Shown here: positions 1 to 49,454 of the stretch, piece after piece
Numbering within the stretch: position 1 is the stretch's first letter
Layout of the letters: each line of letters begins with the position of its first letter
Origin: Candidatus Parcubacteria bacterium
GTDB taxonomy: Bacteria > Patescibacteriota > Minisyncoccia > UBA6257 > 2-01-FULL-56-20
Assembly (NCBI GenBank): GCA_027449645.1
Contig: DAIDLF010000022.1
Coordinates: 1-49,454 of the forward strand
Direction of reading: 5' to 3'
Length of the DNA stretch: 49,454 nt
Program-made: the position numbers and the translations under genes
The notes under the pieces: model-generated
Databases searched by the model: none
What the model saw: the letters and a program-made list of their open reading frames with translations, nothing else
What the model was told of the DNA's origin: nothing

Positions 1-1
1 A

Positions 2-364
2 TGGGATTCGAAGCGCATCGGCATCACCGCGCCGCCCCTGGAGACCAAATACGGCTGGCTCCTTTGCTATCACGGCATCTCGCGCCGCAGCGGCCATTAC
101 AACGTACGCGTGGCCCTGCTCGACGAAAAGGACCCGACCAAGGTGCTCTATCGCACCAAAGACCCCCTTTTGGAGCCCAAAATGCCTTACGAGCGCGAGG
201 GCATCGTGAACAATGTAGTGTTTCCCTGCGGTGCCGTGGTGATCGGCGACAAGGCGCTCGTGTACTATGGCGGCGCCGACAAGGTGGTGGGCGTGGCTTC
301 CGTCAATATTGATTTCCTGGTGGAGGGGCTGGTGCGCGAGGCCGAGGAAGAGGGGAACGCATAG
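2..364 (+). CDS. C-terminal fragment of a GH130/DUF377-type beta-propeller glycosidase or phosphorylase (5' end lies outside the window)
   Basis: Frame 2 is open from the window edge. The sequence ...YGWLLCYHGISRRSGHYNVRVALLDEKDP...VVFPCGAVVIGDKALVYYGGADKVVGVA resembles the last blades of GH130-like enzymes. Stop codon at 362-364. Confidence 0.55.
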   Translation, partial: WDSKRIGITAPPLETKYGWLLCYHGISRRSGHYNVRVALLDEKDPTKVLYRTKDPLLEPKMPYEREGIVNNVVFPCGAVVIGDKALVYYGGADKVVGVASVNIDFLVEGLVREAEEEGNA

Positions 365-374
365 CCCGCGCCGC

Positions 375-403
375 TTGACAGGGCCTGCGGGGCGGGTATA
401 TAG
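375..403 (+). promoter_or_regulatory. Sigma70-like promoter upstream of the MarR gene
   Basis: TTGACA at 375-380, then a 16-17 nt spacer, then TATATA/ATATAG at 397-403. Confidence 0.45.
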
Positions 404-417
404 TTAAGGAGCTTAAC
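403..417. promoter_or_regulatory. Perfect 6-3-6 palindrome, candidate MarR operator
   Basis: GTTAAGgagCTTAAC overlaps the -10/+1 region directly upstream of the MarR gene. Confidence 0.4.
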
Positions 418-437
418 AATTAGCTCACGGAATAATT

Positions 438-878
438 ATGCCCAGACGCGAAAGTGCCATGAACGAACTGGTGTCCCTCGTGTTTGCCATGGGGCGCGTG
501 GTGCGGGACAAGGTTCAGACCAAAGAGGATGACGGGAAGGGCTCCTGCCACTCCCTGCTTGGTTTCGAGGTGCTCCGCTACGTGGAAGATGCCGGACGGC
601 CGCATATGCGGGATATCGCAAGGCATTTCCACGTGACGCCGCCTTCGGCCACGCTCATGGTGGACGGCCTGGTGAAGGGAAAGATGCTCCGGCGCATCCT
701 GGACCCGAAGGACCGCCGCTCGGTGCGCCTTGCGCTCACGCCGCGAGGCAAGAAGGCGATCCTGCAGGGCATGGCCAATAAAGTGAAGGGACTCACGGAG
801 ATGTTCAAAGTGCTTACCCCTTCAGAACGCCTGCGTTTCGCCGCGATCCTCAGGAAAGTCGTCGCCAATAACTCATAA
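438..878 (+). CDS. MarR family transcriptional regulator
   Basis: 146 aa with an ATG start. Winged-helix signature: ...LRYVEDAGRPHMRDIARHFHVTPPSATLMVDGLVKGKMLRRILDPKDRRSVRLALTPRGK. Confidence 0.85.
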   Translation: MPRRESAMNELVSLVFAMGRVVRDKVQTKEDDGKGSCHSLLGFEVLRYVEDAGRPHMRDIARHFHVTPPSATLMVDGLVKGKMLRRILDPKDRRSVRLALTPRGKKAILQGMANKVKGLTEMFKVLTPSERLRFAAILRKVVANNS

Positions 879-893
879 CCCATTTCCATTTTT

Positions 894-2396
894 ATGAAGC
901 ATTTCTTCAAAAGCAAAATCAATCTTATGGCCACGGGAGCCGTGGTCCTCGTGCTTGCCGGCGCCGGCGTGTATTGGTACATAACCACGAACGTCGCCCC
1001 GACTTTCGGTGAGGTCACCGTGGGAAAAGGGAATGTAGTGGAGGCGGTTGACGAATCGGGCAGCGTGCTTGCGGAGGCGAGCGCCGCCGTCTCGTTTCAG
1101 GAAGGCGGGCAGATCGCCCATGTCTACGTGAGCGAAGGCAGCACGGTTGCCGCAGGGACGGTGCTGGCCGACCTTGATGCGACCCAGCTTGCCGCGTCGG
1201 CGGAGCAGGCGAAAGCAACCCTTGCGGGCGCCCAAGCGCAATTGAGCCAGCTCACGAGCGGCACGCGCCCCGAACAGATCCAGATTGACCAAAGCGCCGT
1301 GACGAGCGCGCACCAGACGCTCGCGATCGCCGTCACGAACGCCTACAGTTCGGCCAATGATGCCGTGCGCAACCAGCTCGACAATCTTTTTTCCAATACC
1401 CAGACGAAAAATCCCACATTCCTCGTCCCGGAGAACGACTCCCAGGCGGTGATCAACATCCAAAGCCAGCGGATCCAGCTTGGCGTGGCCCTGGACCAGT
1501 GGTATGCGTCGCTTTCCGCCACAAGCACCGATCCGGCATCGCTCTCCGGCACGGCCATTTCCACGCTCCAGCAGGTGCAGTCGTACATCAATATGATCAC
1601 CCTCGCGGTGAACAGCGTGACGCCGGGATCGGCCATCACGGCCTCCACACTTGCCCAATATAAGGCGAATGTCGCCGCGGCGCTTGCAGAAGTGGAAGGT
1701 TCGGTGAGCGCGGTGCAGGGCGACAGTTCGGCGCTGACGGCCGCGCAGAATGTGCTCGCGCTTGCGCAGGCCGGCGCCACGTCCCAGCAGATCGAGGCCC
1801 AGCAGGCCGCGGTGGCCGCGGCACAGGCCGCCGTCACGAACGCGCAGGTGGCGCTGGATCACGCGTCGCTTGTCGCGCCGTTTTCGGGAACCGTGCAGGA
1901 TCTCACGGCGCAGGCGGGACAGGTGGTCGCCGCGGGCGCGCCGATGATGTCGCTCATCAACAACAGCGGACTGAAGATAGAGGCATATGTCTCGGAATCC
2001 GACGTGGCAAAGATCAAGACGGGCGATGCCGCCGCCGTGACGCTCGATGCATTCGGCACAGGAACGACCTTCCCGGCGACGGTGACCACGATCGATGCCG
2101 CCGAAACGCAGGTGAACGGCTCCGCGGCATATATGGTGACCCTGCACTTCACCAATCCCGACAGCCGGATCAAGGACGGCATGACGGGCAACGTGCGCAT
2201 CATCGAAGCGGAGCACGACAACGTGGTGGAGGTGCCGAGCAATCTGGTGATCAACGACAACGGGAACTATTTCGTCTTGAGCGGCAACGGCAATGCGCTT
2301 CAGAAAAAGCCGGTTCAGATCGGCCTTGTGGGCGACAACGGCATGACCGAGATCGTTTCCGGGCTCCAGGCCGGCGACCACATCAACAACCTTTAA
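894..2396 (+). CDS. HlyD-family membrane-fusion (periplasmic adaptor) protein with a long Ala/Gln-rich coiled coil
   Basis: 500 aa with an N-terminal TM helix. Lipoyl-like motifs (V..GS.V.AG.VLA.LD and LVAPFSGTVQDL) flank a long coiled coil, followed by a beta-barrel C-terminus. Confidence 0.8.
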   Translation: MKHFFKSKINLMATGAVVLVLAGAGVYWYITTNVAPTFGEVTVGKGNVVEAVDESGSVLAEASAAVSFQEGGQIAHVYVSEGSTVAAGTVLADLDATQLAASAEQAKATLAGAQAQLSQLTSGTRPEQIQIDQSAVTSAHQTLAIAVTNAYSSANDAVRNQLDNLFSNTQTKNPTFLVPENDSQAVINIQSQRIQLGVALDQWYASLSATSTDPASLSGTAISTLQQVQSYINMITLAVNSVTPGSAITASTLAQYKANVAAALAEVEGSVSAVQGDSSALTAAQNVLALAQAGATSQQIEAQQAAVAAAQAAVTNAQVALDHASLVAPFSGTVQDLTAQAGQVVAAGAPMMSLINNSGLKIEAYVSESDVAKIKTGDAAAVTLDAFGTGTTFPATVTTIDAAETQVNGSAAYMVTLHFTNPDSRIKDGMTGNVRIIEAEHDNVVEVPSNLVINDNGNYFVLSGNGNALQKKPVQIGLVGDNGMTEIVSGLQAGDHINNL

Positions 2397-2414
2397 CATC
2401 CATTTTCCATTTCC

Positions 2415-3050
2415 ATGGCTGAACCGAAAACGACCAACAAGAAACTCATTGCGTGGACCATCGGCGGCATGCTGGCGATCTTCGCCGTAGGCGGCGGGCT
2501 CTATTGGTATGTGAGCTCGCAGACGGTCTATATCGACCTTTCGCAGATCCAGGCGCCCCTCATCAACCTTTCTCCGGTGAATTCCGGCGTATTAGAGGCG
2601 GTCTATGTGAATGTGGGGGATACGGTGGCGGTGAATCAGCCGGTGGCGCGGGTGGGCAACGAGATCGTGAAGGCGAAGATCGCGGGCCAGATCGTCTCGG
2701 TGGACAATAACATCGGCGAATATGTGAACGTGATGACGGGAGCGGGAACGGTGGCGACCATGATCGATCCGACCCAGCTGCGCGTCGTGGGGAATCTCGA
2801 CGAGAACAAGGGCCTCGCCGACATCAAAGTGGGCGATCCGGCGACCTTTACCGTGGACGCTTTCGGCTCACAGGTATTCAAAGGCGTCGTGGACGAGGTA
2901 AGCCCGACCTCGGAGCAGAGCGATGTGGTATTCAACATTTCCGACCAGCGTCCCACTAATCAGTTTGCCGTGAAGGTCCGTTTTGACCTTGCGAAGTATC
3001 CTCAGCTCAAGAACGGCATGTCCGCGAAAATCTGGGTGTATAAGCAGTAA
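2415..3050 (+). CDS. Short HlyD/EmrA-like secretion adaptor protein
   Basis: 211 aa with an N-terminal TM helix. Motifs: SGVLEAVYVNVGDTVAVNQPVARV ... AKIAGQIVSV ... V.V.FD. Confidence 0.75.
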   Translation: MAEPKTTNKKLIAWTIGGMLAIFAVGGGLYWYVSSQTVYIDLSQIQAPLINLSPVNSGVLEAVYVNVGDTVAVNQPVARVGNEIVKAKIAGQIVSVDNNIGEYVNVMTGAGTVATMIDPTQLRVVGNLDENKGLADIKVGDPATFTVDAFGSQVFKGVVDEVSPTSEQSDVVFNISDQRPTNQFAVKVRFDLAKYPQLKNGMSAKIWVYKQ

Positions 3051-3059
3051 GCCCCGGCC

Positions 3060-4574
3060 ATGGCAGACGAGGCAAACGGAAAAACGGACGGCGGGAGCAA
3101 CCTGCGCTGGTGGGTGCTTTTCACGGTCATTTTTGGCACTTTCCTCGGGAGGCTTGACCAGACGGTGGTAAACCTTGCCCTGCCGAAGATCATCGGCGAT
3201 TTCAGCATCAGCGTATCCAGCGCGGCGTGGATCTCTACGGCGTATATCCTCGCGAATGCGGTCTTCGTGCCGGTTTGGGGCAAGCTCGGCGACACGGCGG
3301 GACGCAAGAAGATCTACCTGATCGGTTTCATCGGCTTTACGATCGCCTCGGGACTTTGCGCGCTCGCATGGAACCTGAGTTCCATGATCGTCTTCCGCAT
3401 CATCCAGGGGTTCGCGGTGTCCGCGGATTATCCTACGGCGATGGCGATCATCGCCATCACGTTCCGCGACATGAAGGAGCGCGCCCAGGCGCTCGGCATC
3501 TGGTCGGCGGCCTTCGCCGCCGCGTCGGTCTTCGGCCCGCTCATCGGCGGCCCGCTCATCGACAACTTCAACTGGCGCGCGGTGTTCTTCATCAACATTC
3601 CCCTTGGCGTCGTCGGACTCTTCCTCGCAATGGTCTTCATTGACGAATCGGTGGGTGAGAAAAAGAGCGTGAAGTTCGACTGGTGGGGCGCGGTATCCCT
3701 CGGCGCCGCACTCGGCTTCCTTACGCTCGTTTTGGACCAGGGACAGACATGGGGATGGACGTCCGGACCGAGCATCCTGTGCTATCTCGCGACCATCGTT
3801 TCCGCCGCATGGTTTTATTTCGTGGAGATCCGCGAGCCGGAGCCGATCGTGGACTTCAAATTCTTCAAAATCGGCATTTTCAACACCACCCTGCTCAATA
3901 ATTTCATCGTGTTCATGGCGCTCATCGGGGCGATCTTCCTCATCCCGATCTTCGCGGAGACCTTCCTCGGCTATAACGCCACGCAGACCGGCTATCTCTT
4001 CATCCCGCTCGCGATTGCCATGGTGATCGCGGCACCGCTCGGGGGAAGGCTTATTGGGAAAGTGAAGCCGAGCTACGTCATCTTCTGGAGCACGTTCGTC
4101 TGCGGCCTCGGCATCCTCATGCTCGGCGGCATTGATGCGCGCTGGACGGCCATGGATATCATCATTCCGATGTGCATTATGGCGTTCGGACTCGGCTTCG
4201 GCATGGCCCAGCGCACCAACCTGGTCGCGGTGGCCGTGCCACACGAGGAAATCGGCGAGGCCTCGGCCATCCTTGCGCTGGTGCGCAATATTTCGGGAGC
4301 GTTCGGAGTGGCGATCTTCAGCACCCTGCTCAACAATGCCACCAATGGCAACGTGTTCAAGGCCGTGTCGCACAGCGTGATCAACGTAGTGAACAATCCC
4401 CGGGTCACCCAGCAGTTTGTGGGCCTTATCGAGCTCAAGGCGCAGGTCGCGGGTTACGCGACGGTCTTTCAAGTGGCTGCCTGGATCGTCATCATTGGAT
4501 CATTCACTTCTTTCCTGATCAACGTACCGCGCGAGGCGGTCACTGCCGAACATCACGTGGTCGTCGAAGGATAG
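3060..4574 (+). CDS. MFS transporter, DHA2 (EmrB/QacA-like, about 14 TMS) drug:H+ antiporter
   Basis: 504 aa. Contains LDQTVVNLALPKI and GKLGDTAGRKKIYLIGF motifs with many TM segments. Lies in an operon with the two HlyD genes. Confidence 0.85.
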   Translation: MADEANGKTDGGSNLRWWVLFTVIFGTFLGRLDQTVVNLALPKIIGDFSISVSSAAWISTAYILANAVFVPVWGKLGDTAGRKKIYLIGFIGFTIASGLCALAWNLSSMIVFRIIQGFAVSADYPTAMAIIAITFRDMKERAQALGIWSAAFAAASVFGPLIGGPLIDNFNWRAVFFINIPLGVVGLFLAMVFIDESVGEKKSVKFDWWGAVSLGAALGFLTLVLDQGQTWGWTSGPSILCYLATIVSAAWFYFVEIREPEPIVDFKFFKIGIFNTTLLNNFIVFMALIGAIFLIPIFAETFLGYNATQTGYLFIPLAIAMVIAAPLGGRLIGKVKPSYVIFWSTFVCGLGILMLGGIDARWTAMDIIIPMCIMAFGLGFGMAQRTNLVAVAVPHEEIGEASAILALVRNISGAFGVAIFSTLLNNATNGNVFKAVSHSVINVVNNPRVTQQFVGLIELKAQVAGYATVFQVAAWIVIIGSFTSFLINVPREAVTAEHHVVVEG

Positions 4575-4590
4575 GCCGCCCTCCATCACC

Positions 4591-5703
4591 ATGCCAAAGA
4601 CATTCATAATTACCCTCGCGGTGTTCGAGGCATTGCTTATCCTGGTACACCTTGCCGTCTATGCCACGCTTTCGGCGGCGTTCGGCATCGGCGGAGTCTG
4701 GTGGGAAGCGCTTTTTGTCGCCCTCGCCTTCACCTTCGTTTCTGCAAGCGTCCTCGCGCGCTATTTCTCCCATCGCGCGGTCGCATGGTATTACGCATTC
4801 GCCGCCTATTGGTTCGGCCTGGTGCACTTTTTGTTCGGGGGCGGCGTCCTGTTCTTTGCGGCGATGGCGCTTTCTTATGCGTTCGGATGGTATCCGCCGC
4901 TTGCCCTGCTTGGCGCGGCGTGCTTCGGCGCGGCATTCCTGGTCCATAGTTATGCCACGTGGAATAGCGGTCGTGCAGAGATCACGAGGGTCGCGGTGCA
5001 TCTTCCCGGATTGCCGGCCGAGTGGCAGGGGAGGAAGATCGCGTTTGTGAGCGATGTGCACCTGGGGAATGTCCGCAGCGCGGCATTTGCCGCAAAGGTG
5101 GCCCGAAAGATCGCGGCCCTTGCGCCGTGGGCGCTCCTTATCGGCGGCGACCTCTATGACGGCACCCTGTGCAATGAGGAGGCGATGCTTGCGCCATGGC
5201 GGACGCTGATTCCGCAACTTCCCGGAGGAAGCTATTTTGTGACCGGCAACCACGAATATTATCTCCGGAACGGGGAAATCGGCCGGGCCATTGCCGCGAT
5301 CAAGGGCGTCGGTATCCGCGTACTGGACAATGAAGCGATTGACCTGGATGGCATCCAACTTGTGGGCGTGGACGACAAGAGCGTAGCGGAACAGGGATCC
5401 TTTCCGCGCGTGCTTGAAGGGATCCCGCGTGCCGCGGGCGCGCCGAGCATCCTGTTGCGGCACATACCTCTGGAGCTTGAGGTTCCGGCCAAAGAGGGCT
5501 TTTCCCTTGTCCTTTCGGGACACACCCATCAGGGCCAGATTTTTCCGCTCAATCTGCTTACCCGGCGGATCTATCGCGGCTATGATTACGGCCTGAAGCC
5601 GTACGGCGCGATGCAGGTATATACCTCGAGCGGCGTCGGTACGTGGGGGCCGCCGCTGCGGCTCGGGACAAAATCGGAGATCGTGCTGATCGAGTTCTCT
5701 TAG
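4591..5703 (+). CDS. Membrane-anchored metallophosphoesterase (calcineurin-like)
   Basis: 370 aa. About 4 N-terminal TM helices, then SDVHLG, GGDLYDG, GNHEYY and SGHTHQGQ phosphoesterase motifs. Confidence 0.8.
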   Translation: MPKTFIITLAVFEALLILVHLAVYATLSAAFGIGGVWWEALFVALAFTFVSASVLARYFSHRAVAWYYAFAAYWFGLVHFLFGGGVLFFAAMALSYAFGWYPPLALLGAACFGAAFLVHSYATWNSGRAEITRVAVHLPGLPAEWQGRKIAFVSDVHLGNVRSAAFAAKVARKIAALAPWALLIGGDLYDGTLCNEEAMLAPWRTLIPQLPGGSYFVTGNHEYYLRNGEIGRAIAAIKGVGIRVLDNEAIDLDGIQLVGVDDKSVAEQGSFPRVLEGIPRAAGAPSILLRHIPLELEVPAKEGFSLVLSGHTHQGQIFPLNLLTRRIYRGYDYGLKPYGAMQVYTSSGVGTWGPPLRLGTKSEIVLIEFS

Positions 5704-6857
5704 TCGCCGTCTTTGCGGTGCGATTTTCCTTGATAGTATTTCTTCCCTTTCAGTTTGTCCGGCAACATATCGCGTCCGGTATATTTTTCGTAGCCTTTGC
5801 CGTAATCCAGCTCTTTCATGAGCTTGGTGACGGCATTGCGGATCTCGAGCGGGATCGGCAGGTTGCCATGCCGCTTCACGTCATCCAGCGCCTCAAAATA
5901 GGCGTGATAAGCGCTCTTGTCCTTCGGTGCGAGCGAGAGATAGACCGTGCCGTGGGCAAGGTTGATCTGCGCCTCCGGCATGCCGATGGTCTCCACGGCG
6001 CGGAACACGTCGTTTGCCACCACGAGCGCGGTGGGTTGGGCCATGCCGATGTCCTCTGAGGCGAAGATGACCATGCGCCGCGCGATGCACTTCGGATCCT
6101 CGCCGGCATCCACCATGCGCGCCAGATAATAGAGCGCCGCATCCGGCTGGCTTGCCCGCATGCTCTTGATGAAGGCGCTTATCGTGTTGTAGTGTTCCTC
6201 GCCTTTCTTGTCGAAGCGGAGGAACTTGCTTTGGATGGTCTCTTTAAGTGCATTCACGGTGACCTTTCCGTAAAGCTGCTGCGCGTTTTCCAATACCGTG
6301 ATCGCCTGGCGCGCATCGCCGTTCGCCATGCGGACAAGCCAATCGCGCGCCTCGGCGCCCACCTTGATGCCGGTCCTCACAATGATCTTCGCCATGTCTT
6401 CGTCGGTAAGCTCGTGCAAGACGAACACGCGGCATCGCGACAGGAGTGCGGGGATCACTTCAAAGCTCGGGTTTTCCGTGGTCGCCCCGATGAGCACGAG
6501 GTCCCCGCGCTCCACATAAGGGAGCAGGAAATCCTGCTGGGCCTTGTTGAAGCGGTGGATTTCGTCCAGGAAAAGGATCTTCGGCCCAGGGAGAAGCTTG
6601 CCCCGGTTCACGATCTCCTTGATATCGTCCTTGCCCGCCGACACCGCCGAAAGCTCGAAAAGCTGGGCCTTGAGGGAGTGCGCATAGATCTTCGCAAGAG
6701 TCGTCTTTCCCACGCCCGGCGGTCCCCATAAAATAAATGAGAAAAGGTGCCCCTCTTTGATGGCGGTGCGGAGCGGTTTGCCGGGACCCACCAGATGCTC
6801 CTGTCCCACGAACTCGTCCAGGCTCTTGGGCCTGATTTTTGATGCCAGCGGTTCCAT
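5700..6857 (-). CDS. rarA: Replication-associated recombination protein A (AAA+ ATPase)
   Basis: 385 aa. Contains [16 protein letters not shown]..., Walker [26 protein letters not shown] and a MgsA C-terminal domain. Its stop overlaps the convergent stop of the upstream gene. Confidence 0.9.
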
Positions 6858-6947
6858 ATGGCTTCAATATAGAACCTCTCATGCAAATACTCCAGCCCCG
6901 CCGGCGCGGCCGGTCTTTAAGGAATTCTTTAGGGGTGGCATGGCATA

Positions 6948-7589
6948 ATGAGCGGAGTCGAAATCACGCATAACCAACCATTATTTCATCACGCCATGCC
7001 CACGCGAAGAAAAGGCAAGCCGGAGGAGCCGGCAGAGGAGGAAGACACCCTTGAGGACCTTTTGGTGCTGCAGCTCAGGGAGATGTATGACGTAGCCACA
7101 GAAATCAAGAAAATGCTGCCAAAAATCATGAAAAAAATCGCTCATCCGGAATTGCAGGAGAGATGCGAGGCGCAGCGCGCAGCGGCCGAGGATCGCGCGC
7201 GGCAACTCGAAGGGATATTCCTGAAAATGGAGATCACGCCCCAAAAGTTTCCCTCTGCCGCGGTGCGGGGACTTGCCGAGGATGCCGAATGGACCGGCAA
7301 GAACCTTTCCGGGACTTCCGTGCGGGACGCGGGGCTTGCGGCCACGCTTAGGCTGGTCCAGCATTACGAGCTTATCCTTTACGTGGAGGCCTCATCGTGG
7401 GCAGAACGCCTTGAATTCGGCGAGGTCGCAGAAATCCTCAAGGAGGCTGCGCACGACATGGAAGAGGATATCCGTGCCTTTGCGGCATTTGCCGTCTCGC
7501 ACATTGACGATATTGCCGCAGGGGAGGATGACGGGGATGATGAGGATGAGGACGAGGATAATGAGCAACGCGACGAGGAGGAAAGTTGA
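6948..7589 (+). CDS. Ferritin-like DUF892 (YciE/YciF-type) protein with a poly-acidic C-terminal tail
   Basis: 213 aa. The sequence LLVLQLREMYDVATEIKKMLPKIMKKIAHPELQ... is typical of DUF892. The tail is GEDDGDDEDEDEDNEQRDEEE. The start is uncertain; an alternative ATG lies at 6996. Confidence 0.6.
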   Translation: MSGVEITHNQPLFHHAMPTRRKGKPEEPAEEEDTLEDLLVLQLREMYDVATEIKKMLPKIMKKIAHPELQERCEAQRAAAEDRARQLEGIFLKMEITPQKFPSAAVRGLAEDAEWTGKNLSGTSVRDAGLAATLRLVQHYELILYVEASSWAERLEFGEVAEILKEAAHDMEEDIRAFAAFAVSHIDDIAAGEDDGDDEDEDEDNEQRDEEES

Positions 7590-7601
7590 GCGGCGCCCCG
7601 C

Positions 7602-8714
7602 TTAATCAAGTGAGACAGTCTGGAGTACGGGTTCGCTCTGCCCGTCGATGACGGTAAAATTTATCCTGCCGATGACCGCGCCGCTCAGGGTTTCCACGTT
7701 CACGCGCCATGCGCCCGCGGCATGCGGGGTCATTTCGGAAAAAGTGCGCCAGCCGCCGTCGCTTCCTCCGGTAACGGCAAGCGTGATGCGGCTTTCGGTC
7801 ACCCAGCCTTTTGCGGCGGGATCATCGTATTGCCATTCATGGATAATGGGAAGATTGAACTGTGCGGGGGAGAATATCGCGGTATAGGCATATAAGGGAT
7901 CGCCGGCGACAAGATGAACCGGCGTGCTCGGCTGAAGGAAATTCCACCACGGCGCAGGGACCTCCTCGGTCACGGTATAGTGTCCCGGCGCATTGACGGT
8001 GAGCGAATGATAGATCTCGCCATCTTTGAGCGAAAGGGGCAAAGGGGGAATGAGGTTCAGGTAGTAAAGAAGGTTTACGGCGGCGAATACCCCGAGGACG
8101 ATGCCGGCGAGCGCCAGAAACTGCCCTTTGAATCGTTCCCGCGCGGCAAAGCGCAGAAGGACCAGGAAAAGGCCGATGGCGGCAAGGCTCAATGCGCCGC
8201 TTTCGATGAATACGGCATTGCTGACTGAGTGTACGAGCACGGGGACAATGAAGATGGCATAGGCGAAGACTGAAAGGAAGAGCAGGGCTATCTGGAAGCG
8301 GAGGCGGGCATAGTGGCGCTTGAGCGACTCGTTCGCGACGAACGCGGCCGCGAGAAGGACCATGAAGGGCCAGCTGACGCTCAGGCTGCCGGCGCGGAAA
8401 TAGTAGACGAGGAACGTGCTCAAAAGGCCGCCAAAGAACCATTGGAGGACGTTGACCAGCCAGAAGTGGAGGGTGGCAGGGTTCTTTTCATCGGCTGCGG
8501 CGGTGGGGGACCTGTTCTCCAGATAATTGACAAGGAAAATGCTGGAAGCGACGATGAGCAGGTGGACAACGACCCAGAAATTCTCCCAAAAGAGGTCCAC
8601 GCGGGTGAGGGTGACGGCGTCAAAAATAAAGCCTCCGACAAGGGAAATGGAGGAGATCGGCCGTTCAAACCTTGCGTACCAGTTGCGCCACCAGTGGAAT
8701 GCCTTTTTGATCAT
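7602..8714 (-). CDS. Multi-pass membrane protein with a C-terminal beta-rich (DUF2914-like) domain
   Basis: The ORF is open up to a TTG at 8762; the first ATG is at 8714. It has 8-9 TM helices, then ...HEWQYDD..GW..ESRITL.VTGGSDGGWRTFS....AGAWRVNVET.SGAVIGRINFTV. Confidence 0.55.
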   Translation of the reverse strand: MIKKAFHWWRNWYARFERPISSISLVGGFIFDAVTLTRVDLFWENFWVVVHLLIVASSIFLVNYLENRSPTAAADEKNPATLHFWLVNVLQWFFGGLLSTFLVYYFRAGSLSVSWPFMVLLAAAFVANESLKRHYARLRFQIALLFLSVFAYAIFIVPVLVHSVSNAVFIESGALSLAAIGLFLVLLRFAARERFKGQFLALAGIVLGVFAAVNLLYYLNLIPPLPLSLKDGEIYHSLTVNAPGHYTVTEEVPAPWWNFLQPSTPVHLVAGDPLYAYTAIFSPAQFNLPIIHEWQYDDPAAKGWVTESRITLAVTGGSDGGWRTFSEMTPHAAGAWRVNVETLSGAVIGRINFTVIDGQSEPVLQTVSLD

Positions 8715-8788
8715 GGGTGCGATGACTCGCTTATCGTACCGCGCGGCCTCCGCCGCCGTCAAAACCCGCGTACCGCGCGCGGCTATTT

Positions 8789-8819
8789 ACTTTACAAAGT
8801 AAAGTGAGTGGCGTATACT
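8789..8819 (+). promoter_or_regulatory. Candidate hxlR-type promoter with an embedded 7-3-7 inverted repeat (operator)
   Basis: TTTACA at 8791-8796, a 17 nt spacer, then TATACT at 8814-8819. The inverted repeat ACTTTACaaaGTAAAGT at 8789-8805 lies in the spacer. Confidence 0.4.
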
Positions 8820-9143
8820 TGCGGAGTGACCAGGCAATACGAGGAAAAAACCTGTCCGATCGCGCGCATGGCCGATCTCCTGGGGGATACTTGCACCGTG
8901 CTCATCATCCGCGACCTGCTTGAAGGCAAGAAGCGCTTCGGTGAGCTGGAGCATTCGCTTGCGGGAGTGAGCACGCGGACCCTTGCCAAGAAGCTCAGGA
9001 TACTCGAAGCGCACGGCATGCTTCGCAGGGAAGAATATCGGGAAAAGCCTCCGCGCGTGGAATATGCACTGACGGAAAAAGGTCGAAAGCTGGGAAGCAT
9101 CACGAAAGCGATGAAAGCATACGGAGAGCGGTATCTGCGTTAA
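8808..9143 (+). CDS. HxlR family transcriptional regulator
   Basis: Contains CPIARMADLLGDTCTVLIIRDLLEGKKRFGELEHSLAGVSTRTLAKKLRILEAHGMLRREEY...VEYALTEKG. The ORF begins with GTG at 8808, and an in-frame GTG at 8826 is also possible. Confidence 0.85.
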   Translation: MAYTCGVTRQYEEKTCPIARMADLLGDTCTVLIIRDLLEGKKRFGELEHSLAGVSTRTLAKKLRILEAHGMLRREEYREKPPRVEYALTEKGRKLGSITKAMKAYGERYLR

Positions 9144-9172
9144 AAAAGCATAAACATCATTTTATCAATCAT

Positions 9173-9811
9173 ATGGACCACAAAGAGATCATTAAGGCGT
9201 TGGAATGGCGGTATGCGACCAAAATATTCGATCCCGCAAAGAAAGTGAGCGACGAGGACATGCATACCATCCTCGAGAGCGCCAGACTGGCGCCGAGTTC
9301 GGTCGGCATCGAGCCATGGAAGTTTTTGGTGGTGGCCAACCCCGAGGTGCGGACGAAACTCCGCGCCGCCGGATACGATCAGCCGAAGATCACCGATGCC
9401 TCGCATCTTGTGGTGATCGCCCGCCGCACCGACGCCGAGGCGTTGCCCGGCGAGCTCATTGCGCGCGCCGCAAAGATAGAAGGGAAGGCCCCCGAGGAGC
9501 TGGCCGGCCTGAGGCAGATGGCGGAAGGCACCATTGGCGCGAGGACGGATGCCGCGCTTCGCGGAGAGTATCTCGCGCGCCAGACCTACATTCCGCTCGG
9601 CATCATGGTGGAGACGGCGTCGCTCCTCGGCGTGGATAATTGCCCAATGGAAGGCTTCGATCCCGACCAGGTGGCGGCGATCCTCGGTCTTGCGGCGAAA
9701 AATCTCTATCCGGTGGCCATGATCGCCTTCGGGTATCGCGGGGACGATGCGTTCGCCAAGATCCCGAAAGTGCGCCGCAGCTTCGAGGAAGCGGTGGAAT
9801 TCATCGCCTAA
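9173..9811 (+). CDS. NAD(P)H nitroreductase family oxidoreductase (NfsB-like)
   Basis: 212 aa. Contains RYATKIFDP.KKVSDEDMHTILESARLAPSSVGIEPWKFLVV. Paired with the HxlR regulator. Confidence 0.8.
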   Translation: MDHKEIIKALEWRYATKIFDPAKKVSDEDMHTILESARLAPSSVGIEPWKFLVVANPEVRTKLRAAGYDQPKITDASHLVVIARRTDAEALPGELIARAAKIEGKAPEELAGLRQMAEGTIGARTDAALRGEYLARQTYIPLGIMVETASLLGVDNCPMEGFDPDQVAAILGLAAKNLYPVAMIAFGYRGDDAFAKIPKVRRSFEEAVEFIA

Positions 9812-9845
9812 CGGCCGATGGCGCGGGGCATCAAGGCCGGGGAGG

Positions 9846-10988
9846 CTATTCGTACTGTATGAAGATCGGCTTTGGCGTAAGGGCAAACACTTCGGCCGGA
9901 CTCATAAGATGGCTTCCAGGTTCCCTGATGTCGTTCTTGTAGAACAATTTGAATCCCGTAAACTGGACCGGTTCGCTCGCAATGAAGCTCCTGTAGGTGC
10001 TGACCTTCTTTGCGGGCGGACCGAATCCGTCCATGTCCATGACGATCTGCACCTCCGGCAAGGGGGTGATTTGTTTATAATTGGTCACCATGGCCTGGGT
10101 AAAGCGGTGTATTACGAGGATCTTCGGCGGAAGTCCGTTTTTCTGGACGAGGCGGGCAAGGTATTGTGCCGCGAAGTTGATATCCGAGGCGTCCATGGTG
10201 CCGATGACCGTTCCCGGCCGCGCACCGTTATGCATGGAAAATTCCGGATCAAGCGCAAGTTCCACGTTGGGCATGGCGAGATATTTCTCAAGCAGGGGGA
10301 TCTCGTCCTCCACGGTGCTTCCGCCCGTCTGGATATCGAGGATCACGATGCCGTTGACCCTGTTTGCCATTTCAAGGACCTTGTCGATCTGGCTGTCCGG
10401 CATGCGTAGGCGGTATTTGCCGTCCGATCCCGGAAGACCCTGGGCAGTGACCGCGATATACTCCAAGGCCGGGACCGCGGGAGTGGAGGGATCTGCCGCG
10501 GTCCATTCCGCGGTCGTGCTCGCGAGCATGGCGAGCATCTGGTCTTCGGGATATTCCCCGAGCACTCCCATTTGGGTGGAGTACAGGTTTCCGTAGTAGG
10601 CCACGATGCGGCGGAAGGGAAGCAATGCCCCCGCGTTCGGATAGACCTCCGGTTTGGCGGGCCAAAGGCAGGCAGGGGCGGCGGTCTTTGGCGTTGAGGT
10701 GGATGCGGTCACGGGCGGCGCCGGCGGTTTGGGGCAGTTCGCAAGCGCGAGCATTTTTGCGTCATAAGCCGCTCTGTCGAGCGGAGGAAGCGGGACGCCC
10801 GGCGCCGCCTCAGGATTCACCGCATCTTTCACCTGCGCGACTGTCTGGGCGGCATCGTTCATGACGACGTTTACCGCACGCGGATGGGTGGCAAAAATGA
10901 AAAGGCCGTACAGCGCGAGGGAAAATACCGCGGCGAACGCGACCACAATATGCCACGAAACATTTCCCTTCTTTGAAGATTTTCCCAT
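9846..10988 (-). CDS. Membrane-anchored or secreted hypothetical protein (possibly a TIM-barrel glycosidase-like fold)
   Basis: The ATG at 10988 is preceded by AGGAG, and the ORF stays open up to 11030. There is an N-terminal TM helix. I recognise no family with confidence. Confidence 0.5.
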   Translation of the reverse strand: MGKSSKKGNVSWHIVVAFAAVFSLALYGLFIFATHPRAVNVVMNDAAQTVAQVKDAVNPEAAPGVPLPPLDRAAYDAKMLALANCPKPPAPPVTASTSTPKTAAPACLWPAKPEVYPNAGALLPFRRIVAYYGNLYSTQMGVLGEYPEDQMLAMLASTTAEWTAADPSTPAVPALEYIAVTAQGLPGSDGKYRLRMPDSQIDKVLEMANRVNGIVILDIQTGGSTVEDEIPLLEKYLAMPNVELALDPEFSMHNGARPGTVIGTMDASDINFAAQYLARLVQKNGLPPKILVIHRFTQAMVTNYKQITPLPEVQIVMDMDGFGPPAKKVSTYRSFIASEPVQFTGFKLFYKNDIREPGSHLMSPAEVFALTPKPIFIQYE

Positions 10989-11042
10989 AGCAATGCTCCT
11001 ATTGTACTCGCCGGACACGGCATGGAGCAAGGAGGCGCGACG

Positions 11043-11051
11043 TGATATAAT
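11043..11051 (+). promoter_or_regulatory. Extended -10 promoter element (TGaTATAAT)
   Basis: TGATATAAT at 11043-11051, only 8 nt before the ATG at 11060. Confidence 0.45.
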
Positions 11052-11059
11052 GGGGATAT

Positions 11060-11803
11060 ATGACCCTCGTCAAACGCCTCATCCCGTTCCTGCTCGTCTT
11101 TTGGACCGTGTTTTATTTCGTGCGCACGAATGACGCCTATGATACCCGCCTCTTGCTTGCGAACATCGATGGCGTGCCATGGCTGTATGCCGCCGTAGGC
11201 ACCATCTTCGGCGTCCTTGCCGCGTTCGCCATTCAAAAGGAGTGGAACGAGTGGAATGCGCTTTCGGATGCCGTGCGCGGCGAAGTGGATGGCCTGGAGA
11301 AGCTCTATCTTTGGACCAACAATTTCCCCGAAACGATCCGGAACGCCGTACATGCCGATATCAGGCACTACCTTTCCATCGTCATCAAAGAAGGTTGGCA
11401 GTACAGCGAAAAAGGGGAAAGGAGCAAGGAACTGGATGATGCCATCATGCACTTGAATTCCAGTATTTACGGGATTTTCGATTCGGCGCCGCAACTCATG
11501 CCAACCGCCTTCACCCTGCTTTCCATCGTATTCAACCACCGTTCCGCGCGGCTCCAGCACAGTTCGGAGCACATGCCGCCGCTCCTCCGCAACACCCTCC
11601 GTTTTGCCGCGTTCCTCCTGATCGGCCTTTCCATGTTCATCGCGATCCGCAACATCTGGCTTGCGTTCCTTTTCACCGCGAGCATCGGGAGTCTTGCGTA
11701 TTCCATCTTCCTCGTGCTTACCGACTTGGATAACCCTCTCCGGCCGGGCGATTGGCATATTACCACCAAGGATTACGAAGCCCTGCTCGCGAAGATATCG
11801 TAG
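11060..11803 (+). CDS. Membrane protein, DUF4239-like
   Basis: 247 aa. Two N-terminal and two C-terminal TM helices flank a soluble helical region. Confidence 0.45.
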   Translation: MTLVKRLIPFLLVFWTVFYFVRTNDAYDTRLLLANIDGVPWLYAAVGTIFGVLAAFAIQKEWNEWNALSDAVRGEVDGLEKLYLWTNNFPETIRNAVHADIRHYLSIVIKEGWQYSEKGERSKELDDAIMHLNSSIYGIFDSAPQLMPTAFTLLSIVFNHRSARLQHSSEHMPPLLRNTLRFAAFLLIGLSMFIAIRNIWLAFLFTASIGSLAYSIFLVLTDLDNPLRPGDWHITTKDYEALLAKIS

Positions 11804-11820
11804 GATAACCCGGACCAGGC

Positions 11821-12465
11821 TCAGGTGAGGAAGATCGCAAGCGCCACGACGGCGATCGCCATGGCGCCAAGCACCGTGAGGAGCATCTCGGTCGGCGTGA
11901 ACTCGTCGCCCTTCGCGAATGCGGTGCCGCTGCGCCACGGGACGCCGAGATAGGGAAGCAGGAAACGGTCCATGCCGATCCATCCGGCGTTGCGCCAGGC
12001 GAGCATCAGGAAAAGCTCTATGAGAAGCAGGAGCGGATTCGTGCTCACGGCTCCGGCGAAAAGATAGTTGAAGTTCATCAGGATGCCGAAGAATGCCGCG
12101 ATGCCGGTGAAGGCCCCCACCATGAGCCCCGCGCCGACGGCCAGTTCGCCGAACGTGATGAGATAGGAAAAGAACATGGGATGCAGGAGCGGGATCGTGC
12201 CGATGAAATCGGCGTACCAATGCATGACTGCGGGATGGGTCCCGCCGGCATTCTGTACGGCGCCCTGGAGGAATCCTTTGATTGCGGAACCGGCCTGCGG
12301 CCCCACCCATGCCGGATTGGTCGCTTTTTCCCATCCCGCCATGAGCCATTGCCAACCGACGTACAGCCTGAGGGGGAGCCATACCCAGGAAAAATGCGTA
12401 TCAGAAAGGACAAACCGGGCGAATTTCGGTTCGGGGATCTCCACGGATGAGGCGATCCGTTTCAT
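11821..12465 (-). CDS. DoxX/DoxD-like membrane protein
   Basis: 214 aa. Contains LPLRLYVGWQWLMAGWEK ... FGELAVGAGLMVGAFTGIAAFFG, giving a 4-TM DoxX-like layout. Confidence 0.65.
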   Translation of the reverse strand: MKRIASSVEIPEPKFARFVLSDTHFSWVWLPLRLYVGWQWLMAGWEKATNPAWVGPQAGSAIKGFLQGAVQNAGGTHPAVMHWYADFIGTIPLLHPMFFSYLITFGELAVGAGLMVGAFTGIAAFFGILMNFNYLFAGAVSTNPLLLLIELFLMLAWRNAGWIGMDRFLLPYLGVPWRSGTAFAKGDEFTPTEMLLTVLGAMAIAVVALAIFLT

Positions 12466-12504
12466 GCGAGTGATTTTATTATAGCATAATTACGGCCTTG
12501 CGCA

Positions 12505-12534
12505 TTGACATGGCCCTCCGAAGAACGCTATAAC
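12505..12534 (+). promoter_or_regulatory. Sigma70-like promoter
   Basis: TTGACA at 12505-12510, an 18 nt spacer, then TATAAC at 12529-12534. Confidence 0.4.
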
Positions 12535-12556
12535 CGAAGCAGTAATCCACCCCTCG

Positions 12557-12605
12557 CTTCCGGCGTCCTGCGCATCGCGCAAAAAGGCGGTCAGGACCCC
12601 GGAAG
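12557..12605 (+). promoter_or_regulatory. Long 5'-leader hairpin abutting the ribosome-binding site
   Basis: CTTCCGGCGTCCTG at 12557-12570 pairs with CAGGACCCCGGAAG at 12592-12605, matching at 13 of 14 positions. GGAGAAAGGTGG and the ATG at 12622 follow. Confidence 0.4.
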
Positions 12606-12621
12606 GGAGAAAGGTGGCAAT

Positions 12622-13062
12622 ATGTACATTGGCGAAGGCAGGGGCATTGGCTCCCTGCTCGCGAGGATGGTCATCGGCCTTGAGGATGGCTGTTCGCATG
12701 AGGACGTCGCCCGCACCCAGCGGGAGATATGCGCCTTCCTTGAAGATCAGCACAAGGATGACCTGCGGAGCGGGCGCGTGTCGCTTCGCTTCGACGCAAT
12801 GACCGGCGTCGCGCCGCATGCCTGCATGACCGAGCACGGCCTGCACGGAGGCACGGCAACGGCAATCGTGCTCACTGCCGGAAAACATCCGGTCCACCAC
12901 CAGGATATGTCCGACGAAGCGTGGAAAGGCCTCGTGCGGACCTACGCCGAAGCGGTGGGCGAATACCTCAACCTGCCCAGTTTCTCCCTGACGTTCGTCC
13001 CTTGCGAGAGTGAAGATTTCACCCGCGCAAGGCCGGAGGCGCAGGCCGAACCTGAGCCATAA
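12622..13062 (+). CDS. Hypothetical protein (146 aa)
   Basis: The ATG at 12622 has a good SD (GGAGAAAGG). The longer version in the ORF track starts at a TTG inside the -35 box. No recognisable domain. Confidence 0.45.
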   Translation: MYIGEGRGIGSLLARMVIGLEDGCSHEDVARTQREICAFLEDQHKDDLRSGRVSLRFDAMTGVAPHACMTEHGLHGGTATAIVLTAGKHPVHHQDMSDEAWKGLVRTYAEAVGEYLNLPSFSLTFVPCESEDFTRARPEAQAEPEP

Positions 13063-13112
13063 TCTGATACATCTGGGGATCTGCGGAACGCCATGCGCGT
13101 GCGCCGATCCCC

Positions 13113-13159
13113 CGATTCCCTGAATGCGGCGATGCGGGATCCGCGCCTTCAGGGAATCG
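13113..13159. repeat. 12-bp perfect inverted repeat (stem-loop) in an intergenic region
   Basis: CGATTCCCTGAA ...23 nt... TTCAGGGAATCG. There is no T-tract, so its role as a terminator is uncertain. Confidence 0.5.
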
Positions 13160-13166
13160 CACGCCC

Positions 13167-13210
13167 TTGACGAGGCAAAACTTCTGCCCTATACTTCAAT
13201 ATATATTGAA
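13167..13210 (+). promoter_or_regulatory. Promoter plus a perfect 16-bp palindromic operator upstream of the ArsR-family gene
   Basis: TTGACG at 13167-13172, a 17 nt spacer, then TATACT at 13190-13195. The palindrome TTCAATATATATTGAA at 13195-13210 overlaps the -10/+1 region. Confidence 0.55.
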
Positions 13211-13212
13211 CA

Positions 13213-13461
13213 ATGAAAAACCTTTGGCTATTTCAGGAGGGGAGGATCGCGATCCTGTGCAGGCTTGCAGGATGTGATACGGCGCGCGGATGCGATCTTA
13301 CTGCATGCCTGAAGATGAAACGCCCGCTCCTTTCCCATCATCTTGCCGCATTGCGGGACCGCGGCATCATCGAGGAACGCAGGGAGGGACGGGAAAAATA
13401 TTATCGGATCAGGCCGGAGAAAAAGGATTTTGTAACGCAGGTCATCCGTGTCGTCGGATGA
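13213..13461 (+). CDS. Short ArsR/SmtB-family metalloregulator-like HTH protein
   Basis: 82 aa. Contains RIAILCRLAGCDTARGCDLTACLKMKRPLLSHHLAALRDRGIIEERREGREKYYRI, with four Cys residues near the recognition helix. Confidence 0.7.
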   Translation: MKNLWLFQEGRIAILCRLAGCDTARGCDLTACLKMKRPLLSHHLAALRDRGIIEERREGREKYYRIRPEKKDFVTQVIRVVG

Positions 13462-13495
13462 CAGAAAACAACATTAACCATTCATTGTTCCCATC

Positions 13496-14122
13496 ATGAA
13501 CATTGCGTATATTCGGAAGACGGATAAACCTATCAAGGAAGTCGCCGAGCGCCTCAAAGAGGCGTTTGCAAAAGAAAAGATCGAGATCGTGGGCGAGCGC
13601 GAACTGCCGGATCAAAAAGGTTTTTTGCTGTATTTCCTGAAGCCGGAATGGTTTGCCGCCGTCGCGGAGGGCGACCAGAACCTGCTTGGACTCGTGCCGA
13701 GCGTTGCGCTTATCCGGAGGAAGGAGGAAAGGACGGTGATCGGCATCGGGAATCCGCAGATCCTCGCCGGAGGCCCGAATGTGGATGACATCGCTTCCAC
13801 CGTGGAGGAGATGGACCGCGCCCTGCGCGGAGCCATGCAGTTTGCGAGCGGCGCCCCCGAACCGAAAGTGGAGAAGGTCACGTTGTATTCCACGAAGACC
13901 TGTCCGTATTGCCGCATGGAAAAAGATTATCTTGAAAAGCACAAGGTCGCCTTCGATCTGGTCATGGTGGACGAGGACCGCGCCGCCGCCGAGGCGATGA
14001 TCCGCAAGAGCGGACAGACCGGGGTGCCCCAGACAGAAGTGCGCTTTGATGACGGCGAATCGGAGATCATCATGGGATTCGACCGGGATCGCCTCAACGA
14101 ACTGCTTGCCATCGCGGCATAG
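13496..14122 (+). CDS. DUF302-like domain fused to a glutaredoxin/NrdH-like thioredoxin-fold domain
   Basis: 208 aa. The N-terminal half looks like DUF302 (..LVPSVALIRRKEERTVIGIGNP..). The C-terminal half is VTLYSTKTCPYCRMEKDYLEKHKVAFDLV.VD...........SGQTGVPQ. Confidence 0.6.
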   Translation: MNIAYIRKTDKPIKEVAERLKEAFAKEKIEIVGERELPDQKGFLLYFLKPEWFAAVAEGDQNLLGLVPSVALIRRKEERTVIGIGNPQILAGGPNVDDIASTVEEMDRALRGAMQFASGAPEPKVEKVTLYSTKTCPYCRMEKDYLEKHKVAFDLVMVDEDRAAAEAMIRKSGQTGVPQTEVRFDDGESEIIMGFDRDRLNELLAIAA

Positions 14123-14130
14123 CCTGTTCC

Positions 14131-14445
14131 TTATTCGTCGCGGTAGCGCTCGCCGCTTTCCTGCTCCCGCGGGACGCTTACGGCATGCACGGATTGTCCC
14201 TGTGGCGCCGAAGAGGAGGCAACTGCCGACGAGGGAACCGGCGCCGCCGTGGGCGTCGCCATGTCGCCGGCGGCCGTTGCGCTGCCCAGCGAAGATTGCC
14301 CGGCAGGGGCAGTCACGGCGCTTGTCGCCGAAACTGCCGGCGCCACGGTGGTGGTGGCTCCCTGCGCCAGCCCTCCTGCAGCGATCGCGCCGGCGAGCAG
14401 TGCCGCATTCATAAGGAACCAAAGATGGTCTTTCAGGGTTTGCAT
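14131..14445 (-). CDS. Small secreted Ala/Thr/Ser-rich protein
   Basis: 104 aa with a signal-like N-terminus (LWFLMNAALLAGAIAAGGLAQG). It sits 5 nt downstream of the RnfD/FNR gene on the same strand. Coding status is plausible but not certain. Confidence 0.4.
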   Translation of the reverse strand: MQTLKDHLWFLMNAALLAGAIAAGGLAQGATTTVAPAVSATSAVTAPAGQSSLGSATAAGDMATPTAAPVPSSAVASSSAPQGQSVHAVSVPREQESGERYRDE

Positions 14446-14450
14446 GATCG

Positions 14451-15968
14451 TTATGCGAATCCGGGGAAAAAGTCGCTCTTGATCCTCAATCGCGATACGC
14501 CTATCCCGTGCAGGGTCTTTTCATAGGCCTCAACCATGGCGTGCGGTCCCGATATATAGAAAGTGCGGTCCCGGTAGTCGGGTATCTGCTGGGAGATGAG
14601 ATTGGCATCAATCGGCCCGCTATAGATCCCTTCGCGCGAAGCCTTTTCGCCGGTGACGGCATAGAGGGAACGCACGCCCACCTCCTGCGCCGCGCGGTCG
14701 AGGACATCCTCATAGGCAATGTCGGCCGCGGTCTTGTTGGAATAGAGCACCACGATATCGCGGCGTTCTTTTTTATCAAGAAGATAATGGATCATGCTGC
14801 GGAACGGCGTGATCCCGATCCCGCCGGCAATGAAGACCAATTTTTTCTTTTTATCCCTCGGCAGGACAAACCCGCCGGCAAGATGGGCCACGGAAAGGGT
14901 ATCGCCGGTCTTCATGCTGCTCAGGGCGCGTTTGAAGCTGCTGGCCTGCGGATAGAACTTCACGCCGAGGCGGACCTCCGGTTCGGTCGGCGCCGAAGCG
15001 AGCGTGAAGTATCTCCGGTTGCCCCGGTTGTCGGCATGCGGGTGGGGGAGCGTCCATTCCATGTACTGCCCCGGCGCGAACGAGAACCTCCGGTCCGGCG
15101 CGAACACGAAATCATAGACGTCCTTCGCCATTTCCTCCACGCGCTTGAGTCTGAGCATATATCTGCCTTTGGGGCTGACGGCATAGGAGAAGACGTTTCC
15201 GATGAGCAGGGCGAGCTCCGGCGAGAAATAGAAGGAACCAATGTGCACGTTGGGGGCGAACAGGAATCCTACGATGGCGCCGTAGGCGATGCGGAGCTGG
15301 CGGTTGGGCGGCGTAGTCAACGGCTCAGTGAGCATCGCGAAGGCGAAGAAGAAGAAGGAAGAATGGAGAATGGTCTGGAGGATGGCGGAAAACGGGTCGC
15401 CGGAAAGCGACGTGGCGGCAATCGTGGCAAAGGCGACGGCGGCGAAGCTGAGGACGAGATCCTCGCGCTGGATCTTGCGCACCACCATCCATCCTCCCGC
15501 AAGCACGAACGGCAGGAGCCAGAGATTGCCCCCGATCCACCAGGTTGCGGACTGGTTGATGGCAATCGCGGAAAGCGCCACGCCGAACGCGGCAGGATTG
15601 AAGAGGTGCCGTTTGCCGATGGCAAAGAGATATTTGGATGCCATCGCCCACACGGAGGCGAAGACGAGGAATCCAATGCCCGCATAATCGGGCGGTGCCA
15701 CGGGCGTGATGATGAGCGCGAGAATGAATGCCGTGATATAGACCGACTCCACGTTCGTGGCGGCATCAAACATCTTTGCCGCGACCCAGTTTGCCGCCGC
15801 GCAGACGACGGTGATGAGCACGGTGGAAAAGGCGAGTGCGGCAGGATTGAAGGGAAGAAGGCCGAAGAAGCTGAATATGAACGCGACCGCAAGAAGCCCT
15901 GCCACGTAATACAGGACGAGGCGATACATGGTGGTCCGGTTCAGGAAATCATCGATCCAGGTGAACAT
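14451..15968 (-). CDS. Fusion of an RnfD/NqrB-like polytopic membrane domain to an FNR-type FAD/NAD(P)H-binding oxidoreductase
   Basis: 505 aa. The N-terminal half has HLFNPAAFGV and AMLTEPLTTP motifs across about 9 TM helices. The C-terminal half has RRYFTLASAP (RxYS-type FAD motif) and LVFIAGGIGITPFRSM (NAD(P)H motif). Confidence 0.75.
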   Translation of the reverse strand: MFTWIDDFLNRTTMYRLVLYYVAGLLAVAFIFSFFGLLPFNPAALAFSTVLITVVCAAANWVAAKMFDAATNVESVYITAFILALIITPVAPPDYAGIGFLVFASVWAMASKYLFAIGKRHLFNPAAFGVALSAIAINQSATWWIGGNLWLLPFVLAGGWMVVRKIQREDLVLSFAAVAFATIAATSLSGDPFSAILQTILHSSFFFFAFAMLTEPLTTPPNRQLRIAYGAIVGFLFAPNVHIGSFYFSPELALLIGNVFSYAVSPKGRYMLRLKRVEEMAKDVYDFVFAPDRRFSFAPGQYMEWTLPHPHADNRGNRRYFTLASAPTEPEVRLGVKFYPQASSFKRALSSMKTGDTLSVAHLAGGFVLPRDKKKKLVFIAGGIGITPFRSMIHYLLDKKERRDIVVLYSNKTAADIAYEDVLDRAAQEVGVRSLYAVTGEKASREGIYSGPIDANLISQQIPDYRDRTFYISGPHAMVEAYEKTLHGIGVSRLRIKSDFFPGFA

Positions 15969-15992
15969 GGGTTCGTCGTGATGAATATGGGG

Positions 15993-16589
15993 TTATGCTT
16001 TTGCCTGCACGAGCGCCGACCCGAGGGATTTCTGGAACGCCATGCTGGTTTCCGTGGCTCCTGAGACGATGTTCACATTGGCGCTCTGGGCCTGGACGGC
16101 CTCCTGGGTGAGGTACGGCATGGCCTGCTGGTTGATGAAGACCGAGGTGGAATGCGTGTCCGGATACTGCAGGAACTTCACGTCCGTGATCTTTCCTCCC
16201 GAGATCACCGCGGCCACCTGCACGGTGCCATAGTAGGCATCGGCGGCGCTTCCGGTATAGGTGCCGTCTTTATACTGGCCCGTCGGTGCCGGTGCAGGCT
16301 TAGGCGCCGGCGCGGGAGCAGGCGTGGAAACCGGCGCAGGAGTCTGGGTCGTGGCAGGTGCAGGCTTTGTGGCCGCGGCAATGGCGGCCGATGCGCCGGA
16401 ACTGGAACCGGAGCCAGATCCGGAGCTCGGATTTGCATTGGCGCCAACGGGGGTGCTGGCGCTTGTGGTGTCGCTCGTGCCCGCCACGGACGGCGGGAGA
16501 ATGGCAACCGCACTGGAGTTTTGGTTCGCGAACACCGCATAGAGCCCCGATGCAAGGATGATGCCGATGGAAAAAATAAATTTTTTCAT
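15993..16589 (-). CDS. Extracytoplasmic FMN-binding domain protein (RnfG/NqrC-like), long-linker paralog
   Basis: The start MKKFIFSIGIILASGLYA is at 16589. A Ser/Gly/Pro/Ala low-complexity linker follows, then an FMN_bind-type domain with the IVSGATETS flavinylation-type motif. Confidence 0.75.
   Translation of the reverse strand: MKKFIFSIGIILASGLYAVFANQNSSAVAILPPSVAGTSDTTSASTPVGANANPSSGSGSGSSSGASAAIAAATKPAPATTQTPAPVSTPAPAPAPKPAPAPTGQYKDGTYTGSAADAYYGTVQVAAVISGGKITDVKFLQYPDTHSTSVFINQQAMPYLTQEAVQAQSANVNIVSGATETSMAFQKSLGSALVQAKA
16003..16274. repeat. Inverted repeat copy A (272 bp), partner of 18425-18696
   Basis: The reverse complement matches 18425-18696 with only 3 mismatches: 16062/18637, 16101/18598 and 16221/18478. 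Confidence 0.95.
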
Positions 16590-16694
16590 GAAAAAATGGA
16601 TATGCGCCGCTGTTGGATATATATACGCCCGGGCCCTCCGGTTTCGTGCATGGCCTGCACTATGTTCCAAAGCGGGCGCGTATTATATGATGAT

Positions 16695-17312
16695 ATGGAT
16701 AGCATCGCTATTGCCACCCTAATGGATCAATCTTTTATTGCCGCCGCCGCTTCTTTGCAGGGATCCGATGAGCAGCTGGTGGAGCTTGCGCGCGCCGACG
16801 ACCGCCACTTCGAGCAGCTGGTGGACCGCTACGAGGCCAAGCTGCGCCGGTATATCATGCGGTTCATCAACTGCAGCCCCGAAGATGCCGAAGATATCGT
16901 GCAGGATGTGTTTATCAACGCCTACCGCAACCTGAACGGTTTCGATACGGGCCTCAAATTCTCGTCATGGATCTACCGCATTGCCCATAATGAGGCGGTG
17001 AACCATATGCGCCGCATCACCGTGCGGAAGACGGTCGCCGTGGAAGACGACAAGCTTGAAGCGCTCGCGGCGGAAGTCGACGTGGAACACGAACTGCATG
17101 CCAAGCTTGACCACGCAAAGCTCCGGGCCGCCGTGGACCGGCTGGACGCGAAATACCGGGAGGTGCTCGTTTTGCGTTATTTCGAGGATCGGAACTATGA
17201 TGAGATTGCGGACATCCTCCATAAGCCGTCGGGCAGCGTGTCGTCGCTCATCACCAGGGCGAAGCGGCTCCTGCTCAAAGAGGTCGAAGCGGAAAACGCC
17301 GGATTGCTCTAA
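16695..17312 (+). CDS. Sigma-70 family (ECF-type) RNA polymerase sigma factor
   Basis: The start MDSIAIA.. is at 16695. Region 2 is DAEDIVQDVFINAYRNLNGFD....FSSWIYRIAHNEAVN. Region 4 is REVLVLRYFEDRNYDEIADILHKPSGSVSSLITRAKRLL. Confidence 0.85.
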   Translation: MDSIAIATLMDQSFIAAAASLQGSDEQLVELARADDRHFEQLVDRYEAKLRRYIMRFINCSPEDAEDIVQDVFINAYRNLNGFDTGLKFSSWIYRIAHNEAVNHMRRITVRKTVAVEDDKLEALAAEVDVEHELHAKLDHAKLRAAVDRLDAKYREVLVLRYFEDRNYDEIADILHKPSGSVSSLITRAKRLLLKEVEAENAGLL

Positions 17313-17317
17313 ATCAT

Positions 17318-17803
17318 ATGTCTGAAACCAGCAAAAAGATCATCGAGGAAATCCGCGAGCGGCACATCAAGCACCGCCCCAGGTGGTATTTCCTCATACG
17401 GAGCGCTTCCGTATGGACCGCGCTTGCGGCAACCGTCATTTTTGGCGCACTGTCGGTGAGCATCGAGGAATCCATCCTCGAACGCGGACTTTTTGGGCGG
17501 GGGATATTGGACCTGCTTCAGGGCGTCTCCCTCCTGTGGATCGTGTCCGCGCTCGTGTTCATCGTCCTTGCCTTCTTCAATCTCAAACACGTAAAGGAAA
17601 GCTACCGGTACCGCGCATGGTGGATCGTCCTCGGCGCCGTGGTCCTTGTGGCCACGTTCGCCACGCTCTTCTGCCATGAGGGCATCGGAAGCCAGGTCGA
17701 ATCGGCGCTGGAACACAATGCGTTTTATCATCACGCCCTGCATGGCATCGATGGATATCAAATTTACCCGGCACCAGGAGTCGGAGATCCACACGGTCTT
17801 TGA
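17318..17803 (+). CDS. Membrane protein downstream of the sigma factor (candidate anti-sigma factor)
   Basis: 161 aa and about 4 TM helices. It starts 6 nt after the sigma stop. There is no recognisable zinc-binding anti-sigma (ZAS) motif, so the anti-sigma role is inferred from position alone. Confidence 0.45.
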   Translation: MSETSKKIIEEIRERHIKHRPRWYFLIRSASVWTALAATVIFGALSVSIEESILERGLFGRGILDLLQGVSLLWIVSALVFIVLAFFNLKHVKESYRYRAWWIVLGAVVLVATFATLFCHEGIGSQVESALEHNAFYHHALHGIDGYQIYPAPGVGDPHGL

Positions 17804-18275
17804 CGTCACCCTGCTCCTCAAGGGGCTCCATGCCGCCGCAGAACTGCTGGGCGGCCTCCTTCTGTATGCGGTCGGCCCGGGCGGCGTGGTGCGCGTCGCC
17901 CGCTATTTTCTTGGGGACGAGCTCCAGGAACAGCCGCGCGACGCCGTGGCGAATTACTTTTTGCGGCTTGCCGAATCGCTCGGAGGGACCGCGCACGCAT
18001 TTGCGGTGTTATATCTTTTGATCCACGGCGTGATCAACATGGCGATCGTGATAGCGCTCTGGAAGGAAAAGCTCTGGGCGTATCCGGCGTCGCTCGCGGC
18101 GCTCATGGCGTTCGTAGTCTATCAGTGCTATCTGCTTTCCTTCGGATTCTCGTTCTGGATGTTCGCCTTTACCGTGCTTGATATCGCCATTGTGCTCCTT
18201 GTATGGCATGAATACGGCGTGCTCAAACGGCGCCGGAAGGCGGCACATGCACGAAACGCGGCGCACGGTGCGTAG
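17742..18275 (+). CDS. DUF2127-like membrane protein
   Basis: In-frame ATG codons at 17742 and 17751. Contains ...VFDVTLLLKGLHAAAELLGGLLLY... with 4 TM helices. It overlaps the 3' end of the preceding ORF. Confidence 0.55.
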   Translation: MASMDIKFTRHQESEIHTVFDVTLLLKGLHAAAELLGGLLLYAVGPGGVVRVARYFLGDELQEQPRDAVANYFLRLAESLGGTAHAFAVLYLLIHGVINMAIVIALWKEKLWAYPASLAALMAFVVYQCYLLSFGFSFWMFAFTVLDIAIVLLVWHEYGVLKRRRKAAHARNAAHGA

Positions 18276-18304
18276 TAAGGGAATACCCATCATCCGCATT
18301 CACC

Positions 18305-18706
18305 ATGAAAAAATATCTCATTGGCCTTGCCGTGCTGTTCCTTGCCGGGTTTGCCTATTACGCGAGCCGGCATGTGGTTTCCGCTCCGGCCACGCAGGCC
18401 TTCACCAAGAGTCCTTCGGTCACCTATAAAGACGGCACCTATACCGGAAGCGCCGCCGATGCCTACTATGGCACCGTACAGGTGGCCGCGGTGATCTCGG
18501 GAGGAAAGATCACGGACGTGAAGTTCCTGCAGTATCCGGACACGCATTCCACCTCGGTCTTCATCAACCAGCAGGCCATGCCGTACCTCACCCAGGAAGC
18601 CGTCCAGGCCCAGAGCGCCAATGTGAACATCGTCTCGGGAGCCACGGAAACCAGCATGGCGTTCCAGAAATCCCTCGGGTCGGCGCTCGTGCAGGCTTCC
18701 GCTTAG
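18305..18706 (+). CDS. Extracytoplasmic FMN-binding domain protein, short-linker paralog
   Basis: 133 aa with an N-terminal TM or signal sequence. Its C-terminal 91 aa are identical to those of the 15993-16589 product. Confidence 0.8.
   Translation: MKKYLIGLAVLFLAGFAYYASRHVVSAPATQAFTKSPSVTYKDGTYTGSAADAYYGTVQVAAVISGGKITDVKFLQYPDTHSTSVFINQQAMPYLTQEAVQAQSANVNIVSGATETSMAFQKSLGSALVQASA
18425..18696. repeat. Inverted repeat copy B (272 bp), partner of 16003-16274
   Basis: See copy A. All three differences are synonymous third-codon positions. Confidence 0.95.
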
Positions 18707-18721
18707 CTTCTTTGCAAAGGC

Positions 18722-20257
18722 TTAGACCAGGCTTTTGCCGGTCATGCTGTCTGGCTGGGCAATCCCCAGTATGGCGAGGACAGTCGGCGCAATATCGGCG
18801 AGCGATCCTCGGCGGTGCGCATCGGCAAGCGGGATGCGCGCATCGGGGGAGACCACGATGCAGGGGACCACGCTCAGGGTGTGCGCCGTATGGCGCTCCC
18901 CGGTCTCGGGATCCACATTCATCTCCGCATTCCCGTGATCTGCAGTGACCACCGCCGCGCCGCCTTTCGCGAGTACGGCGTCCACCACCCGCGCGAGCTC
19001 GCGGTCTACGGTCTCCACGGCGGTCACGATGGCCGGGCGGTTCGCCGTATGTCCGACCATGTCGGCGTTCGCGAAGTTCATCACGATAAAATCGTCGCCG
19101 GCCTGAATGCGCTCGATCGCCTTGTCCGCGATCTCTTTCGCGCGCATCTCCGGCGCGAGGTCGTGCGTCGGGATATCTTTGCGGCTCGGAATAAGGAAAA
19201 AGTGCTCCTGCGGATAAGGGGTTTCATGGCCGCCGTCAAAGAAATAGGTGACGTGCGCGTATTTTTCGGTCTCGGCGATATGCGACTGCACAAGGCCCGC
19301 GTCGGAGAGTTCCTTGGCGAGCGATGTCTCGGCGCGCGACTGGGGGAACGCGACGTCGGTCTTCAGATTCTTGTCATATTCCGTGAGCGTCGCCACGCGG
19401 AGATCGAGTTCCTGCGCGCGGGCAAGGATCTTTTCCGTAAGCTGGCGCGCGCGGTCCGGACGGAAGTTGAAAAAGAGCAGGGCATCGTGCTTTGCGATCG
19501 TGCGCGGCATGCCGTCCTTGTCCAAAAACACCATCGATTCAAGATGTTCGTCCACGGCGCCTTCCTGGTATCGTGCCGTGAGCACCTCGGAAGGCCGGCG
19601 GCCCTGATAGCGCTCCGGCGCCTCGCCCTCGAACATGGCCGACTCGCTCTTTCCGATGCGGTCCCAATTCTTGTCCCGGTCCATGGCATAGAAGCGGCCA
19701 TGCACGCTTACCACGGCATCCGCGCCGAACCCGAGCTCCTCAAGCAGGGCCTCAAGCGATGCAAGGTGGGCGGCGGCGCTCTGCGGCGGCAGGTCGCGCC
19801 CGTCGGTGATCGCGTGGATGGCAACCCGCGTCACCCCTGCCGCTTTCGCGGCACGGAGGAACGCGTGCAGGTGTTCCTGGTGGCTGTGCACCCCGCCCGA
19901 TCCCACAAGCCCCACGGCGTGGAGCGTGGAATGGTAGCGCTTCACGTGATCAAACAGCCGGACAAACGCCGGGTTCTCGGCGAACCCGCCCGTCCGGGCG
20001 GCTTTGCTGATCTTTACGAGGTCCACGTCCATCACGCGGCCGGCGCCCATCGTCATATGACCGACCTCGCTGTTGCCGATCTGGCCTGCCGGAAGGCCCA
20101 CCTGTTCCTCGCTTGCATCGAGGAAGGCGTGGGGATATTTTGCCATGAGCGCATCAAAGCACGGCGTCTTCGCTTCAGCGATGGCGTTATGTTCGGCATT
20201 TTCGCGATAGCCCCATCCATCGAGGATGATGAGGCAGACTGGTCGTGTGAAGGCCAT
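18722..20257 (-). CDS. gpmI: 2,3-bisphosphoglycerate-independent phosphoglycerate mutase
   Basis: 511 aa. Contains LIILDGWG, NSEVGHMTMGAGR, GGVHSH and TADHGNAE motifs. Confidence 0.92.
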   Translation of the reverse strand: MAFTRPVCLIILDGWGYRENAEHNAIAEAKTPCFDALMAKYPHAFLDASEEQVGLPAGQIGNSEVGHMTMGAGRVMDVDLVKISKAARTGGFAENPAFVRLFDHVKRYHSTLHAVGLVGSGGVHSHQEHLHAFLRAAKAAGVTRVAIHAITDGRDLPPQSAAAHLASLEALLEELGFGADAVVSVHGRFYAMDRDKNWDRIGKSESAMFEGEAPERYQGRRPSEVLTARYQEGAVDEHLESMVFLDKDGMPRTIAKHDALLFFNFRPDRARQLTEKILARAQELDLRVATLTEYDKNLKTDVAFPQSRAETSLAKELSDAGLVQSHIAETEKYAHVTYFFDGGHETPYPQEHFFLIPSRKDIPTHDLAPEMRAKEIADKAIERIQAGDDFIVMNFANADMVGHTANRPAIVTAVETVDRELARVVDAVLAKGGAAVVTADHGNAEMNVDPETGERHTAHTLSVVPCIVVSPDARIPLADAHRRGSLADIAPTVLAILGIAQPDSMTGKSLV

Positions 20258-20276
20258 GGATAAAAATAGTTAAGGG

Positions 20277-20627
20277 TTATGCTCCGGAAGCGCGCTGGTC
20301 GATGAACGGCGCGATCTCCTCGGTAATTCGCGCAAGCAGATTCTCATAGCTCCGCCGCATATCCTCCCGTTCCTGCGGATCGGTGGCGCGTTGGAGGTCG
20401 TCGCCCAGCATGAGCGCGTGTTCCACGAGGTGAAGATGGTGTTCGAGGTCGGGGTAGTGGACCCCGCGATAGGCGAGGTCGGTGATGGCGTCGCGGAGGG
20501 CGGTGAGGCGGGCCATTTCCTCGTTGCGGGCATCCTGTTCCTTGGCGGCAAAAACCTCCTCGGGCGTCGCCTCACGGTCAAATCCCTGGTCGGGCTGCGG
20601 ATCAAATTGCGGCGTTTCGAATCCCAT
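20277..20627 (-). CDS. Small acidic hypothetical protein between eno and gpmI
   Basis: The ATG at 20627 avoids overlap with eno; the ORF is open up to 20645. Helical and acidic, with no recognised family. Confidence 0.4.
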   Translation of the reverse strand: MGFETPQFDPQPDQGFDREATPEEVFAAKEQDARNEEMARLTALRDAITDLAYRGVHYPDLEHHLHLVEHALMLGDDLQRATDPQEREDMRRSYENLLARITEEIAPFIDQRASGA

Positions 20628-20634
20628 AGAAAAG

Positions 20635-21942
20635 TTATTTGGCAAACGGGCGTTTCCCGGAATATACCGCCTTGGCGCCCAGCATCTCCTCTATGCGGAG
20701 CAATTCATTGTACTTGGCGACGCGGTCCGTGCGCGAAAGGGAACCGGTCTTGATCTGCCCCGTGCCGAGGCCGACGGCAAGGTGCGCGATCGTCACGTCC
20801 TCCGTCTCGCCGGAGCGGTGCGAAATGATGCTGTGCCATCCGGCGGCCTTCGCCATCTTCACGGCGGCGATGGTCTCACTGAGCGTGCCGATCTGGTTCG
20901 GCTTGATGAGGATCGCGTTGCCCGCCTTTTCCGCAATGCCCCGCGAAAGGAATGCGGTGTTCGTCACAAGAAGGTCGTCGCCCACGAGCTGGCGCGCGAT
21001 CTTTCCGGTCATCGCCGTCCAGCCCGCCCAGTCATCCTCGCCGAGCCCGTCCTCGATGGAGGCAATGGGATACTGCTCCGCGAGCGCGGCGAGCCAGGCG
21101 ATCATCTCGTCCGTGGAAAGCGAGCGGTTCTCGGTGGCAAGGCGATAGGTCTTGGTCGACGGGTCCCAGAGTTCCGATGCGGCAACATCGAGCGCAAGCA
21201 TGATATCCGTGCCGAGCGCATAGCCCGCGGCCGACACGGCGGCATCGATGAGGCTGAGCGCCTCCGCATTGCCGCCCTTCACGGCGGGCGCATAGCCGCC
21301 TTCGTCGCCGACGGTCGTGCCATAGCCATGGCTTGCAAGGACCTTCTTCAGCGCATGGAACACGTTCGCGCCCATCTGGAGCGCTTCGGAGAACGTTGCG
21401 GCGCCCGTGGGCGCGATCATAAATTCCTGGATGTCCGTGGAACCCGCCGCATGCCGGCCTCCGTTCACGATGTTCATCAGGGGAAGGGGAAGCACGTTCG
21501 CCTCGTCCGAGACGCCATCCGCCGGACCGCCGGCGAGCGCGTGCACATGCGAAAAGAGCGGTATGCCTTTGGCATTTGCCGTCGCATGGGCCGCGGCGAG
21601 CGAGGCGGCCAGGATGGCGTTCGCACCCAGGCGGGATTTCGTAGGGGTACCATCAAGGGCGATGAGCCTCTGGTCCAGCGCCTCCTGGTCTTCGGCATCC
21701 ATGCCTACGAGCGCCTGCGCGATCTCGCCGCCCACATTGGCCACGGCTTTGAGCACGCTTTTGCCGCCGTAGTTCTTGGGATCGCCGTCGCGGAGCTCGG
21801 TCGCCTCGCGGCTGCCCGTGGAAGCGCCGGACGGTACGGCGGCGCGTCCCATGATGCCCTGTTCAAGCATCACGTCCGCTTCTACCGTAGGATTGCCGCG
21901 CGAATCAAGGATCTGCCGTGCACGAATGGAGGTTATTTTCAT
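20635..21942 (-). CDS. eno: Enolase
   Basis: 435 aa. Contains [19 protein letters not shown], and the SHRSGETED signature appears as [19 protein letters not shown]. Confidence 0.95.
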
Positions 21943-21984
21943 ACTGCTGATTATATGCTATTCTTTACAGGAAATAAAACATCC

Positions 21985-23007
21985 ATGCGCACCAAAATTA
22001 TCGCGACCATAGGTCCCATATCCGATTCGCAAGACATGATCCAAAAATTCGTCGATGCCGGCATGGACATTGCCCGCATCAACTTTTCACACGCGAAGGA
22101 AGAATGGTTCCTTGAGGTCCAGAAGCGCCTCGCGGCGGCATCCCGGAAGGCAAAGCGGAACGTTCCCATCATGCAGGACCTCCAAGGTCCGCGCATCCGC
22201 GTAGGCGAACTGCCGAAGGAGGGCGTGAAGCTCGTGGAGGGGGAGACGGTGACCTTCTCCACGAAGAAGGACGATCCCCGCACCATCTTCATCGATGCCC
22301 CCAAGCTGCACCGCGACATGCGGCGCGGCGAAACGATCTATCTCGCAAACGGCGACATGGAGCTTTCGGTCACGCGCATCACGGGCAACCGCATCGCGGC
22401 GCGGGTGACGCGCGGCGGAATGCTGTATTCGCGCAAGGGCGTCAACCTGCCGGATACGGCGCTCTCCAATGCAGGCCTCACTCCGAAGGATGTCCGCGAC
22501 GTGAAATTTGCCTTAAAGCACGGCGTAAGCGTATTCGCCATCTCGTTCGTGCAGTCAGCGAAGGATATCGCGGCGCTCCGCAAGCTTGTCGGCCCGAAAG
22601 CGAAGATCATCGCCAAGGTGGAGACGGCCCTTGGCGTGCGCAATATCGACGAGATCATCCTCGCATCCGATGCCATCATGATCGCGCGCGGCGACCTCGG
22701 CATCGAGATCGCGGCGGAAAAGATCCCATTCATCCAGAAAAACCTCATCCGCCATGCCGCATGGTATGGCAAGGGCACCGTCACGGCTACGCAGATGCTG
22801 GTTTCCATGGTGGACCATGCCCGCCCCACGCGCGCGGAGGTGTCGGACATCGCGAACGCCGTCTGGGACGGCTCGGATGCGGTCATGCTCTCTGATGAGA
22901 CGGCGAGCGGAAAATATCCGCTGGAGGCGCTGCGGACCATGGCGAGGATCGTTGCCCAGGCCGAATCCTCCCGCTTCGACATCAAGAACCCGCTCGCGGG
23001 GTGGTAA
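21985..23007 (+). CDS. pyk: Pyruvate kinase, short form lacking the C-terminal regulatory domain
   Basis: The start MRTKIIATIGP is at 21985. Contains ARINFSH, MIARGDLGIE and MLSDETASGKYP. The ORF ends about 340 aa in, right after the barrel domain. Confidence 0.85.
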   Translation: MRTKIIATIGPISDSQDMIQKFVDAGMDIARINFSHAKEEWFLEVQKRLAAASRKAKRNVPIMQDLQGPRIRVGELPKEGVKLVEGETVTFSTKKDDPRTIFIDAPKLHRDMRRGETIYLANGDMELSVTRITGNRIAARVTRGGMLYSRKGVNLPDTALSNAGLTPKDVRDVKFALKHGVSVFAISFVQSAKDIAALRKLVGPKAKIIAKVETALGVRNIDEIILASDAIMIARGDLGIEIAAEKIPFIQKNLIRHAAWYGKGTVTATQMLVSMVDHARPTRAEVSDIANAVWDGSDAVMLSDETASGKYPLEALRTMARIVAQAESSRFDIKNPLAGW

Positions 23008-23036
23008 AGAACGTGGTAGCATAGGGAGATAAGGCC

Positions 23037-23591
23037 ATGATCGAGCATCAGCCGCTCCTGCAATCCAACGACAACAACGAAGTCGTGCTCCGCCTGGAGC
23101 GCTACGAGGACATTTTTTCGAGCTTTGACATCCGCCCTTACGCCAAACGGGCGCTTTCGGCTGATTTTCTGGAGGAGCTCAAATGGGCGGCGGCGGATAA
23201 GGCGGACGGCAAGGTGGAACTCACCCTGCTCATGCCCACGAAGGACAAGAACGAATATCATGAGACGATCATCAAAGAGCGCCTCACGGAACACTTCAGG
23301 AAGCACCACCGCGACCTGCTGGAGGAGAAGCGCCACGTGACCCGCGTAGGCTCCGCCATGGTAGCGGCCGGCGTGGCATGCATGGGCCTCGCCACGCTCA
23401 TCGTCACCGCCGGCGCCGAACAAGGTTTCTTCTTCTCATTCCTCGTGCTGCTCCTTGAGCCGGCGGCCTGGTTCCTGCTGTGGGAGGGGATGGACCAGAT
23501 CATTTTCACCTCGCGTGAAAAGAACCCCGAATTGGAGTTCTACCGGAAGATGAGCAATTCCCACGAGCACATCGCATTCAAGGCGTATTAA
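23037..23591 (+). CDS. Hypothetical membrane protein (2 TM)
   Basis: 184 aa with an SD-like GGGAGATAAGG upstream. No recognised family. Confidence 0.5.
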   Translation: MIEHQPLLQSNDNNEVVLRLERYEDIFSSFDIRPYAKRALSADFLEELKWAAADKADGKVELTLLMPTKDKNEYHETIIKERLTEHFRKHHRDLLEEKRHVTRVGSAMVAAGVACMGLATLIVTAGAEQGFFFSFLVLLLEPAAWFLLWEGMDQIIFTSREKNPELEFYRKMSNSHEHIAFKAY

Positions 23592-23659
23592 AATAAGAAA
23601 GGAGGATGCGCGCGCAGGCGTCGTTGATTTATCCTTTGATCGGAAAGGGGAAGACACCT

Positions 23660-25081
23660 ATGACGCAAGAGCAAGCTCTCAACATCCTCAAACTCGGCAA
23701 AAATGTTTTCCTTACCGGTGCGCCAGGCGCCGGAAAGACATATCTCCTTGCACAGTATATAGACTTTCTCCGATTGAACGATGTGAACCCCGCGATCACG
23801 GCCTACACGGGCATCGCGGCAAGCCATCTTAACGGGAAAACCCTCCATTCCTGGGCGGGGCTTCGGCCGGGCCCGCTTCGTGCGTTCGCGCAGGAGCGCG
23901 ACAGGGTGCGCAACAATCAGTTTTTGACCGCAAAGATTACACGGGCAAAGGTGCTCATCATTGATGAGATCTCCATGCTCAGCCCCGAACTTTTTGAACA
24001 GGTTGATTTCATCTGTAAAACTGCGCGGAACTCCATGGAACCTTTCGGAGGGTTGCAGCTCATATGCTCGGGCGATTTCTTCCAGATACCCCCGGTCAAC
24101 CAGGAAAACGGGCGGTTCGTACTCGATAGCGGGATATGGGAGGAGGCAAAAATGAAAATATGCTATCTCCATGAGCAGCACCGGCAAGGAGACCACAAAC
24201 TTCTCGGAATACTTGAGGAAATTCGGAGAGGGGATGTGGGCGCGGATGCCATTGCGCTCCTCAAAAGCAGGGTCGGGGCAAAAATCGATGCGCCGATCGG
24301 CGTCGCCCGGCTCTATACCCATAATGAAGACGTCGATGAGATCAACGAAAGGGAACTCCGCAAACTTACCGGCCCCGAGATCATCTATGAGGTGCATTCA
24401 ACCGGAGACGCCAAGGTCATCGAAAAGCTCAAAAAGGATTACCGGATAAAAAATATCAGCCTCAAAAAGGGCGCGCGGGTGATGTTCACCAGAAATAATG
24501 AGGGGATGGGCTATGTGAACGGGACCCTGGGAGAGATAGTTGATTTTGACGGGGACGGCGATCCCGTAGTGATGACCTTTGACCAGCAGAGGATCGCCGT
24601 GGCGCGAGAGCAATGGGATCTTGAGGACAACGGAGAAACAAAGGCGTCGGTTTGGCAGGTCCCCTTGAGGCTGGCATGGGCTATCACGGTCCATAAAAGC
24701 CAGGGCATGACGCTCGACGCTGCAGAGATAGAGCTTTCGCGCGCATTTGAAGAGGGCATGGGTTATGTGGCGCTTTCCCGGGTGAAACGATTGGAGAACC
24801 TATCCCTTATCGGATGGAATGATGTCGCGCTCAAGGTGAATGACCGCATCAAAAGGATCGATGATGAATTCCTGGAGCAATCAATTGAAACGGAGAATTA
24901 TTTGCACGGTCTTGGCGCCGAGCGCGTTGACCGTTTACAGAGGGAGTTTGTGGCGGCCATGAAAGAAGAAGGAGAGGCCCCAAAAGTGCAAGCCGGGGCA
25001 TTCCATTATGAACCGGACGAAGTTCCCGTCATTGATTTTGAGGGATACGGATCAATCAACGCCGAGGATATCCCTTTCTAG
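23660..25081 (+). CDS. PIF1/RecD-like SF1 DNA helicase
   Basis: Walker A is LTGAPGAGKTYLL and Walker B is LIIDEISML. Also contains GDFFQIPPV and HKSQGMTLD. The ATG at 23660 is preferred over the 23606 start in the ORF track. Confidence 0.8.
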   Translation: MTQEQALNILKLGKNVFLTGAPGAGKTYLLAQYIDFLRLNDVNPAITAYTGIAASHLNGKTLHSWAGLRPGPLRAFAQERDRVRNNQFLTAKITRAKVLIIDEISMLSPELFEQVDFICKTARNSMEPFGGLQLICSGDFFQIPPVNQENGRFVLDSGIWEEAKMKICYLHEQHRQGDHKLLGILEEIRRGDVGADAIALLKSRVGAKIDAPIGVARLYTHNEDVDEINERELRKLTGPEIIYEVHSTGDAKVIEKLKKDYRIKNISLKKGARVMFTRNNEGMGYVNGTLGEIVDFDGDGDPVVMTFDQQRIAVAREQWDLEDNGETKASVWQVPLRLAWAITVHKSQGMTLDAAEIELSRAFEEGMGYVALSRVKRLENLSLIGWNDVALKVNDRIKRIDDEFLEQSIETENYLHGLGAERVDRLQREFVAAMKEEGEAPKVQAGAFHYEPDEVPVIDFEGYGSINAEDIPF

Positions 25082-25095
25082 GGGGATATACAAAA

Positions 25096-25133
25096 GGCGC
25101 ACGCTTAGCCTCAGCTAGCGTGCGCCTGATTTT
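25096..25133. terminator. Bidirectional rho-independent terminator
   Basis: The stem GGCGCACGCT at 25096-25105 pairs perfectly with AGCGTGCGCC at 25117-25126. It is followed by TGATTTT and preceded by CAAAA. It lies between convergent genes. Confidence 0.75.
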
Positions 25134-25142
25134 AAAAAAAGA

Positions 25143-25622
25143 TCAAGAAGTGTAACGGACCGCAGTTTCCGTGTTTACGGCAGCCTGCACGGAGAGGATC
25201 TCGCGCGAGCACTTCATCATGCCCGCAACCCGAAGGTCTGTCTGCATGACACTCCTCGCGAGATCGAAAACGTGTTTTTCGAAGGCATGGAGCTGGCCCT
25301 TGGTCAGGCAATGCTTCAGTCTCGCATTGACCGAGTACTGATGGCTGCTCAACTGCTCCCCTCTAGTAATTTCAAGGGGGTTATTCATGCCATGGTCGCG
25401 CCAAGGGTGCTCTTCCTCTGCAATAGCAACATAGTTTGCTACTATTGCATCAAGGCGGCACTCCTCGATCTTTGTCCCCTCGCCAGTTCGCGAGTATAGT
25501 TGCGCCCGACGCTCGTAGGTGGCCACAGCCTCATTGGCCATGGTGATCACGAATGTCGCGCCCACGCAATAGCTCCGATTCTGTGGGGACACTCCGTATA
25601 TTAGTTCGTTTAGGGTCCTCAT
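25143..25622 (-). CDS. Hypothetical protein (159 aa), island-associated
   Basis: Strong SD (AAGGAGGG) 8 nt upstream of the ATG at 25622. GC looks intermediate by eye. No recognised domain. Confidence 0.6.
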   Translation of the reverse strand: MRTLNELIYGVSPQNRSYCVGATFVITMANEAVATYERRAQLYSRTGEGTKIEECRLDAIVANYVAIAEEEHPWRDHGMNNPLEITRGEQLSSHQYSVNARLKHCLTKGQLHAFEKHVFDLARSVMQTDLRVAGMMKCSREILSVQAAVNTETAVRYTS

Positions 25623-25707
25623 CGAGAAACCCTCCTTTGCTTGAACTTGCTGCTGAGTTGAAAATCAGCTGTTTATAATATTATCACTATTCAGCGATAC
25701 TGTCAAT

Positions 25708-25737
25708 AGTGCTGGCCGGCTTGGACGATGTTCGAAC
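25708..25737 (-). repeat. Degenerate copy of the tRNA-Gln 3' end and trailer (candidate distal att remnant)
   Basis: AGTGCTG..CCGG..GGA..TTCGAAC here compares with AGTGCTGCCGGGCAGGGATTCGAAC at 30381-30405. About 22 positions match, with two indels, in the same orientation. Confidence 0.3.
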
Positions 25738-25757
25738 TGTATTGTGGTATAATACAG
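25737..25757 (+). promoter_or_regulatory. Extended -10 promoter (TGGTATAAT) embedded in a 7-bp inverted repeat
   Basis: TGGTATAAT at 25745-25753. CTGTATT at 25737-25743 pairs with AATACAG at 25751-25757. It lies upstream of the AT-rich + strand ORFs. Confidence 0.5.
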
Positions 25758-25871
25758 GCATAGGGGCTTTAGGTAGATTTTACATATAATCTATTGAAAA
25801 GTGGATATTATGCGCTTAAAAGATTGGCATTGTCTTCAAGTCGCGATGCTTGTAATCATTACCGTTGAGCG

Positions 25872-26093
25872 ATGAAAGAGAAGAATAAAAAATTTTGGCG
25901 GTTTATTTTGGGGGTTGGTGCAATATCTTTTTTAGATCAGATAATAGAAAATAAAGAGGAGGAAATCAAAGAATTAAGGGCGAAACTTGAAGAAGCTCGC
26001 GAAAAAAAAGAACCACAGTTTGGTACATATCTCTATGAAACCTATGGCATAGAAGATGAGAATGACCTAGATGCGTGGTTTAATGAAGAATAG
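25872..26093 (+). CDS. Small hypothetical protein with one TM helix and an acidic coiled-coil tail (73 aa)
   Basis: ATG start, AT-rich codons. Contains FWRFILGVGAISFL, then EEEIKELRAKLEEAREKK. Confidence 0.5.
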   Translation: MKEKNKKFWRFILGVGAISFLDQIIENKEEEIKELRAKLEEAREKKEPQFGTYLYETYGIEDENDLDAWFNEE

Positions 26094-26204
26094 TTTCGGT
26101 TCGATAGGTTGAAGTACAGACTGGTTTGGAGATGTCTAGTATTAAGGTTTAATAAAAATGCAACAAGGAACTTAGAATTATAATCAATTATAGATTAAAA
26201 AATT

Positions 26205-26453
26205 ATGATATTTACTGATTTTGTTGAAAGGCTACTTCAGTTAAATGTTGATCGCGACAAGATATTTCTATTGGAATCCTTTGCCGCCAAACACGCAGAA
26301 CAAACCTTTTTAAAGGATGGAGAGCCTAAGGAAACCACTGCTCAAATTAGCATGAGAATTGAATTTTCAAGGGGGAAAATTTTGAGCGAATTTGAAGAAA
26401 ATATTAAAAATGGAAAATCGGTAGAGTATTTAGTCGATTTGTTATTAAAATAG
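26205..26453 (+). CDS. Small hypothetical protein (82 aa)
   Basis: ATG start, same strand and composition as its neighbours. No recognised domain. Confidence 0.45.
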   Translation: MIFTDFVERLLQLNVDRDKIFLLESFAAKHAEQTFLKDGEPKETTAQISMRIEFSRGKILSEFEENIKNGKSVEYLVDLLLK

Positions 26454-26492
26454 TTTCCCATTTTTTGGATTGTTTCTAGGTTTATATAAGGT

Positions 26493-26972
26493 ATGAACGA
26501 CTATAAAGCTGTGATAAAATCAGGCATATTACCAATAGAAAGCAATCCCGAATTGTTAGTGGAATACGGCAGAGCTTTTGCGCGGATTAACACTCTTGAA
26601 TATTTACTCGAAGAGTTAATCATTGTTAAAGGGGGCTTGGGATCGGTCAAAAAAGATCTGAGGGAGAAGTTGGTTAATAAAAAAATGTTAGGTCAAAAAA
26701 TAGAGCTTGCAGCTACCTTGCTCGAGCCAACGCTTATAAGTAAGCTTCGGTCTTTAAATGATAAGCGAATTCTGTTAGCTCATAATGCCACGGCTCAAGA
26801 AATAAATAATTCTGGTGACGAACAGAAACCGGGAAATTATGTTATTGGGATAGGCGAGAAGCAAGAAATTTTAACAAATAAATTTTTATCAGATATCAGT
26901 AATCTAGCTCAAGAACTTTTAGTAGATTTCCACGCAGCCTTTCTAAAGGGAACCAAATTTGAACTAAAGTAA
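26493..26972 (+). CDS. Hypothetical all-alpha protein with an HEPN-like Rx4H motif (159 aa)
   Basis: LRSLNDKRILLAHNAT resembles the R-x4-H (R.K.AH-type) catalytic motif of HEPN/Abi RNases. The size and helical character also fit. Confidence 0.4.
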   Translation: MNDYKAVIKSGILPIESNPELLVEYGRAFARINTLEYLLEELIIVKGGLGSVKKDLREKLVNKKMLGQKIELAATLLEPTLISKLRSLNDKRILLAHNATAQEINNSGDEQKPGNYVIGIGEKQEILTNKFLSDISNLAQELLVDFHAAFLKGTKFELK

Positions 26973-27878
26973 TCAGGAATACCCCGCAAGCATCCGCTTA
27001 TACGTGAGTGCTGTTGAAACAAGCGCACTGTTTTCTAAAACGAGCAGGGCAACGAGTACATTCTCAGGCTTCACGCCGTGCATCGAACCGAGAAAGTAGC
27101 GAGATAAACTCGTAATGCCATAAGCAGTATCAAATGGATCGTAGGGGATCATATCTTCGTATTTTCCAGCATCAAGGTCTTTTGCGAGAAGTTTCAGGTC
27201 AAGTCGCTCGAAGGGTTCGCAGCCAAGCTTTGTTTTTATTGATTCACCAAAAGAAGGGAAGCCCCTTTTAATATATTGAAACATGAAGCTCCCGATGGTA
27301 TTAAGTTTTATCTTTTTTATTTTGCCTGTATTTGTAATAAGAACCTCATCGGAAAGGAAAGCGAGTGATCGTCCAAGATCGGTATCGGTCGCTTTCAGCT
27401 GTGCGAAGGTTATTACGCTTCCAACAAGCATACTACTCACAACGTCCATCGTGTTGCGTTTCATATATTTGAAGAATGCCTCCTTTGCTTCTCGAACATC
27501 CGAAGCGAGTTGGCGTTTCTTCTTCATTCTGAGGTCTTCCGCAACGCATTCAAGAGCAAGATCAAAATCTTCGTTGTTGTCAGCATGATCGATGATATAG
27601 TCGATCTGGAAATGAAGTATGTCCTTCATCATATTATTTAAGGCGTGTTCATTGTCGCCCTCGGGAATCCTAAGCTTACCCGCAAGCCGTGAGAAGCTTT
27701 TTTCAAGATTTTCCCTCGATATGCGCTTTTCTTGATCGTCTTTGCAGCGTCCTTTTTGATATTCGGAACAGATATAATAAGCCCCGCTCTTGGTGAGGGT
27801 ATGGCCTGAAACGGCAAATTTAAGCACGCCTTTAGGAAAATAGGAGGGTGCTTTGGGGGTGAAGGCTGATCGAGGCAT
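26973..27878 (-). CDS. Hypothetical protein whose N-terminus resembles the zinc-ribbon/coiled-coil segment of a large serine recombinase (possible remnant or fusion)
   Basis: FPKGVLKFAVSGHTLTKSGAYYICSEYQKGRCKD....LAGKLRIPE here compares with FPLRGFMTCDVCGCMLTATLQKGKYVYYYCTNGKKICDQ....LFGQLRIDE in the 28927-30432 product. The first Cys pair is lost here. Confidence 0.45.
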   Translation of the reverse strand: MPRSAFTPKAPSYFPKGVLKFAVSGHTLTKSGAYYICSEYQKGRCKDDQEKRISRENLEKSFSRLAGKLRIPEGDNEHALNNMMKDILHFQIDYIIDHADNNEDFDLALECVAEDLRMKKKRQLASDVREAKEAFFKYMKRNTMDVVSSMLVGSVITFAQLKATDTDLGRSLAFLSDEVLITNTGKIKKIKLNTIGSFMFQYIKRGFPSFGESIKTKLGCEPFERLDLKLLAKDLDAGKYEDMIPYDPFDTAYGITSLSRYFLGSMHGVKPENVLVALLVLENSALVSTALTYKRMLAGYS

Positions 27879-27966
27879 AGAGTTACACGCCCTTTATACC
27901 TCAAAATCCTCATTTTTACACGTTCGCTCATCCACTACCGACAAACCGCCCCCGTTGTAGGTAGTG

Positions 27967-28176
27967 ATGCCCAATTTTAGCCAAGAACTCATATCCGAGG
28001 TGATCGCCTATTTTGGCGAGCGGGAGGACCGCCTTATAGTCCCCGAAGAAGCGGAGGCGTATTTGGCATCCTTAGCCGAGCTGTATTGGTGCTTCACGGA
28101 GTCGATGAGGCGCAGGGAGTTGGGCAGGAGGGCCGATCCGCCGCAGGCGGGCGGCCCAAACCTTCCCCTGACTTGA
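27967..28176 (+). CDS. Small hypothetical protein upstream of Rep (69 aa)
   Basis: ATG at 27967; the ORF track starts it at a GTG at 27964. Its stop TGA at 28174-28176 lies inside the putative nick-site motif. Confidence 0.35.
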   Translation: MPNFSQELISEVIAYFGEREDRLIVPEEAEAYLASLAELYWCFTESMRRRELGRRADPPQAGGPNLPLT

Positions 28177-28197
28177 TATCCCCACATAGTTGTAATC
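28168..28197 (+). other. Candidate rolling-circle origin or nick site (phiX174-like ACTTGATAT core)
   Basis: CTGACTTGATATCCCCACATAGTTGTAAT lies immediately 5' of the Rep ATG. As I recall it, the phiX174 origin is CAACTTGATATTAATAACACTATAG. Confidence 0.4.
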
Positions 28198-28198
28198 C

Positions 28199-28930
28199 AT
28201 GGGAATTCATTTTAGAAAATATGGCAAAGTCATCGAGATCACGGAAATCGAGCACGAGCCGTCCAAAGTACGCGTATATGCTCCGCGAATCCGCCCTGAT
28301 GTTCACGGGTCTCGGCGATCAGATAGTATTCGAAGGACAAGGACAATATGTCTGTGGCGCGTGTTTGCTGGCGTTGAAGAATTTGGAAGCCCGCTCCTCG
28401 TTACTCTTACCTTCGACGGAGACGCCTCGGATGCCTCTTATGCAAACGATACCCTTCGCCGCTTCCAAGTGCGGTTGCGCGATCAATATCCTGAAGCCCA
28501 ATCCCTCTTTGTTCCCGAATTATCCCCACGAGGACGCATCCACTTTCATGGTTTGCTCTTTAACCTGCCAATGCATCTCGGCGATACGCGCCAGGGTAGA
28601 CGGATCGTGGAGCATGGCACGGAACGAAAAGACAGGATTATCGCCCAGCTTTGGGGCGAAGGTTTTGTGGATGTCCGAAAAACTGATGGTTCTCCAAGGT
28701 TGGGATATTATATCGCCAAGTACATCACAAAGGGGTCAGAGCAAACCCTCTTTAACGCCATGAGGATTCTTCGTATCTCTCGCGGATTCCCTCGGCAGAT
28801 TGAGATCAGTGGCCCCATGGCCGAGGAGCTTAAACGCCGTTACGACCCGAAAACACCAATCAAGGAGTGGGAGGGTAATAATATCTTCCTTGGCAAGATC
28901 AAACGGAAAACGTATATTCAAGACACATGA
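28199..28930 (+). CDS. HUH-superfamily rolling-circle replication initiator (phiX174 gpA / Microviridae VP4-like Rep)
   Basis: 243 aa. Motif 1 is LLVTLTF, motif 2 is RIHFHGLLF (HUH), and motif 3 is GYYIAKYITKG (YxxKY; compare phiX gpA FYVAKYVNK). Also contains LWGEGFVDV. Confidence 0.75.
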   Translation: MGIHFRKYGKVIEITEIEHEPSKVRVYAPRIRPDVHGSRRSDSIRRTRTICLWRVFAGVEEFGSPLLVTLTFDGDASDASYANDTLRRFQVRLRDQYPEAQSLFVPELSPRGRIHFHGLLFNLPMHLGDTRQGRRIVEHGTERKDRIIAQLWGEGFVDVRKTDGSPRLGYYIAKYITKGSEQTLFNAMRILRISRGFPRQIEISGPMAEELKRRYDPKTPIKEWEGNNIFLGKIKRKTYIQDT

Positions 28931-30432
28931 ACTATATTCTCTATTGCCGCAAATCGTCTGAGGCAGAAGATCGCCAAGTCCTTTCTCTTGATTCTCAAGA
29001 GACGGAGCTGAAGCGCCTCGCGGCGGCGGAAGGATATAAGATCATCGAGGTATATCGCGAATCCATGTCGGCAAAGGCTCCGAATCGGCCGCTCTTTGAT
29101 GGGATGATGAATCGGATCGAGAAAGGGGAGGCGCAAGGTGTACTTTGTTGGAAGCTCGATCGTCTCGCACGCAATCCCGTGGACGGCGGCAAGATAAGCT
29201 GGCTTCTTCAGCGCGGCGTGATCCAATCCATTCAAACTCATGACCGCGTGTATCGTCCTTCTGATAATGTCCTTATGATGGCCGTCGAGTTCGGTATGGC
29301 GAACCAATACGTTCTTGATCTAACCGCGAACGTGAAGCGCGGTAATCGGGCGAAGCTTGAAAAAGGTGGCTGGCCGAATATGGCCCCCTATGGATATTGG
29401 AATGATAAGAATGATAAATCGGTGAAAATCGTTTCCGAAAACGCGGCCGTGGTGCGCCGTGCTTTTGAACTGCACGCTACGGGCTTATACGATCTCCGCG
29501 AAACTGCGGATCGGCTCTACGAAGAAGGGCACCGCACACCGAGCGGCAAGCGGGTCGCCAAAAGCATGGTGCATAAAATCCTCCGTAATTCATTCTACTG
29601 TGGCATTATGCTCAAGGACGGCGCGTATTATGCGGGCAAGCACGAGCCGATCGTCTCAAAAGACCTTTTTGATAAGGCGAATGACGTGCTTGATGGAAAG
29701 AATCATTCGAAAGTCCAAAAACATTTCTTCCCACTCCGTGGCTTTATGACCTGCGATGTATGCGGCTGTATGCTCACCGCTACGCTCCAAAAGGGAAAAT
29801 ACGTATATTACTATTGCACGAACGGAAAAAAGATTTGTGATCAGCGCAAAAAACACCTTACTGCCAAGGATGCCGAAATTCTGATCGGCTCGCTTTTTGG
29901 CCAGTTACGGATCGACGAGCGCATTTTGGATATCGCTTTTAAGGCCTACGAGGAGAGGTTTAAATACGAGGAGGTTTCCGTGGAGGATCGCCGTCAAATC
30001 GTCCAAAATTCGATCTCTGCGCTTGAGGAGCGACAGAATCGCCTCGTGGATAGTTTTGTGGCGGGAATCACGCCTAGCGGCGTATATGAGCAAAAAATGA
30101 CCACCCTGAGGAACGAGAGGGTTGCGCTTCAAACTCAGCTTCAGCAGATCGGACAAGGGAATGATCCGTCAGAAATCACTTTCGAACAAATCAAAAACGT
30201 ATTTTTGACAGCAAATTCAATAGCTAATTCGTTCCTCGATGGATCGGATGAAGAAAAACGAGAGTATGCTCAAATTTTACTTTCGAACGTTTCGTTGAGA
30301 GATCAAAAAATCCAAAAATATCAGTTCAAACCCGTCTATCAGGCCATCGCAAATATACCAAAAAAAGACGATTTTGAGAGAGTGCTGCCGGGCAGGGATT
30401 CGAACCCCGATAGATGGATTCAGAGTCCATAG
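28927..30432 (+). CDS. Large serine recombinase (integrase-type)
   Basis: 501 aa. The catalytic N-terminus is ILYCRKSSEAEDRQ...LDRLARN. A recombinase domain follows, then a zinc ribbon (CDVCGC...YYYCTNGKKIC) and a coiled coil. An ATGA start/stop overlap couples it to Rep. The last 16 codons overlap tRNA-Gln. Confidence 0.85.
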   Translation: MNYILYCRKSSEAEDRQVLSLDSQETELKRLAAAEGYKIIEVYRESMSAKAPNRPLFDGMMNRIEKGEAQGVLCWKLDRLARNPVDGGKISWLLQRGVIQSIQTHDRVYRPSDNVLMMAVEFGMANQYVLDLTANVKRGNRAKLEKGGWPNMAPYGYWNDKNDKSVKIVSENAAVVRRAFELHATGLYDLRETADRLYEEGHRTPSGKRVAKSMVHKILRNSFYCGIMLKDGAYYAGKHEPIVSKDLFDKANDVLDGKNHSKVQKHFFPLRGFMTCDVCGCMLTATLQKGKYVYYYCTNGKKICDQRKKHLTAKDAEILIGSLFGQLRIDERILDIAFKAYEERFKYEEVSVEDRRQIVQNSISALEERQNRLVDSFVAGITPSGVYEQKMTTLRNERVALQTQLQQIGQGNDPSEITFEQIKNVFLTANSIANSFLDGSDEEKREYAQILLSNVSLRDQKIQKYQFKPVYQAIANIPKKDDFERVLPGRDSNPDRWIQSP

Positions 30433-30455
30433 TCCTACCATTAGACGACCCGGCA
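30385..30455 (-). tRNA. tRNA-Gln (anticodon CTG)
   Basis: Hand-folded 71-nt cloverleaf: TGCCGGG TC GTCT AATGGTA GGAC T ATGGA CTCTGAA TCCAT CTAT CGGGG TTCGAAT CCCTG CCCGGCA G. It has U1:A72 and G73 as in bacterial tRNA-Gln. CCA is not encoded. Confidence 0.9.
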
Positions 30456-30489
30456 ATGGGAAGGGTAGGGATGTACGCGAACGCTCTTT

Positions 30490-30517
30490 ATTATACGCAC
30501 CCTGCGCTTTTTATCAA
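30490..30517 (-). promoter_or_regulatory. Near-consensus promoter for tRNA-Gln
   Basis: On the minus strand, TTGATA (30517-30512), a 16 nt spacer, then TATAAT (30495-30490). This is about 35 nt upstream of the tRNA 5' end. Confidence 0.6.
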
Positions 30518-30531
30518 TATGCCGTCCGGGA

Positions 30532-31650
30532 CTAGCCCAGGTTTTCCACGATGGCGACCTCCAGCGGCACGACGGCGAAGGGGGAGTAGCGCATTTCGGC
30601 GTAGGCGCGGATGAGCGCGCGGATGAGCTTCACGAGCGCCGCGGTGTCGCTTGCGGCGCCAAGCTGCTTGATGGCGGTCACTTCGTCGCGGGTGAGGTCC
30701 TTTTCAAAGACCGGCTCGAGCGCGGGATTCACCGAAAGCGAAAGCACCTTGCGCAGGTAGTGGATGAGGTCGCGCGTGAACTGCACGAGATTGTGGCCGT
30801 CGTCCTGGAGCGCGGCGATCACGCCAAGCGCGCCCTTGGCGTCGCGGGCAAGGAGGAGCGCGGCGAGCTCATGGACGCGGCGGAGACCGGTGCGCCCGGT
30901 GATGCGCTCGGCATCGTCCAGGGTGATGGACGCGCTGGAAGCGGCTTTATTGAAAGAGGATACCTGTTCCAAAAGCGACTCCGCATCGCGGAAGCTGCCT
31001 TCGCCTGCGGCGGCAAGGAGCTCCAGTGCGCCGTCGTCGATCTTGATCTTTTCGGCCTTCGCGATCGCGGCGAGCTTTTCCATGATGGTCGCCTTGGCCT
31101 GCTTGCGGAACGCAAAGCGCTGGGCGCGCGAGATGATCGTCGCCGGAAGCTTTTCGTACTCCGTGGTGGCCATGATGATCACCACATGCCGCGGCGGCTC
31201 CTCGAGCGTTTTGAGGAGCGCGTTCCATGCGGCACCCGTGAGCATGTGCGCCTCATCAATGATGTACACCTTAAATGCGCCGCCTCCCGGCGCCGCCTTG
31301 ATGTTCTCCTTGAGATTGCGGATCTCATCGATGCCCCGGTTGGAGGCCGCATCGATCTCGATGACGTCCATGGAGTTCTGCGCATCGATCGCGAGGCATT
31401 CGCGGCATTCGTTGCACGGTTCGCAGAGGGCCGCGAACTTCGGATCGTTCCGGCGCTTCTCGCAGTTCAGGAGCTTGGCAATGAGCCGCGCCGTCGTGGT
31501 CTTCCCGGTGCCGCGCGCCCCGTAAAAAATATATGCCTGCCCAAGGCGCCCGGCTTTCGCCGCGTTCTTGAGGATCTGCATGTTGAGATCCTGCCCAAGC
31601 ACGTCCTCCAGCTTTTGGGGGCGGTATTTGCGATAGAGCGCTTGTGCCAT
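30532..31650 (-). CDS. dnaX: DNA polymerase III subunit gamma/tau
   Basis: The start MAQALYRKYRPQKLEDVLGQ is at 31650. Contains GARGTGKTTTARL, a CEPCNECRECLAI zinc module, YIIDEAHMLT and a SRAQRF sensor. Confidence 0.9.
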   Translation of the reverse strand: MAQALYRKYRPQKLEDVLGQDLNMQILKNAAKAGRLGQAYIFYGARGTGKTTTARLIAKLLNCEKRRNDPKFAALCEPCNECRECLAIDAQNSMDVIEIDAASNRGIDEIRNLKENIKAAPGGGAFKVYIIDEAHMLTGAAWNALLKTLEEPPRHVVIIMATTEYEKLPATIISRAQRFAFRKQAKATIMEKLAAIAKAEKIKIDDGALELLAAAGEGSFRDAESLLEQVSSFNKAASSASITLDDAERITGRTGLRRVHELAALLLARDAKGALGVIAALQDDGHNLVQFTRDLIHYLRKVLSLSVNPALEPVFEKDLTRDEVTAIKQLGAASDTAALVKLIRALIRAYAEMRYSPFAVVPLEVAIVENLG

Positions 31651-31684
31651 TGCGATAATTATATATGATGAAAGGGTAACTGTC

Positions 31685-32161
31685 ATGCCCGAACCCCTTT
31701 CGCAAGAACCTCCCTTCGTGCCGCGCGAAGGCCAAATCGACTATACCCACGAGCACCGCGCACCGGTGCTCAATTGCGTCATCACGTGCCAGGGAAAGCT
31801 CCTTCTCGTGAAACGGAACCCCGTGATGCGGCTCTATCCCGGCGTCTGGAACGGCGTATCCGGGTTTTTGGACGAGCCGGGCAAAAGCGTGGAGGAAAAG
31901 GCGCGCGAGGAGCTGCGCGAGGAGCTCGGTGTCACGGAAGAAGGCATTATTTCCCTCATTGCGGTGCCGGAGACCGTGGAAGTATCCTCTCCGGAATATG
32001 ACAAGGTGTGGATCGTGCATCCCGTGCGCGTGGAGCTCACCGGGTTCGGGGTGGCGCTCGACTGGGAGGCCGCGGACCACGCCTGGGTGGACCCCAAGGA
32101 TGCGCGGGGATACGACCTTATGCCGGGTTTCGACAAACTGCTCGAAAAATTCTCGCTCTGA
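31685..32161 (+). CDS. NUDIX hydrolase
   Basis: 158 aa. The Nudix box is GFLDEPGKSVEEKAREELREELGV. Confidence 0.8.
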   Translation: MPEPLSQEPPFVPREGQIDYTHEHRAPVLNCVITCQGKLLLVKRNPVMRLYPGVWNGVSGFLDEPGKSVEEKAREELREELGVTEEGIISLIAVPETVEVSSPEYDKVWIVHPVRVELTGFGVALDWEAADHAWVDPKDARGYDLMPGFDKLLEKFSL

Positions 32162-32163
32162 CC

Positions 32164-32937
32164 ATGCCGTACGAACTTGAGATAGGGGAATTCAAAGGGC
32201 CGCTCGACAAGCTTCTGGAGCTCATCGAGGCGGAAAAGATGGACATCAACGACGTGAGCCTTGCCAAGGTGACGGATGATTTCCTGCATTACCTGAACGA
32301 CCTCAAAGGCGCCATCAGCGCGGCAGGAGATTCCGTCGAAGCCAAGACGGACAGTGCGTTCCGCGCGGACCTGCGCCTGCTTGCCGATTTCGTGGCCGTC
32401 GCAAGCCGCCTGATCTTCCTGAAATCCAAATATCTCCTTCCCGGCCTTGAGCTCACCGAAGAGGAAGAGGCGGACATCAAGGACCTCGAAGCGCGGCTCA
32501 GGATCTATCAGGAGCTCAAGCCGGCGATCCGTTTCGTGAACAAGCTGTGGCACGAAAGCCATAAGTCCTACAGCCGTCCCTATCTCATCGGCAAGGGCGT
32601 AGGGCTCGCGCCCGGACCGGCGATCTTTTATCCCGGCAGGAACCTGGACGCGGAGCGCCTGCAGGCGGCACTCTCGGGGATCCTGGACACCATGAAGGCC
32701 TATGAGATGGAGACCGAGACGGTGCGCGAAAAGATCGTGACGCTCGAGGAAAAAATCTCGGAGGTGTTGGGGCGGATCCAAAAAGAAGGGGATATGCATT
32801 TCAAGGCGCTCTCCGGCGACAAGTCCCGCGGCGAGATGATTGTGGTCTTCCTGGCGCTCCTGCACCTTGCCCGCGAACAGCTCGTATTCCTGGAGCAAAT
32901 GGACGCTTTTTCTGATATACTAGTGAAGAAAAAATGA
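32164..32937 (+). CDS. scpA: Segregation and condensation protein A
   Basis: The start MPYELEIGEFKGPLDKLLELIEAEKMDINDVSLAKVTDDFL is at 32164. The upstream extension in the ORF track is rejected. Confidence 0.85.
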   Translation: MPYELEIGEFKGPLDKLLELIEAEKMDINDVSLAKVTDDFLHYLNDLKGAISAAGDSVEAKTDSAFRADLRLLADFVAVASRLIFLKSKYLLPGLELTEEEEADIKDLEARLRIYQELKPAIRFVNKLWHESHKSYSRPYLIGKGVGLAPGPAIFYPGRNLDAERLQAALSGILDTMKAYEMETETVREKIVTLEEKISEVLGRIQKEGDMHFKALSGDKSRGEMIVVFLALLHLAREQLVFLEQMDAFSDILVKKK

Positions 32938-33575
32938 GTGACCTTGAAGCGCAAAAACCCCAAGACCGTCTCGCGGCGCTCGAAGCGCTCCTTTTCGTCC
33001 ATGGCGAACCCCTGACCCTCAACAAGATCATGGCGGTGCTCGGCGTGGAAAAGGAAGAGCTTGATGCCCTCCTTGCCCGGCTGAAGGAAGAGCTCCTGCG
33101 CGGCGACCGCGGCCTCCAGCTCATCTCCGACCGGGAGAAGGTCCAGTTGGCGACCAAGCCCGAGTTCAACCCCATCCTGGAAAGCTTTGTGAAGGAGGAG
33201 ATCTCGGAAGACCTTACGCCGGCAAGCCTGGAGGCGCTTTCCATCATTGCCTACCTCGGCCCCATCTCGAAGGCAAAGCTGGAATATCTGCGGGGCGTGA
33301 ATTCCAGCGTCATCCTGCGCACCCTCACCATCCGCGGGCTCATTGAGCGGTTCGCCGATCCGGAACACCCGGCAACCTTCCTCTACCGCCCGACATTCGA
33401 CCTCATGAAACATCTCGGCGTCCAGGAAAAGGGCAACCTGCCGGACTATGAAAAATTCCAGGAACTCCTGAAGGTCTTTGAGCCTCAGTCGCAGGAAGGA
33501 CAGCCGCAGGCGCCAGTGCCCGCATCGGCACCGGTGCCGATGCCCCCGGAAAGGCCTGCGGAAGAGGCGCAGTAG
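32934..33575 (+). CDS. scpB: Segregation and condensation protein B
   Basis: 213 aa. Contains LEALLFVHGEPLTL.KI ... LS.ASLEALSIIAYLGPISKAKLEYLRGV. It overlaps scpA by 4 nt. Confidence 0.85.
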   Translation: MSDLEAQKPQDRLAALEALLFVHGEPLTLNKIMAVLGVEKEELDALLARLKEELLRGDRGLQLISDREKVQLATKPEFNPILESFVKEEISEDLTPASLEALSIIAYLGPISKAKLEYLRGVNSSVILRTLTIRGLIERFADPEHPATFLYRPTFDLMKHLGVQEKGNLPDYEKFQELLKVFEPQSQEGQPQAPVPASAPVPMPPERPAEEAQ

Positions 33576-33611
33576 CCGCGCCTTTCGCCGCCCGACCTTT
33601 CGCGTACTGCC

Positions 33612-34613
33612 ATGAAAAAGCACTATCAAAAAGGGATATTTCTCGCGGCCATCGCCGCGCTTGCGCTCATCATCCGGATCTTCTATCCGGTGATCCACGC
33701 CTCGCTTGGCGGCCTGTGGCAGGATAACGGCCTCGCCGCCATGGCCTCCTCTACGGCTCCCGCACTGCCCACGGCGCCCAGCCTCACAAGCTCTGCTCCG
33801 GCGCCTGATATGACCCAGGGGTCCACGACGACCTATTATGGAGAGGCCAATACGGCAAGCTCGGTCTTTTCGCGCATAGCGACCACTGCCGTGCCGGACT
33901 TTCCGGCACATGCCTCGCTCGTGGCCGACCTCACGACCGGCACCGTTCTCGAGGAAAGGAACGCGGACGAACGGTGGCCAACGGCATCGCTCACCAAGCT
34001 CATGACCGCGACGGTGATCTTCGATCATCTGAGCACGAGCACGAGGATCACGATCACGCCAAAAATGTTCGCGGTCTACCCGCAGGAAGAGACACTCAAA
34101 GTGAACGGGACCTACACCGTCGAGGACCTGCTCCATGTGATGCTCATGCCGTCAAGCAACGTCGCCGCGGAGGCGATGGCGGATTTTTACGGCCATGCGG
34201 CCTTCATGGCCGCCATGAACCAGCGGGCAGAACAGTGGGGGATGAAGGACACCTATTTTGACGATCCTTCGGGGCTTTCCTCCGCGAATCAATCCTCGCC
34301 GAGCGATTTCCTCATCCTCGCCGAACATATTTACAAGGATTATCCGGGAATACTCGCCATCACCGACACTCCGGACACCACCATCACCGACCTCGCCACC
34401 GACAAGCAGTATGATGTGCGGAGCATCAACGAGTTCGCCGGCGAACCGGGATTCATCGGCGGGAAAACAGGGTTTACGGACGAGGCGCGCGACAACCTGC
34501 TTTCCGTCTTCAATTATTACGGCCACCCCTTGCTTGTGGTGGTGCTTGGCGTGGAACACCGCTTTGAGGACACGACAAAACTGCTGAATTGGTTTACTAT
34601 GAATTATCGATAG
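33612..34613 (+). CDS. D-alanyl-D-alanine carboxypeptidase (S11 family serine peptidase)
   Basis: 333 aa with a signal or TM sequence. Motifs are SxxK (ASLTK), SxN (SSN) and KTG (GKTGFT). Confidence 0.8.
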   Translation: MKKHYQKGIFLAAIAALALIIRIFYPVIHASLGGLWQDNGLAAMASSTAPALPTAPSLTSSAPAPDMTQGSTTTYYGEANTASSVFSRIATTAVPDFPAHASLVADLTTGTVLEERNADERWPTASLTKLMTATVIFDHLSTSTRITITPKMFAVYPQEETLKVNGTYTVEDLLHVMLMPSSNVAAEAMADFYGHAAFMAAMNQRAEQWGMKDTYFDDPSGLSSANQSSPSDFLILAEHIYKDYPGILAITDTPDTTITDLATDKQYDVRSINEFAGEPGFIGGKTGFTDEARDNLLSVFNYYGHPLLVVVLGVEHRFEDTTKLLNWFTMNYR

Positions 34614-34620
34614 CGCTTCC

Positions 34621-35676
34621 ATGATCTACTCGCCGCTCATCGCTCAGACCATCCGGGTCGCCGTCATTTTCGGCGTGGCATTCGTGACGGCGCTCCTCGT
34701 CACCCCGCTCTGGTCACGCTTCCTCAAGCGCCACAATTTCGGCAAACAGATCCGCAACGATGCCGATACGCCGGTATTCCAAAACCTGCACAAGGGCAAG
34801 GCCGGCATCCCGACCGGCGCGGGCGTGATCATCTGGGCTACTGTCATCGGGCTGGCGATCGTCTTCGATCTGCTCAACTATCTTTTTGACGGGGTCTGGC
34901 ACTTTTTCAACTTCGTGAGCCGCGCCGAAACCTACCTGCCGCTCGCCGCCATGCTCATCGCCGCGCTTCTTGGCCTCCTGGATGACTGGCTTGGCGTACT
35001 GAGGGTCGGCGGGGCGGCCGGCGGCGGGCTCAAAGTGCGGCATAAAATCATGCTGTATCTCGTGGTGGCGCTCGTCGGCGCGTGGTGGTTCTATTTCCGC
35101 CTTGGCTGGGATGTCCTTTTTATCCCGTTCTATGGCAGCATCTCGATCGGCTGGTGGTATATCCCAATATTCATCTTCATCATCGTCGCCGCCGCATTCT
35201 CCGCCAACGAGACCGACGGCCTCGACGGACTCCTTGGCGGCGTCTCACTTTTCACTTTCATTGCCCTCACCACGGTGGCATTCGTCCTGCACCGCTATGA
35301 CCTCGCGGCATTCGGCGGGGCGGTGGTGGGCGCGCTCCTCGCGTTCCTGTGGAACAACATCTATCCTGCGCGGTTCATCATGGGCGACACCGGGTCCATG
35401 GCGCTCGGCGTCACCATCGGCGTCATTGCGATGCTCACCAACACCACGCTGCTCCTGCCGCTCTTCGCGGTCATCCTTGTCATTGAATCGCTTTCCGTGA
35501 TCATCCAGATCGCCTCGAAGAAGCTCCGCCGGGGCAAGAAAATATTCCGGTCCGCGCCGATCCATCACCATTTCGAGGCGCTTGGCTGGCCGGAATCTCA
35601 GGTCACCATGCGCGCCTGGATCATCTCCGCCGTGTTCAGCGCCCTGGGACTCATCATCTTCTTCCTGTCGCGATAA
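34621..35676 (+). CDS. mraY: Phospho-N-acetylmuramoyl-pentapeptide transferase
   Basis: 351 aa and polytopic. Contains HKGKAGIPTGAGV, NETDGLDGL, MGDTGSMALG and PIHHHFE motifs. Confidence 0.9.
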   Translation: MIYSPLIAQTIRVAVIFGVAFVTALLVTPLWSRFLKRHNFGKQIRNDADTPVFQNLHKGKAGIPTGAGVIIWATVIGLAIVFDLLNYLFDGVWHFFNFVSRAETYLPLAAMLIAALLGLLDDWLGVLRVGGAAGGGLKVRHKIMLYLVVALVGAWWFYFRLGWDVLFIPFYGSISIGWWYIPIFIFIIVAAAFSANETDGLDGLLGGVSLFTFIALTTVAFVLHRYDLAAFGGAVVGALLAFLWNNIYPARFIMGDTGSMALGVTIGVIAMLTNTTLLLPLFAVILVIESLSVIIQIASKKLRRGKKIFRSAPIHHHFEALGWPESQVTMRAWIISAVFSALGLIIFFLSR

Positions 35677-35683
35677 CCCTGAT

Positions 35684-35713
35684 TTGACGGATTGGGCATT
35701 GCTTTGCTACAAT
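35684..35713 (+). promoter_or_regulatory. Promoter of the rpsB-tsf operon
   Basis: TTGACG at 35684-35689, an 18 nt spacer, then TACAAT at 35708-35713. It ends 9 nt before the ATG at 35723. Confidence 0.55.
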
Positions 35714-35722
35714 ATCTTCCAT

Positions 35723-36526
35723 ATGTCAGACGAAATTTTGACCGAAGCAGAGAATAACCAGCAGTCGGGCTATCCGGCCGAAGCGTCCCGCGAAATGATG
35801 GAGGCGGGTGTTTTCTATGGCCGCAGGAAGAGCAAGACGAACCCGAAAATGAAGCAGTTCGTGCTCGGCAACCGCGCCGGCATCGAGCTCATCAACCTCC
35901 AAAAATCGGAGGAAATGGCCAAGGAGGCTGCGGCATTCGTGAAGGAAAAAGTGAAGAAGGGAGGCATGATGTTGCTCGTGGGCACCACGGCAGGGGCCGA
36001 AGAGGGGATTCTGAGGATTGCCCAGAAGTTCAACCTTCCCTATGTGACCCTGCGCTGGGTCGGTGGCACCATCACCAATTTCGGCAACATCACAAAGCGC
36101 GTGGAGCACATGGTGAAGCTGAGGACCGACATCGCTTCCGGAGCGCTCGGCAAATATACCAAGAAGGAGCGTTTGGAAATGGAGCGCGAAATGGAGCGCC
36201 TGACGACCCTGATGGGCGGACTGGAGGCCATGACCCGCGTGCCTGACGTCATGATCGTGGTGGATCCCATCCTGCACAAGACGGCGGTTGCCGAGGCGGC
36301 GATCCGGAAGATGCCGATCGTGGCGCTCGCAAACGTGGACGCCGATCCGGATGCCATCACCTATATGGTTCCGGGCAACGACAAGGCCAAGCGCAGCATT
36401 GAATGGTTCCTCGGCAAGATGGAGGAGGCGATCGATGAAGGCATGAAGGAGCGGGCGCGTGCAGCCGCAGAAGCTGCTGCGGCGGCAGAGAAGGAGAAAG
36501 AGAAGGAAAAGACGGAGTTAAAATAA
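35723..36526 (+). CDS. rpsB: 30S ribosomal protein S2 with a Lys/Glu/Ala-rich C-terminal tail
   Basis: The start MSDEIL.. is at 35723. Contains MMEAGVFYGRRKSKTNPKMKQFV and VVDP..HKTAVAEA....PIVAL.N.D.DP. Confidence 0.9.
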   Translation: MSDEILTEAENNQQSGYPAEASREMMEAGVFYGRRKSKTNPKMKQFVLGNRAGIELINLQKSEEMAKEAAAFVKEKVKKGGMMLLVGTTAGAEEGILRIAQKFNLPYVTLRWVGGTITNFGNITKRVEHMVKLRTDIASGALGKYTKKERLEMEREMERLTTLMGGLEAMTRVPDVMIVVDPILHKTAVAEAAIRKMPIVALANVDADPDAITYMVPGNDKAKRSIEWFLGKMEEAIDEGMKERARAAAEAAAAAEKEKEKEKTELK

Positions 36527-36533
36527 GACCACT

Positions 36534-36995
36534 ATGGCAACTTCACAGGACATATCTCTCGAAGCAGTACAGAAACTTCGCGACATGACGAGCGCGGGCG
36601 TGATGGATTGCCGCAAGGCGCTCATCGAGGCGAACGGCGACCTTGATGCTGCCGTAAAGATCATCCACGAGAAGGGATTGGCAAAGATGGAGAAACGCGC
36701 CGATCGCGAGACCGGAGCGGGCCTCGTGCAGTCCTATGTGCACAATGAACGCATCGGCGTATTGCTCGAGATCCGGGCCGAGACCGATTTTGTGGTGCGC
36801 TCGGAGCCGTTCCGCGCGCTTGCCAAGGATGTCGCCATGCAGATTGCGGCCGTGGCGCCGGAGAACGTGGAAGCGCTCCTCGCCCAGCCCTGCATCAAAG
36901 ATGAATCCAAGACCATAAAGGATTTACTGAGCGAAGTGATCGCCAAAGTGGGCGAGAACGTGACCATCAAGCAGTTTTCCCGCATTGAGGTATAA
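36534..36995 (+). CDS. tsf: Elongation factor Ts (short form, 153 aa)
   Basis: Contains VQKLRDMTSAGVMDCRKALIEANGDLDAAVKIIHEKG and SYVHNERIGVLLEIRAETDFV. Confidence 0.85.
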   Translation: MATSQDISLEAVQKLRDMTSAGVMDCRKALIEANGDLDAAVKIIHEKGLAKMEKRADRETGAGLVQSYVHNERIGVLLEIRAETDFVVRSEPFRALAKDVAMQIAAVAPENVEALLAQPCIKDESKTIKDLLSEVIAKVGENVTIKQFSRIEV

Positions 36996-37005
36996 TTGAG
37001 AAGCG

Positions 37006-37371
37006 ATGGTAGAATTCGCTTTCATCATGATCCTGATGCTCTGCCTGGGCGCAGTGCTGTACCTCACCGTACAGGCATTGCCGCGCATCAAAGAGGAGCC
37101 CGGCGACGAAATGGGTATCTTTGAACGGTGGGCAAAATCGGAGATGCCCGAAAAGATCGATGCGGCCTTCAACAGCTTTCTGCTGAAATCCCTGCGCAAG
37201 GTCAAGATCGCCGTCCTCCGCCTGGACAATGCGCTTTCACGGCAGCTGCGCGCCATCGCCCCGCAGGAGGACCGAACAAACACCAATATTGATTTTAAGG
37301 AGATTGCAGGGCAAAATGGAGAAGGCGGAGCTTTGCGGAAAAAGGAGGAGAAGGCGGTGCAGGAAAAATAA
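37006..37371 (+). CDS. Small hypothetical membrane protein (121 aa)
   Basis: One N-terminal TM helix, then a charged helical tail. Confidence 0.45.
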   Translation: MVEFAFIMILMLCLGAVLYLTVQALPRIKEEPGDEMGIFERWAKSEMPEKIDAAFNSFLLKSLRKVKIAVLRLDNALSRQLRAIAPQEDRTNTNIDFKEIAGQNGEGGALRKKEEKAVQEK

Positions 37372-37373
37372 TT

Positions 37374-37457
37374 GCGTCGGTGGCGGAGTGGTCAATCGCA
37401 ACAGACTGTAAATCTGTCGCCCTATGGGCTACGTAGGTTCGAATCCTACCCGGCGCA
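37374..37457 (+). tRNA. tRNA-Tyr (anticodon GTA), class II with a long variable arm
   Basis: Hand-folded 84 nt: GCGTCGG TG GCGG AGTGGTCAA TCGC A ACAGA CTGTAAA TCTGT CGCCCTATGGGCTAC GTAGG TTCGAAT CCTAC CCGGCGC A. Confidence 0.9.
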
Positions 37458-37600
37458 CAACAGAAAGGGAGATGGCATGAAATGCCCGCCATGTTTGATC
37501 TAAAAGACCTCAGGAACTGGCGAAGGCCCTGGCTCCTGCCGTAATTACGCCAGGGCCGCTCTCCATGGAAGATGTTTATTTCCGCGCACTCTATTGCAAA

Positions 37601-37625
37601 GCAGGTCCGAATCCCATACTGGAGG
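37601..37625 (+). repeat. Degenerate copy of the tRNA-Tyr T-arm or 3' end
   Basis: GCAGGTCCGAATCCCATAC here compares with GTAGGTTCGAATCCTACCC in the tRNA. Within that, AGGTCCGAATCC matches AGGTTCGAATCC at 11 of 12 positions. It lies about 145 nt downstream of the tRNA in the same orientation. Confidence 0.35.
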
Positions 37626-37716
37626 CATATCATCGGCAGGCACTCGATACATTCGGGACCGAGGATGTAATATCGCGTGGGTGCATAATAAAAATAATAA
37701 TTTCTCAGTGTTCACT

Positions 37717-38400
37717 ATGACCAAAAATCACCATATTAACCAAAACCCTCGGCACGCCGGGATCATCTTTTTTGATTTCGACGGCGTCATTGCCGATTCC
37801 TTTGCGGCGGCATTCGCCGTAAACCGGCTCATCCGTCCATCCATCACCGAAGAAGCCTACCGAAGGCGCTTCGACGGCAACATCAACGAAAGCAGCACGG
37901 AGGCGCCGGGCGAAGCATATCATCCGGAAATAGATTTTTTTGCAGAGTACGGCCCAAGGCTTTCCCGATGCAAGCTGTTCCCTGGGATGGAGGAGGTGCT
38001 TCGAAAGGCCGCCGGGGCCAACCGGCTTGTCATTAATTCTTCCTCACGGACGGATATTATTGTGGATTTTCTGAAAACGCAGAAAATCGAAAGCTATTTC
38101 ACGGAAGTTCTTGGCAATGACGCACATGCAAGCAAGGTGGTGAAATTGCAAAAAGCTTTTGCGGACTATCATGTTACGCCCGGCGAATGCATTTTTATCA
38201 CCGACACGCTGGGCGACATCAAAGAGGCCCGCGAAGCGGGCGTGAGCGCAATCGCGGTCTCGTGGGGATACCAAAAGGAAGAACCTCTGCAGAGGGGAAA
38301 CCCGGCGCAAATGGTGGATACCCCAAAGGCCTTACTTGCGGCTCTTTCCGCATTCGCTGCAGGCCCGGGAGCGCGGCCGCTCGAAACGGAATCGCAATAA
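37717..38400 (+). CDS. HAD-superfamily hydrolase (phosphoglycolate phosphatase-like)
   Basis: The start MTKNHH.. is at 37717. Motif I is IIFFDFDGVIADS, motif II is INSSS, and motif IV-like is FITDTLGDIKEAREAG. Confidence 0.75.
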   Translation: MTKNHHINQNPRHAGIIFFDFDGVIADSFAAAFAVNRLIRPSITEEAYRRRFDGNINESSTEAPGEAYHPEIDFFAEYGPRLSRCKLFPGMEEVLRKAAGANRLVINSSSRTDIIVDFLKTQKIESYFTEVLGNDAHASKVVKLQKAFADYHVTPGECIFITDTLGDIKEAREAGVSAIAVSWGYQKEEPLQRGNPAQMVDTPKALLAALSAFAAGPGARPLETESQ

Positions 38401-38408
38401 ACGCAAAA

Positions 38409-38480
38409 GGCGCCCACGGGCGCCATAAAAATGACAGGCAAAGGAACGGGACAGTCGCGATGATACTGCGACTGTCCCGT
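38409..38480. terminator. Two stem-loops between convergent genes (bidirectional terminator region)
   Basis: GGCGCCcacgGGCGCC at 38409-38424 is flanked by A and T runs. A perfect 13-bp stem, ACGGGACAGTCGC/GCGACTGTCCCGT, spans 38446-38480. Confidence 0.55.
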
Positions 38481-38508
38481 GATGCTCTGTTTGGGGGAAT
38501 GCGCCACC

Positions 38509-38754
38509 CTATGCGGTAACGGCGCCTCCCCGCCATGCCATTCGCGGAATGTGCTCCTTGATCTGGGCGGGAGAGAGCCACCGGCTGTCCCGAACATAAT
38601 TCGAAGAGAGCTGGACGCCGCCAAGACGGGTGACTTCCTGCACTCCCGAAATCTTGGTTTCGCCCGTATCCGTGACATACACCACGGCGTCCCCGGGTTT
38701 CACTTCGGGCCTTACTTCGCTCTGGACGTTGATTGCCTTCTTATATTTCCTCAT
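38509..38754 (-). CDS. Small hypothetical protein (81 aa)
   Basis: The ATG at 38754 has GAGGG 6 nt upstream. No recognised domain. Confidence 0.5.
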   Translation of the reverse strand: MRKYKKAINVQSEVRPEVKPGDAVVYVTDTGETKISGVQEVTRLGGVQLSSNYVRDSRWLSPAQIKEHIPRMAWRGGAVTA

Positions 38755-38890
38755 TTCAACCCTCGCAATTCTAAAATGAGCTAACCTTCTGCTCTGTCAT
38801 TAAGCATACCTCCGTTTTTTTTCATAATGCAAGGGCCGGCGCCACGCCACCTGTGGATAATCGCCCGCACAATGAGGTACAATGCTCTCC

Positions 38891-39409
38891 ATGCAGGAAT
38901 ATGTGAGCGATGCCGTAGTATTGCGCAAAGACCCGCAAGGCGACCTCGACGGCCGCTATGTGTTCCTTACGGAGCGCTTCGGGAAAGTCGCCGCCAAGGC
39001 AAAAAGTTCCCGGAAGATCACCTCAAAGCTCGCATCGCACCTGGAACCGGGGACCATCGCCAAGGTGCGCTTCATAGAGAACCATCAGATCCAGGTCATT
39101 GACGCATTGAAAGAGGGCACGACCGCCGCGTCCCTTGCGGACCTCTATTTCCTGGGACAACTGCTGCATGAGTTTCAGCCAGAGCCGGAGCTGTGGGAGA
39201 TGCTTGTGCCGGGCACGGAAGGCTTTTCATGGCGCTCCGCGCTTGGCGTACTTGGTTGGGATCCTGACGGAGCGGCGTGCGCTTCCTGCGCCGCAGGAAG
39301 CCCCGCTTATTTTTATGTTCCGCGCCAGGAATTTTTCTGCACGGCGTGCGTGCGAAAGCTCCCTTCAAAATTGAAGGCAAATACCGTATTATCCATATAT
39401 GGCCTATAA
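38891..39409 (+). CDS. recO: DNA repair protein RecO (short form)
   Basis: An OB-fold-like N-terminus (DAVVLRK....D....FLTERFGKV...AK) and a C-terminal CxxC...CxxC zinc module (CASCAAG...FFCTACV). An alternative ATG at 38882 overlaps the -10 box. Confidence 0.6.
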   Translation: MQEYVSDAVVLRKDPQGDLDGRYVFLTERFGKVAAKAKSSRKITSKLASHLEPGTIAKVRFIENHQIQVIDALKEGTTAASLADLYFLGQLLHEFQPEPELWEMLVPGTEGFSWRSALGVLGWDPDGAACASCAAGSPAYFYVPRQEFFCTACVRKLPSKLKANTVLSIYGL

Positions 39410-41285
39410 CCCGAACGCAGTCTGGACCAGCAAGCAACGGATGCCTGGCGCGTCGGGATCCGGCACTGGCCCCGGTTCCGAACCCGAACCGAAGACCCAG
39501 AGCGAAATGCCTAAAGAGATCCAGCCCGAGACAAAACATCCGAAGGCGCCGGAACCCTCCGAGGAAGGGCCTTCGTTCTTCCATCGCCACGCGCTCATGC
39601 TTTTCTCCCTCGGGCTCGTCGTCCTGCTTGCCGCAGGCGGCGGCTTGGTGTTTTTCCTGCGCCCGCCCTCGGCGCCGAATGTGAGCATCGGGTTCACCGT
39701 GCCGAAATCCTTTACGGTCGGCGCACCGACCGTCATCACGATCTCGCCGTCCAATGATTCCAATACCTCGCTCACCGGCGCCGTGCTCACGGTCACCCTG
39801 CCGAACGGGATATCTTTTGTGGGCGACGACCCGACTGAAAGCGCGAAGGAATATCCCCTGGGGACCATCAATCCTGGCGCCGTGGCGGCGCAGACGTCCA
39901 CGATCGTGGTCACCGGCAACCCGGAAAGCCTCCAGCGCATCGGCGCCAAGCTGACCTACAACACGCCGGAGACCGCATCGACCACCTTTGTGGCGAGCGG
40001 CACGGCGAACGCCCTGATCGGGGATTCGGCGATCAGCCTCAGCTATACCGCCCCGCAGAACATTGTGAGCGGACAGAGCTTTACCTTCACGGTGAATTAT
40101 GGGAACAGCACCTCGCAGGATGTGAGCGGCGTGTCCATCCAGGCGGCGTTTCCTCCGGCGTTCACCTTTTCTACCAGCAGTCTGCCGACGGCGGATCTCG
40201 CCAATGACACTTGGAACATCGGCGCCATTCCGGCAGGGACCAGCGGATCTTTCACGGTCACCGGGACGATCATCGGACAGCCCCAGGCGCAATATCAGAT
40301 GGGCGGCACGGTCCTCGTGGCCATCTCGGGCCAAAGCTATCCCATAAACCTCCAAACGCTTTCCTTTGCGGTATCCCAGCCGCCGCTCGCGCTCACCATC
40401 ACGCCGAACAACTCAACCACATATATTTCGTCGGCAGGGGACAGTCTCCAATATGTCCTCGCCTATGCGAATAATTCCAATGTGACGTTCACCGGGGTGA
40501 AAATCTCCGCCGCGCTCCTTGGACAGATGTTCGATTATGCCTCCCTGCAAACCTCCGGCGCCTTCAGTTCCAAAACCGATGCGATCACCTGGACCGCAGC
40601 CACCACTCCCGCGCTCTCTTCGGTCGCTCCCGGACAGAGCGGCACGGTGACATTCTCCGTGAAGACCAAATCCGCCTTCCCGATCAAATTGCCGAGCGAC
40701 AAGAATTACACGCTTCAGGTGACCGGCACAATCCAATCGCCGACCGTCGCCCCGGACACCGCCGGATCCAGCACGATCGCCGTGACCGAGCTTCAAACCA
40801 AGATAGGCGGCGCCATCGCACTCGCCGCCAACGGCGCCTGGAAATCGGGGCCATATCCTCCGAGAGTGAACCAGGCGACGCAATATGCCGTCACGTGGAA
40901 TGTGGTGAACTATGCAACCGATGCCAAAAATGTTACGGTGTCTGCGTACCTTCAGTCGGGAACCACGCTTGCAGGCGCCATCACGAGCAACATCTCGTCC
41001 ACGCCCACGTATGATCCGGGGACCGGACTCATCAGCTGGACCATCCCCGGCATTGCCGCGGGCACCGGCGTGATCACGCCGCCAATCCAGGCAATCATTC
41101 CCATCAGCAATGTGCCTGCCGTGAACCAGGTGGGACAGAGCGTGACGATCCTCGGAAAGAGCTCGCTCTCGGCGACGGACTCCTTCACCGGTGAGGCCCT
41201 CTCCGCGAACGCCGATGCAGTCACCACGGCCCTGCCGAACGACAAAGGCGTGAGCCACCAAAGCGGCGGCACCGTAGCGCAATAA
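39399..41285 (+). CDS. Membrane-anchored surface protein with repeated DUF11/CARDB-like beta-sandwich domains
   Basis: 628 aa. A Pro/Glu-rich cytoplasmic N-terminus, one TM helix, then 4-5 repeats of the pattern Y..N.S....TGV.I.A.LP..F......W.IG.I.AG.SG.FTVTG. Confidence 0.6.
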   Translation: MAYNPNAVWTSKQRMPGASGSGTGPGSEPEPKTQSEMPKEIQPETKHPKAPEPSEEGPSFFHRHALMLFSLGLVVLLAAGGGLVFFLRPPSAPNVSIGFTVPKSFTVGAPTVITISPSNDSNTSLTGAVLTVTLPNGISFVGDDPTESAKEYPLGTINPGAVAAQTSTIVVTGNPESLQRIGAKLTYNTPETASTTFVASGTANALIGDSAISLSYTAPQNIVSGQSFTFTVNYGNSTSQDVSGVSIQAAFPPAFTFSTSSLPTADLANDTWNIGAIPAGTSGSFTVTGTIIGQPQAQYQMGGTVLVAISGQSYPINLQTLSFAVSQPPLALTITPNNSTTYISSAGDSLQYVLAYANNSNVTFTGVKISAALLGQMFDYASLQTSGAFSSKTDAITWTAATTPALSSVAPGQSGTVTFSVKTKSAFPIKLPSDKNYTLQVTGTIQSPTVAPDTAGSSTIAVTELQTKIGGAIALAANGAWKSGPYPPRVNQATQYAVTWNVVNYATDAKNVTVSAYLQSGTTLAGAITSNISSTPTYDPGTGLISWTIPGIAAGTGVITPPIQAIIPISNVPAVNQVGQSVTILGKSSLSATDSFTGEALSANADAVTTALPNDKGVSHQSGGTVAQ

Positions 41286-41303
41286 TCTCAATATCAATCA
41301 TTT

Positions 41304-42731
41304 ATGGACATCAACCAGGACAATGTGATGGAAAAGATCGTCGCGCTTTCCAAGCGGCGCGGCTTCGTGTTTCCGGGCTCCGAGATCTACGGCGGCCTTG
41401 CCAATTCCTATGAGTACGGGCCTGCGGGCGCAGAGCTCAAGCGGAACATCCAGGAAGAATGGTGGCGCGTGTTCATCCGCGAACGGAGCGACATGGTAGG
41501 CCTTGATTCCTCCATCATCCTCCATCCGAAGGTCTGGGAGGCTTCCGGCCATGTCTCGGGTTTTTCCGACGCGATGGTGGAGTGCAAAAAGTGCCACACC
41601 CGCACCCGTGCCGACCATCTCATCGAAAATGATATGGAGGCAAAAGGGGAGAGCATGAGCGTGGAAGGGAAAAAGGAGGCTGAGCTGGACGCCATTATTG
41701 CGGAGCACAAGATCGTATGCCCCGTCTGCGGCGCCTTCAATTGGACGCCGGTGCGAAAGTTCAACCTGCTGTTCGAGACGCACGTCGGCATTGTGCCGGA
41801 GGCGCAATCCAAGGTCTATCTCCGCGGCGAAACCGCGCAGGGCATATTTGTGGCTTTTAAAAATATCATCGACTCCACGCGCGTGCGCCTGCCATTCGGC
41901 GTGGGCCAGATGGGCAAAAGCTTCCGCAACGAGATCACCAAGGGCAACTTCATCTTCCGGACGCTGGAATTCGAGCAGGCAGAGATAGAGTATTTCTTCG
42001 ATCCGGAAGCAACCGATTGGAAGGAGCTCTTTGAGGGATGGAAGACGGCGATGCACGGCTTTGCCACGAAAAACCTCGGTATTGAGGCAAGCCATCTGCG
42101 TTGGCGGGAACATGGCGACGAGGAGCGCAGCTTCTATAGCAAGCGCACCGAAGACCTTGAATACCTCTTTCCGTTCGGATTCAAGGAGCTTTGGGGTCTT
42201 GCCTACCGCACCGATTACGATCTGAACCAGCACGCGAAATTCTCCGGGGTAGACCTTTCCTACACCGATCCGGCGACCGGCAGGAAGTTCATGCCGCACG
42301 TGATAGAGCCCGCCGTGGGCATCAACCGCCTCATGGCCATGGTGATGCTCGAGGCCTATCGCGAGGAAGGGGACCGCACCTATCTCAAGCTCCCGCCCCG
42401 GCTCGCGCCTTACAAAGCGGCGATCTTCCCGCTCCTTGCAAACAAGCCGCAGCTCGTGGAGCTCGCGCGCAAGGTCCATGACGACCTCCAAAAGCATTTC
42501 CCGGTGGCCTGGGACGACCGCGGCAACATCGGCAAGCGCTATTATGCCCAAGATGAGATCGGCACCCCGTTCTGCATCACGGTGGATTTTGATACCCTCG
42601 GCGAGACAGACGGCAAGAGCAACCCCGACCATAAGGGCACGGTCACCGTACGGGACCGCGACACCGGCACACAGGAACGCATCGCGATAGAAAACCTGGC
42701 ATCTTTCCTTCATGGCAAAATTTATCGTTAA
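41304..42731 (+). CDS. glyQS: Glycine--tRNA ligase (homodimeric class II type)
   Basis: 475 aa. Contains RRGFVFPGSEIYGGLANSYEYGPAGAELKRNI and FRNEITKGNFIFRTLEFEQAEIEYF. Confidence 0.9.
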   Translation: MDINQDNVMEKIVALSKRRGFVFPGSEIYGGLANSYEYGPAGAELKRNIQEEWWRVFIRERSDMVGLDSSIILHPKVWEASGHVSGFSDAMVECKKCHTRTRADHLIENDMEAKGESMSVEGKKEAELDAIIAEHKIVCPVCGAFNWTPVRKFNLLFETHVGIVPEAQSKVYLRGETAQGIFVAFKNIIDSTRVRLPFGVGQMGKSFRNEITKGNFIFRTLEFEQAEIEYFFDPEATDWKELFEGWKTAMHGFATKNLGIEASHLRWREHGDEERSFYSKRTEDLEYLFPFGFKELWGLAYRTDYDLNQHAKFSGVDLSYTDPATGRKFMPHVIEPAVGINRLMAMVMLEAYREEGDRTYLKLPPRLAPYKAAIFPLLANKPQLVELARKVHDDLQKHFPVAWDDRGNIGKRYYAQDEIGTPFCITVDFDTLGETDGKSNPDHKGTVTVRDRDTGTQERIAIENLASFLHGKIYR

Positions 42732-44025
42732 AGGAGGCAAACCGCTCTTCGGCGAGGTGACGATCGCCGGGGCAAAGAATGCGGCATCCAAGATGCTCGT
42801 GGCCTCGCTCCTCACGGAGGAGCAGTGCATTTTCAAAAGCGTGCCGGGCATCGGCGAACTGGATATCGTCTATGAGCTTTTGCGGAACATCGGCAGCCAG
42901 ATCGACGTGGCGGGGCCGACCGTAAGCGTGGCGACGCCGGTCATCGGAAACAACAAAGTGACGGAGCTTTCGCGCCGCAACCGCATTCCCATCCTCGCGC
43001 TCGGCCCGCTCCTTGCCCGCACGGGCGAGGCAGAGGTGCCGGTCCTCGGCGGCGACAAGATCGGTCCGCGGCCGGTAGACATCCATCTTGCCGGGCTTGA
43101 GAAGCTTGGCGCACGCATCGAGACGACCGACCGCAGCTTCCGGGCATGGGCGCCGGAAGGGGGCCTGCACGGCGCGGAAGTGGAACTGCGCTTCCCGAGC
43201 GTCGGCGCCACGGAGAACGTCCTGCTTGCCGCCGTCCTCGCCAAAGGGAGGACGGTCATCCGGAACGCCGCACTCGAACCGGAGATCATCGACCTCATCA
43301 AGCTCCTCCAGAAAATGGGGGCCATTATCGAGCTGCATCCGCCGCGCACCATCATGATCGAGGGCGTGGAGCGCCTCCACGGCACCGTGCACCGCGTGAT
43401 GCCGGACCGCAACGAGGCAGTATCCTTCGCATGCCTTGCGATCGCCACGAACGGGCGCATCCGCCTGCGCGGCGCCATCCAGGAACACCTCATCACCTTC
43501 CTGAATGCCGTGCGCCGGGTCGGCGGGGAATACGAGGTCTTCGAGGACGGCATCGCATTCTGGCGCGCGGGCCGCAATGGCGACGGCGCCCTTGCACCGC
43601 TCAGCATCCGCACCGACGTCCATCCCGGTTTCATGACCGACTGGCAACAGCCGCTCGCGGTCGTCCTTACCCAGGCAAATGGCACCTCGCTGATCCATGA
43701 GACGATCTACGAGGACCGGTTCGCCTATGCGAACGACCTGAACCAGATGGGCGCACATATCACGGTGGCAAACGCCTGCCCGGAAAGCGACCCGTGCCGG
43801 TTCGCCGAGAAGGCGCCGGCGCACGTAGCCTCCATCGAAGGCCCCACGCCGCTCCACAGCGCAAACCTCACCGTGCGCGACCTCCGCTCCGGCATGGTGG
43901 ACATCCTTGCCGCGCTCGTCGCCGACGGGGTTTCCGAGATCGAAGGCGTGGAAGAGATAGACCGCGGATACGAGCTCATCGATGCGCGCCTGCGCCAGCT
44001 TGGCGCGGACATCACGAGGGCCTGA
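42712..44025 (+). CDS. murA: UDP-N-acetylglucosamine 1-carboxyvinyltransferase, with Asp at the position of the catalytic Cys
   Basis: 437 aa. Contains V.I.GAKNAASK and LGGDKIGPRPVDIH. It overlaps the 3' end of glyQS by 20 nt. Confidence 0.9.
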   Translation: MAKFIVKGGKPLFGEVTIAGAKNAASKMLVASLLTEEQCIFKSVPGIGELDIVYELLRNIGSQIDVAGPTVSVATPVIGNNKVTELSRRNRIPILALGPLLARTGEAEVPVLGGDKIGPRPVDIHLAGLEKLGARIETTDRSFRAWAPEGGLHGAEVELRFPSVGATENVLLAAVLAKGRTVIRNAALEPEIIDLIKLLQKMGAIIELHPPRTIMIEGVERLHGTVHRVMPDRNEAVSFACLAIATNGRIRLRGAIQEHLITFLNAVRRVGGEYEVFEDGIAFWRAGRNGDGALAPLSIRTDVHPGFMTDWQQPLAVVLTQANGTSLIHETIYEDRFAYANDLNQMGAHITVANACPESDPCRFAEKAPAHVASIEGPTPLHSANLTVRDLRSGMVDILAALVADGVSEIEGVEEIDRGYELIDARLRQLGADITRA

Positions 44026-44032
44026 TCGCGCG

Positions 44033-44061
44033 TTGCATATTCCGGGATTTTCGCATACAAT
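44033..44061 (+). promoter_or_regulatory. Promoter of mreB
   Basis: TTGCAT at 44033-44038, a 17 nt spacer, then TACAAT at 44056-44061. It ends 7 nt before the ATG at 44069. Confidence 0.55.
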
Positions 44062-44068
44062 ACACCAT

Positions 44069-45076
44069 ATGTTTGGCAAGAAAATAGGCATAGATTTGGG
44101 TACCGCGAACACGGTGGTCTTCGTCCCCGGACGCGGTTTTATTATCAATGAACCGACCATCGTGGCGCTCACGAGGCCGGACAATACCGTGCTTGCCGTA
44201 GGTTCGGAAGCCAAGGAGATGATCGGCCGCACGCCGGACGAGATCGTGGCCTACCGTCCGCTGAAGGACGGCGTGATCGCGGACTACTACATCACAAAGG
44301 CCATGCTCACGTACTTCATCTCGAAGGCGTCGGGCTGGTTCAATGTGATGAAACCGGACGTCGTCATCTCGGTGCCTGCGGGCATCACCCAGACCGAACG
44401 CCGCGCCGTGATGAACGCCGCCCGCGAAGCGGGCGCCGGCAACGCCTTCATTGTGCGCGAACCGATCCTCGCCGCCCTGGGCGCAGGCATTCCCATCAAT
44501 GCGCGCTCCGGCAACATGATCATCAACATCGGCGGCGGCACGAGCGAACAGGCGGTGATCGCCCTCGGGAACATCGTCTCCTGGAACTCGCTCCGCATCG
44601 CCGGCAACAAGTTCGATCAGGCTATCATGGATTACGTCAAGAAAAAATATGCGCTCGCGATCGGCGAACAGACCGCGGAACAGGTGAAGATCGAGATCGG
44701 GTCCGCGATGCCGAGCAAGGAAAAAATGGAATACCAGGTCCGCGGAAGGGACCTCGTGACCGGCCTGCCGAAGGATATCGTGGTGAACTCCAATGAGATC
44801 GCCGAAGCCCTGAACCCGCTCCTCATCGAGATCGCATCCTCCGTGCAGAACGTCTTCAATGTGACGCCGCCGGAGCTCGTCGCCGACATCATGGAGAAGG
44901 GGATCATCCTCTCCGGAGGCTCCGTCCAACTGCACCACCTTCCGGAATTCTTCGAGCGTTTCCTCGGCGTACAGGCCTACGTGGCGGAGGACCCGCTGTT
45001 CTGCGTGGCCAAAGGCACCGGCCTCATCCTCAACCATCTGGACACCTACAAGAGGACCTTGCTCAACAAGCGATAA
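44069..45076 (+). CDS. mreB: Rod shape-determining protein MreB
   Basis: The start MFGKKIGIDLGTANTVVF is at 44069. Contains INEPTIVA and PLKDGVIADY, with actin-fold motifs throughout. Confidence 0.92.
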   Translation: MFGKKIGIDLGTANTVVFVPGRGFIINEPTIVALTRPDNTVLAVGSEAKEMIGRTPDEIVAYRPLKDGVIADYYITKAMLTYFISKASGWFNVMKPDVVISVPAGITQTERRAVMNAAREAGAGNAFIVREPILAALGAGIPINARSGNMIINIGGGTSEQAVIALGNIVSWNSLRIAGNKFDQAIMDYVKKKYALAIGEQTAEQVKIEIGSAMPSKEKMEYQVRGRDLVTGLPKDIVVNSNEIAEALNPLLIEIASSVQNVFNVTPPELVADIMEKGIILSGGSVQLHHLPEFFERFLGVQAYVAEDPLFCVAKGTGLILNHLDTYKRTLLNKR

Positions 45077-45086
45077 GCCGCCGCGC

Positions 45087-45923
45087 ATGATCATCGGGCA
45101 CGCCAAAACCATTGCCGACTTCAAAGAGATGACGCGTAATGGCGCGCTCGGCCATGGCTATCTTTTCTTCGGCCCGTCCATGACCGGGAAGCGCACCATC
45201 GCGCTCGGCCTCGCCAATTTTCTTGAATATGGGACATTCGATGCGCCGAAGGAAGGCAGCGTCCTGCAGGATACCAAGGTCATCGACCTGGCATTCATGC
45301 GGACCCTCGACCCCGAGGTGAAAGGAGGGTCCATCGGCATCGATGCCGTACGCGAAGTAAAACATTTCCTGTGGCAGAAGCCTAATGCAAGCCCCCGGCG
45401 CACGCTCATCATCGATACCGCAGAGCTTCTCACCAGCGAGGCCCAGAATGCCCTCCTGAAGGTTACCGAAGAGCCGCCAGCCTCATCGCTCCTCATCCTC
45501 GTGACCTCGGACGCGGAGCGCATCCTGCCCACCATCGTCTCCCGCCTGCCAAAGGTCTATTTTGGCACCGTGCCGGAACGCGACATTGCGGCATGGACCG
45601 ATGCAAAATCCGCCGCGGCGGCGCGCGGGAAACCGGGGCTCGCATGGCGGATCGCGCACGACGAGGCATTCCAGGAGGAACTTGCCGCCGCGCAGGCGTT
45701 CCTGAGAACCCCTCCCTCGGCGCGCCGCGACTTCATCAAGAAGCTGATAGAGCCCGAGACCTTCAGCCTGCACAACTTCCTGGATGCTGTTATAATGACT
45801 CTTGCGTGGGAAAAGCCGTCCAAAGCAAAAGCCGCGTTCTGGCATAAGGCCCTGCGCCTCTCCGAACAAAGCGCGAATTTCGGACTCAACCCCAGGCTCC
45901 AACTCGAAGCATTGCTGCAATAA
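45087..45923 (+). CDS. holB: DNA polymerase III delta-prime subunit-like clamp-loader protein
   Basis: 278 aa. Contains HGYLFFGPSMTGKRTIA, LIIDTAELLTSEAQNALLKVTEEPP and SRLPKVYF. Confidence 0.75.
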   Translation: MIIGHAKTIADFKEMTRNGALGHGYLFFGPSMTGKRTIALGLANFLEYGTFDAPKEGSVLQDTKVIDLAFMRTLDPEVKGGSIGIDAVREVKHFLWQKPNASPRRTLIIDTAELLTSEAQNALLKVTEEPPASSLLILVTSDAERILPTIVSRLPKVYFGTVPERDIAAWTDAKSAAAARGKPGLAWRIAHDEAFQEELAAAQAFLRTPPSARRDFIKKLIEPETFSLHNFLDAVIMTLAWEKPSKAKAAFWHKALRLSEQSANFGLNPRLQLEALLQ

Positions 45924-45928
45924 TTTCC

Positions 45929-46489
45929 ATGACCATCAAAGAACAGATCATCAAAGACCTCGAAGCGGCGCTCTCCGGCGTCACCGCGAAACTCAAGCAG
46001 GACCTTGGCCAGATCCGAGGCAATCGCCCCTCGCCGGAAATGGTCCAGGATATCCGTCTCAATCTCTACGACCAGACGCTCACCATCCGGGAACTCGGAT
46101 CGCTCTCGGTACTCCCGCCGCGCACCATCCAGATCACCGTATGGGATCCGGATGCGGTTCCGGCGATCGTAAAGGCGATCGACGGCGCCCATCTCGGCCT
46201 TTCCACCACGAACGATGGCATGAACATCCGGGCGACGCTTTCTCCGCTCGGCAACGAGCGCCGCGAGGAGATGATGAAGCTCGTAAAAAAGATCTCCGAA
46301 ACCGCCCGCATCCAGATCCGCGCGCGGCGCGACGATGCGATGACCCGCCTCAAAGATGCGGAGAAGCGGAAGGAGGCCACGGAGGACGATCTCTATAAGG
46401 GAAAAGAGGGGATCCAGAAGGCCACCGACAAGGCGAACGGGGAAGTGGAATCCCTCGCCAAAAACAAAACCGAGGAACTCGGGGAATAA
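45929..46489 (+). CDS. frr: Ribosome recycling factor
   Basis: 186 aa. Contains LGQIRGNRPSPEMVQDI and IRARRDDAMTRLKDAEK....EDDLYKGKEGIQKATDK. Confidence 0.9.
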   Translation: MTIKEQIIKDLEAALSGVTAKLKQDLGQIRGNRPSPEMVQDIRLNLYDQTLTIRELGSLSVLPPRTIQITVWDPDAVPAIVKAIDGAHLGLSTTNDGMNIRATLSPLGNERREEMMKLVKKISETARIQIRARRDDAMTRLKDAEKRKEATEDDLYKGKEGIQKATDKANGEVESLAKNKTEELGE

Positions 46490-46498
46490 CACGATATC

Positions 46499-47590
46499 AT
46501 GCTCATTGCCATCATCGTCATCGCCGGACTTTCGCTCCTCATCCTCGGCCATGAGGCGGGACACTTCTTTGCGGCAAAGATGTTCGGGCTCAAAGTGGAC
46601 GAGTTCGGCTTCGGATTCCCTCCGCGCCTTGCCGCAAAAAAATTCGGCGAGACGGAATACAGCATCAATTGGCTGCCCTTCGGCGGATTTGTGAAGATCG
46701 GCGGCGAGCGCGGCGAGCTCTCGCTCATCGACGGCGAGAGCGATTCGCCCGCCGGAAGCCTGGATCTGGTTCCCGCCCCGGGAGATCCCGATGCCGGGAT
46801 AGATCCCAAGCGCCTCTTTTATTCCCAGCCCGCATGGAAAAAGGCGGTCATCGTCCTTGCCGGCGTATTCACCAACTTCATCCTCGGCTGGCTCTTCATC
46901 ACCATCGTCCTCATCGTGGGCGTGCCGCAGACCGTCGTGATCGCCGGCGTCCAGCCGGGATCCCCGGCGGCGGCGGTCGGGATCCAGTCGGGCGACGTCC
47001 TGAAAGGCTATACCGATACGCAGAGCTTCATTGATTTTGTGAATGCGCACAAAGGGGAACCGATCAGCGTCTCGGTGCTCCGCGCCAACAAGGAGGTCAA
47101 CTTCACGGTCACCCCGCGCACGGTAACGGCGCCCAACGAGGGCGCCATCGGCGTAGCGCTCGACCAGGGCGGCGCAAAAGGGGAGAATGTTTTCCTTGCC
47201 GCACGCGACGGCGCCGAGGATGCCGGCATCCTCTCATGGCTTACCCTGAAGGCCTTCGGCGACCTCGTTCGCCAGATATTTGTCCACGCCTCCATCCCTG
47301 CCGACGTCGTGGGTCCGGTAGGCATCTTCGGCATCGCCGAAGAGACCGGCCATATCGGCCTCGCATACCTCCTGCAGTTCATCGGCATCATCTCCATCAA
47401 CCTCATGGTGGTGAATTGCATCCCGTTCCCGGCGCTCGACGGCGGCCGCTTCCTTATGGTGCTCATTGAAAAGATCAAAGGTTCGCCGTTGTCCTATACC
47501 CTGGAGGCATGGGTGAACGGGATAGGGTTCAGCCTGCTTCTGCTCCTCATGATCGTGCTCACCGTAAGGGATATCCATGGATTCTTCTGA
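46499..47590 (+). CDS. rseP: RIP metalloprotease RseP (M50 site-2 protease)
   Basis: 363 aa. Contains HEAGHFFAAKMFG, a central PDZ-like segment and NLMVVNCIPFPALDGG. Confidence 0.88.
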   Translation: MLIAIIVIAGLSLLILGHEAGHFFAAKMFGLKVDEFGFGFPPRLAAKKFGETEYSINWLPFGGFVKIGGERGELSLIDGESDSPAGSLDLVPAPGDPDAGIDPKRLFYSQPAWKKAVIVLAGVFTNFILGWLFITIVLIVGVPQTVVIAGVQPGSPAAAVGIQSGDVLKGYTDTQSFIDFVNAHKGEPISVSVLRANKEVNFTVTPRTVTAPNEGAIGVALDQGGAKGENVFLAARDGAEDAGILSWLTLKAFGDLVRQIFVHASIPADVVGPVGIFGIAEETGHIGLAYLLQFIGIISINLMVVNCIPFPALDGGRFLMVLIEKIKGSPLSYTLEAWVNGIGFSLLLLLMIVLTVRDIHGFF

Positions 47591-49077
47591 TGAAAATCTC
47601 CCTCGTTGCCCGTCCCAAAAAGAATATCGCCTTCGTATTTTTCGTTCCTGAAAAAAGCGCGGCATGCGACCAGCCTCTGGCCGCATTTCTCGGAAAGGCT
47701 GAACGGACATACCTCCGCGCCGCGGAAGGAAGCCTTCGCCTGGGGGAAGGGGAAACGCGCACGCTTATCATGCCCGGAACCGGGCGCAAGGCGATCCTCA
47801 TCGGCGCAGGAGCGCCGTCGGGCGTCTTGCACCGCAAAGCAGGCCTTCTGGCGCGCATCGCGGTGCAGGCCGCACGGAAGGAAAAAATCGAACGCTTTGC
47901 CTGTTATGCCGACCCCGGAACCGACCCCGAGGCCACGCGGGACGCCTACGAAACGGTGGCGGCGAACCTGCTTATGGCGAATTTTGAATTCGTGAAATAT
48001 AAAACCCCTCCGCCCGAAGGATTTTCCTTCGTCAAAGAGGTGGAGATGGCGGCCGCCAAGGGACCTGCCGGGCGTGACATCGCGGAAGGCATCCGGCGCG
48101 GGACGATCGTAGGCGAGGAGACGAACGCCTGCCGGATCATCGCCAACACTCCGGGCGGCGACATGACGCCCGAGCTTCTCGCCGACCACGCCGCGAACGC
48201 CGCGAAACGCGCCGGCGGCATCAAGGTGACCGTATTCGACGAAAAGAAGATGAAGGCGCTCGGCATGGGCGGAGTGCTTGGCGTCGGAAAAGGATCGGAT
48301 TCGGCGCCGCGATTCATCATCCTTGAATATCTCAAAGGGGCCAAAGGCGAGAAACCCGTGGTCTTGGTCGGCAAAGGCGTCACCTTTGATACCGGCGGTT
48401 TGAACCTCAAGCCAGGCGAGCACATTTACGAGATGCATATGGACATGTCGGGCGGCGCGGCAGTCATCCACACCCTGATCGCCGCCGCGCGCCTGAAGCT
48501 CAAGGCAAATATCGTGGCCATCGTACCCGCCGCGGAAAACATGCCTTCCGGATCAAGTTATCGTCCCGGCGATCTCCTGAAAACCATGAACGGCAAAACG
48601 ATCGAAGTGTTGAACACCGACGCCGAAGGGCGCGTGATCCTCGCCGATGCACTGGAATACGCAAAGAAGTTCAACCCCTCGCTCGTAGTGGACGTCGCAA
48701 CCCTCACCGGCGCGGCCATTGCGGCGCTCGGACTGCATTATACCGGCCTTTTTGCCACCGACGCCTCCCTTGAGGAGCGTTTCCGCGCCGCGGGCGAGGC
48801 AGTGAACGATCCGGTATGGCCCCTGCCGCTCAACGAAGCATACGAGGAGGACGTCAAAGGCACCTTCGGAGATTGGGCAAACACCGGCAAGCCCGGTGCA
48901 GGAGGAGGCGCTTCGACCGGCGCCGCATTCCTGTGGCAGTTCATCAAGGGATATCCCTGGGTGCACCTTGATATCGCCCCGCGCATGACCGCAACGGACC
49001 GCGAGTACCTCGCCAAGGGCGCCGCGGGCGCGCCGGTGAGGCTTCTGGTGCGCATCCTCGAGAGCGCAACGCGCTGA
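47590..49077 (+). CDS. pepA: Leucyl aminopeptidase (M17)
   Basis: The start MKISLVA is at 47590, in a TGATG overlap with the rseP stop. Contains VGKGVTFDTGGLNLKP and NTDAEGRVILADAL. Confidence 0.9.
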   Translation: MKISLVARPKKNIAFVFFVPEKSAACDQPLAAFLGKAERTYLRAAEGSLRLGEGETRTLIMPGTGRKAILIGAGAPSGVLHRKAGLLARIAVQAARKEKIERFACYADPGTDPEATRDAYETVAANLLMANFEFVKYKTPPPEGFSFVKEVEMAAAKGPAGRDIAEGIRRGTIVGEETNACRIIANTPGGDMTPELLADHAANAAKRAGGIKVTVFDEKKMKALGMGGVLGVGKGSDSAPRFIILEYLKGAKGEKPVVLVGKGVTFDTGGLNLKPGEHIYEMHMDMSGGAAVIHTLIAAARLKLKANIVAIVPAAENMPSGSSYRPGDLLKTMNGKTIEVLNTDAEGRVILADALEYAKKFNPSLVVDVATLTGAAIAALGLHYTGLFATDASLEERFRAAGEAVNDPVWPLPLNEAYEEDVKGTFGDWANTGKPGAGGGASTGAAFLWQFIKGYPWVHLDIAPRMTATDREYLAKGAAGAPVRLLVRILESATR

Positions 49078-49094
49078 TATGGTATACTGAAGCC

Positions 49095-49400
49095 ATGGAC
49101 CCATCATTTATCCACGCCGACATCTTTTTTTTCATCACCACGATTGCGGTGATCATCGTATCCTTGGCATGCACGGTGGCGCTCGTCTATCTCGCGATCA
49201 TCCTCAATGACGTAAGGGAGGTGACGCGGCACATCAAGGAAGAGGCGGCGCTGATCCGCGAAGATATCGAGACCCTCCGCAGCGACGTGCGGAACAAGGG
49301 ATTGCGCGCGGCCCGCATGTGGACCTTTTTCCAGACATTCTTCAAACGCGCATCGGCGCCGGCGTCAAGGTCGAAAAGCAAAAACGCATCCAAAGATTAA
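49095..49400 (+). CDS. Small TM plus coiled-coil protein (DUF948-like)
   Basis: 101 aa with one TM helix and then a charged helix. TATACT at 49083-49088 ends 6 nt before the ATG. Confidence 0.45.
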   Translation: MDPSFIHADIFFFITTIAVIIVSLACTVALVYLAIILNDVREVTRHIKEEAALIREDIETLRSDVRNKGLRAARMWTFFQTFFKRASAPASRSKSKNASKD

Positions 49401-49423
49401 TTTATCGTAAAACCGCATCAACT

Positions 49424-49454
49424 ATGAAAAAGACCACCAAGAAAGGCATGGGAA
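49424..49454 (+). CDS. 5' end of an unidentified ORF running off the window
   Basis: ATG at 49424 (MKKTTKKGMG...). Too short to classify. Confidence 0.25.
   Translation, partial: MKKTTKKGMG

Follow-up and report, generated by a model that had tools for sequence, protein, structure and literature searches.

The DNA analysed here, a stretch of 49,454 nucleotides from a Candidatus Parcubacteria bacterium (the window), carries two opposed genes for FMN-binding proteins, FMN1 and FMN2, on either side of an ECF sigma factor cassette. Their N-terminal parts differ, while the codes for their FMN-binding domains form a near-identical inverted repeat. The locus raises the question of how the two genes came to share one domain sequence and whether the DNA between the two copies inverts. 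The reading we prefer, and regard as quite probable, is that an old gene pair undergoes concerted evolution driven by homologous recombination with occasional inversion, as in the case of tufA and tufB of Salmonella. The features of the locus are the following:

14451-15968, minus strand: RnfD/FNR, an RnfD/NqrB-like membrane domain with an FNR-type NAD-binding domain; outer left flank
15993-16589, minus strand: FMN1, 198 aa, with FMN_bind domain PF04205; 24 nt upstream of RnfD/FNR
16003-16274, minus strand: left arm of the repeat, the code for the FMN-binding domain (Pfam PF04205) of FMN1
16275-18424, no strand: bracketed segment of 2150 nt between the arm limits, potentially invertible
16590-16694, no strand: intergenic region separating the divergent FMN1 and sigma genes, presumed to hold the promoters of the FMN1 unit and the sigma unit
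16695-17312, plus strand: ECF-type sigma factor with Sigma70_r2 and r4_2 domains
17318-17803, plus strand: membrane protein, 161 aa, putative anti-sigma factor judged by position only
17751-18275, plus strand: DUF2127 membrane protein, with a 53-nt overlap with the preceding gene
18305-18706, plus strand: FMN2, 133 aa, with PF04205; orthologs P0002, P0005-P0011 and P0121
18425-18696, plus strand: right arm of the repeat, the code for the FMN-binding domain of FMN2; FMN1-type sequence, the putative recipient of conversion
18722-20257, minus strand: phosphoglycerate mutase (iPGM), convergent with FMN2; outer right flank

Gene calls and Pfam matches agree with the layout around the sigma cassette as it was first described. 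FMN1 opens with a hydrophobic segment at its N-terminus, followed by some 80 aa of linker rich in Pro, Ala, Ser and Gly and by the FMN_bind domain with an SGAT motif of the flavinylation type. FMN2 also begins with a hydrophobic segment; its linker is short (about 15 aa), and its domain does not differ from the FMN1 domain. The membrane protein encoded at 17318-17803 had no Pfam family match, and a gene at the same position is kept in relatives. The start of the DUF2127 gene was picked by comparison with its ortholog in the related contig L045. FMN2 starts 29 nt past the DUF2127 gene and so probably closes the sigma operon. Between the arms lie the sigma cassette, the divergent intergenic region ahead of it and the N-terminal coding parts of FMN1 and FMN2. 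A scan for promoter and terminator consensus sequences gave weak matches only, near the shuffle expectation.

The two arms measure 272 nt each, are 99% complementary and lie 2150 nt apart, and they are the sole long repeat in the entire 49-kb window. An earlier note on this DNA had described them as reverse complements with three synonymous differences, and this was confirmed by repeat comparison within the window and by a check of the codons. The mismatches (16062/18637, 16101/18598 and 16221/18478) all fall on third codon positions, in codons for Val, Glu and Ser. The two proteins are consequently identical over 91 residues spanning Pfam FMN_bind PF04205, which matches both, as had also been noted. 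Homology is limited abruptly at both ends, on the inner side at the codon for the Y of 'YKDGTYTG' and on the outer side two codons ahead of the stop codon. Past the arms, one gene ends in ...VQAKA* and the other in ...VQASA*. The number of exact inverted 119-mers expected by chance in the window is about 1e-58, which excludes a chance origin of the repeat.

Faulty assembly may produce such a repeat, through a chimeric join or a segment duplicated in error, and contigs of relatives often stop at or in the repeat. The contig of L035 ends 49 nt and that of L045 40 nt into an arm, and the contig of L047 begins 24 nt ahead of the FMN stop codon. However, three sites and the tails distinguish the arms, both genes are intact and the paired layout is kept in several other assemblies. 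Because L035, a strain differing by 6%, was independently assembled with the same structure, an assembly artefact is hardly credible. The tendency of metagenome contigs of this group to break at the FMN domain nevertheless means that gene order across the domain should be read carefully.

The earlier note had left a choice between ongoing gene conversion and a very recent duplication. The latter would mean that the FMN-binding domain, or FMN1 as a whole, was copied to a new site where no older paralog existed, and the 99% identical arms with their sharp ends are what such an event would leave behind. The relatives argue strongly against it. In L037-L040, L041/L042 and L044, a long-linker FMN1 is located upstream of RnfD/FNR, followed by the divergent sigma cassette and an opposed FMN2 with a short N-terminus. 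These FMN2 orthologs share the N-terminus (MKKYLIG...SAP.TQ...K.PSV.YK) and the position at the sigma cassette, and their domains are deeply diverged from those of their own FMN1. The nucleotide identity between the FMN1 and FMN2 domains is 68% in L037-L040, 71% in L041/L042 and 81% in L044, compared to 99% in the window, and at third positions it is just 33-42% in L037 and L041. A very recent duplication is therefore rejected as highly improbable, and FMN1 and FMN2 are, by these comparisons, an old paralog pair, older than their similarity in the window indicates. The paired layout is not universal, with no FMN2 found within 10 kb in the relative L049. The orthologs P0002 and P0009, which have the FMN2-type N-terminus, carry FMN2-type domains, as expected, and RnfD/FNR was looked for downstream of both and found to be absent. 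An exact look-up of the FMN1 and FMN2 proteins of the window gave no record on other contigs.

Gene conversion, the other possibility named, was borne out: a pair that is old and diverged in relatives is homogenised in the window. Both domains of the window are 74-75% identical to FMN1 of L037, as opposed to 62-63% to its FMN2, and the same pattern was obtained against L041, L048 and L049. Because both copies resemble FMN1-type orthologs, FMN1 is taken as the donor, and the FMN2 domain appears to have been overwritten by that of FMN1 through gene conversion in the lineage of the window. A conversion tract of its own is present in L044, where about 150 nt are about 99% identical, including an exact run of 100 nt. 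Outside this tract, identity falls to 64% over the first third of the domain, and the tail has diverged. The ends of the tracts are sharp in both cases, with the tract of the window filling the entire shared domain and that of L044 covering it in part. Judged from these two tracts, conversion between FMN1 and FMN2 appears to be recurrent.

The age of the event can be approached through dS between the paralogs, which had been proposed as a check. Inside the repeat it amounts to 0.049 (three differences), which is below the value of 0.14-0.16 (8-9 differences) between the window and the orthologs of L035, a strain with 94% nucleotide identity. Other genes compared between the window and L035 yielded dS values of 0.08-0.25. 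A Poisson test resulted in P ~0.02. In addition, both copies in the window have C at site 21 of the repeat, where both copies of L035 have G. As the dS of the paralogs is lower than that of the orthologs, homogenisation was probably recent and followed the split from L035, with the limit that the counts are small: 3 synonymous differences set against 8-9, plus a single site that is doubly informative.

The order of genes in relatives bears on inversion. In L045 (assembled with MEGAHIT) and L046 (Logan, k=31), the N-terminus of FMN1 (minus strand) is followed by the sigma factor, the membrane protein, DUF2127 and the FMN2 N-terminus with an FMN1-type domain, which leads into RnfD/FNR. The bracketed segment of the L045 contig thus meets the RnfD/FNR flank with its FMN2 end and not with its FMN1 end, and the exchanged state forms a tight co-directional operon of five genes. 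L047 runs on from the L045/L046 junction into the synteny of the left flank of the window. A second case is provided by L050/L051/L052, in which a short-anchor N-terminus, an FMN1-type domain and a QAKS tail precede RnfD/FNR; homology to the FMN1 gene of L049 starts exactly at the start of the domain. The L045 lineage is represented by samples ERZ27236928, SRR13178629 and SRR22746138, and the L050 lineage by ERZ27256801, JGI 3300031672 and SRR8554485. In a tree of RnfD/FNR, the L045 and L050 lineages are placed in different clades, each beside relatives with FMN1 upstream. This comparison supports that the exchanged arrangement took hold at least twice, in separate related lineages.

Each exchanged lineage yielded only one of its two new junctions, and a protein search for the reciprocal junction with the N-terminal fragment of L045 FMN1 gave no matches. 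The sigma cassette across the exchanged junction is seen only in the L045 lineage, and the L050 lineage displays the junction only; its exchange, for which no upstream context is seen, could have come about other than by inversion. A transposed or duplicated RnfD/FNR operon is conceivable as an alternative source of the exchanged junctions. The earlier note expected inversion to bring the alternative N-terminal variant ahead of RnfD/FNR, and the arrangement in L045/L046/L047 and L050/L051/L052 agrees with this. The second part of its expectation, a sigma cassette flipped alongside, is seen in L045 only. The comparison of orientation in relatives, which it had suggested, showed the exchanged state in the L045 and L050 lineages and the orientation of the window in L035.

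We propose the following process. FMN1 (long tether) and FMN2 (short tether) are taken to be paralogous extracytosolic FMN-binding proteins, opposed around the sigma cassette, and general homologous recombination, presumably dependent on RecA, would act on the domain code of about 275 nt, the only stretch common to both genes. In the non-reciprocal outcome, the FMN1 domain would be copied over the FMN2 domain, and the tract would stop where homology stops. In the reciprocal outcome, the 2.15-kb segment would be inverted, which would detach RnfD/FNR from FMN1 and place it last in the operon of sigma factor, membrane protein, DUF2127 and FMN2. Given the 99% identical arms, both conversion and inversion are mechanistically possible in the genome of the window today. 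The proteins before and after inversion have essentially the same sequence apart from the K/S change in the tail, so that inversion would alter operon linkage and not the protein repertoire.

No recombinase gene was found between 13213 and 20257, and a dedicated invertase is absent in and next to the segment. The arms, at 272 nt, consist of paralogous protein-coding sequence and are not short recombinase sites. Recombination functions are present in the window with the genes for RecO (38882-39409) and RarA/MgsA (5700-6857), the only homologous-recombination genes visible in it; RecA is not among the genes of the window. Its only recombinase is a large serine recombinase (28927-30432) in a low-GC island beside tRNA-Gln. 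Action of this enzyme on the repeat was rejected, as its gene is 10 kb distant, in an island of its own that also carries a Rep gene and borders the tRNA gene.

The closest match among known systems is the tufA/tufB pair of Salmonella (Abdulkarim and Hughes 1996; Hughes 2000; Paulsson et al. 2017, PMC5485169; Brandis et al. 2019, PMC6735719), which evolves in concert by homologous recombination and in which up to 50% of the tuf recombination events result in inversion (PMC6735719). In both systems, inverted paralogous coding sequences are kept near-identical by homologous recombination, conversion tracts are bounded by the limits of homology, and the same recombination inverts the DNA between the copies, giving hybrid operons in which promoters are paired anew with downstream genes. 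The hallmarks of tuf-type concerted evolution are found at the present locus: the copies are older than their similarity, paralogs are closer to each other than orthologs at silent sites (on small counts), and tracts are sharp. The differences are that only a 272-nt domain is common here instead of whole genes, and that the arms are 2.15 kb apart and not far apart on the chromosome. Moreover, the N-terminal modules differ, and inversion would therefore exchange the type of tether and the promoter in front of the downstream gene. [quoted passage not shown]

The pair can also be read as a phase-variable switch under selection, in which RecA, with no dedicated invertase, frequently and reversibly inverts 16275-18424 within populations. 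RnfD/FNR would be toggled between the FMN1 promoter and the ECF sigma operon, and conversion would keep the arms identical so that the switch works. We consider this unlikely. It is favoured by the origin of the alternative arrangement at least twice among close lineages, the 99% identity of the arms over the full homologous stretch, the location of both presumed promoters and both N-terminal modules within the segment, and the tight five-gene operon of the exchanged state in L045. However, the window and its 94% relative L035 have the segment in one common orientation, and the arms of most relatives are 68-73% identical, which is too diverged for frequent recombination. The hybrid proteins predicted for the strains of the window and L035 (N1 + domain + SA, N2 + domain + KA and the L035-type hybrid) were absent from a collection of 15 billion proteins upon exact look-up, a weak indication given that the strain is represented there only via the window contig. 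The k=31 contigs of the exchanged lineages cross the entire domain without branching, indicating that a second copy is diverged, absent or too thinly covered there and that these arrangements look fixed rather than flipping. That both RnfD/FNR states occur in natural populations, as part of a homology-driven, recombinase-free switch in a bacterium of the candidate phyla radiation, is accordingly doubtful; should populations contain both orientations, the locus would be a rare regulatory switch without an invertase.

The sap (S-layer) locus of Campylobacter fetus is a documented case of RecA-dependent inversion with switching at the population level. The genes there are conserved in their 5' part, with the variable part outside, and inversion therefore changes the protein made. 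Common to both loci are inversion without an invertase between long homologous stretches in opposed paralogs, and a promoter (here presumed) on the invertible segment, such that inversion alters the arrangement of expressed genes. At the FMN locus, in contrast, the 3' domain is conserved, and both proteins would be made either way, with a change in operon linkage only. Shufflons, Hin/Gin and fim resemble it in that a segment with promoters or 5' gene parts is located between inverted repeats. They differ in using short recombinase-specific sites with an adjacent recombinase, in place of 272-nt coding repeats with no recombinase nearby.

Concerted evolution with occasional inversion is a known process, of which the FMN pair is a new instance; a switch function is a possibility. 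It would represent a natural case in which gene conversion and inversion are two results of one recombination process, set in small-genome uncultivated Patescibacteria and acting on one protein domain and not on whole genes. Recombination would re-wire operon linkage in a system for extracytosolic flavin-based electron transfer. This linkage would set the co-transcription partner of RnfD/FNR (long- or short-tether FMN protein) and whether RnfD/FNR belongs to the ECF sigma operon.

The assignment to electron transfer is based on the gene at 14451-15968, which matches PF03116 (E 3e-9) and PF00175 (E 6e-15), both above the gathering score, and thereby combines the NqrB/RnfD-like N-terminal domain with the C-terminal NAD-binding domain of an NQR/RNF-like system. 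FMN1 and FMN2 both match PF04205 and contain the SGAT motif, which we take to be the target of flavinylation by ApbE. No ApbE flavin transferase was matched among those ORFs of the window that were scanned. Clusters for NQR/RNF-like extracytosolic flavinylation are described mainly from Actinobacteria and the candidate phyla radiation (Méheust et al. 2021, PMC8238504). Like the clusters described there, the present locus has an RnfD/NqrB-like domain fused to an NqrF-type NAD-binding domain, together with an extracytosolic FMN-binding-domain protein. It differs from those descriptions in its second, opposed FMN-binding paralog, its ECF sigma cassette and the apparent recombination between the paralogs.

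Based on the ORF listing and Pfam scans, the genes around the two FMN-binding paralogs are arranged as follows:

14451-15968, minus strand, RnfD/NqrB-like membrane domain fused to an FNR-type NAD-binding domain (RnfD/FNR)
15993-16589, minus strand, FMN1 (198 aa)
16590-16694, divergent intergenic region (105 nt)
16695-17312, plus strand, ECF sigma factor
17318-17803, plus strand, 161-aa membrane protein, a putative anti-sigma factor by position only
17751-18275, plus strand, DUF2127
18305-18706, plus strand, FMN2 (133 aa)
18722-20257, minus strand, iPGM, convergent with FMN2

Both paralogs start with a hydrophobic N-terminus and carry the same FMN_bind domain; the linker between these two parts comprises ~80 aa (Pro/Ala/Ser/Gly) in FMN1 and ~15 aa in FMN2. 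The combination of RnfD/FNR and an FMN-binding protein matches the NQR/RNF-like flavinylation clusters described in PMC8238504 (Méheust et al.), whose extracytosolic FMN domain is thought to receive electrons from NAD(P)H in the cytosol. The genes for the putative anti-sigma factor and DUF2127 overlap by 53 nt (17751-17803), as they also do in L045 (1460-1512), a contig of a related genome; the shared overlap suggests translational coupling.

A repeat search yielded a single long inverted repeat in the window, with arms at 16003-16274 and 18425-18696 (272 nt each, 99% complementary, spacing 2150 nt). Base-by-base alignment showed three mismatches (16062/18637, 16101/18598 and 16221/18478) and a sharp drop in similarity at either end. 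In coding orientation, all three are synonymous third-position differences in Val, Glu and Ser codons, exactly as the earlier note had described the repeat. The arms match the extent of the FMN_bind domain, beginning at 'YKDGTYTG' and ending two codons short of the stop, and the tails beyond them differ (KA* versus SA*). A chance origin was ruled out.

Either ongoing gene conversion or a very recent duplication had been put forward for this identity. A search with the FMN2 protein returned two classes of relatives: proteins of ~134 aa that align over the full length and have a common short N-terminus (MKKYLIG...SAP.TQ...K.PSV.YK), and long-linker proteins of 180-200 aa with similarity confined to the domain. 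Contigs encoding the short class have a layout as in the window. On L037-L040, RnfD/FNR and FMN1 lie divergent to sigma factor, membrane protein, FMN2 and DUF2127, in this order; L041/L042 and L044 share this core, with an inverted FMN2 at a distance of 5-6 kb. Since nucleotide identity between the paralog domains is only 68% (L037), 71% (L041) and 81% (L044), with third-position identity down to 33-42%, recent duplication was ruled out as the source of the 99% identity in the window. L049 has the window-type layout (7441-9985; DUF2127, membrane protein and sigma factor, divergent from FMN1 and RnfD/FNR) and lacks FMN2 within 10 kb, hence the second paralog is not always kept. The more distant relative L014 has a different paralog layout, with two tandem FMN_bind genes in direct orientation upstream of RnfD/FNR (5722-6782).

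Gene conversion, in turn, is well supported. Each of the two copies in the window resembles FMN1-type orthologs (74-75% for L037, 72-73% for L048/L049) more than FMN2-type orthologs (62-63% for L037, 67% for L041); FMN1 thus served as donor and FMN2 as recipient. L044 (3909-4189/10154-10434), from another Paceibacterota genome, has its own partial tract of ~150 nt at ~99% identity, including an exact run of 100 nt; outside it, identity drops to 64% over the first third of the domain, and the tail has diverged. This tract is an independent FMN1/FMN2 conversion, making the process recurrent. The stored gene calls split L044 FMN1 in two, yet its ORF is intact.

Comparison with L035, a strain with 94% nucleotide identity in which the locus is built and oriented as in the window (the contig stops 49 nt inside the right arm), yielded a dS of 0.049 between the window paralogs (3 differences) and of 0.14-0.16 between the window copies and the L035 ortholog (8-9 differences); neighbouring genes range from 0.08 to 0.25. 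The Poisson probability of this deficit is ~0.02, based on small counts (3 versus 8-9). Repeat site 21 is C in both window copies and G in both L035 copies. Taken together, these values, although the counts are small, indicate that homogenisation continued after the two strains split. The FMN1 linker (16275-16589 versus L035:1886-2194) evolves fast and differs by numerous substitutions and indels between these two strains; amino acid identity over the entire FMN1 protein is 89.5%, while its domain is unchanged (dN = 0).

The inversion geometry proposed in the earlier note, with the other N-terminus placed in front of RnfD/FNR, is supported by two lineages, with one junction each. The one other member of the 90% cluster of FMN2 (P0121) is encoded on L045 (ENA, MEGAHIT), to which Logan contig L046 is 100% identical. 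The order there is FMN1 N-terminus (minus strand), sigma factor, membrane protein, DUF2127, FMN2 N-terminus with FMN1-type domain (plus) and RnfD/FNR (plus). L045 aligns to 16515-18696 and, from the domain start, also in reverse from 16274 to 14914; only the reverse alignment extends beyond the domain, into the FMN1-RnfD spacer. L047, from another sample, carries this sequence on into the left-flank synteny of the window (small protein, glutaredoxin, ArsR, DoxD).

In the second lineage, contigs from three assemblers (L050/L051/L052) encode P0006, which combines a short-anchor N-terminus with an FMN1-type domain and tail (QAKS), directly upstream of RnfD/FNR. Homology to the L049 FMN1 gene starts exactly at the domain start. 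The ~100 nt upstream, constituting the whole upstream stretch present, have no match to DUF2127; the exchange is clear, and we infer the cassette inversion rather than see it. The starts of the three contigs differ by no more than ~20 nt and lie ~85-105 nt before the gene (L050:1-105, L051:1-104, L052:1-85), which hints at a repeat or structural breakpoint. The reciprocal junction was searched for and not found, leaving one of two new junctions recovered per lineage. Assembly chimeras are unlikely, because two Logan contigs assembled at k=31 (L046 and L052) cross the entire domain unbroken.

In the RnfD/FNR tree, L045/L047 are sister to the window (86% aa), and L050 clusters with L048/L049 (90-92% aa). 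FMN1 lies upstream of RnfD/FNR in the window, L035, L048, L049 and all outgroups. The two lineages thus fall into separate groups, each with FMN1-upstream relatives, and the exchange must have taken place at least twice.

An inversion would leave both proteins essentially unchanged, except for K/S in the tail, and would take RnfD/FNR out of the FMN1 transcription unit, placing it last in the sigma factor/membrane protein/DUF2127/FMN2 operon. This predicted arrangement is the one found in L045. That the window locus itself acts as a shufflon-like switch, as had been suggested, is improbable. The hybrid proteins predicted for the window strain after inversion were not found in the protein collection, and its closest strain, L035, is in the same rather than the alternative orientation. 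In Salmonella, the inverted paralogs tufA/tufB co-evolve through homologous recombination with tracts bounded by the gene, and inversion accompanies up to half of the recombination events, making hybrid operons (PMC5485169, PMC6735719). The FMN1/FMN2 pattern matches this and is a further instance of an already known process, conversion and inversion between paralogs.

No recombinase is encoded in or beside the bracketed segment. DNA recombination and repair genes in the window are:

5700-6857, RarA/MgsA
23606-25081, PIF1-like helicase
38882-39409, RecO (N-terminal domain match)

One large serine recombinase (28927-30432; Resolvase, Recombinase and Zn_ribbon_recom) is the sole enzyme of this kind encoded in the window. 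It lies in a low-GC island at 25600-30455 (GC 0.34-0.51 versus ~0.6 nearby), which has these further features:

28199-28930, Rep-like gene (PF23343)
30384-30455, minus strand, adjoining tRNA-Gln

A flanking direct repeat of the island was looked for and not found. The island with its serine recombinase is probably an integrated mobile element and looks unrelated to the inverted repeat.

Follow-up and report, generated by a model that had tools for sequence, protein, structure and literature searches.

A putative integrative rolling-circle plasmid-like element at a tRNA-Gln gene of a Patescibacteria bacterium

Organization and boundaries of the element

The DNA analyzed, henceforth referred to as the window, is a 49,454-nucleotide stretch from a Paceibacterota/Minisyncoccia bacterium. 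It contains an integrated element of 4,673 bp (25,708–30,387) at the end of a tRNA-Gln gene, and the two ends of the element share the sequence AGTGCTG (25708–25714 and 30381–30387). The features are as follows.

25703–25754, plus strand: attL, the only family att-motif HMM match in the window (nhmmer, E = 8.9e-9), exactly at the GC drop
25872–26093, plus strand: cargo ORF, 73 aa, hydrophobic at the N-terminus and containing a charged helix, within a 34% GC block
26205–26453, plus strand: cargo ORF, 82 aa, no matches
26493–26972, plus strand: cargo ORF, 159 aa, no matches
26973–27878, minus strand: accessory ORF, 301 aa, recurring beside the core module in some relatives
27964–28176, plus strand: small core ORF, 70 aa, whose N-terminal domain is helical; homologs lie upstream of Rep
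28130–28195, plus strand: putative double-strand origin, hairpin (28130–28157) and conserved block CTGACTTGATATCCCCACATAGTTGTAA (28168–28195)
28199–28930, plus strand: HUH rolling-circle Rep, 243 aa (PF23343, E = 7.6e-14)
28927–30432, plus strand: large serine recombinase (SR, integrase), 501 aa (Resolvase, Recombinase, Zn_ribbon_recom)
30381–30455, minus strand: attR and target, AGTGCTG (30381–30387) and tRNA-Gln(CTG) (30384–30455; ARAGORN, Rfam 61.4 bits)

The GC content of the host (~0.59–0.61) falls to 0.34–0.37 at 25.6–27.0 kb, lies at 0.42–0.55 up to 30.4 kb and is again at least 0.60 at tRNA-Gln. The resulting profile is a mosaic, with averages of 0.39 for the cargo, 0.50 for the core and 0.59 for the host. 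Trinucleotide distance to the host background was 0.29–0.73 across the element, compared to a mean of 0.158 (s.d. 0.034, maximum 0.235) for host windows. A preliminary description made from the sequence alone had reported a low-GC element of about 5.3 kb at tRNA-Gln, starting at 25134 directly after a terminator. The compositional deviation and the tRNA-Gln(CTG) target were borne out, but not the size or the left end. GC is still 0.52–0.55 over 25.0–25.6 kb and drops at ~25.65 kb, and because the sole family att site of the window is at 25703–25754, the element starts at ~25.71 kb, ~0.57 kb further right. A second 159-aa ORF (25143–25622) is outside the element; a counterpart was sought beside other element copies and none was found.

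Rep protein and putative origin

The Rep was identified by profile HMM search as a member of PF23343 (REP_ORF2-G2P), above the gathering score, and also matched phrog_3419 (E = 1.4e-8). The family invariants LLVTLTF, HFHGL and Y171-x-x-K-Y175 agree with the three HUH motifs recognized earlier in this ORF, and the protein is of the two-tyrosine type (Y171, Y175) without a helicase domain. Its designation as phiX-type is appropriate for the motifs, the nick-site core and the fold, but not at the level of the Phage_GPA profile (PF05840), which was below threshold (E = 0.0089). An AF2 model (pLDDT 79.8) gave 233 viral-structure matches at E <= 1e-3, and the nearest predicted structures were ORF2/G2P, gene A and microvirus initiators. 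No sequence match was obtained in the PDB, and the Rep family had no relatives among 2.9 million IMG/VR contigs. The Rep and SR ORFs are joined by an ATGA overlap, as described, by which the two may be translationally coupled.

The putative origin, just 5' of rep, consists of a GC-rich hairpin and CTGACTTGATAT. The origin block is nearly invariant, about 25–45 nt 5' of rep in all loci, and its nick motif, ACTTG/ATAT, occurs once per element and matches the phiX174 cleavage core in 9/9 positions. Comparison with the phiX174 sequence confirmed that ACTTGATAT is identical to positions 4301–4309, within which we take the phiX174 nick to be G4305/A4306. The corresponding nick in the window is predicted between G28175 and A28176. 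In relatives, hairpins that differ in sequence lie ahead of the block, with z-scores reaching -9, whereas the window hairpin is weak (dG = -15.9, z = -1.1). No single-strand origin was identified in the element. The Rep could have a transfer role instead of, or besides, replication.

Serine recombinase, tRNA target and att sites

Resolvase, Recombinase and Zn_ribbon_recom were each above threshold in the SR, in agreement with its earlier assignment as a large serine recombinase. The protein also matched the phrog_95 integrase (E = 5.9e-81), and its architecture is that of a complete integrase, including a zinc ribbon and a coiled-coil region. Its best NCBIfam matches were CcrB and CcrA, at 80 bits against a family cut-off of 900 bits. 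The last 16 codons of the SR are antisense of the host tRNA, which is intact, and a promoter-like TTGATA-16-TATAAT is located on the host side (30517–30490).

In attL, AGTGCTG is followed by the element-borne P' half-site GCCGGCTTGGACGATGTTCGAAC, which mimics the tRNA 3' end plus a 5-nt insertion. attL and attR are in register, with the TTSGAAC motif shifted by a constant 5 nt; the shift between tRNA and element site was found at 12/13 loci compared, the tRNA T-loop variant of locus L020 not being cleanly scored. The attB and attP geometry of the LI integrase shows the same kind of spacing shift (PMC3783163), and the insertion in the element half-site agrees with known serine-integrase att sites. 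The reconstructed attP would contain …GAGAGAGTGCTGGCCGGCTTGGACGATGTTCGAAC…, and the junction expected for the excised element of the window is …GAGAGAGTGCTGGCCGGCTTGGACGATG…. A hybrid tRNA at L006 (G3-G70 mismatch) hints at a crossover deeper within the tRNA, and in L011 and L029 an exact tRNA repeat is located 150–200 nt outside the motif copy.

Cargo and small core ORF

The four cargo ORFs of the window, including the 301-aa ORF, are unannotated. The 73-aa ORF had no significant match in Pfam, PHROGs or PADLOC. The 301-aa ORF has homologs in L012 (37%) and L017 (41%) with matching position and strand, and its N-terminal part shows weak similarity to the zinc-ribbon domain of recombinases (BLASTP against SR residues 267–331, E = 0.005; Pfam Zn_ribbon_recom, E = 0.2, below threshold). 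The segment outside the three-gene core varies between copies, and in relatives consists mostly of defence or toxin genes. A small-ORF homolog was detected by jackhmmer directly 5' of Rep in 26/26 loci with enough upstream sequence; the tail of the window copy is in another frame than that of the family. This ORF could encode a regulator or a recombination directionality factor.

Family distribution and free circular forms

The core module, comprising the small ORF, the two-tyrosine HUH Rep (PF23343) and the SR, was present without exception in the related Patescibacteria loci analyzed (26 species-representative genomes and metagenome contigs). The SR directly follows Rep in 26/26 species-representative loci and in the other fetched loci, and Rep homologs of 60–77% identity were found throughout Patescibacteria, on contigs of up to 941 kb. 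The SR end was complete in 24 species-representative loci, and in 17 of these the SR 3' end overlaps an opposite-strand tRNA; nine tRNA species are used as targets. All att-motif matches in related loci (38/38) are on the Rep/SR strand, with the nearest motif 3.9–6.7 kb upstream of each SR end. Several loci contain arrays of 2–7 same-strand repeated sites with short cargo segments between them. The closest Rep relative (L045, 77%) has a 14/15 repeat at both ends of a 4.8-kb unit.

Circular forms were recovered for two relatives. Loci L037–L039 represent one 6,521-bp circle, being circular permutations of each other with 100% identity and 30-nt overlaps, and L021 together with L048–L056 represents one 5,696-bp circle found in nine assemblies with 0 mismatches. 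Neither contains a tRNA, and the only att motif of each is located at the SR 3' end. The free circles came from many samples and were assembled at about 20x coverage, although tandem chromosomal repeats would look alike in circular assemblies alone. Additionally, the ends of an L011-like element are joined in contig L016. In the empty-site comparison, the left side of sibling L041 was rearranged, and L044 is broken within the tRNA.

Interpretation and alternatives

The conserved Rep with its phiX/pC194-type origin, the att sites at tRNA genes and the free circular relatives together argue for an integrated rolling-circle-type replicon with a serine integrase, as initially proposed. We therefore consider it probable that window positions 25,708–30,387 are an integrated copy of a small integrative rolling-circle plasmid-like element, of a family specific to Patescibacteria.

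A possible but less favored reading is that of an integrative and mobilizable element (IME), in which the Rep is mainly a relaxase, the hairpin with ACTTG/ATAT is an oriT, and ssDNA is passed to the chromosomal monoderm-type (MPF_FATA-like) T4SS carried by most CPR genomes. Such a role would be compatible with rolling-circle maintenance. In Firmicutes, the relaxases of IMEs and ICEs that use this T4SS class are of the RCR-initiator type (MobT/Rep_trans, Rep_2, PHA00330), some of which double as replication initiators (PMC5704250, PMC5357655). The stronger conservation of Rep (56–77%) than of SR (41–53%) and the absence of transfer genes from the element also fit. In contrast, no TcpA/VirD4-like coupling protein was found in any cargo set, the preprint on the CPR T4SS itself prefers a non-conjugative role, and the free circles, at their coverage and in many samples, fit a replicating episome.

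That the window copy is a decayed, immobile and vertically inherited remnant of a family that may be mobile is rather unlikely. Neither an empty site nor a circle was found for the window element, its origin hairpin is weaker than those of relatives, its small-ORF tail is frame-shifted and its GC is mosaic. Yet none of the three core ORFs is truncated, their catalytic motifs are intact, the att and nick motifs are near the family consensus and the tRNA is intact. The strong compositional contrast to the host argues against long residence. The window copy may still be active.

An ssDNA-virus prophage or satellite (microvirus, inovirus or plectrovirus-like), with structural genes too divergent for recognition or supplied by a helper, is improbable despite the Rep fold, the phiX-like nick core, the small ORFs, one of them (25872–26093) with a hydrophobic N-terminus, the unannotated cargo, and unit sizes of 4.4–6.7 kb typical of ssDNA phages. 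The non-core segment varies between copies and its recognizable parts are defence or toxin genes rather than virion proteins. The window contains no capsid-size ORF or Zot-like ATPase, and no structural matches in Pfam, PHROGs, PADLOC or NCBIfam. These results, with the lack of IMG/VR relatives of the Rep, uphold the earlier view that this is not a microvirus prophage.

It is highly improbable that the element is a rolling-circle transposon (IS91, ISCR or Helitron-like) moved by the Rep, with the SR only a resolvase: the two-tyrosine HUH enzyme has a weak fold match to Helitron transposase and several loci have repeated sites around cargo, but those sites are tRNA-3' mimics linked to the SR gene end and tRNA targets rather than to Rep, the nick motif occurs singly, the SR is a full integrase, circles hold one att site, and no copies were seen at non-tRNA sites with ori-like/ter-like ends and without att motifs.

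Comparison with known systems

The pairing of a Rep with a serine integrase, for which the preliminary description knew no described class, is not unprecedented, although its core inference holds; precedents are streptococcal IMEs, actinomycete AICEs and Dehalococcoides ssrA islands. te Poele et al. are said to have described, in 2008, actinomycete AICEs that pair RepSA-type Reps with integrases. AICEs such as pSAM2 integrate at tRNA genes, excise as a circle and undergo rolling-circle replication by a phiX-superfamily Rep, as is proposed for the element. At 9–24 kb, they encode an FtsK/TraB-type dsDNA translocase and spread functions, and their integrase is mostly a tyrosine enzyme accompanied by Xis; none of the AICE transfer genes was found in the element. 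Rolling-circle replication of pSAM2 is mentioned in PMC3146451.

The Dehalococcoides ssrA islands (DsiB) and staphylococcal SCC (CcrAB) likewise have a large serine recombinase at one island end, whose ORF always continues through att into the RNA gene used as target. This tRNA-like gene is targeted in its 3' part or T-loop region and remains functional, the 3' end is repeated, and tandem accretion includes integrase-less units (PMC3146451). In the ssrA islands, the recombinase gene overlaps its own att site at a tRNA-like gene (PMC3146451). CcrB and CcrA are also the best NCBIfam matches of the SR, but far under the family cut-offs. The element further differs in having a single recombinase without a DsiA/CcrA partner, many tRNA targets instead of ssrA or rlmH, and much smaller units (4.4–6.7 kb). 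Its family has a Rep gene, a putative origin and recovered free circles, whereas ssrA islands were reported without replication genes.

In streptococcal IMEs, a site-specific integrase of the tyrosine or serine type is found together with an RCR-initiator-type HUH protein (Rep_trans, Rep_2, PHA00330); these elements are similarly small and integrated, with variable cargo and accretion (PMC5357655, PMC5704250). In contrast to the element, their serine-integrase members disrupt protein genes from inside, their tRNA/3'-end targeting is by tyrosine integrases and a TcpA coupling protein is present in many of them. Further differences are the Rep family (PF23343), the small-ORF-Rep-SR operon, which is fixed here, and the phylum of the host.

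The Rep shares the HUH motif and the Y-x-x-K-Y pair with phiX174 gpA and pC194-family (superfamily I) initiators. Unlike gpA, it has only 243 aa, and its putative origin follows a hairpin 5' of rep, whereas that of phiX174 is located within the gene. The element also differs in being integrative and in having no virion genes. The arrays of same-strand sites, with cargo between them and an adjoining recombinase gene and fixed chromosomal anchor, resemble integrons, but the enzyme is a serine recombinase rather than the tyrosine IntI, the sites are tRNA-3' mimics rather than attC hairpins, and the window element has a single site.

Proposed mechanism and significance

In the proposed mechanism, the SR would recombine the attP of the element with an attB located at the very 3' end of a tRNA gene. 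attP would span the stop region of the SR gene, with the SR 3' coding end as P half-site and the tRNA-3'-end mimic, its T-loop-like TTSGAAC 5 nt further out, as P' half-site; the tRNA acceptor and T-arm would form the B' half-site. Integration would leave the tRNA intact and swap the C-terminal tail of the SR. After excision, the circle would be copied by the two-tyrosine HUH Rep, nicking ACTTG/ATAT in the hairpin-flanked origin just 5' of rep. The variable segment between attL and core would carry the cargo, mostly defence or toxin systems in relatives.

Neither this element family nor any described plasmid-like elements in Patescibacteria (CPR) were found in the searchable literature. The family represents widespread small circular DNAs of Patescibacteria that insert by a serine recombinase, are probably copied by a rolling-circle mode and usually carry anti-phage defence cargo.

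Boundaries and composition of the integrated element

The element is a 4,673-bp unit inserted at a tRNA-Gln(CTG) gene, a length set by the shared block AGTGCTG, which stands at 25708-25714 and again at 30381-30387.

Principal features of the element
25703-25754: left attachment site (attL)
26973-27878, minus strand: 301-aa accessory ORF
27964-28176, plus strand: small ORF
28199-28930, plus strand: Rep; PF23343 REP_ORF2-G2P, E = 7.6e-14, 52.2 bits (cut-off 27.8), profile positions 2-98 of 99
28927-30432, plus strand: large serine recombinase (SR); PF00239 Resolvase 4.9e-20, PF07508 Recombinase 3e-17, PF13408 Zn_ribbon_recom 2e-6, all above cut-off
30381-30455: right attachment site (attR)
30384-30455, minus strand: tRNA-Gln(CTG); ARAGORN, Rfam 61.4 bits

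The host is a Paceibacterota/Minisyncoccia bacterium, as judged by named relatives of its DnaX, and the 10.6-23 kb interval contains housekeeping genes. Host G+C of ~0.59-0.61 falls to 0.34-0.37 at 25.6-27.0 kb, recovers partly to 0.42-0.55 as far as 30.4 kb and is again 0.60 or more at the tRNA. In 1-kb windows, trinucleotide distance to the host background was 0.29-0.73 within the element versus a host mean of 0.158 (s.d. 0.034, maximum 0.235). The compositional anomaly reported in the preliminary description is therefore real by both computed measures. Its left edge was misplaced: the collapse had been put right after a terminator at 25133, but 25.0-25.6 kb still has 0.52-0.55 G+C and the drop comes at ~25.65 kb. 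Exactly one copy of the family attachment (att) motif was detected in the window (25703-25754, E = 8.9e-9 with the motif HMM), and it is located at this drop.

The element is itself a mosaic, with a cargo segment (25725-27950) of 0.39 G+C (minimum 0.34) and a core (27951-30397) of 0.50 beside a host value of 0.59. This is consistent with core and cargo having different origins, both foreign to the host.

Two other delimitations were rejected. An inverted repeat (27900-27917 / 30361-30378) taken as the termini would leave out the conserved accessory ORF and the att motif, and many chance pairs are equally good. The PIF1 helicase block at 23.6-25.6 kb is without homologs beside other copies and deviates only mildly in composition. 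The wider block at 23037-25622 holds three ORFs: a membrane-like one of 184 aa, a PIF1/RecD-like helicase of 491 aa and one of 159 aa. This block has an intermediate G+C of 0.53 and a trinucleotide distance of 0.26-0.27 against the host maximum of 0.235, has no counterpart in the sibling and may have been acquired earlier.

Two sibling contigs were compared for an empty site. The nearest long sibling, L041 (DnaX 80% identical), is collinear right of dnaX and rearranged to its left; its tRNA-Gln(CTG) lies 3.3 kb from dnaX and adjoins GIY-YIG and LAGLIDADG-like genes, an arrangement unlike that of the window. About 20 kb of mostly housekeeping sequence (10644-30538) is without a collinear counterpart in this sibling. 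In the nearest relative, L044 (DnaX 85%), the tRNA starts right after dnaX, and the 2-kb contig breaks inside the tRNA. The tRNA-Gln/dnaX locus is a rearrangement hotspot.

Rep and serine recombinase

Profile searches bore out both protein assignments of the preliminary description. The Rep ORF scored above threshold for an HUH family, and its motifs LLVTLTF, H115-F-H117 (HFHGL) and Y171-x-x-K174-Y175 are invariant in 22 family members; the Y171/Y175 pair has the two-tyrosine Y-x-x-x-Y spacing of phiX gpA. The phage profile Phage_GPA (PF05840) itself remained sub-threshold (E = 0.0089, 15.5 bits, cut-off 31.4). No Rep relatives were found when IMG/VR was scanned with the Rep alignment, and a Rep profile search against PDB sequences gave no match. 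A fold search of PDB with the AlphaFold model (pLDDT 79.8) returned weak HUH matches (E > 0.001). Against predicted viral structures, the model gave 233 matches at E ≤ 1e-3, those with names being ORF2/G2P-domain proteins, a “replication gene A protein” and microvirus replication initiators.

The downstream ORF, joined to rep by the ATGA stop/start overlap described previously, is a large serine recombinase by its three domains and matches the PHROG integrase family phrog_95 (E = 5.9e-81). Its scores against CcrB (80 bits, cut-off 900) and CcrA (68 bits, cut-off 700) are below equivalog level, and no second, partner recombinase was found within the element.

A three-gene core shared across Patescibacteria

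A protein search with Rep retrieved 268 relatives; the best 120 of the 268 share 60-77% identity with it and have a length of ~243 aa. Those of the 120 that carry a name belong to Patescibacteria (Paceibacteria, Azambacteria, Harrisonbacteria, Parcubacteria), on contigs of 1 kb to 941 kb. An exhaustive HMMER search returned 1,016 clusters (50% identity) at E ≤ 1e-3 and 20 at E ≤ 1e-30. An SR gene directly follows rep in 26/26 loci of species-representative genomes and also in the metagenome contigs fetched, and a homolog of the small ORF precedes rep in all 26 loci with enough upstream sequence. The small ORF, Rep and SR therefore form a core module of three genes. Identity to the window proteins is far higher for Rep (56-77%) than for SR (41-53%). 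The closest relative of the window element, L045 (Rep 77%, SR 53%), is located at a tRNA-Leu(GAG) in a genome of 44-46% G+C.

Free circular forms

Members of the family were also assembled as circles. Three Logan contigs from three samples (L037-L039; SRR28413686/647/657) are 100% identical and circularly permuted, with 30-nt terminal overlaps, and close into a 6,521-bp circle that carries, besides the three core genes, genes for an HTH protein and for a CBASS-like CD-NTase as cargo. A second circle of 5,696 bp (L021 and L048-L056; SRR32277372-376) was assembled in nine samples. Its SPAdes contigs (5,751 bp, 55-nt overlap) and Logan contigs (5,726 bp, 30-nt overlap) are without exception rotations of this single circle, with 0 mismatches. 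Besides the three core genes, it carries a Shedu SduA gene and a 526-aa ORF. Both circles lack a tRNA and have a single att motif right at the SR 3' end, and in contig L016 the SR end of an element like that of locus L011 is joined to that element's left end. These observations identify the motif as the attachment site and, together with the tRNA-borne copies, indicate that the family occurs both integrated and excised. No free circular form of the window's own element was found.

Anatomy of the attachment site

The tRNA-Gln at the right end of the element was confirmed by ARAGORN and Rfam. In 17/24 species-representative loci with a complete SR end, the SR ORF terminates within an opposite-strand tRNA gene or directly adjoins one. 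The targets belong to nine tRNA species (Gln-CTG, Gln-TTG, Leu-TAA, Leu-GAG, Trp, Gly-CCC, Ser-CGA, Lys-CTT and Lys-TTT), and target identity is not tracked by SR similarity. An att motif of ~50 nt recurs upstream of the core, 3.9-6.7 kb from the SR end to the nearest copy; its HMM found 38 copies in 433 kb, all 38 on the Rep/SR strand and 0 on the other.

For 13 loci, the left-end site was aligned with the SR-end/tRNA junction on the shared block. Counted from the terminal base of the tRNA, the T-loop-type heptamer TTSGAAC begins at +16, whereas in the element site it begins at +21, a 5-nt shift observed in 12/13 loci; the thirteenth, L020, has the tRNA T-loop variant ATCGGAC, which the scan did not score cleanly. 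In this register, the element site mimics a tRNA 3' end, from the acceptor strand through the T-stem strand to the T-loop, with a CGATG-like insertion. In the integrase of a Listeria phage, the motif bound by the zinc-ribbon domain (ZD) occupies bp 11-19 of attB and bp 16-24 of attP half-sites, 5 bp nearer the centre in attB (PMC3783163). The aligned sites would fit this attB/attP rule if crossover occurs within the block they share, at the very 3' end of the tRNA gene.

A crossover at that position would explain why the SR-adjacent tRNA is always intact, why the T-stems of target tRNAs co-vary on both strands (e.g. L011 versus L018) and why the “prefix” of the left site is conserved in Gln-targeting elements across hosts without pairing with the resident tRNA. 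It would also account for the conservation at the DNA level of the SR C-terminal codons PK[NK]xDF, which would form the P half-site of the element. The simplest case is L045, with GTGCGCGGGAG[T/A]GGA at both element ends. A long direct repeat of the tRNA 3' end is absent from the left boundary in the window, as would follow from a crossover at the last ~4 nt of the tRNA; this replaced decay as the reason for the missing repeat. The predicted attP junction of the window element would read …GATTTTGAGAGAGTGCTGGCCGGCTTGGACGATGTTCGAACTG… and the predicted empty tRNA-Gln site …ACTGTCAATAGTGCTGCCGGGCAGGGATTCGAACC….

Two loci carrying the same element (identical Rep) in different right-hand contexts, L006 (SR 492 aa) and L003 (SR 502 aa), bear on this placement. 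The tRNA-Gln of L006 (12180-12251) has a G3-G70 mismatch in the acceptor stem, as though the element had brought the 3' bases along, which would suggest, against a crossover at the 3' end, that the element supplies at least five tRNA bases. A crossover in the T-loop, with the left prefix as the displaced end of the host tRNA, was rejected; it leaves unexplained both the conservation of the prefix across hosts and its failure to pair with the resident tRNA, and the ZD-like motif would adjoin the crossover.

With crossover at the extreme 3' end, the last SR codons would depend on the integration state. The SR tail in the window, …ERVLPGRDSNPDRWIQSP, is coded by tRNA antisense sequence; in the reconstructed circle it would be …ERVLAGLDDVRTVLWYNTGIGALGRFYI, which resembles the SR tails of the free circles. 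Integration would thereby alter the SR C-terminal tail.

In L011 (1182-1199 / 1361-1410) and L029 (2433-2454 / 2579-2630), an exact or near-exact tRNA 3'-end copy lies 150-200 nt outside the att mimic, and the joined-ends contig L016 uses such an outer site. These copies suggest composite elements or a variant att architecture, with GAAC displaced by ~11 nt rather than 5. At the right end of the window element, a promoter-like TTGATA-16-TATAAT (30490-30517, minus strand) lies upstream of tRNA-Gln, and the A-run of the conserved PKK codons of SR (30355-30383) forms, on the tRNA strand, a T-run right after the tRNA 3' end. Transcription of the tRNA would therefore enter the SR gene antisense, and it may end at this T-run.

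Candidate replication origin

At every locus, the block CTGACTTGATAT(C)CCCTCAcAGTTGTAA was found 25-45 nt before the start of rep, with a G+C-rich hairpin on its upstream side. The hairpin sequence varies by locus while the stem is kept (L017, dG = -28.4, z = -9.2; L012, z = -7.7; L023, z = -6.7); the window hairpin at 28130-28157 is weaker (dG = -15.9, z = -1.1). Single-strand origins (sso) are structure-defined and lineage-specific.

Direct comparison with the phiX174 sequence showed that ACTTGATAT is identical at 9/9 positions to phiX174 4301-4309, in gene A. Cleavage by phiX174 gpA falls between G4305 and A4306, and plasmids of the pC194 family are nicked at CTTG|ATA. Based on this match and these cleavage sites, the putative Rep nick site in the window is written CTGACTTG|ATAT, with the nick predicted at G28175|A28176.

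The small-ORF family ends in a nearly invariant PDLISPHSC (alignment A3), and in the window the same peptide is encoded in another frame. Conservation therefore acts on the DNA, and the peptide is translated origin sequence. The window PDLISPHSC frame (28140-28195) falls in a spurious ORF, 28086-28763, and the window small ORF has a different tail. A database search with the small ORF gave 2 matches only.

Cargo and att-site arrays

Gene content outside the three-gene core is not conserved between copies. Recognisable among 60 cargo proteins of current units were N6/N4 methyltransferases with a BsaWI-type endonuclease, ThsB-TIR with 8xMP, CD-NTase with YunG and DUF2726, Shedu SduA, AAA_15/AAA_21 ATPases, trypsin-like proteases, HEPN and HIT proteins. 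Older segments contain HepT with a nucleotidyltransferase, Fic, ParB, NUDIX and an SR remnant. In the window element, ORFs other than Rep and SR, including four cargo ORFs, had no match in Pfam, PHROGs, PADLOC or NCBIfam.

The 301-aa accessory ORF has homologs beside the core in L012 and L017. The N-terminus of its product (…FAVSGHTLTKSGAYYICSEYQKGRC…) aligns weakly with the zinc-ribbon region of SR (267-331, E = 0.005), with the first cysteine pair missing, and the protein may be a recombinase-derived regulator. Its family profile had no match among PDB sequences. Homology between the two recurrent ~300-aa accessory families was rejected (hhalign probability 0.2%).

Seven loci (L019, 1140-16532; L020, 1033-7226; L024, L027, L029, L030 and L032) contain 2-7 same-strand att-like copies, nearly identical within a locus and separated by SR-less cargo segments of 0.4-3.9 kb; L019 has two copies downstream of SR. 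The arrays suggest either serial integration (tandem accretion) followed by loss of core genes or mobilisation and exchange of cassettes in trans. A second, divergent large SR gene (31-35% identity over 320-350 aa) is present in L024 (4410-5765) and L034 (4457-5485), ~5 kb upstream of the Rep-SR module and without a second Rep. Left of the att site of the Azambacteria element in L003, positions 1-5400 encode a SocA/Panacea antitoxin, a zeta toxin, DpnI and an Mrr-nSTAND NTPase; this tRNA-Gln locus is a larger defence island.

Comparison with known systems

The preliminary description had concluded that this is not a microvirus prophage but an integrated rolling-circle-type element with a serine integrase, and both points stand. 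No major capsid protein (>400 aa) or other virion gene was found in the element by ORF size, PHROG or Pfam; the largest non-core ORF, of 301 aa, has no structural match. Nor does it look like a prophage of the Inoviridae or Plectroviridae, which encode a Zot/pI-type morphogenesis ATPase and a small coat protein; no P-loop ATPase was found in the element with Pfam or PHROGs, and the cargo varies from copy to copy. Integrons use the tyrosine recombinase IntI with attI/attC sites, in contrast to the serine recombinase and tRNA-3' mimic repeats here. An integrative mobilizable element (IME) would join its own integrase to a relaxase/oriT and lack mating-pore genes; here the integrase is present, no type IV secretion system (T4SS) genes were found, and Rep and the origin might serve as relaxase and oriT.

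On the integration side, the element resembles the Dehalococcoides ssrA islands and SCC elements, in which a large SR ORF runs over the att site into the target RNA gene with insertion in the T-loop region, and which show 3'-end repeats and tandem accretion including integrase-less units (PMC3146451). On the replication side, it resembles replicons of the pC194/phiX superfamily. The pairing of Rep with a serine integrase had been described as unprecedented, which needs correcting: AICEs such as pSAM2 combine Rep with an integrase, as do streptococcal IMEs with RCR-type relaxases (PMC5704250, PMC5357655). An FtsK/TraB-like translocase or spread genes of the pSAM2 type were not found in the window or among 96 cargo proteins of relatives.

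The element belongs to none of the systems compared: CcrB, CcrA and Phage_GPA are sub-threshold, and a partner recombinase, translocase, coupling protein and virion gene are lacking. It is probably an integrative rolling-circle element, whose distinctive traits are the host phylum, the fixed three-gene core, the tRNA-mimic att site and the defence cargo. No paper was found on this Rep-SR family, or on plasmids or any integrative replicon of CPR bacteria.

Possible role in transfer and significance

A 2025 preprint reports that ~80% of CPR assemblies contain a monoderm-type T4SS and that recognisable relaxases are almost entirely absent. In Firmicutes, the same T4SS class works with RCR-Rep-type relaxases (PMC5704250, PMC5357655), so a transfer role of Rep is possible by analogy, and Rep is a concrete candidate for the CPR T4SS relaxase. 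We consider it unlikely that small-ORF-Rep-SR elements are the main vehicle of horizontal transfer in CPR bacteria, combining a relaxase/oriT for the T4SS with SR-driven cassette stacking. If so, Rep would be the “missing” relaxase and the hairpin/ACTTG|ATAT its oriT, both very different from known ones, and they would feed single-stranded DNA to the near-universal, monoderm-type chromosomal T4SS of Patescibacteria. SR would use tRNA-3' mimics to stack and exchange SR-less cassettes at tRNA genes, a tRNA-anchored serine-recombinase analogue of the integron that builds defence islands in minimal genomes.

The family additionally provides naturally diversified serine integrases, which appear to recognise the universal T-loop of tRNAs while switching target among at least nine tRNA species; this bears on the engineering of integrase specificity. 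CPR/Patescibacteria account for a large part of the diversity of bacteria; their genomes are tiny, and genetic work with them is almost impossible. A compact, widespread element that has a candidate origin, a Rep, an integrase and att sites, and that occurs free and integrated, offers a blueprint for CPR shuttle and integration vectors. It also shows how defence systems, among them restriction-modification, Thoeris-like TIR, CBASS-type CD-NTase, Shedu and toxin-antitoxin, move between CPR genomes of widely differing G+C content.

Follow-up and report, generated by a model that had tools for sequence, protein, structure and literature searches.

What is the unusually AT-rich block at positions 25623-26972 of this Candidatus Parcubacteria contig, and does it encode a defence system of its own? 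Patescibacteria genomes are tiny and the organisms mostly uncultivated, so their mobile elements and immunity are little known. A preliminary description, drawn from the 49,454-nt stretch of DNA analysed here (the window), had read the block as a separately acquired module nested in an island and carrying three orphan genes arranged like an abortive-infection or toxin–antitoxin cassette. We compared the block and its surroundings with homologous DNA in other genomes.

An AT-rich block with three same-strand reading frames

The block is indeed more AT-rich than its surroundings, as the preliminary description had noted, with a GC content of 0.352 against 0.44-0.55 in its neighbours and 0.60 in the genome. 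Within it, GC is 0.398 in the intergenic region and 0.342, 0.333 and 0.365 in ORF1, ORF2 and ORF3, respectively. The comparators are 0.544 for the 159-aa gene to the left, 0.442 for the 301-aa gene to the right, 0.503 for the replication initiator (Rep), 0.482 for the recombinase, and 0.59-0.60 for the genome core. Three ORFs of 73, 82 and 159 aa, all on the plus strand, were found at their described positions. The convergent stop codons reported at the right edge do meet with zero spacer, the TAA of ORF3 (26970-26972) directly abutting the TCA (26973-26975) that ends the minus-strand 301-aa gene. A scan of the block against Rfam gave 0 matches. The block contains the following features:

25708-25743, no strand assigned: genus-conserved junction motif (..CCGGCTTGGACGATGTTCGAAC..), marking where the variable stretch beside tRNA-Gln ends distally
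25745-25753, plus strand: extended -10 promoter-like site TGGTATAAT, recognised from sequence, facing ORF1-ORF3 and lying 8 nt inside the distal element end
25810-25875, plus strand: candidate upstream ORF of 21 codons and uncertain status, its stop overlapping the ORF1 start (ATGA); GC by codon position 0.55/0.29/0.43
25872-26093, plus strand: ORF1, 73 aa, with a basic N-terminus, then a borderline hydrophobic segment at ~9-25, followed by an acidic helical tail; orphan
26205-26453, plus strand: ORF2, 82 aa, soluble and acidic, ending 39 nt upstream of ORF3; orphan
26493-26972, plus strand: ORF3, 159 aa, of an unannotated helical family of ~145-155 aa with an invariant Rx4H (R92, H97); probable HEPN-superfamily RNase

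The 249-nt AT-rich spacer is divergent, as had been proposed: a minus-strand promoter-like sequence matching the sigma-70 consensus at 10 of 12 positions (TTGACA-17-TAATAT with a TG, 25706 to 25678) faces the left 159-aa gene. On the opposite strand, the TGGTATAAT site has no good -35 at 16-18 nt and is for that reason absent from the list produced by a two-hexamer scan; it is a predicted promoter, and we infer its function from its sequence. Both 7-bp inverted repeats of the preliminary description exist, CACTATT (25685) with AATAGTG (25705) and CTGTATT (25737) with AATACAG (25751). Their number does not exceed chance (2 perfect repeats in the spacer against 0.59 expected from dinucleotide-preserving shuffles, P ~0.14), and they were rejected as operators on that ground. 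The second pair had also been said to flank the -10, whereas its right arm overlaps the -10 hexamer.

An integrative element at tRNA-Gln

To the right of the block, the window contains four backbone genes and a tRNA gene:

26973-27878, minus strand: backbone gene of 301 aa, function unassigned, with homologues at the same backbone position in genomes G408 and G789
27964-28176, plus strand: small backbone ORF of 70 aa upstream of Rep, at the same position in G408 (34% identity) and G789 (44%)
28199-28930, plus strand: rolling-circle replication initiator, Rep (Pfam REP_ORF2-G2P, E 7.6e-14; PHROG rolling-circle initiation, E 1.4e-8)
28927-30432, plus strand: large serine recombinase (Pfam Resolvase, Recombinase, Zn_ribbon_recom), its last 16 codons overlapping the tRNA-Gln gene
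30384-30455, minus strand: tRNA-Gln (CTG), found by ARAGORN; proximal boundary and integration target

These features delimit an element of 4.64 kb (~25738-30383) whose backbone consists of the 301-aa gene, the 70-aa ORF, the rolling-circle Rep and the large serine recombinase. Rep is 68% identical to the G408 copy, and in G789 the recombinase likewise ends inside tRNA-Gln. The 70-aa ORF matched nothing in Pfam. The 301-aa protein is 39% identical to its G408 homologue over residues 13-299 and 24% identical to that of G789; its N-terminus aligns weakly with a recombinase zinc-ribbon region (E 0.005). Its backbone homology reaches residue 299 of 301, and the protein lacks a C-terminal tail of 25-45 aa that is present in the homologues. 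Because this tail is missing and the frame stops at once where the AT-rich DNA begins, the knife edge at 26972/26973 may best be interpreted as the site of a recombination event that broke the 301-aa backbone gene in its 3' end.

The distal end of the element is marked by the junction motif, which recurs in 9 of 23 same-genus genomes; reversed-control matches numbered 0. In two relatives the motif lies in the same orientation relative to tRNA-Gln, at a distance of 690 bp in G402 (89% match over 36 nt) and 588 bp in G420 (88% over 33 nt). The orthologous tRNA-Gln and right flank are present in relatives, and at this site in G402 and G420 the element is missing, the interval between motif and tRNA-Gln being occupied by unrelated DNA. 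The motif is also found away from tRNA-Gln. An empty site defined by both flanks was ruled out, since pyruvate kinase and tRNA-Gln lie far apart in relatives. Positions 25708-25737 were also considered as a displaced tRNA 3' end, but taken by itself this match was not significant within the window, where 181 of 200 shuffles scored at least as high; they are treated here as a conserved junction motif on the strength of the comparison between genomes.

Two genes to the left of the block were considered as parts of the element and probably do not belong to it. The helicase gene is found elsewhere in many same-genus genomes, and its GC is host-like in the two copies examined from such genomes; no relative of the minus-strand 159-aa gene turned up in five genomes of the genus. 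Thus, the block is not nested inside a 7-kb island as had been supposed: it is the distal terminus of the 4.64-kb element.

A cargo slot shared with sister elements

Two sister elements were found, in G408 and G789, and the comparison of cargo slots is between these two and the element described here. They share a common backbone, and past the 301-aa gene, on its 3' side, they carry unrelated AT-rich genes. In G408 the slot holds the gene of an OLD-family nuclease with ATPase and TOPRIM parts (PADLOC Old, 1.6e-29; Pfam AAA_15 and OLD-like_TOPRIM) together with a DUF2726 gene, with a cargo GC of 0.33-0.40 in a 0.6-GC genome. In G789 it holds a CfrBI-like restriction enzyme (type II restriction–modification), an N4/N6 methyltransferase and a DUF2726 gene. 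Judged by these two, the cargo slot of this element family is a defence-type hotspot, with recognised defence-type genes in both of the sister elements found. The notion of a separately acquired module is borne out in the sense of an exchangeable one, the same slot containing other genes in G408 and G789. We read the block as a divergent-promoter spacer plus a variable cargo module, and conclude with high confidence that it forms the swappable distal cargo end of a 4.64-kb tRNA-Gln integrative element.

Abrupt compositional steps in a 40-contig metagenome-assembled genome might also arise if the AT-rich block were an assembly chimera. Both edges, however, coincide with gene ends and with the conserved junction motif, complete ORFs on both sides would not be expected of a chimera, and Rep and recombinase have a higher GC than the distal cargo in the sister elements of two other genomes as well. 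A chimera is accordingly the least probable of the alternatives that we weighed, and we give it almost no credence.

ORF3 probably belongs to the HEPN superfamily

ORF3 had been described as an orphan and is not: it has 74 representative relatives, and those that could be placed are from Patescibacteria. The family is mainly patescibacterial, and its distribution appears limited to the phylum. Among 62 diverged family sequences the only invariant columns are G26, R92 and H97. As no polar residue other than the R and H of Rx4H is invariant, catalysis rather than scaffolding is indicated. The subfamily motif of ORF3 is K-R-x-L-L-A-H and not RNxxxH, and the canonical RNxxxH occurs in 18 of 18 distant profile matches.

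An AlphaFold2 model of ORF3 (pLDDT 85.4, pTM 0.78) predicts helices at 19-46, 54-72 (broken), 79-96 and 129-151. In this model R92 is placed where helix 3 (79-96) ends, with H97 directly following the helix, and the Rx4H is succeeded by a three-strand beta-meander and then the last helix. One survey puts the HEPN Rx4-6H motif in the corresponding position, where helix 3 ends, and describes for the Csx1 family a beta-hairpin inserted directly behind it (PMC3710099), where the ORF3 model has its beta-meander.

None of the three ORFs had a usable match in Pfam, PADLOC, PHROGs or NCBIfam, and ORF3 had no significant match to the curated HEPN models of these libraries. The statement that no ORF matches a recognised family thus holds for curated libraries and fails for ORF3 in so far as it has unannotated relatives. 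In PADLOC-DB 2.0 all three proteins were without a match at E up to 0.1, so that the defence-system scan proposed in the preliminary description returned no system; the 62 family members gave five scattered single matches to PADLOC and no more. The sole recurring family among matches of the 62 members plus L007 was HEPN_RiboL-PSP, matched by 4 of the 62 and by L007 at E 4.6e-4 to 4e-3, short of the cut-off.

The sensitive profile and structure searches that had been recommended likewise yielded no significant match for ORF3. An hhalign comparison with three true RiboL-PSP HEPN proteins did align Rx4H on Rx4H (probability 6.5%, E 0.0056). Foldseek searches of the PDB with two ORF3 models found nothing at E < 0.3, and the top probability in both runs went to the HEPN protein 1wwp (0.51 and 0.35; TM 0.56 and 0.48 by target length). 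A Foldseek search of BFVD with one model gave no significant match, the best viral entry being an unnamed protein at E 0.019. In a sequence search of the PDB, ORF3 alone had 0 matches and the family profile only chance-level ones.

That neither the sequence nor the fold of ORF3 significantly matches HEPN or any defence family would also fit a non-nuclease helical protein, regulatory or structural, on cargo that is no more than orphan DNA carried along from a low-GC donor, with no function in defence. Several ORF3 relatives stand among housekeeping genes, and distant RNxxxH relatives are fixed in housekeeping operons (gatCAB, glmM, cyclophilin). Against this stand the invariant R and H, the RNxxxH of all the distant matches, and the bona fide defence genes in the same slot of the sister elements, and we consider a non-nuclease improbable. 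ORF3 itself, on sequence and model, probably belongs to the HEPN superfamily; the earlier suggestion of a putative RNase is therefore plausible, although the curated models do not confirm it. The ORF3 family can be described as a previously unannotated, probably HEPN-like family of ~150 aa with 74 representatives.

No conserved partner accompanies ORF3

To what extent do ORF1 and ORF2 contribute to the function of ORF3? A survey of ~30 loci, of the kind proposed earlier for homologue co-occurrence, found neither a recurrent partner gene nor a relative of ORF1 or ORF2 beside ORF3 relatives. One relative is flanked by RhuM, HsdS and MazF genes, and others adjoin NucS-like, NYN and DUF6119 genes. 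A locus search with a 12-sequence alignment subset found no family member in viral contigs, and none of the three ORFs matched phage records by tblastn. Because ORF1 and ORF2 never occur beside ORF3 relatives, a conserved three-gene system of the abortive-infection or toxin–antitoxin kind is not supported.

ORF1 and ORF2 do remain orphans. ORF1 has 0 relatives among 5.8 billion protein clusters, and in 350 other Patescibacteria genomes it has none besides one marginal coiled-coil match; ORF2 has none in the protein collection, not even a self-match. Described as a transmembrane and acidic coiled-coil protein, ORF1 has the acidic helical tail, and its transmembrane segment is borderline (top 15-residue Kyte-Doolittle mean 1.91, residues 11-25).

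Both frames also lack a recognisable Shine-Dalgarno sequence. Together with the absence of relatives, this would be expected if ORF1, ORF2 or both were not genes and the 0.87 kb upstream of ORF3 were decayed or non-coding AT-rich DNA, for example an extended leader or what is left of previous cargo, with ORF3 alone functional. Yet the codon-position pattern of ORF1 is coding-like (GC1 > GC3 > GC2), that of ORF2 (0.42/0.26/0.32) resembles ORF3, and first positions in both are purine-rich, as in ORF3. Moreover, a same-strand pair of ORFs of at least 73 aa each arises in 0.45% of shuffles, and the region has no Rfam family to account for it as RNA. The non-coding reading is thus unlikely, though it has a little more in its favour than the other alternatives. 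By composition, ORF1 and ORF2 look coding.

A toxin–antitoxin module of ORF2 and ORF3, with or without ORF1, that stabilises the element, ORF3 being the HEPN toxin and ORF2 the protein antitoxin, has several attractions. ORF2 is small and acidic (15 D+E against 12 K+R), lies on the same strand just upstream, and is carried by a mobile element; toxins of the HEPN type preceded by their antitoxins are a familiar arrangement (PMC4621449, PMC7641770). However, ORF2 has no relatives in any search and no domain of any sort, and neither it nor ORF1 contains the nucleotidyltransferase (MNT) domain. That ORF3 relatives have no recurrent partner up- or downstream in ~30 loci indicates that family members do not as a rule require a cognate antitoxin. 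We regard the addiction module as doubtful, on a par with the non-nuclease reading.

More elaborate still would be an undescribed three-part abortive-infection system of ultra-small Patescibacteria, in which ORF1, as a membrane-anchored acidic protein, would be the sensor of infection or envelope stress and ORF2 would keep ORF3, a HEPN RNase of a new subfamily, inactive until triggering, the distant RNxxxH relatives in the gatCAB, glmM and cyclophilin operons being domesticated for housekeeping RNA processing. This is speculation that we hold to be very improbable.

Discussion

Our preferred explanation is that the cargo would be read from the extended -10 promoter inside the element end and that ORF3 would be its working gene. 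ORF3 would be a stand-alone four-helix protein, most likely a metal-independent RNase of the HEPN type, that may work on its own as an effector of abortive infection or of defence against mobile elements, or else be an addiction toxin. A membrane-anchored acidic helix is possible for ORF1, and ORF1 and ORF2 may be lineage-specific accessory genes that might restrain or trigger ORF3 without being conserved partners. A defence or toxin role for ORF3, argued by analogy from two sister elements and from guilt by association, is tentative and falls somewhat short of an even chance; the element, the HEPN assignment and this role, taken jointly, stand at about even.

Among known proteins, ORF3 comes closest to the solo or Abi-type HEPN proteins (Abi2/AbiD/AbiF, AbiU2, AbiJ, AbiV and RiboL-PSP-HEPN, PF18735) surveyed in PMC3710099. 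Like them, it is predicted to be small and all-helical, has an invariant Rx4H where helix 3 ends and the loop towards helix 4 begins, and is a stand-alone gene on a mobile element, with relatives sometimes beside restriction–modification and toxin genes. Unlike known HEPN proteins, it has no significant Pfam, NCBIfam, PADLOC or PHROG model, its motif departs from RNxxxH and is succeeded by the three-strand beta-meander, and its distribution is apparently restricted to Patescibacteria. It shares with the HEPN-MNT (HepT-MntA) type II/VII toxin–antitoxin systems the position of a possible HEPN toxin after a small same-strand gene; it differs in that this small gene does not encode a nucleotidyltransferase and no partner is conserved family-wide.

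P2/P4 hotspots and phage satellites are defence-cargo hotspots of small integrative elements. In common with these, and with pipolins (PMC11551731), tycheposons (10.1101/2020.12.28.424599) and SCCmec-adjacent islands (PMC11470126), the present element family has a conserved integration and replication core, integrates at a tRNA gene, and has a defined slot that exchanges unrelated AT-rich defence genes between homologous elements. It differs in its core of large serine recombinase and rolling-circle Rep, its total size of 4.6 kb, its ultra-small Patescibacteria hosts and a recombinase frame that enters the tRNA gene.

Neither the element nor the ORF3 family reveals a new principle; they are of known kinds, a defence-cargo hotspot and a solo HEPN-like gene. 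The comparison does argue that 'orphan cassette' calls from a single sequence should be checked against homologous elements. The HEPN-like family deserves a family model of its own, and this compact, well-delimited family of tRNA-Gln elements offers a defined cargo slot in which to look for new defence genes from Patescibacteria.

A variable element beside tRNA-Gln

The window's genome (666 kb in 40 contigs) has a core GC of ~0.60. The block at 25623-26972 is very AT-rich, as the preliminary description claimed: its GC is 0.352 (intergenic region 0.398, ORF1 0.342, ORF2 0.333, ORF3 0.365), versus 0.442-0.544 in the adjoining genes (0.544 in the 159-aa gene on the left, 0.442 in the 301-aa gene on the right); Rep is at 0.503 and the recombinase at 0.482. 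The three small ORFs described earlier are all present on the plus strand, and the reported zero-spacer junction is likewise real: the ORF3 TAA (26970-26972) lies directly against TCA (26973-26975), the stop codon of the 301-aa gene on the other strand. No Rfam family matches anywhere in the block.

Features of the block and the DNA to its right
25623-26972, plus strand: ORF1, ORF2 and ORF3 (73, 82 and 159 aa)
26973-27878, minus strand, right of the block: 301-aa orphan gene
Right of the 301-aa gene: 70-aa ORF
Rolling-circle Rep (Pfam REP_ORF2-G2P, 7.6e-14)
From 28927: large serine recombinase (Resolvase, Recombinase and zinc-ribbon domains), last codons overlapping tRNA-Gln
30384-30455: tRNA-Gln

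The stretch at 25708-25737 is 89% identical over 36 nt to genome G402 and 88% over 33 nt to G420. Both genomes have it 3' of the orthologous tRNA-Gln in the orientation seen here, and the intervening DNA (690 bp and 588 bp, respectively) is mutually unrelated. The core motif, ..TGGACGAT[G/T]TTCGAAC (22-30 nt; window 25716-25737), is present in 9 of 23 genomes of the genus at 1-3 copies each (the window's, G402, G403, G409, G412, G416, G419, G420 and G422); reversed controls give no hits, nor do genomes outside the genus. Three genomes have it near tRNA-Gln, and in G409 it flanks a tRNA-Ala on both sides; it may be an attachment-type site or a displaced tRNA end. Within the window, the likeness of 25708-25737 to a decayed tRNA 3' end is not significant, since 181 of 200 shuffles score equally well.

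Because this cross-genome motif bounds variable DNA beside an orthologous tRNA-Gln, we place the element at about 25738-30383, a length of 4.64 kb. The AT-rich block forms its distal end, and the earlier proposal of a module nested within an island (of 7 kb) is not supported. The recombinase frame enters the opposite-strand tRNA-Gln by ~48 nt (window 28927-30455), as in the distantly related element of G789 (L048, 8050-9578); the element thus brings along the 3' part of the tRNA, which serves as coding sequence too. Residues 13-73 of the 301-aa protein, which is kept in sister elements, align with the zinc-ribbon region (residues 267-331) of the element's serine recombinase at 30% identity (pairwise E 0.005), with loss of the first Cys pair.

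To the left, a Pif1/Dda-like helicase (23606-25081; PHROG Dda-like helicase, 1.1e-64) was considered as part of the element and found unlikely: homologues with 64-69% nucleotide identity lie elsewhere in same-genus genomes, many of which carry one at other positions. It is probably outside the element, because the two copies examined (G406 and G411) have host-like GC. Those copies (L053, L054) also adjoin AT-rich variable DNA (0.34-0.41 GC), and the helicase may neighbour another variable hotspot. Five same-genus genomes contain no relative of the minus-strand 159-aa gene. The pyruvate kinase flank (21985-23007) and the tRNA-Gln flank (30456-31500) are adjacent here except for the island region and lie at least 65 kb apart on long contigs of the same-genus G403, G406 and G414, which suggests that this lineage underwent a rearrangement here or close by.

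A swappable slot in sister elements

The same-genus genome G408 carries a 321-aa homologue of the 301-aa protein (39% identical over residues 13-299), a small ORF, Rep (68%) and recombinase (48%). Its slot, 3' of the 321-aa gene, has a GC of 0.33-0.40 in a 0.6-GC genome. Its products are an ATPase-TOPRIM nuclease of the OLD family (PADLOC Old, 1.6e-29; Pfam AAA_15 and OLD-like_TOPRIM), a protein with DUF2726 and an orphan of 196 aa. In G789 (same class, 32% GC), a 309-aa homologue, a small ORF and a recombinase terminating within tRNA-Gln(TTG) accompany a slot with an N4/N6 methyltransferase with HEAT repeats, a CfrBI-like restriction enzyme and DUF2726. Thus, the gene sets at one backbone position are unrelated across three homologous elements, and two of the three sets consist of recognisable defence genes. 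The slot is therefore swappable, which supports the suggestion of a separately acquired module; the suggested defence role gains from the defence genes in the G408 and G789 slots, these being two comparators only.

A fourth genome, G652, retains only a remnant of the element at its tRNA-Gln(TTG) (L049, G652:C53, 8234-9026): a recombinase C-terminal fragment (aa 377-500) overlapping the tRNA, with a C-terminal fragment of the 301-aa gene beside it in a search of that genome. The remnant looks like a deletion derivative.

The 301-aa protein is 25-45 residues shorter at its C-terminus than its homologues; because of this, the abutting stops and GC step are best explained by a recombination breakpoint in the 3' end of its gene, after which the frame would run into AT-rich DNA and terminate at once. 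The same GC step would suit an assembly chimera, which we regard as highly improbable beside the low-GC slot at the equivalent position in G408.

Control region and ORF1-ORF2

The extended -10 promoter-like sequence TGGTATAAT is found at 25745-25753. On the minus strand, a strong promoter-like site (TTGACA-17-TAATAT with TG) faces the 159-aa gene, so the spacer is divergent, as first described. The 7-bp inverted repeats are present at a frequency compatible with chance (2 in 249 AT-rich bases versus 0.59 expected, P about 0.14).

ORF1 and ORF2 proved to be orphans, with no relatives among 5.8 billion clusters, phage records or 350-400 other Patescibacteria genomes (six-frame search), apart from one marginal coiled-coil hit to ORF1. 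They would be non-coding in one reading, compatible with the main one, that we consider rather doubtful: in-frame GC1 > GC3 > GC2 holds in both, as in ORF3, and only 0.45% of shuffles produce a same-strand pair of ORFs of 73 aa or more. Both look coding. The hydrophobic stretch of ORF1 is present; its membrane span is borderline only.

Neither ORF occurs beside any ORF3 relative surveyed, close ORF3 relatives have no recurrent neighbour gene in common, and PADLOC models give no match. The proposed three-gene defence or toxin-antitoxin cassette is thus not supported, and by these comparisons ORF1-ORF3 is not a conserved three-gene system. Contexts of the close ORF3 relatives differ: RhuM, HsdS and MazF-like genes surround one, others adjoin NucS-like, NYN, RNase_T-like or DUF6119 genes, and some sit amid housekeeping genes. 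An ORF2-ORF3 toxin-antitoxin pair, which the shared strand and block would allow, is unlikely alongside this absence of ORF2.

An ORF3 family with HEPN-like features

Curated libraries give no ORF3 match, and a word-indexed search of 5.8 billion clusters returned two relatives only. Exhaustive HMMER yielded 74 representatives (E up to 1e-3), nearly all of 140-155 aa, so ORF3 is not the orphan it was taken for. Placeable relatives come from Gracilibacteria and Saccharibacteria MAGs, from 23 of 401 sampled Patescibacteria genomes and from AT-rich metagenome contigs. Among 62 aligned members only G26, R92 and H97 are invariant, the latter two forming an Rx4H dyad within the block LNxxRxxLAH.

An AlphaFold2 model (12-sequence alignment; pLDDT 85.4, pTM 0.78) predicts helices at 19-46, 54-72 (broken), 79-96 and 129-151 and a beta-meander at 101-126, with R92 at the close of helix 79-96 and H97 at the start of the next loop, a placement that a survey of HEPN proteins (PMC3710099) describes for their motif. 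Pfam HEPN_RiboL-PSP is weakly matched by 4 of the 62 members and by locus L007, no other family recurring, and hhalign against three genuine RiboL-PSP HEPN proteins sets motif on motif at a probability of only 6.5%. Foldseek against the PDB gives no significant match; the top probability in both runs is 1wwp, listed as a HEPN structure (PMC3710099). The best viral structure match is an unnamed protein (E 0.019). In other Patescibacteria the profile gives 18 weak hits, each with a canonical RNxx[A/V/S]H at the corresponding alignment position. Motif and position agree with HEPN, and profile and fold similarity are not significant; on sequence and model, ORF3 probably belongs to the superfamily. 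That it is a non-nuclease hitch-hiker, as the fold searches would permit, seems improbable beside the invariant dyad.

The distant relatives (L008-L025; e.g. L015:1405-1758, L012:1315-1719, L017:1276-1725) have 117-177 aa and one canonical RNxx[A/V/S]H each, with no Pfam match for any. Several lie in conserved housekeeping synteny (between gatA and gatB, after a phosphoglucosamine-mutase-like gene, after a cyclophilin gene), which looks like a small HEPN-like gene fixed within housekeeping operons of CPR bacteria. P0045 (979 aa, representative library) matches ORF3 in five separate stretches and may be a tandem array of the HEPN-like domain.

Discussion

We conclude that the block is exchangeable cargo at the distal end of an element that encodes a serine recombinase and Rep and is integrated at tRNA-Gln. 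Transcription of the cargo would start from the terminal extended -10 site. ORF3 would act as a solo HEPN-type RNase, either an abortive-infection or anti-element effector or an addiction toxin, with ORF1 and ORF2 as possible lineage-specific accessories. The combination of a conserved core and a defence-cargo hotspot is familiar from other small integrative elements, among them pipolins (PMC11551731), tycheposons (10.1101/2020.12.28.424599) and SCCmec-adjacent islands (PMC11470126), and solo HEPN Abi genes have been described before (PMC3710099). The new findings are a compact element family of Patescibacteria and an unannotated HEPN-like family.

Follow-up and report, generated by a model that had tools for sequence, protein, structure and literature searches.

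The DNA window that we analyzed, a stretch of 49,454 nt, contains at positions 28168–28195 a conserved block that we take, with a probability of roughly 80%, to be the double-strand (leading-strand) origin of an integrative rolling-circle plasmid of about 4.7 kb residing in a Patescibacteria-type genome. We favor this assignment because the block is conserved among relatives, because the constraint on it acts at the level of DNA, because it adjoins the gene of a gpA-type Rep, because it matches known nick sites, and because both integrated and circular forms of such elements were found. The features in and around the block are the following, with a slash marking the position of a cut here and below:

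27964–28176, + strand: small ORF of 70 amino acids with homologues at the same position in 50 loci and no family match
28130–28157, + strand: G+C-rich hairpin 5' of the nick box (GGGCCGATCCGCCGCAGGCGGGCGGCCC; centroid structure)
28168–28195, + strand: conserved 28-nt origin block with the sequence CTGACTTGATATCCCCACATAGTTGTAA, the proposed double-strand origin (Rep recognition and cut site)
28175–28176, + strand: predicted Rep cleavage site ACTTG/ATAT, by homology with the phiX174 cut and the pC194-family consensus
28199–28930, + strand: rolling-circle replication initiator (Rep) of 243 amino acids, an HUH endonuclease with two tyrosines (PF23343)

The interval of 28168–28197 that the original prediction had singled out thus matches the conserved block almost exactly. 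Its central 9-mer ACTTGATAT lies, as had been claimed, at 28171–28179 on the + strand, where it is the only copy in the window, and is separated from the start codon of Rep (ATG at 28199) by 19 nt. The stop codon of the small upstream ORF does fall inside the motif (TGA at 28174–28176) and straddles the predicted cut, while the sequence CACATAG, said to follow the 9-mer after 5 nt, in fact begins after a gap of 3 nt (28183–28189). A lone 9-mer match in a single window carries little weight, since shuffled sequences contain 0.20 copies per window, so the test has to be comparative, and it is the comparison across loci that is decisive.

We therefore used loci encoding related Rep proteins that were obtained by scans (26 from genome contigs and 57 from metagenome contigs) or by look-ups of three close homologues (seven further loci). 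The organism names attached to the 26 genome-derived loci point to Patescibacteria as the host group. Counts refer to the 60 non-redundant loci in which rep is preceded by 110 nt or more, and the expectation per stretch was taken from the remainder of the same loci. The exact 9-mer was found no more than 110 nt upstream of rep in 43 of these 60 loci (0.0007 expected per locus), so that the motif is indeed kept beside related rep genes, as the original prediction requires. A functionless chance match, which the roughly 0.2 copies expected in a window of this size would have allowed, is refuted by this recurrence at the same place in independent loci, and its probability is practically nil. The shorter sequences ACTTGATA and CTTGATA (28172–28178 in the window) are each present upstream of rep in 51 of the 60 loci, against expectations of 0.0026 and 0.011, respectively, and loci without the exact motif mostly carry single-base variants of it such as ACTTGATTA.

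An information profile of 53 non-redundant loci anchored on the motif delimits the block sharply: positions −2 to +25 hold about 1–2 bits each compared to about 0.2 bits in the flanks, and the core GACTTGAT is 98–100% invariant in these 53 relatives. Mean pairwise nucleotide identity amounts to 0.84 in the block and 0.30 in its flanks, and the 93 nt of rep that are conserved best reach 0.80, which means that the block surpasses even the best part of rep in conservation while the flanks are at the level of random sequence. BLASTN alignments of the window with its four nearest relatives show where homology begins, namely at 28167–28170 in three of them and at 28138 in the fourth (L019). The consensus of the block across relatives is CTGACTTGATATCCCCTCAYAGTTGTAA, and its layout consists of a nick box, GACTTGATA(T), a semi-variable spacer of 3–4 nt, and a second box, C(T/A)CAYAGTTGTAA. 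At position 14 the window has an A where 98% of relatives have a T, and this odd base (CCCCACATAG) fits the CCACATA form seen in a distant clade. A mini-hairpin within the block that would pair ACTTGA with TCAyAGT and place the cut in its stem was considered and rejected, because the variants found break its pairs without compensation.

By analogy with the known nick sites described below, we infer that the cut falls between G28175 and A28176, so that Rep would be joined to the 5' phosphate of A28176, leaving the 3'-OH of G28175 to act as primer. Two loci (L044/L045) have a different sequence in place of the left half of the block, with the switch falling exactly on this G/A step (…GGACATAG/ATATCCCCTCATAGTTGTAA); aberrant Rep-mediated joining would yield such a breakpoint, which may, as a single case, lend weak natural support to the predicted cut.

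Conservation of this kind could in principle reflect protein coding since the small upstream ORF extends toward the block, which would then encode its C-terminal residues PDLISPHSC. This ORF, which matches no Pfam, PHROG, or PADLOC family, crosses the block in a single frame in about 35 of 50 loci, giving (P/S)DLI(S/T/Y)PH(S/N)C. In the window, however, its variable tail crosses the hairpin and terminates within the nick box, and together with 12 other loci (13 of 50) the window belongs to a set in which the ORF has its stop codon inside the nick box or ahead of it, usually in one of the two remaining frames. Ten of these 13 loci use a TGA of the nick box (−1 or +4), and one ends as far as 45 nt upstream of it. 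Moreover, the first, second, and third codon positions of the PDLISPHSC frame hold 1.59, 1.61, and 1.47 bits in the block, compared to 1.03 bits for the third position in the HUH core of Rep, and hypervariable sequence separates the conserved domain of the small ORF from the block. Near-invariant third positions next to a hypervariable ORF segment argue that the constraint acts on DNA, and the motif recurs upstream of Rep in the distant replicons pGTG5, pHT926, and MG945510.1. We therefore consider it very improbable that coding explains the conservation of the block, and return to its proposed role as an origin.

The prediction of a gpA-like Rep encoded directly downstream proved correct: the 243-residue protein is an HUH initiator with the motifs LVTLTF, RIHFHGL, and YYIAKYITK, of which the last contains both tyrosines (Y171 and Y175). 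It matches Pfam family PF23343 (REP_ORF2-G2P) over residues 66–179 with 52.2 bits (cut-off 27.8), gives a weak Pfam match to Phage_GPA, and has matches in PHROG to two rolling-circle initiator families. We found 268 homologues, nearly all of them 240–250 amino acids long and 60–77% identical, of which the named ones come from Patescibacteria/CPR genomes; the PF23343 domain is present in 120 of 120 homologues among the matches listed, and H115, H117, Y171, K174, and Y175 are invariant in the alignments. A BLASTP alignment of Rep with phiX174 gpA (E = 5e-6) spans both the HUH and the YxxKY motif. GRIHFHG is matched with GRLHFHA in this alignment, and H115/H117 with H263/H265 of gpA. The same alignment pairs LGYYIAKYITKGS with VGFYVAKYVNKKS, so that Y171 and Y175 correspond to the gpA tyrosines Y343 and Y347. 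An AlphaFold model of Rep (pLDDT 91.6) retrieves ORF2/G2P proteins and microvirus replication initiators among the predicted structures of BFVD (E from 8e-12 to 1e-6). Among solved structures, a sequence search with Rep found nothing and a fold search gave weak HUH matches to Helitron, circovirus, and AAV Rep (E no lower than 4e-3). A conserved 28-nt block adjoining a gpA-type HUH initiator thus supports the reading as a double-strand origin that had been put forward.

The gpA protein of phage phiX174 cuts its origin at CAACTTG/ATA. The origin sequence given in the original prediction is correct, since the phiX174 30-mer CAACTTGATATTAATAACACTATAGACCAC was found within gene A at 4299–4328 of HM753659.1; it is present in 544 phage records. 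The proposed likeness to the window holds for the nick box, where the 9 nt ACTTGATAT at the cut are identical and 8 of 10 positions of the decamer CAACTTG/ATA agree with TGACTTGATA of the window, and it becomes loose in the spacer and the second box. Both origins have a CAC-(T)ATAG box 3' of the cut, the strand that is nicked (in the window by prediction) is the coding one, and both initiators share GR(I/L)HFH, G(Y/F)Y(I/V)AKY(I/V)xK, and the two tyrosines. However, the spacer is an A+T-rich TAATAA in phiX174 and a CCC that is 3 nt shorter in the window (TCCC, TTTA, or ACCC in the family), and the second box reads CACTATAG in the phage as opposed to CACATAG. The phiX174 key sequence CACTATAGACCAC is unmatched, and the second box of the window, CACATAGTTGTAA, shares only CAC..ATAG with it. 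Judged in this way, the likeness to the phiX174 origin appears strong in the nick box and weak beyond. The two systems also differ in organization, because the phiX174 origin lies inside gene A whereas that of the window precedes rep and includes the end of another ORF, and because gpA has 513 amino acids compared to the 243 of Rep.

A second group of known origins shares the nick sequence. The sequence CTTGATA is the nick consensus of double-strand origins in the pC194 family (PMC10378824), and the initiators and nick sites of the phiX174 and pC194 groups are related (PMC3218068). As in the window, plasmids of the pC194/pUB110 family carry CTTGATA upstream of rep and replicate by a plasmid-type rolling circle. 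Their initiators, however, are Rep_1 proteins (PF01446) that use a tyrosine and a glutamate, as described for pC194 RepA (PMC5703833), whereas the Rep of the window has two tyrosines and gave no PF01446 match in the Pfam search.

More distant relatives of Rep extend this comparison. At four loci with Rep proteins of 45–47% identity (L068–L071), GACTTGATA(A/T)..CCACATAAC lies 50–268 nt upstream of rep, and ACTTGATAATAGCCACATAA is found 428 nt upstream of rep at a locus with 31% identity (L085). The tiny Bacillota plasmids pGTG5 (Geobacillus, 1.5 kb) and pHT926 (Brevibacillus, 1.8 kb) encode Rep proteins with the same YxxxY and HxH motifs (27% identity for each, over about 75% of the length of the window Rep) and carry ACTTGATTATAG 45 nt and 86 nt upstream of rep, respectively. 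Their box differs at its third-last base (ATT rather than ATA), and, in contrast to the integrated element of the window, these plasmids are free and lack an integrase. The gokushovirus-like Microviridae sp. MG945510.1 encodes a Rep of 34% identity and has ACTTGATAAATGACACATAA located 12 nt past a GC hairpin and 35 nt before VP4, so that it shares the whole architecture of GC hairpin, 12 nt, ACTTGATA, 4 nt, CACATAA, and a rep gene 35 nt downstream; unlike the element of the window, it encodes VP1 and VP2 and is a genuine virus. A bipartite signature composed of an ACTTGAT(A/T) box, 3–6 nt, and a CAY-ATA-like box thus recurs among highly divergent initiators. The phage phiX174 fits it loosely (ACTTGATAT-TAATAA-CACTATAG), pGTG5 has only the ACTTGAT box, and pHT926 and the microvirus MG945510.1 have the CAC-ATA-like box as well. 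Four more distant Rep loci of microviruses or inoviruses had no consistent site, and the signature is thus widespread but not universal.

A different explanation for a conserved block that lies directly upstream of rep in every locus is that it serves mainly as a promoter, operator, or leader of this gene and is conserved for signals of transcription or translation instead of cutting. By its sequence, TTGATA resembles a −35 hexamer, and overlapping functions are plausible given that the origin-bound initiator of pUB110 silences its own promoter (PMC5703833). Against this, a scan for sigma-70 promoters and intrinsic terminators called neither at the block, the sole −10-like hexamer is too close to TTGATA (12–14 nt), and the block lies anywhere from about 3 to 45 nt from the ATG, and as far as 268–428 nt from it in distant relatives. 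In addition, two nick sites known from experiments on homologous initiators have the same sequence as the core of the block. We regard a primarily regulatory block as quite improbable, though a role in the transcription of rep could coexist with the function as an origin.

The proposed origin belongs to an integrated element, an integrative rolling-circle plasmid of about 4.7 kb (approximately 25708–30387) that sits in the 3' end of a tRNA-Gln gene. Beyond the features given above, it is composed and bordered as follows:

25708–25737, + strand: probable attL, the left end of the element (AGTGCTG, as at 30381–30387, followed by the conserved arm GGCCGGCTTGGACGATGTTCGAAC)
25738–27963, both strands: low-G+C cargo with ORFs at 25872–26093, 26205–26453, and 26493–26972 (+ strand) and at 26973–27878 (− strand)
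28927–30432, + strand: large serine recombinase (integrase) with Resolvase, Recombinase, and Zn_ribbon_recom domains (PHROG_95 integrase, 6e-81)
30384–30455, − strand: tRNA-Gln(CTG), the integration target (ARAGORN; Rfam, 61 bits)

The order of parts is cargo ORFs, small ORF, hairpin, origin block, rep, and int, and both rep and int are intact in the window. The integrase gene follows rep in 25 of 26 genome-derived loci, with the only exception (L026) being cut off within rep. In the window its conserved part reaches to near 30380 and its final 16 codons are read from the tRNA gene, and in relatives, too, the 3' end of the integrase gene runs into a tRNA gene in convergent orientation (Gln, Leu, Trp, Lys, Gly, or Ser). 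We place the attR junction at the 3' end of tRNA-Gln, where AGTGCTG at 30381–30387 is the sequence shared with the left end, and the right end of the element is located at a tRNA in 18 loci. A left-end arm composed of tRNA-acceptor-like bases followed by TCTGGGACGATGTTGGAAC is found on the + strand upstream of Rep in nearly all loci, and its position in the window (25708–25737) coincides with a drop in G+C content that opens an island of low G+C extending over about 25.7–30.4 kb (0.35–0.47 in the cargo compared to about 0.59 elsewhere). At seven loci, a direct repeat of 9–14 nt over the element/tRNA junction was found 2–6.6 kb upstream of the origin block.

Two other views of the borders were rejected. 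A long repeat of the 3' half of the tRNA is absent from the left end of the island, the two ends sharing 7 nt plus the conserved arm. An 18-nt inverted repeat (27900–27917 and 30361–30378) would delimit a smaller element of 2.5 kb, but no counterpart of this pair exists in 17 other loci, the 301-amino-acid ORF that would fall outside is conserved cargo with homologues likewise placed in L002 and L007, and the true left arm is at 25708–25737.

A free form is represented by a related contig of 5,751 bp (L011) that has a terminal overlap of 55 nt and no tRNA, and is therefore circular. On this contig the left-end arm lies 18 nt past the end of the integrase gene, while the same segments are 4.5 kb (L051) and 6.1 kb (L024) apart in integrated relatives, which is the relation expected of attP versus attL/attR. 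The circle encodes a Shedu (SduA) defence gene.

Pfam and PHROG searches found no capsid or virion genes among the ORFs of the element of the window, the circular relative carries no capsid genes either, the cargo ORFs matched no family in Pfam, PHROG, or PADLOC, and IMG/VR held no relatives of the element. Unlike phiX174, the element thus lacks capsid and virion genes and integrates through a serine recombinase; it is not a microvirus but integrated and plasmid-like. Actinomycete integrative elements (AICEs) such as pSAM2 with its initiator RepSA integrate into tRNA genes, and pSAM2 replicates by rolling circle after excision (PMC3218068, PMC2440964), and streptococcal integrative mobilizable elements (IMEs) join an integrase to microvirus-like PHA00330 initiators that have been interpreted as relaxases (PMC5357655). 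Both combine an integrase with a phiX174-like initiator as seen here. Compared to them, the present elements are smaller (4–9 kb), belong to Patescibacteria hosts, and carry a serine integrase gene that runs into the 3' end of the tRNA and cargo that includes defence genes (Shedu in L011); no transfer genes were detected in them. Integrated elements with phiX174-like initiators are thus already known, but the Patescibacteria family is previously undescribed, as a full-text search of the published literature found no description of it.

For the origin reading, these parts suggest the following cycle. The serine recombinase would excise the element as a circle, a step that the circular relative supports. 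On the supercoiled circle, Rep would, by homology, recognize the bipartite block and cut the + strand at ACTTG/ATAT (G28175/A28176), with one of its tyrosines (Y171 or Y175) becoming linked to the 5' phosphate. Starting at the 3'-OH of G28175, a host polymerase would synthesize through rep and int, displacing the + strand. If the later steps proceed as for phiX174 gpA, whose second tyrosine ends the round at the regenerated site (PMC5714925), the second tyrosine of Rep would cut the regenerated origin and the first linkage would be resolved, so that a single-stranded circle would be released and later made duplex.

The hairpin preceding the block may bear on how the site is used. In the window it is not significant when viewed alone (z = −0.95) and ends 13 nt from the box. 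Relatives have a hairpin at the equivalent place, with a modal spacing of 2–4 nt before ACTTG, a sequence that is specific to each locus, and a stem of at least 6 pairs in 48 of 54 loci. Their upstream 70 nt have a mean z-score of −3.3, with TTAA, TTTA, and GAA as frequent loops, and an Rfam scan found no RNA family except the tRNA. This variable hairpin probably contributes to presentation of the site or has its function on the single strand.

A hairpin with the nick following at a distance of about 7–9 nt also appears to resemble, in its geometry, the nic sites of relaxases, as known from TrwC/R388, and would suit an alternative in which the block serves as an origin of transfer while Rep acts as a non-canonical relaxase. 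After excision, the element would be an integrative mobilizable element that is mobilized as single-stranded DNA through a secretion or uptake machinery of the host instead of being maintained as a replicating plasmid. Besides the precedent of the streptococcal IMEs, it fits with this idea that a monoderm-type type IV secretion system is common in Patescibacteria while recognizable relaxases are lacking (bioRxiv 10.1101/2025.01.22.634366). Yet neither the element nor its recurrent neighbours contain a recognizable coupling protein or transfer gene, the cargo ORFs being without annotation, and the closest characterized relatives of Rep are replication initiators, namely those of the tiny plasmids pGTG5 and pHT926 and of microviruses. 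Furthermore, a free circular form was assembled on its own, and roles in transfer and replication may coexist. We therefore consider an exclusive role in transfer unlikely and maintain that the block is an origin of replication. It seems similarly doubtful that the pair of Rep and origin is the "missing" relaxase/oriT of Patescibacteria, with circles of 4–9 kb being nicked at ACTTG/ATAT and exported as single strands linked to Rep through the chromosomal, monoderm-type secretion system that lacks a relaxase of its own. If this were true, the family would be a major carrier of genes exchanged among CPR bacteria, defence genes such as Shedu among them, and would offer a ready-made vector backbone for them.

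Since our analysis names one phosphodiester bond, the proposed cut can be tested biochemically. The left-end arm and the origin block can serve as DNA signatures for finding such elements and fixing their borders in CPR genomes. The ultra-small CPR bacteria have almost no genetic tools, and the compact module of origin, Rep, tRNA-targeting serine integrase, and att arms is a candidate for a shuttle or integration vector in these organisms. More broadly, the cut-site sequence of phiX174 and pC194, which is also found in some gokushovirus-like microviruses and tiny plasmids of Bacillota, now appears in a fourth setting, the integrated plasmids of CPR bacteria, and its spread over such divergent Rep proteins points to one ancient pair of initiator and nick site.

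In this family of integrated rolling-circle plasmids, the attL/attP side of the element is marked by a conserved left-end arm consisting of tRNA-acceptor-like bases followed by TCTGGGACGATGTTGGAAC, which we found in many loci. This arm looks like the T-arm/acceptor portion of a tRNA gene, a likeness that may account for the wide range of tRNA genes used as targets by related serine integrases. Several loci carry 2 to 4 arm copies in the same orientation upstream of a single Rep/integrase pair, and a tRNA-Leu 3' remnant (about 2430-2465) lies within the series of L019. Such multiple copies may have been left behind by repeated integrations or by elements that have since decayed.

Left-end arm copies in the window and related loci
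25708-25737, window, sharing AGTGCTG with 30381-30387 at the tRNA side
5094-5122, circular 5.7-kb relative L011
3542, 9286, 10000 and 13500, L009
719, 2458, 3773 and 4197, L010
317, 1118, 2010 and 2599, L019
1125, 1929 and 4964, L020
1972 and 3876, L042

At the opposite end of the element in the window, the integrase reading frame (28927-30432) enters the tRNA-Gln gene (30384-30455) by 49 nt, so that the tRNA gene supplies the last 16 residues of the protein (VLPGRDSNPDRWIQSP) as long as the element is integrated; the circular form would encode other residues there. Most relatives share this overlap of integrase and tRNA gene.

L044 and L045, which represent one lineage with intact rep, have other sequence in place of the hairpin and of the nick box's left half at about 6950-6990 (…GGACATAG|ATATCCCCTCATAGTTGTAA), and the breakpoint coincides exactly with the predicted G|A cut. 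Such a junction might have arisen when Rep joined DNA ends aberrantly, or the origin might be dead. At about 400-450 of L038, an extra hairpin-forming insert of 29 nt (GTGTCTTGCCGTAGCCTTGGCGTAGGCAG) separates CCTGAC from ACTTGATAT, indicating that the spacing between hairpin and box is flexible. Repeats recalling the CPR block ACTTGATAT…CAATTGTAA are also found in the long non-coding region of the microvirus Dulem virus 219, where CTTGATAT followed by …ACAA(T/A)TGTAATTTA occurs twice (3512 and 3992) and could be the origin of this virus.

Directly upstream of the origin lies a small ORF (window 27964-28176) with homologues in 50 loci, which combines a conserved N-terminal region of ca. 50 amino acids (…FSQxLIxxxIxxFKEExGxxISxExAxEYLxSxAxLYL…) with a hypervariable tail. 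No family in Pfam, PHROG, or PADLOC matches this ORF, whose product might act in copy control, in excision, or as an accessory factor of the origin.

Two ORFs of intermediate G+C, which may be part of the host genome or of an older island, directly adjoin the left side of the element in the window. The circular relative L011 carries a Shedu defence gene as cargo.

Neighbouring and cargo genes
23606-25081, window, (+), PIF1/RecD-like helicase (Pfam PIF1, 1e-30)
25143-25622, window, (-), unannotated 159-aa ORF
1159-2373, L011 (contig CBFGYC010000050.1), (-), Shedu SduA (PADLOC, 1e-30; Pfam SduA_C, 3e-29)

The presence of SduA on a circular relative implies that these small elements can carry anti-phage genes between CPR bacteria.

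Follow-up and report, generated by a model that had tools for sequence, protein, structure and literature searches.

The int gene and the tRNA-Gln gene at its 3′ end

The window (the whole stretch of DNA analysed, 49,454 nucleotides) carries a plus-strand gene, int, whose reading frame runs into a tRNA-Gln(CTG) gene of the opposite strand (Table 1). The GC content is about 59% in host DNA but only 35-52% in the region from about 25 kb to 30.4 kb. The initial annotation had placed the end of int 48 nucleotides inside the tRNA gene, and on this point the open reading frame call agrees with ARAGORN, which gave the tRNA as 30384..30455 (−), and with Rfam, where RF00005 matched 30385-30455 (−) over the whole model (1-71) with 61.4 bits. 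The overlap had been described as acceptor, T-arm and anticodon stem, which are indeed covered, but the description was slightly incomplete, as the overlap spans the discriminator, the 3′ strand of the acceptor, the T-arm, the variable loop and the entire anticodon arm. The tRNA folds perfectly, as had been stated, with all 7 bp of its acceptor stem paired, and a near-consensus promoter precedes it on the host side. At this end the int frame continues through the antisense strand of the tRNA up to a TAG stop, and its C-terminus reads ..ERVLPGRDSNPDRWIQSP before the stop, also given as ..DDFERVLPGRDSNPDRWIQSP in the 501-residue translation; residues 1-487 are encoded by the element described below, and residues 488-501 (PGRDSNPDRWIQSP) by the antisense tRNA sequence.

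Table 1. Features of the int/tRNA-Gln locus and of the proposed integrated element
Feature	Positions	Strand	Basis
Promoter TTGACA-17-TAATAT in the B arm, for the 159-aa ORF 25622..25143	25678..25706	−	
Proposed attL, approximate limits: B arm (host/cassette flank), core, P′ arm GCCGGCTTGGACGATGTTCGAAC	25694..25738	+	
Proposed attL core GCTG	25711..25714		attL/attR comparison
Putative integrated element, 4,673 bp, ends uncertain by ≤4 nt	25715..30387	+	junctions, GC
Putative stranded 3′ end of free-form int, 24 codons (AGLDDVRTVLWYNTGIGALGRFYI) and stop	25715..25789	+	read from sequence
Rolling-circle-type Rep gene, overlaps int start	28199..28930	+	PF23343, 7.6e-14; PHROG 3419
int, large serine recombinase (LSR), integrated form, 501 aa	28927..30432	+	ORF and Pfam
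Proposed attR, approximate limits: P arm in int AAAAAGACGATTTTGAGAGAGT, core, B′ arm CCGGGCAGGGATTCGAACC	30362..30406	+	family consensus
Proposed attR core GCTG, tRNA nt 74, 73, 72, 71	30384..30387		23-element identity-block intersection
int ORF/tRNA-Gln overlap, 48 nt, 15 sense codons and stop	30385..30432		
Host tRNA-Gln(CTG), intact, proposed B′ half of attR	30385..30455	−	ARAGORN, Rfam RF00005
tRNA-Gln promoter TTGATA-16-TATAAT, host side	30490..30517	−	score 11/12

The product of int contains the Pfam domains Resolvase (PF00239, residues 4-148, 4.9e-20), Recombinase (PF07508) and Zn_ribbon_recom (PF13408). In the family alignment R8 and S10 occupy invariant columns, as do the cysteines 276, 279, 281, 297 and 304, and the structure models have long helices at 313-407, fitting the coiled coil of the zinc-ribbon domain. 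An alignment with SprA of SPbeta covers residues 6-458 of Int, and the predicted model of a 67%-identical homolog gave full-length Foldseek matches to SprA, phiC31, Bxb1 and LI with a best E value of 3e-22, while none of the annotated phage and plasmid integrases compared with Int exceeded 30% identity. The protein is a full large serine recombinase, and it has the same domain order (catalytic, recombinase, zinc ribbon with coiled coil) as the phage and ICE enzymes Listeria A118/LI Int, SPbeta SprA, Bxb1 and phiC31. It is also the sole recombinase in 25715-30387, where Pfam and PHROGs searches detected no tyrosine recombinase.

Upstream of int lies a gene for a Rep protein matching the G2P-type family PF23343, preceded by a cargo of five ORFs, of which three are small plus-strand orphans, one is a 301-residue orphan on the minus strand and one has 70 residues. 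Small ORFs of this cargo lie at 25872-26093, 26205-26453 and 27964-28176. None of these five cargo ORFs had a significant match in Pfam or PHROGs, the sole listings, for a 73-residue ORF, falling under the Pfam cut-offs. With the same two collections we recognised no recombination directionality factor among the orphan ORFs of the element and detected no structural genes of filamentous phages in it.

Of 8,000 candidates scored in a protein search, 4,203 were significant relatives of Int, and those with a named source are labelled Patescibacteria/Parcubacteria. From 80 genomic loci encoding relatives, 77 reached the C-terminus; a minus-strand tRNA was present at the 3′ end of int in 59 of these, and 52 had the exact register seen in the window, so the overlap is not due to chance. 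The tRNAs targeted were those for Gln, Ser, Ile, Trp, Arg, Lys, Ala, Tyr and Leu, with 16 anticodons. The closest relative (78%) lies at a tRNA-Gln(TTG) on an unrelated contig from a metagenome, and its P′ arm is almost identical (see below). Within the genus, a related LSR was present in 11/23 genomes, none closer than 48% identity. In the genomes G004 and G019, a related int lies at the kind of tRNA seen in the window.

Junctions and site architecture

A counterpart of the junction at the tRNA, attL, was located at a distance of 4-8 kb upstream in 23 elements (the present one included), which occupy tRNAs for Gln, Ser, Lys, Arg and Leu. In the window, attL reads caatAGTGCTGgccggcttGGACGATGTTCGAAC from 25708 onward (25708-25737 being AGTGCTGgccggcttGGACGATGTTCGAAC), attR reads gagAGTGCTGccgggcagggATTCGAACc from 30381 onward with AGTGCTGccgggcagggATTCGAACc as the right junction, and the two are identical only in AGTGCTG (25708-25714 and 30381-30387). 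Across the 23 elements the block of identity between attL and attR measured 4 to 16 nucleotides and invariably included the complement of tRNA positions 74-71. As the intersection of these blocks, with a maximum left boundary of 0 and a minimum right boundary of 4, shrinks to four nucleotides, strand exchange is placed within 30384-30387 and 25711-25714, that is, at codons 486-487 of int. The same core reads GCGG, GTTG, GTGC, GTCC and others elsewhere in the family. Serine recombinases need only two matching core bases, but all four were identical in 23/23 attL/attR pairs, from which we infer that exchange takes place at the inner pair, and hence that the crossover dinucleotide would most likely be tRNA nt 72-71; this placement borrows the geometry of the Listeria LI integrase, the sequence by itself giving only the four-nucleotide window. 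The outer two core bases we infer to be supplied by the element and kept the same by selection that maintains a functional discriminator end.

The junctions of the element thus coincide with the 3′ terminus of the host tRNA-Gln(CTG) gene, which is preserved whole: 30388-30455 is host DNA, and the element contributes at most nt 72-74 (1-3 nucleotides), which are the same in attP and attB. The initial annotation had put the crossover within or at the 3′ end of int, and both the shared AGTGCTG and its narrowing to four nucleotides across the family bear this out. It had further proposed that the element supplies or abuts the 3′ half of the tRNA; abutting is correct, but supplying is not, as the element accounts for three terminal nucleotides at most and a 50-nucleotide search allowing 3 mismatches detected that half nowhere else in the window. 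Two checks that it had called for gave consistent results, in that family conservation reaches the junction codon and does not stop well before 30385, and the junction at 30384-30387 lies inside or at the end of the tRNA, not outside it.

The absence of a second copy also rejects the model in which the element supplies the tRNA 3′ half, and with it a classical tRNA island, where the element would carry that half, recombine deep in the gene and leave the displaced host half at attL. Such an island would fit the usual preference of tyrosine integrases for tRNA 3′ ends, and attL has a scattered resemblance to the tRNA end (GCTG, GGC, GGA and TTCGAAC). However, attL past GCTG is unable to pair with the 5′ acceptor strand of the tRNA, its motif TGGGACGAnGTTnGAAC is present at any tRNA type and on circles that contain no tRNA (see below), and the element has no tyrosine recombinase, all of which makes the classical arrangement extremely unlikely.

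The approximate limits of the sites were set from the 50/40-bp site model of LSRs; by these limits, the reconstructed attP consists of 30362-30387 followed by 25715-25738, and the reconstructed attB of 25694-25714 followed by 30388-30406. In attR, the P arm encodes ..PKKDDFERVL and the B′ arm consists of the tRNA acceptor and T-arm, and in attL the P′ arm carries the motif TGGGACGAnGTTnGAAC, conserved in 24 elements at whichever tRNA they occupy. Wobble positions of this motif are fixed, as T in the Val codon (23/24) and A in the Gly/Arg codon (24/24), while the Gly/Arg codon begins with G, C or A, arguing that the constraint acts on the DNA and not on the peptide. Counting from the core, GTTnGAAC lies at index 19-26 of P′ and the T-loop ATTCGAAC at index 14-21 of B′, while GGGA occupies index 11-14 in both; the outer motif is therefore 5 bp nearer the core in attB than in attP, a comparison that concerns the P′ and B′ halves only. 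In the LI integrase the zinc-ribbon motif is at 16-24 in attP and 11-19 in attB, whereas the contacts of the recombinase domain stay the same (Rutherford et al. 2013, PMC3783163), and the 5-bp shift observed here is the one that the LSR zinc-ribbon model predicts. By analogy, with LI numbering the central dinucleotide would fall at index 2-3, within the four-nucleotide window. Dyad symmetry is slight in the P and P′ arms, and the B arm, formed by the host flank, is without conservation across the family, which suggests that the tRNA half dominates the choice of target.

The likeness of 25708-25737 to the tRNA could alternatively stem from an older integration that left behind a decayed duplicate of the tRNA-Gln 3′ end, in which case this segment would not be an arm of attP; AGTGCTG, GGA and TTCGAAC are in fact common to it and to the tRNA end, in direct orientation. 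Against this, elements at unrelated tRNAs share the conserved motif, which is contiguous with int in free circles and whose TTCGAAC sits 5 bp off the T-loop position, the offset that an attP half-site should have. Some likeness to the tRNA is, moreover, to be expected if one protein recognises both sites, and we regard a decayed duplicate as very unlikely. Beyond the core, the identity of P′ to its own tRNA was 3.0/6, compared with 1.9/6 for other tRNA types. Mimicry of the acceptor stem in this region was considered as a requirement for integration and rejected, since it is weak and two elements have 0/6 identity.

Free circles and the exchanged C-terminus of Int

Read in the frame of int, attL encodes VL-AGLDDVRTVLWYNTGIGALGRFYI followed by a stop, with a tail that begins AGLDDVRT. 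Joined to 30387, this tail would give a free-form Int of 511 amino acids, with 24 residues in place of the 14 of the integrated form. Among Logan contigs, three (L013, L096 and L097) carry a 30-nt terminal repeat which, Logan having been assembled at k=31, we take to indicate circular molecules, of 5,636, 5,693 and 4,903 bp, respectively, after removal of the repeat. All three contain Rep and Int and lack a tRNA, and their int is uninterrupted through the P′ motif ..D[DE]VRT. The codon spacing on the circles (PK, 8 codons, junction, 3 codons, D-x-V-R-T) equals that of the P arm in the window combined with the P′ arm of attL. Judged by their sequences, the three circles represent the free form, in which attP is uninterrupted within int.

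The int/tRNA overlap is, in our view, very probably the attR of a 4,673-bp integrative element made up of Rep, LSR and orphan cargo. Because the recombination site lies inside the end of the int gene itself, the tRNA stays whole and the tail of Int is replaced. In the mechanism that we propose, Int would have recombined attP with the tRNA end, with strand exchange at a 2-bp core within tRNA nt 74-71. The enzyme would read the tRNA acceptor and T-arm as a B′ half-site, the T-loop ATTCGAAC serving as the motif of the zinc-ribbon domain, and attP would bear the counterpart GTTCGAAC 5 bp farther out, an arrangement known from other serine integrases. From the sequences compared, this tRNA-end design with attP within int is common to a large family in the ultra-small Patescibacteria, of which literature searches found no published description.

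The C-termini of relatives fall into two classes, ..LPDLDSNQD..SYH and ..AVWDDVRT.., the latter on contigs of about 5 kb. The DSN of the integrated-type tails is encoded by GATTCGAAC, the reverse complement of the T-loop. In the 52 in-register relatives the integrated tails follow the tRNA sequence and have 2-132 residues, with a median of 18. The earlier claim that the C-terminus of Int differs between the excised and the integrated state is supported by an in-frame tail at attL that is contiguous with int on the three circles. In AlphaFold models, the tRNA-encoded tail (487-501) has a pLDDT below 50, while in a free-form homolog residues 483-502, which span the junction, are predicted as a helix with a pLDDT of 73-83, suggesting that integration removes a predicted terminal helix. 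The tail of the integrated form is probably an unstructured by-product of integration.

The predicted disorder of the tail and its variable length, by which it appears unselected, would also be expected from an incidental read-through, with an island boundary outside the tRNA and an int that has simply lost its stop. We assign this explanation a next to negligible probability: the register is shared by 52/59 tRNA-abutting homologs, conservation extends to the junction codon, an alternative in-frame tail lies exactly at the opposite end of the island, and both halves of int are joined on circular relatives. A further reading builds on the attR interpretation, namely that the tail swap is a state switch altering activity or directionality, as reported for IntP/IntX of Mx8, in a lineage that is also naturally retargetable through the T-loop and the core. 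As a switch, an arbitrary tRNA-antisense peptide of 2-132 residues would replace the free-form C-terminal helix; as for retargeting, the zinc-ribbon domain would read the universal T-loop, and the 4-nt core with neighbouring acceptor-stem bases copied in attP would select the tRNA species. We hold this combined reading to be rather unlikely.

A second, inverted intact attP of 56 nucleotides was sought in the element and in 22 relatives, and the best inverted match, 25-29/56, was at the level of shuffled sequence. The element does contain an inverted copy of the P arm of 18 nucleotides, 16/18 identical, at 27900-27917. Direct repeats over the whole window were uninformative.

Known integrases and neighbouring tRNA loci

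Serine integrases are thought to strike arbitrary, mostly protein-coding sites, which they break. As in the phage and ICE LSRs named above, the att sites proposed here are short, have no long repeat and show an outer motif displaced by 5 bp between attP and attB. Whereas those enzymes usually split a protein-coding gene, the target in this case is the 3′ terminus of a tRNA gene, which is left intact, and, again unlike them, attP lies inside the integrase ORF and only the tRNA half of attB is conserved. Integrases of the SSV1 type in archaea are tyrosine recombinases that likewise have attP inside int and target a tRNA gene, but their integration splits int into two inactive parts; in the present element only the last ~24 codons of int are exchanged.

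The enzyme of the Ralstonia filamentous phage phiRSM is a small recombinase, unlike the LSR of 501 residues studied here, and Mx8 Int, in turn, is a tyrosine recombinase, while the present int encodes a serine recombinase. Like this element, phiRSM1 and Mycobacterium AICEs place a serine recombinase at a tRNA gene, and phiRSM and the element are both small rolling-circle replicons. The title of Askora 2011 describes the phiRSM enzyme as a resolvase-like serine recombinase. The view that tRNA targeting is unusual for serine recombinases, put forward in the initial annotation, is shared by a passage in PMC3218068, which calls their integration into tRNA genes rare and names phiRSM1 (tRNA-Ser) and eight Mycobacterium AICEs (tRNA-Leu). 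With the Myxococcus phage Mx8 (intP to intX) the element shares an attP inside the int ORF and a new 3′ end; for Mx8, a passage in PMC6070905, citing Tojo 1996 and Magrini 1999, states that attP is within int and that integration yields a new int 3′ end. The altered protein of Mx8 was shown by experiment to differ in behaviour, whereas the motif in the P′ tail of the present element looks, from its codon pattern, constrained as DNA.

The family, with thousands of members, would use a conserved tRNA-gene architecture as half of attB and in this sense a safe harbour: since exchange would occur at the last bases of the tRNA, an essential gene in a genome of about 0.7 Mb would never be damaged. 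Its attP/attB pairs over 16 tRNA species constitute a natural test of the 5-bp zinc-ribbon shift model, and the family could yield integrases directed at tRNA-like sequences. The arrangement would also account for the odd C-termini that overlap tRNAs in many annotated recombinase genes of Patescibacteria.

The promoter in the B arm marks the flank that adjoined the tRNA before insertion. A similar ..TGTCAA.. flank follows directly on tRNA-Gln(CTG) in two genomes of the same genus (G002 and G020), which are without Rep-Int there and have an orphan P′ site 0.6-0.7 kb from the tRNA, in G002 with a single gene in between. We recovered no naive empty site; the two same-genus tRNA-Gln(CTG) loci lacking Rep-Int carry a short cassette and the orphan P′ site. 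That no clean empty site was seen is in keeping with the left flank, whose DNA synteny with same-genus genomes is not conserved and whose PIF1-like helicase, left of the island in the window, is on other contigs in relatives. The genome of the window itself has an orphan P′ site 1.06 kb from tRNA-Ser(GGA) on contig 20, and another at the end of contig 4. These orphan P′ sites fit repeated insertion at the tRNA end, with older material pushed outward each time, which would account for the accessory single-gene cassettes that accumulate beside tRNA genes in Patescibacteria genomes.

Orphan P' sites at tRNA loci

Among the same-genus genomes, int, the gene for the large serine recombinase, is present at the tRNA-Gln(CTG) locus of G004 and G019, and the contig of G021 breaks at this tRNA. 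In G002 and G020 the tRNA adjoins dnaX, and an orphan P' site, that is, a motif of the attP P' type with no int beside it, lies 0.6-0.7 kb downstream where the Rep-Int element is absent. With orphan sites, int genes and a contig break all falling there, the tRNA-Gln(CTG)/dnaX locus appears to be a hotspot for repeated insertion. A single gene separates the tRNA from the orphan site in L009, the one of these two loci that was read. The window's own genome holds two further orphan P' sites, neither with int nearby, which look like remnants or int-less cassettes of the window's element family; one 274-aa gene lies between the contig 20 site and the 3' end of tRNA-Ser.

Features of the tRNA loci, related elements and the window's genome
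Feature	Location	Detail
Orphan P' site by tRNA-Gln(CTG)	L009 (G002), near 3503	
Orphan P' site by tRNA-Gln(CTG)	L011 (G020), near 95	
Orphan P'-type site	L099 (own genome, contig 20), 2521-2547	cgcggGCAGTGTGGGACGATGTTCGAAC
tRNA-Ser(GGA)	L099 (own genome, contig 20), 3611-3698	
Orphan P'-type site	Own genome, contig 4, near 690 (-)	GTTGcggttgtggGACGAAGTTGGAAC
Second large serine recombinase	Own genome, contig 39, 17761-19032	35% identity across residues 2-351
Rep-Int relative cargo	L014, 4439-4879	Pfam ThsB_TIR
Rep-Int relative cargo	L096, 885-1358	Pfam PycTM
Rep-Int relative cargo	L098, 3795-4565	Pfam R-HinP1I restriction endonuclease
Rep-Int relative cargo	L013, 351-959	Pfam NYN
PIF1-like helicase	Window, 23606-25081	Left of island
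Inverted P-arm copy	Window, 27900-27917	P arm: AAAAAGAnGATTTTGAG

Related elements and a second recombinase

Three relatives (L041, L059, L061) carry two direct P' sites upstream of int, 0.5-1.5 kb apart, an arrangement that points to cassettes in tandem arrays with attL-type sites as their boundaries. The ThsB_TIR, PycTM and R-HinP1I hits in the cargo of related elements read as defence-type; the cargo ORFs of the window's own element gave no significant family match. The contig 39 recombinase ORF terminates in ordinary sequence with no tRNA at its end, and the enzyme therefore belongs to a subfamily other than that of the window's int.

Other features of the window

Upstream of Rep, the intergenic region between divergent genes holds an inverted 18-nt copy of the attP P arm (30361-30378), matching at 16/18 positions and with no P' part beside it. 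The copy may serve as a half-site bound by Int, or the match may be due to chance. On the left flank, the stretch at 23.0-25.7 kb may itself be variable. In relatives, the PIF1-like helicase and dnaX/tRNA-Gln are on separate contigs, and two of the relatives' helicase matches contain an in-frame TAG.
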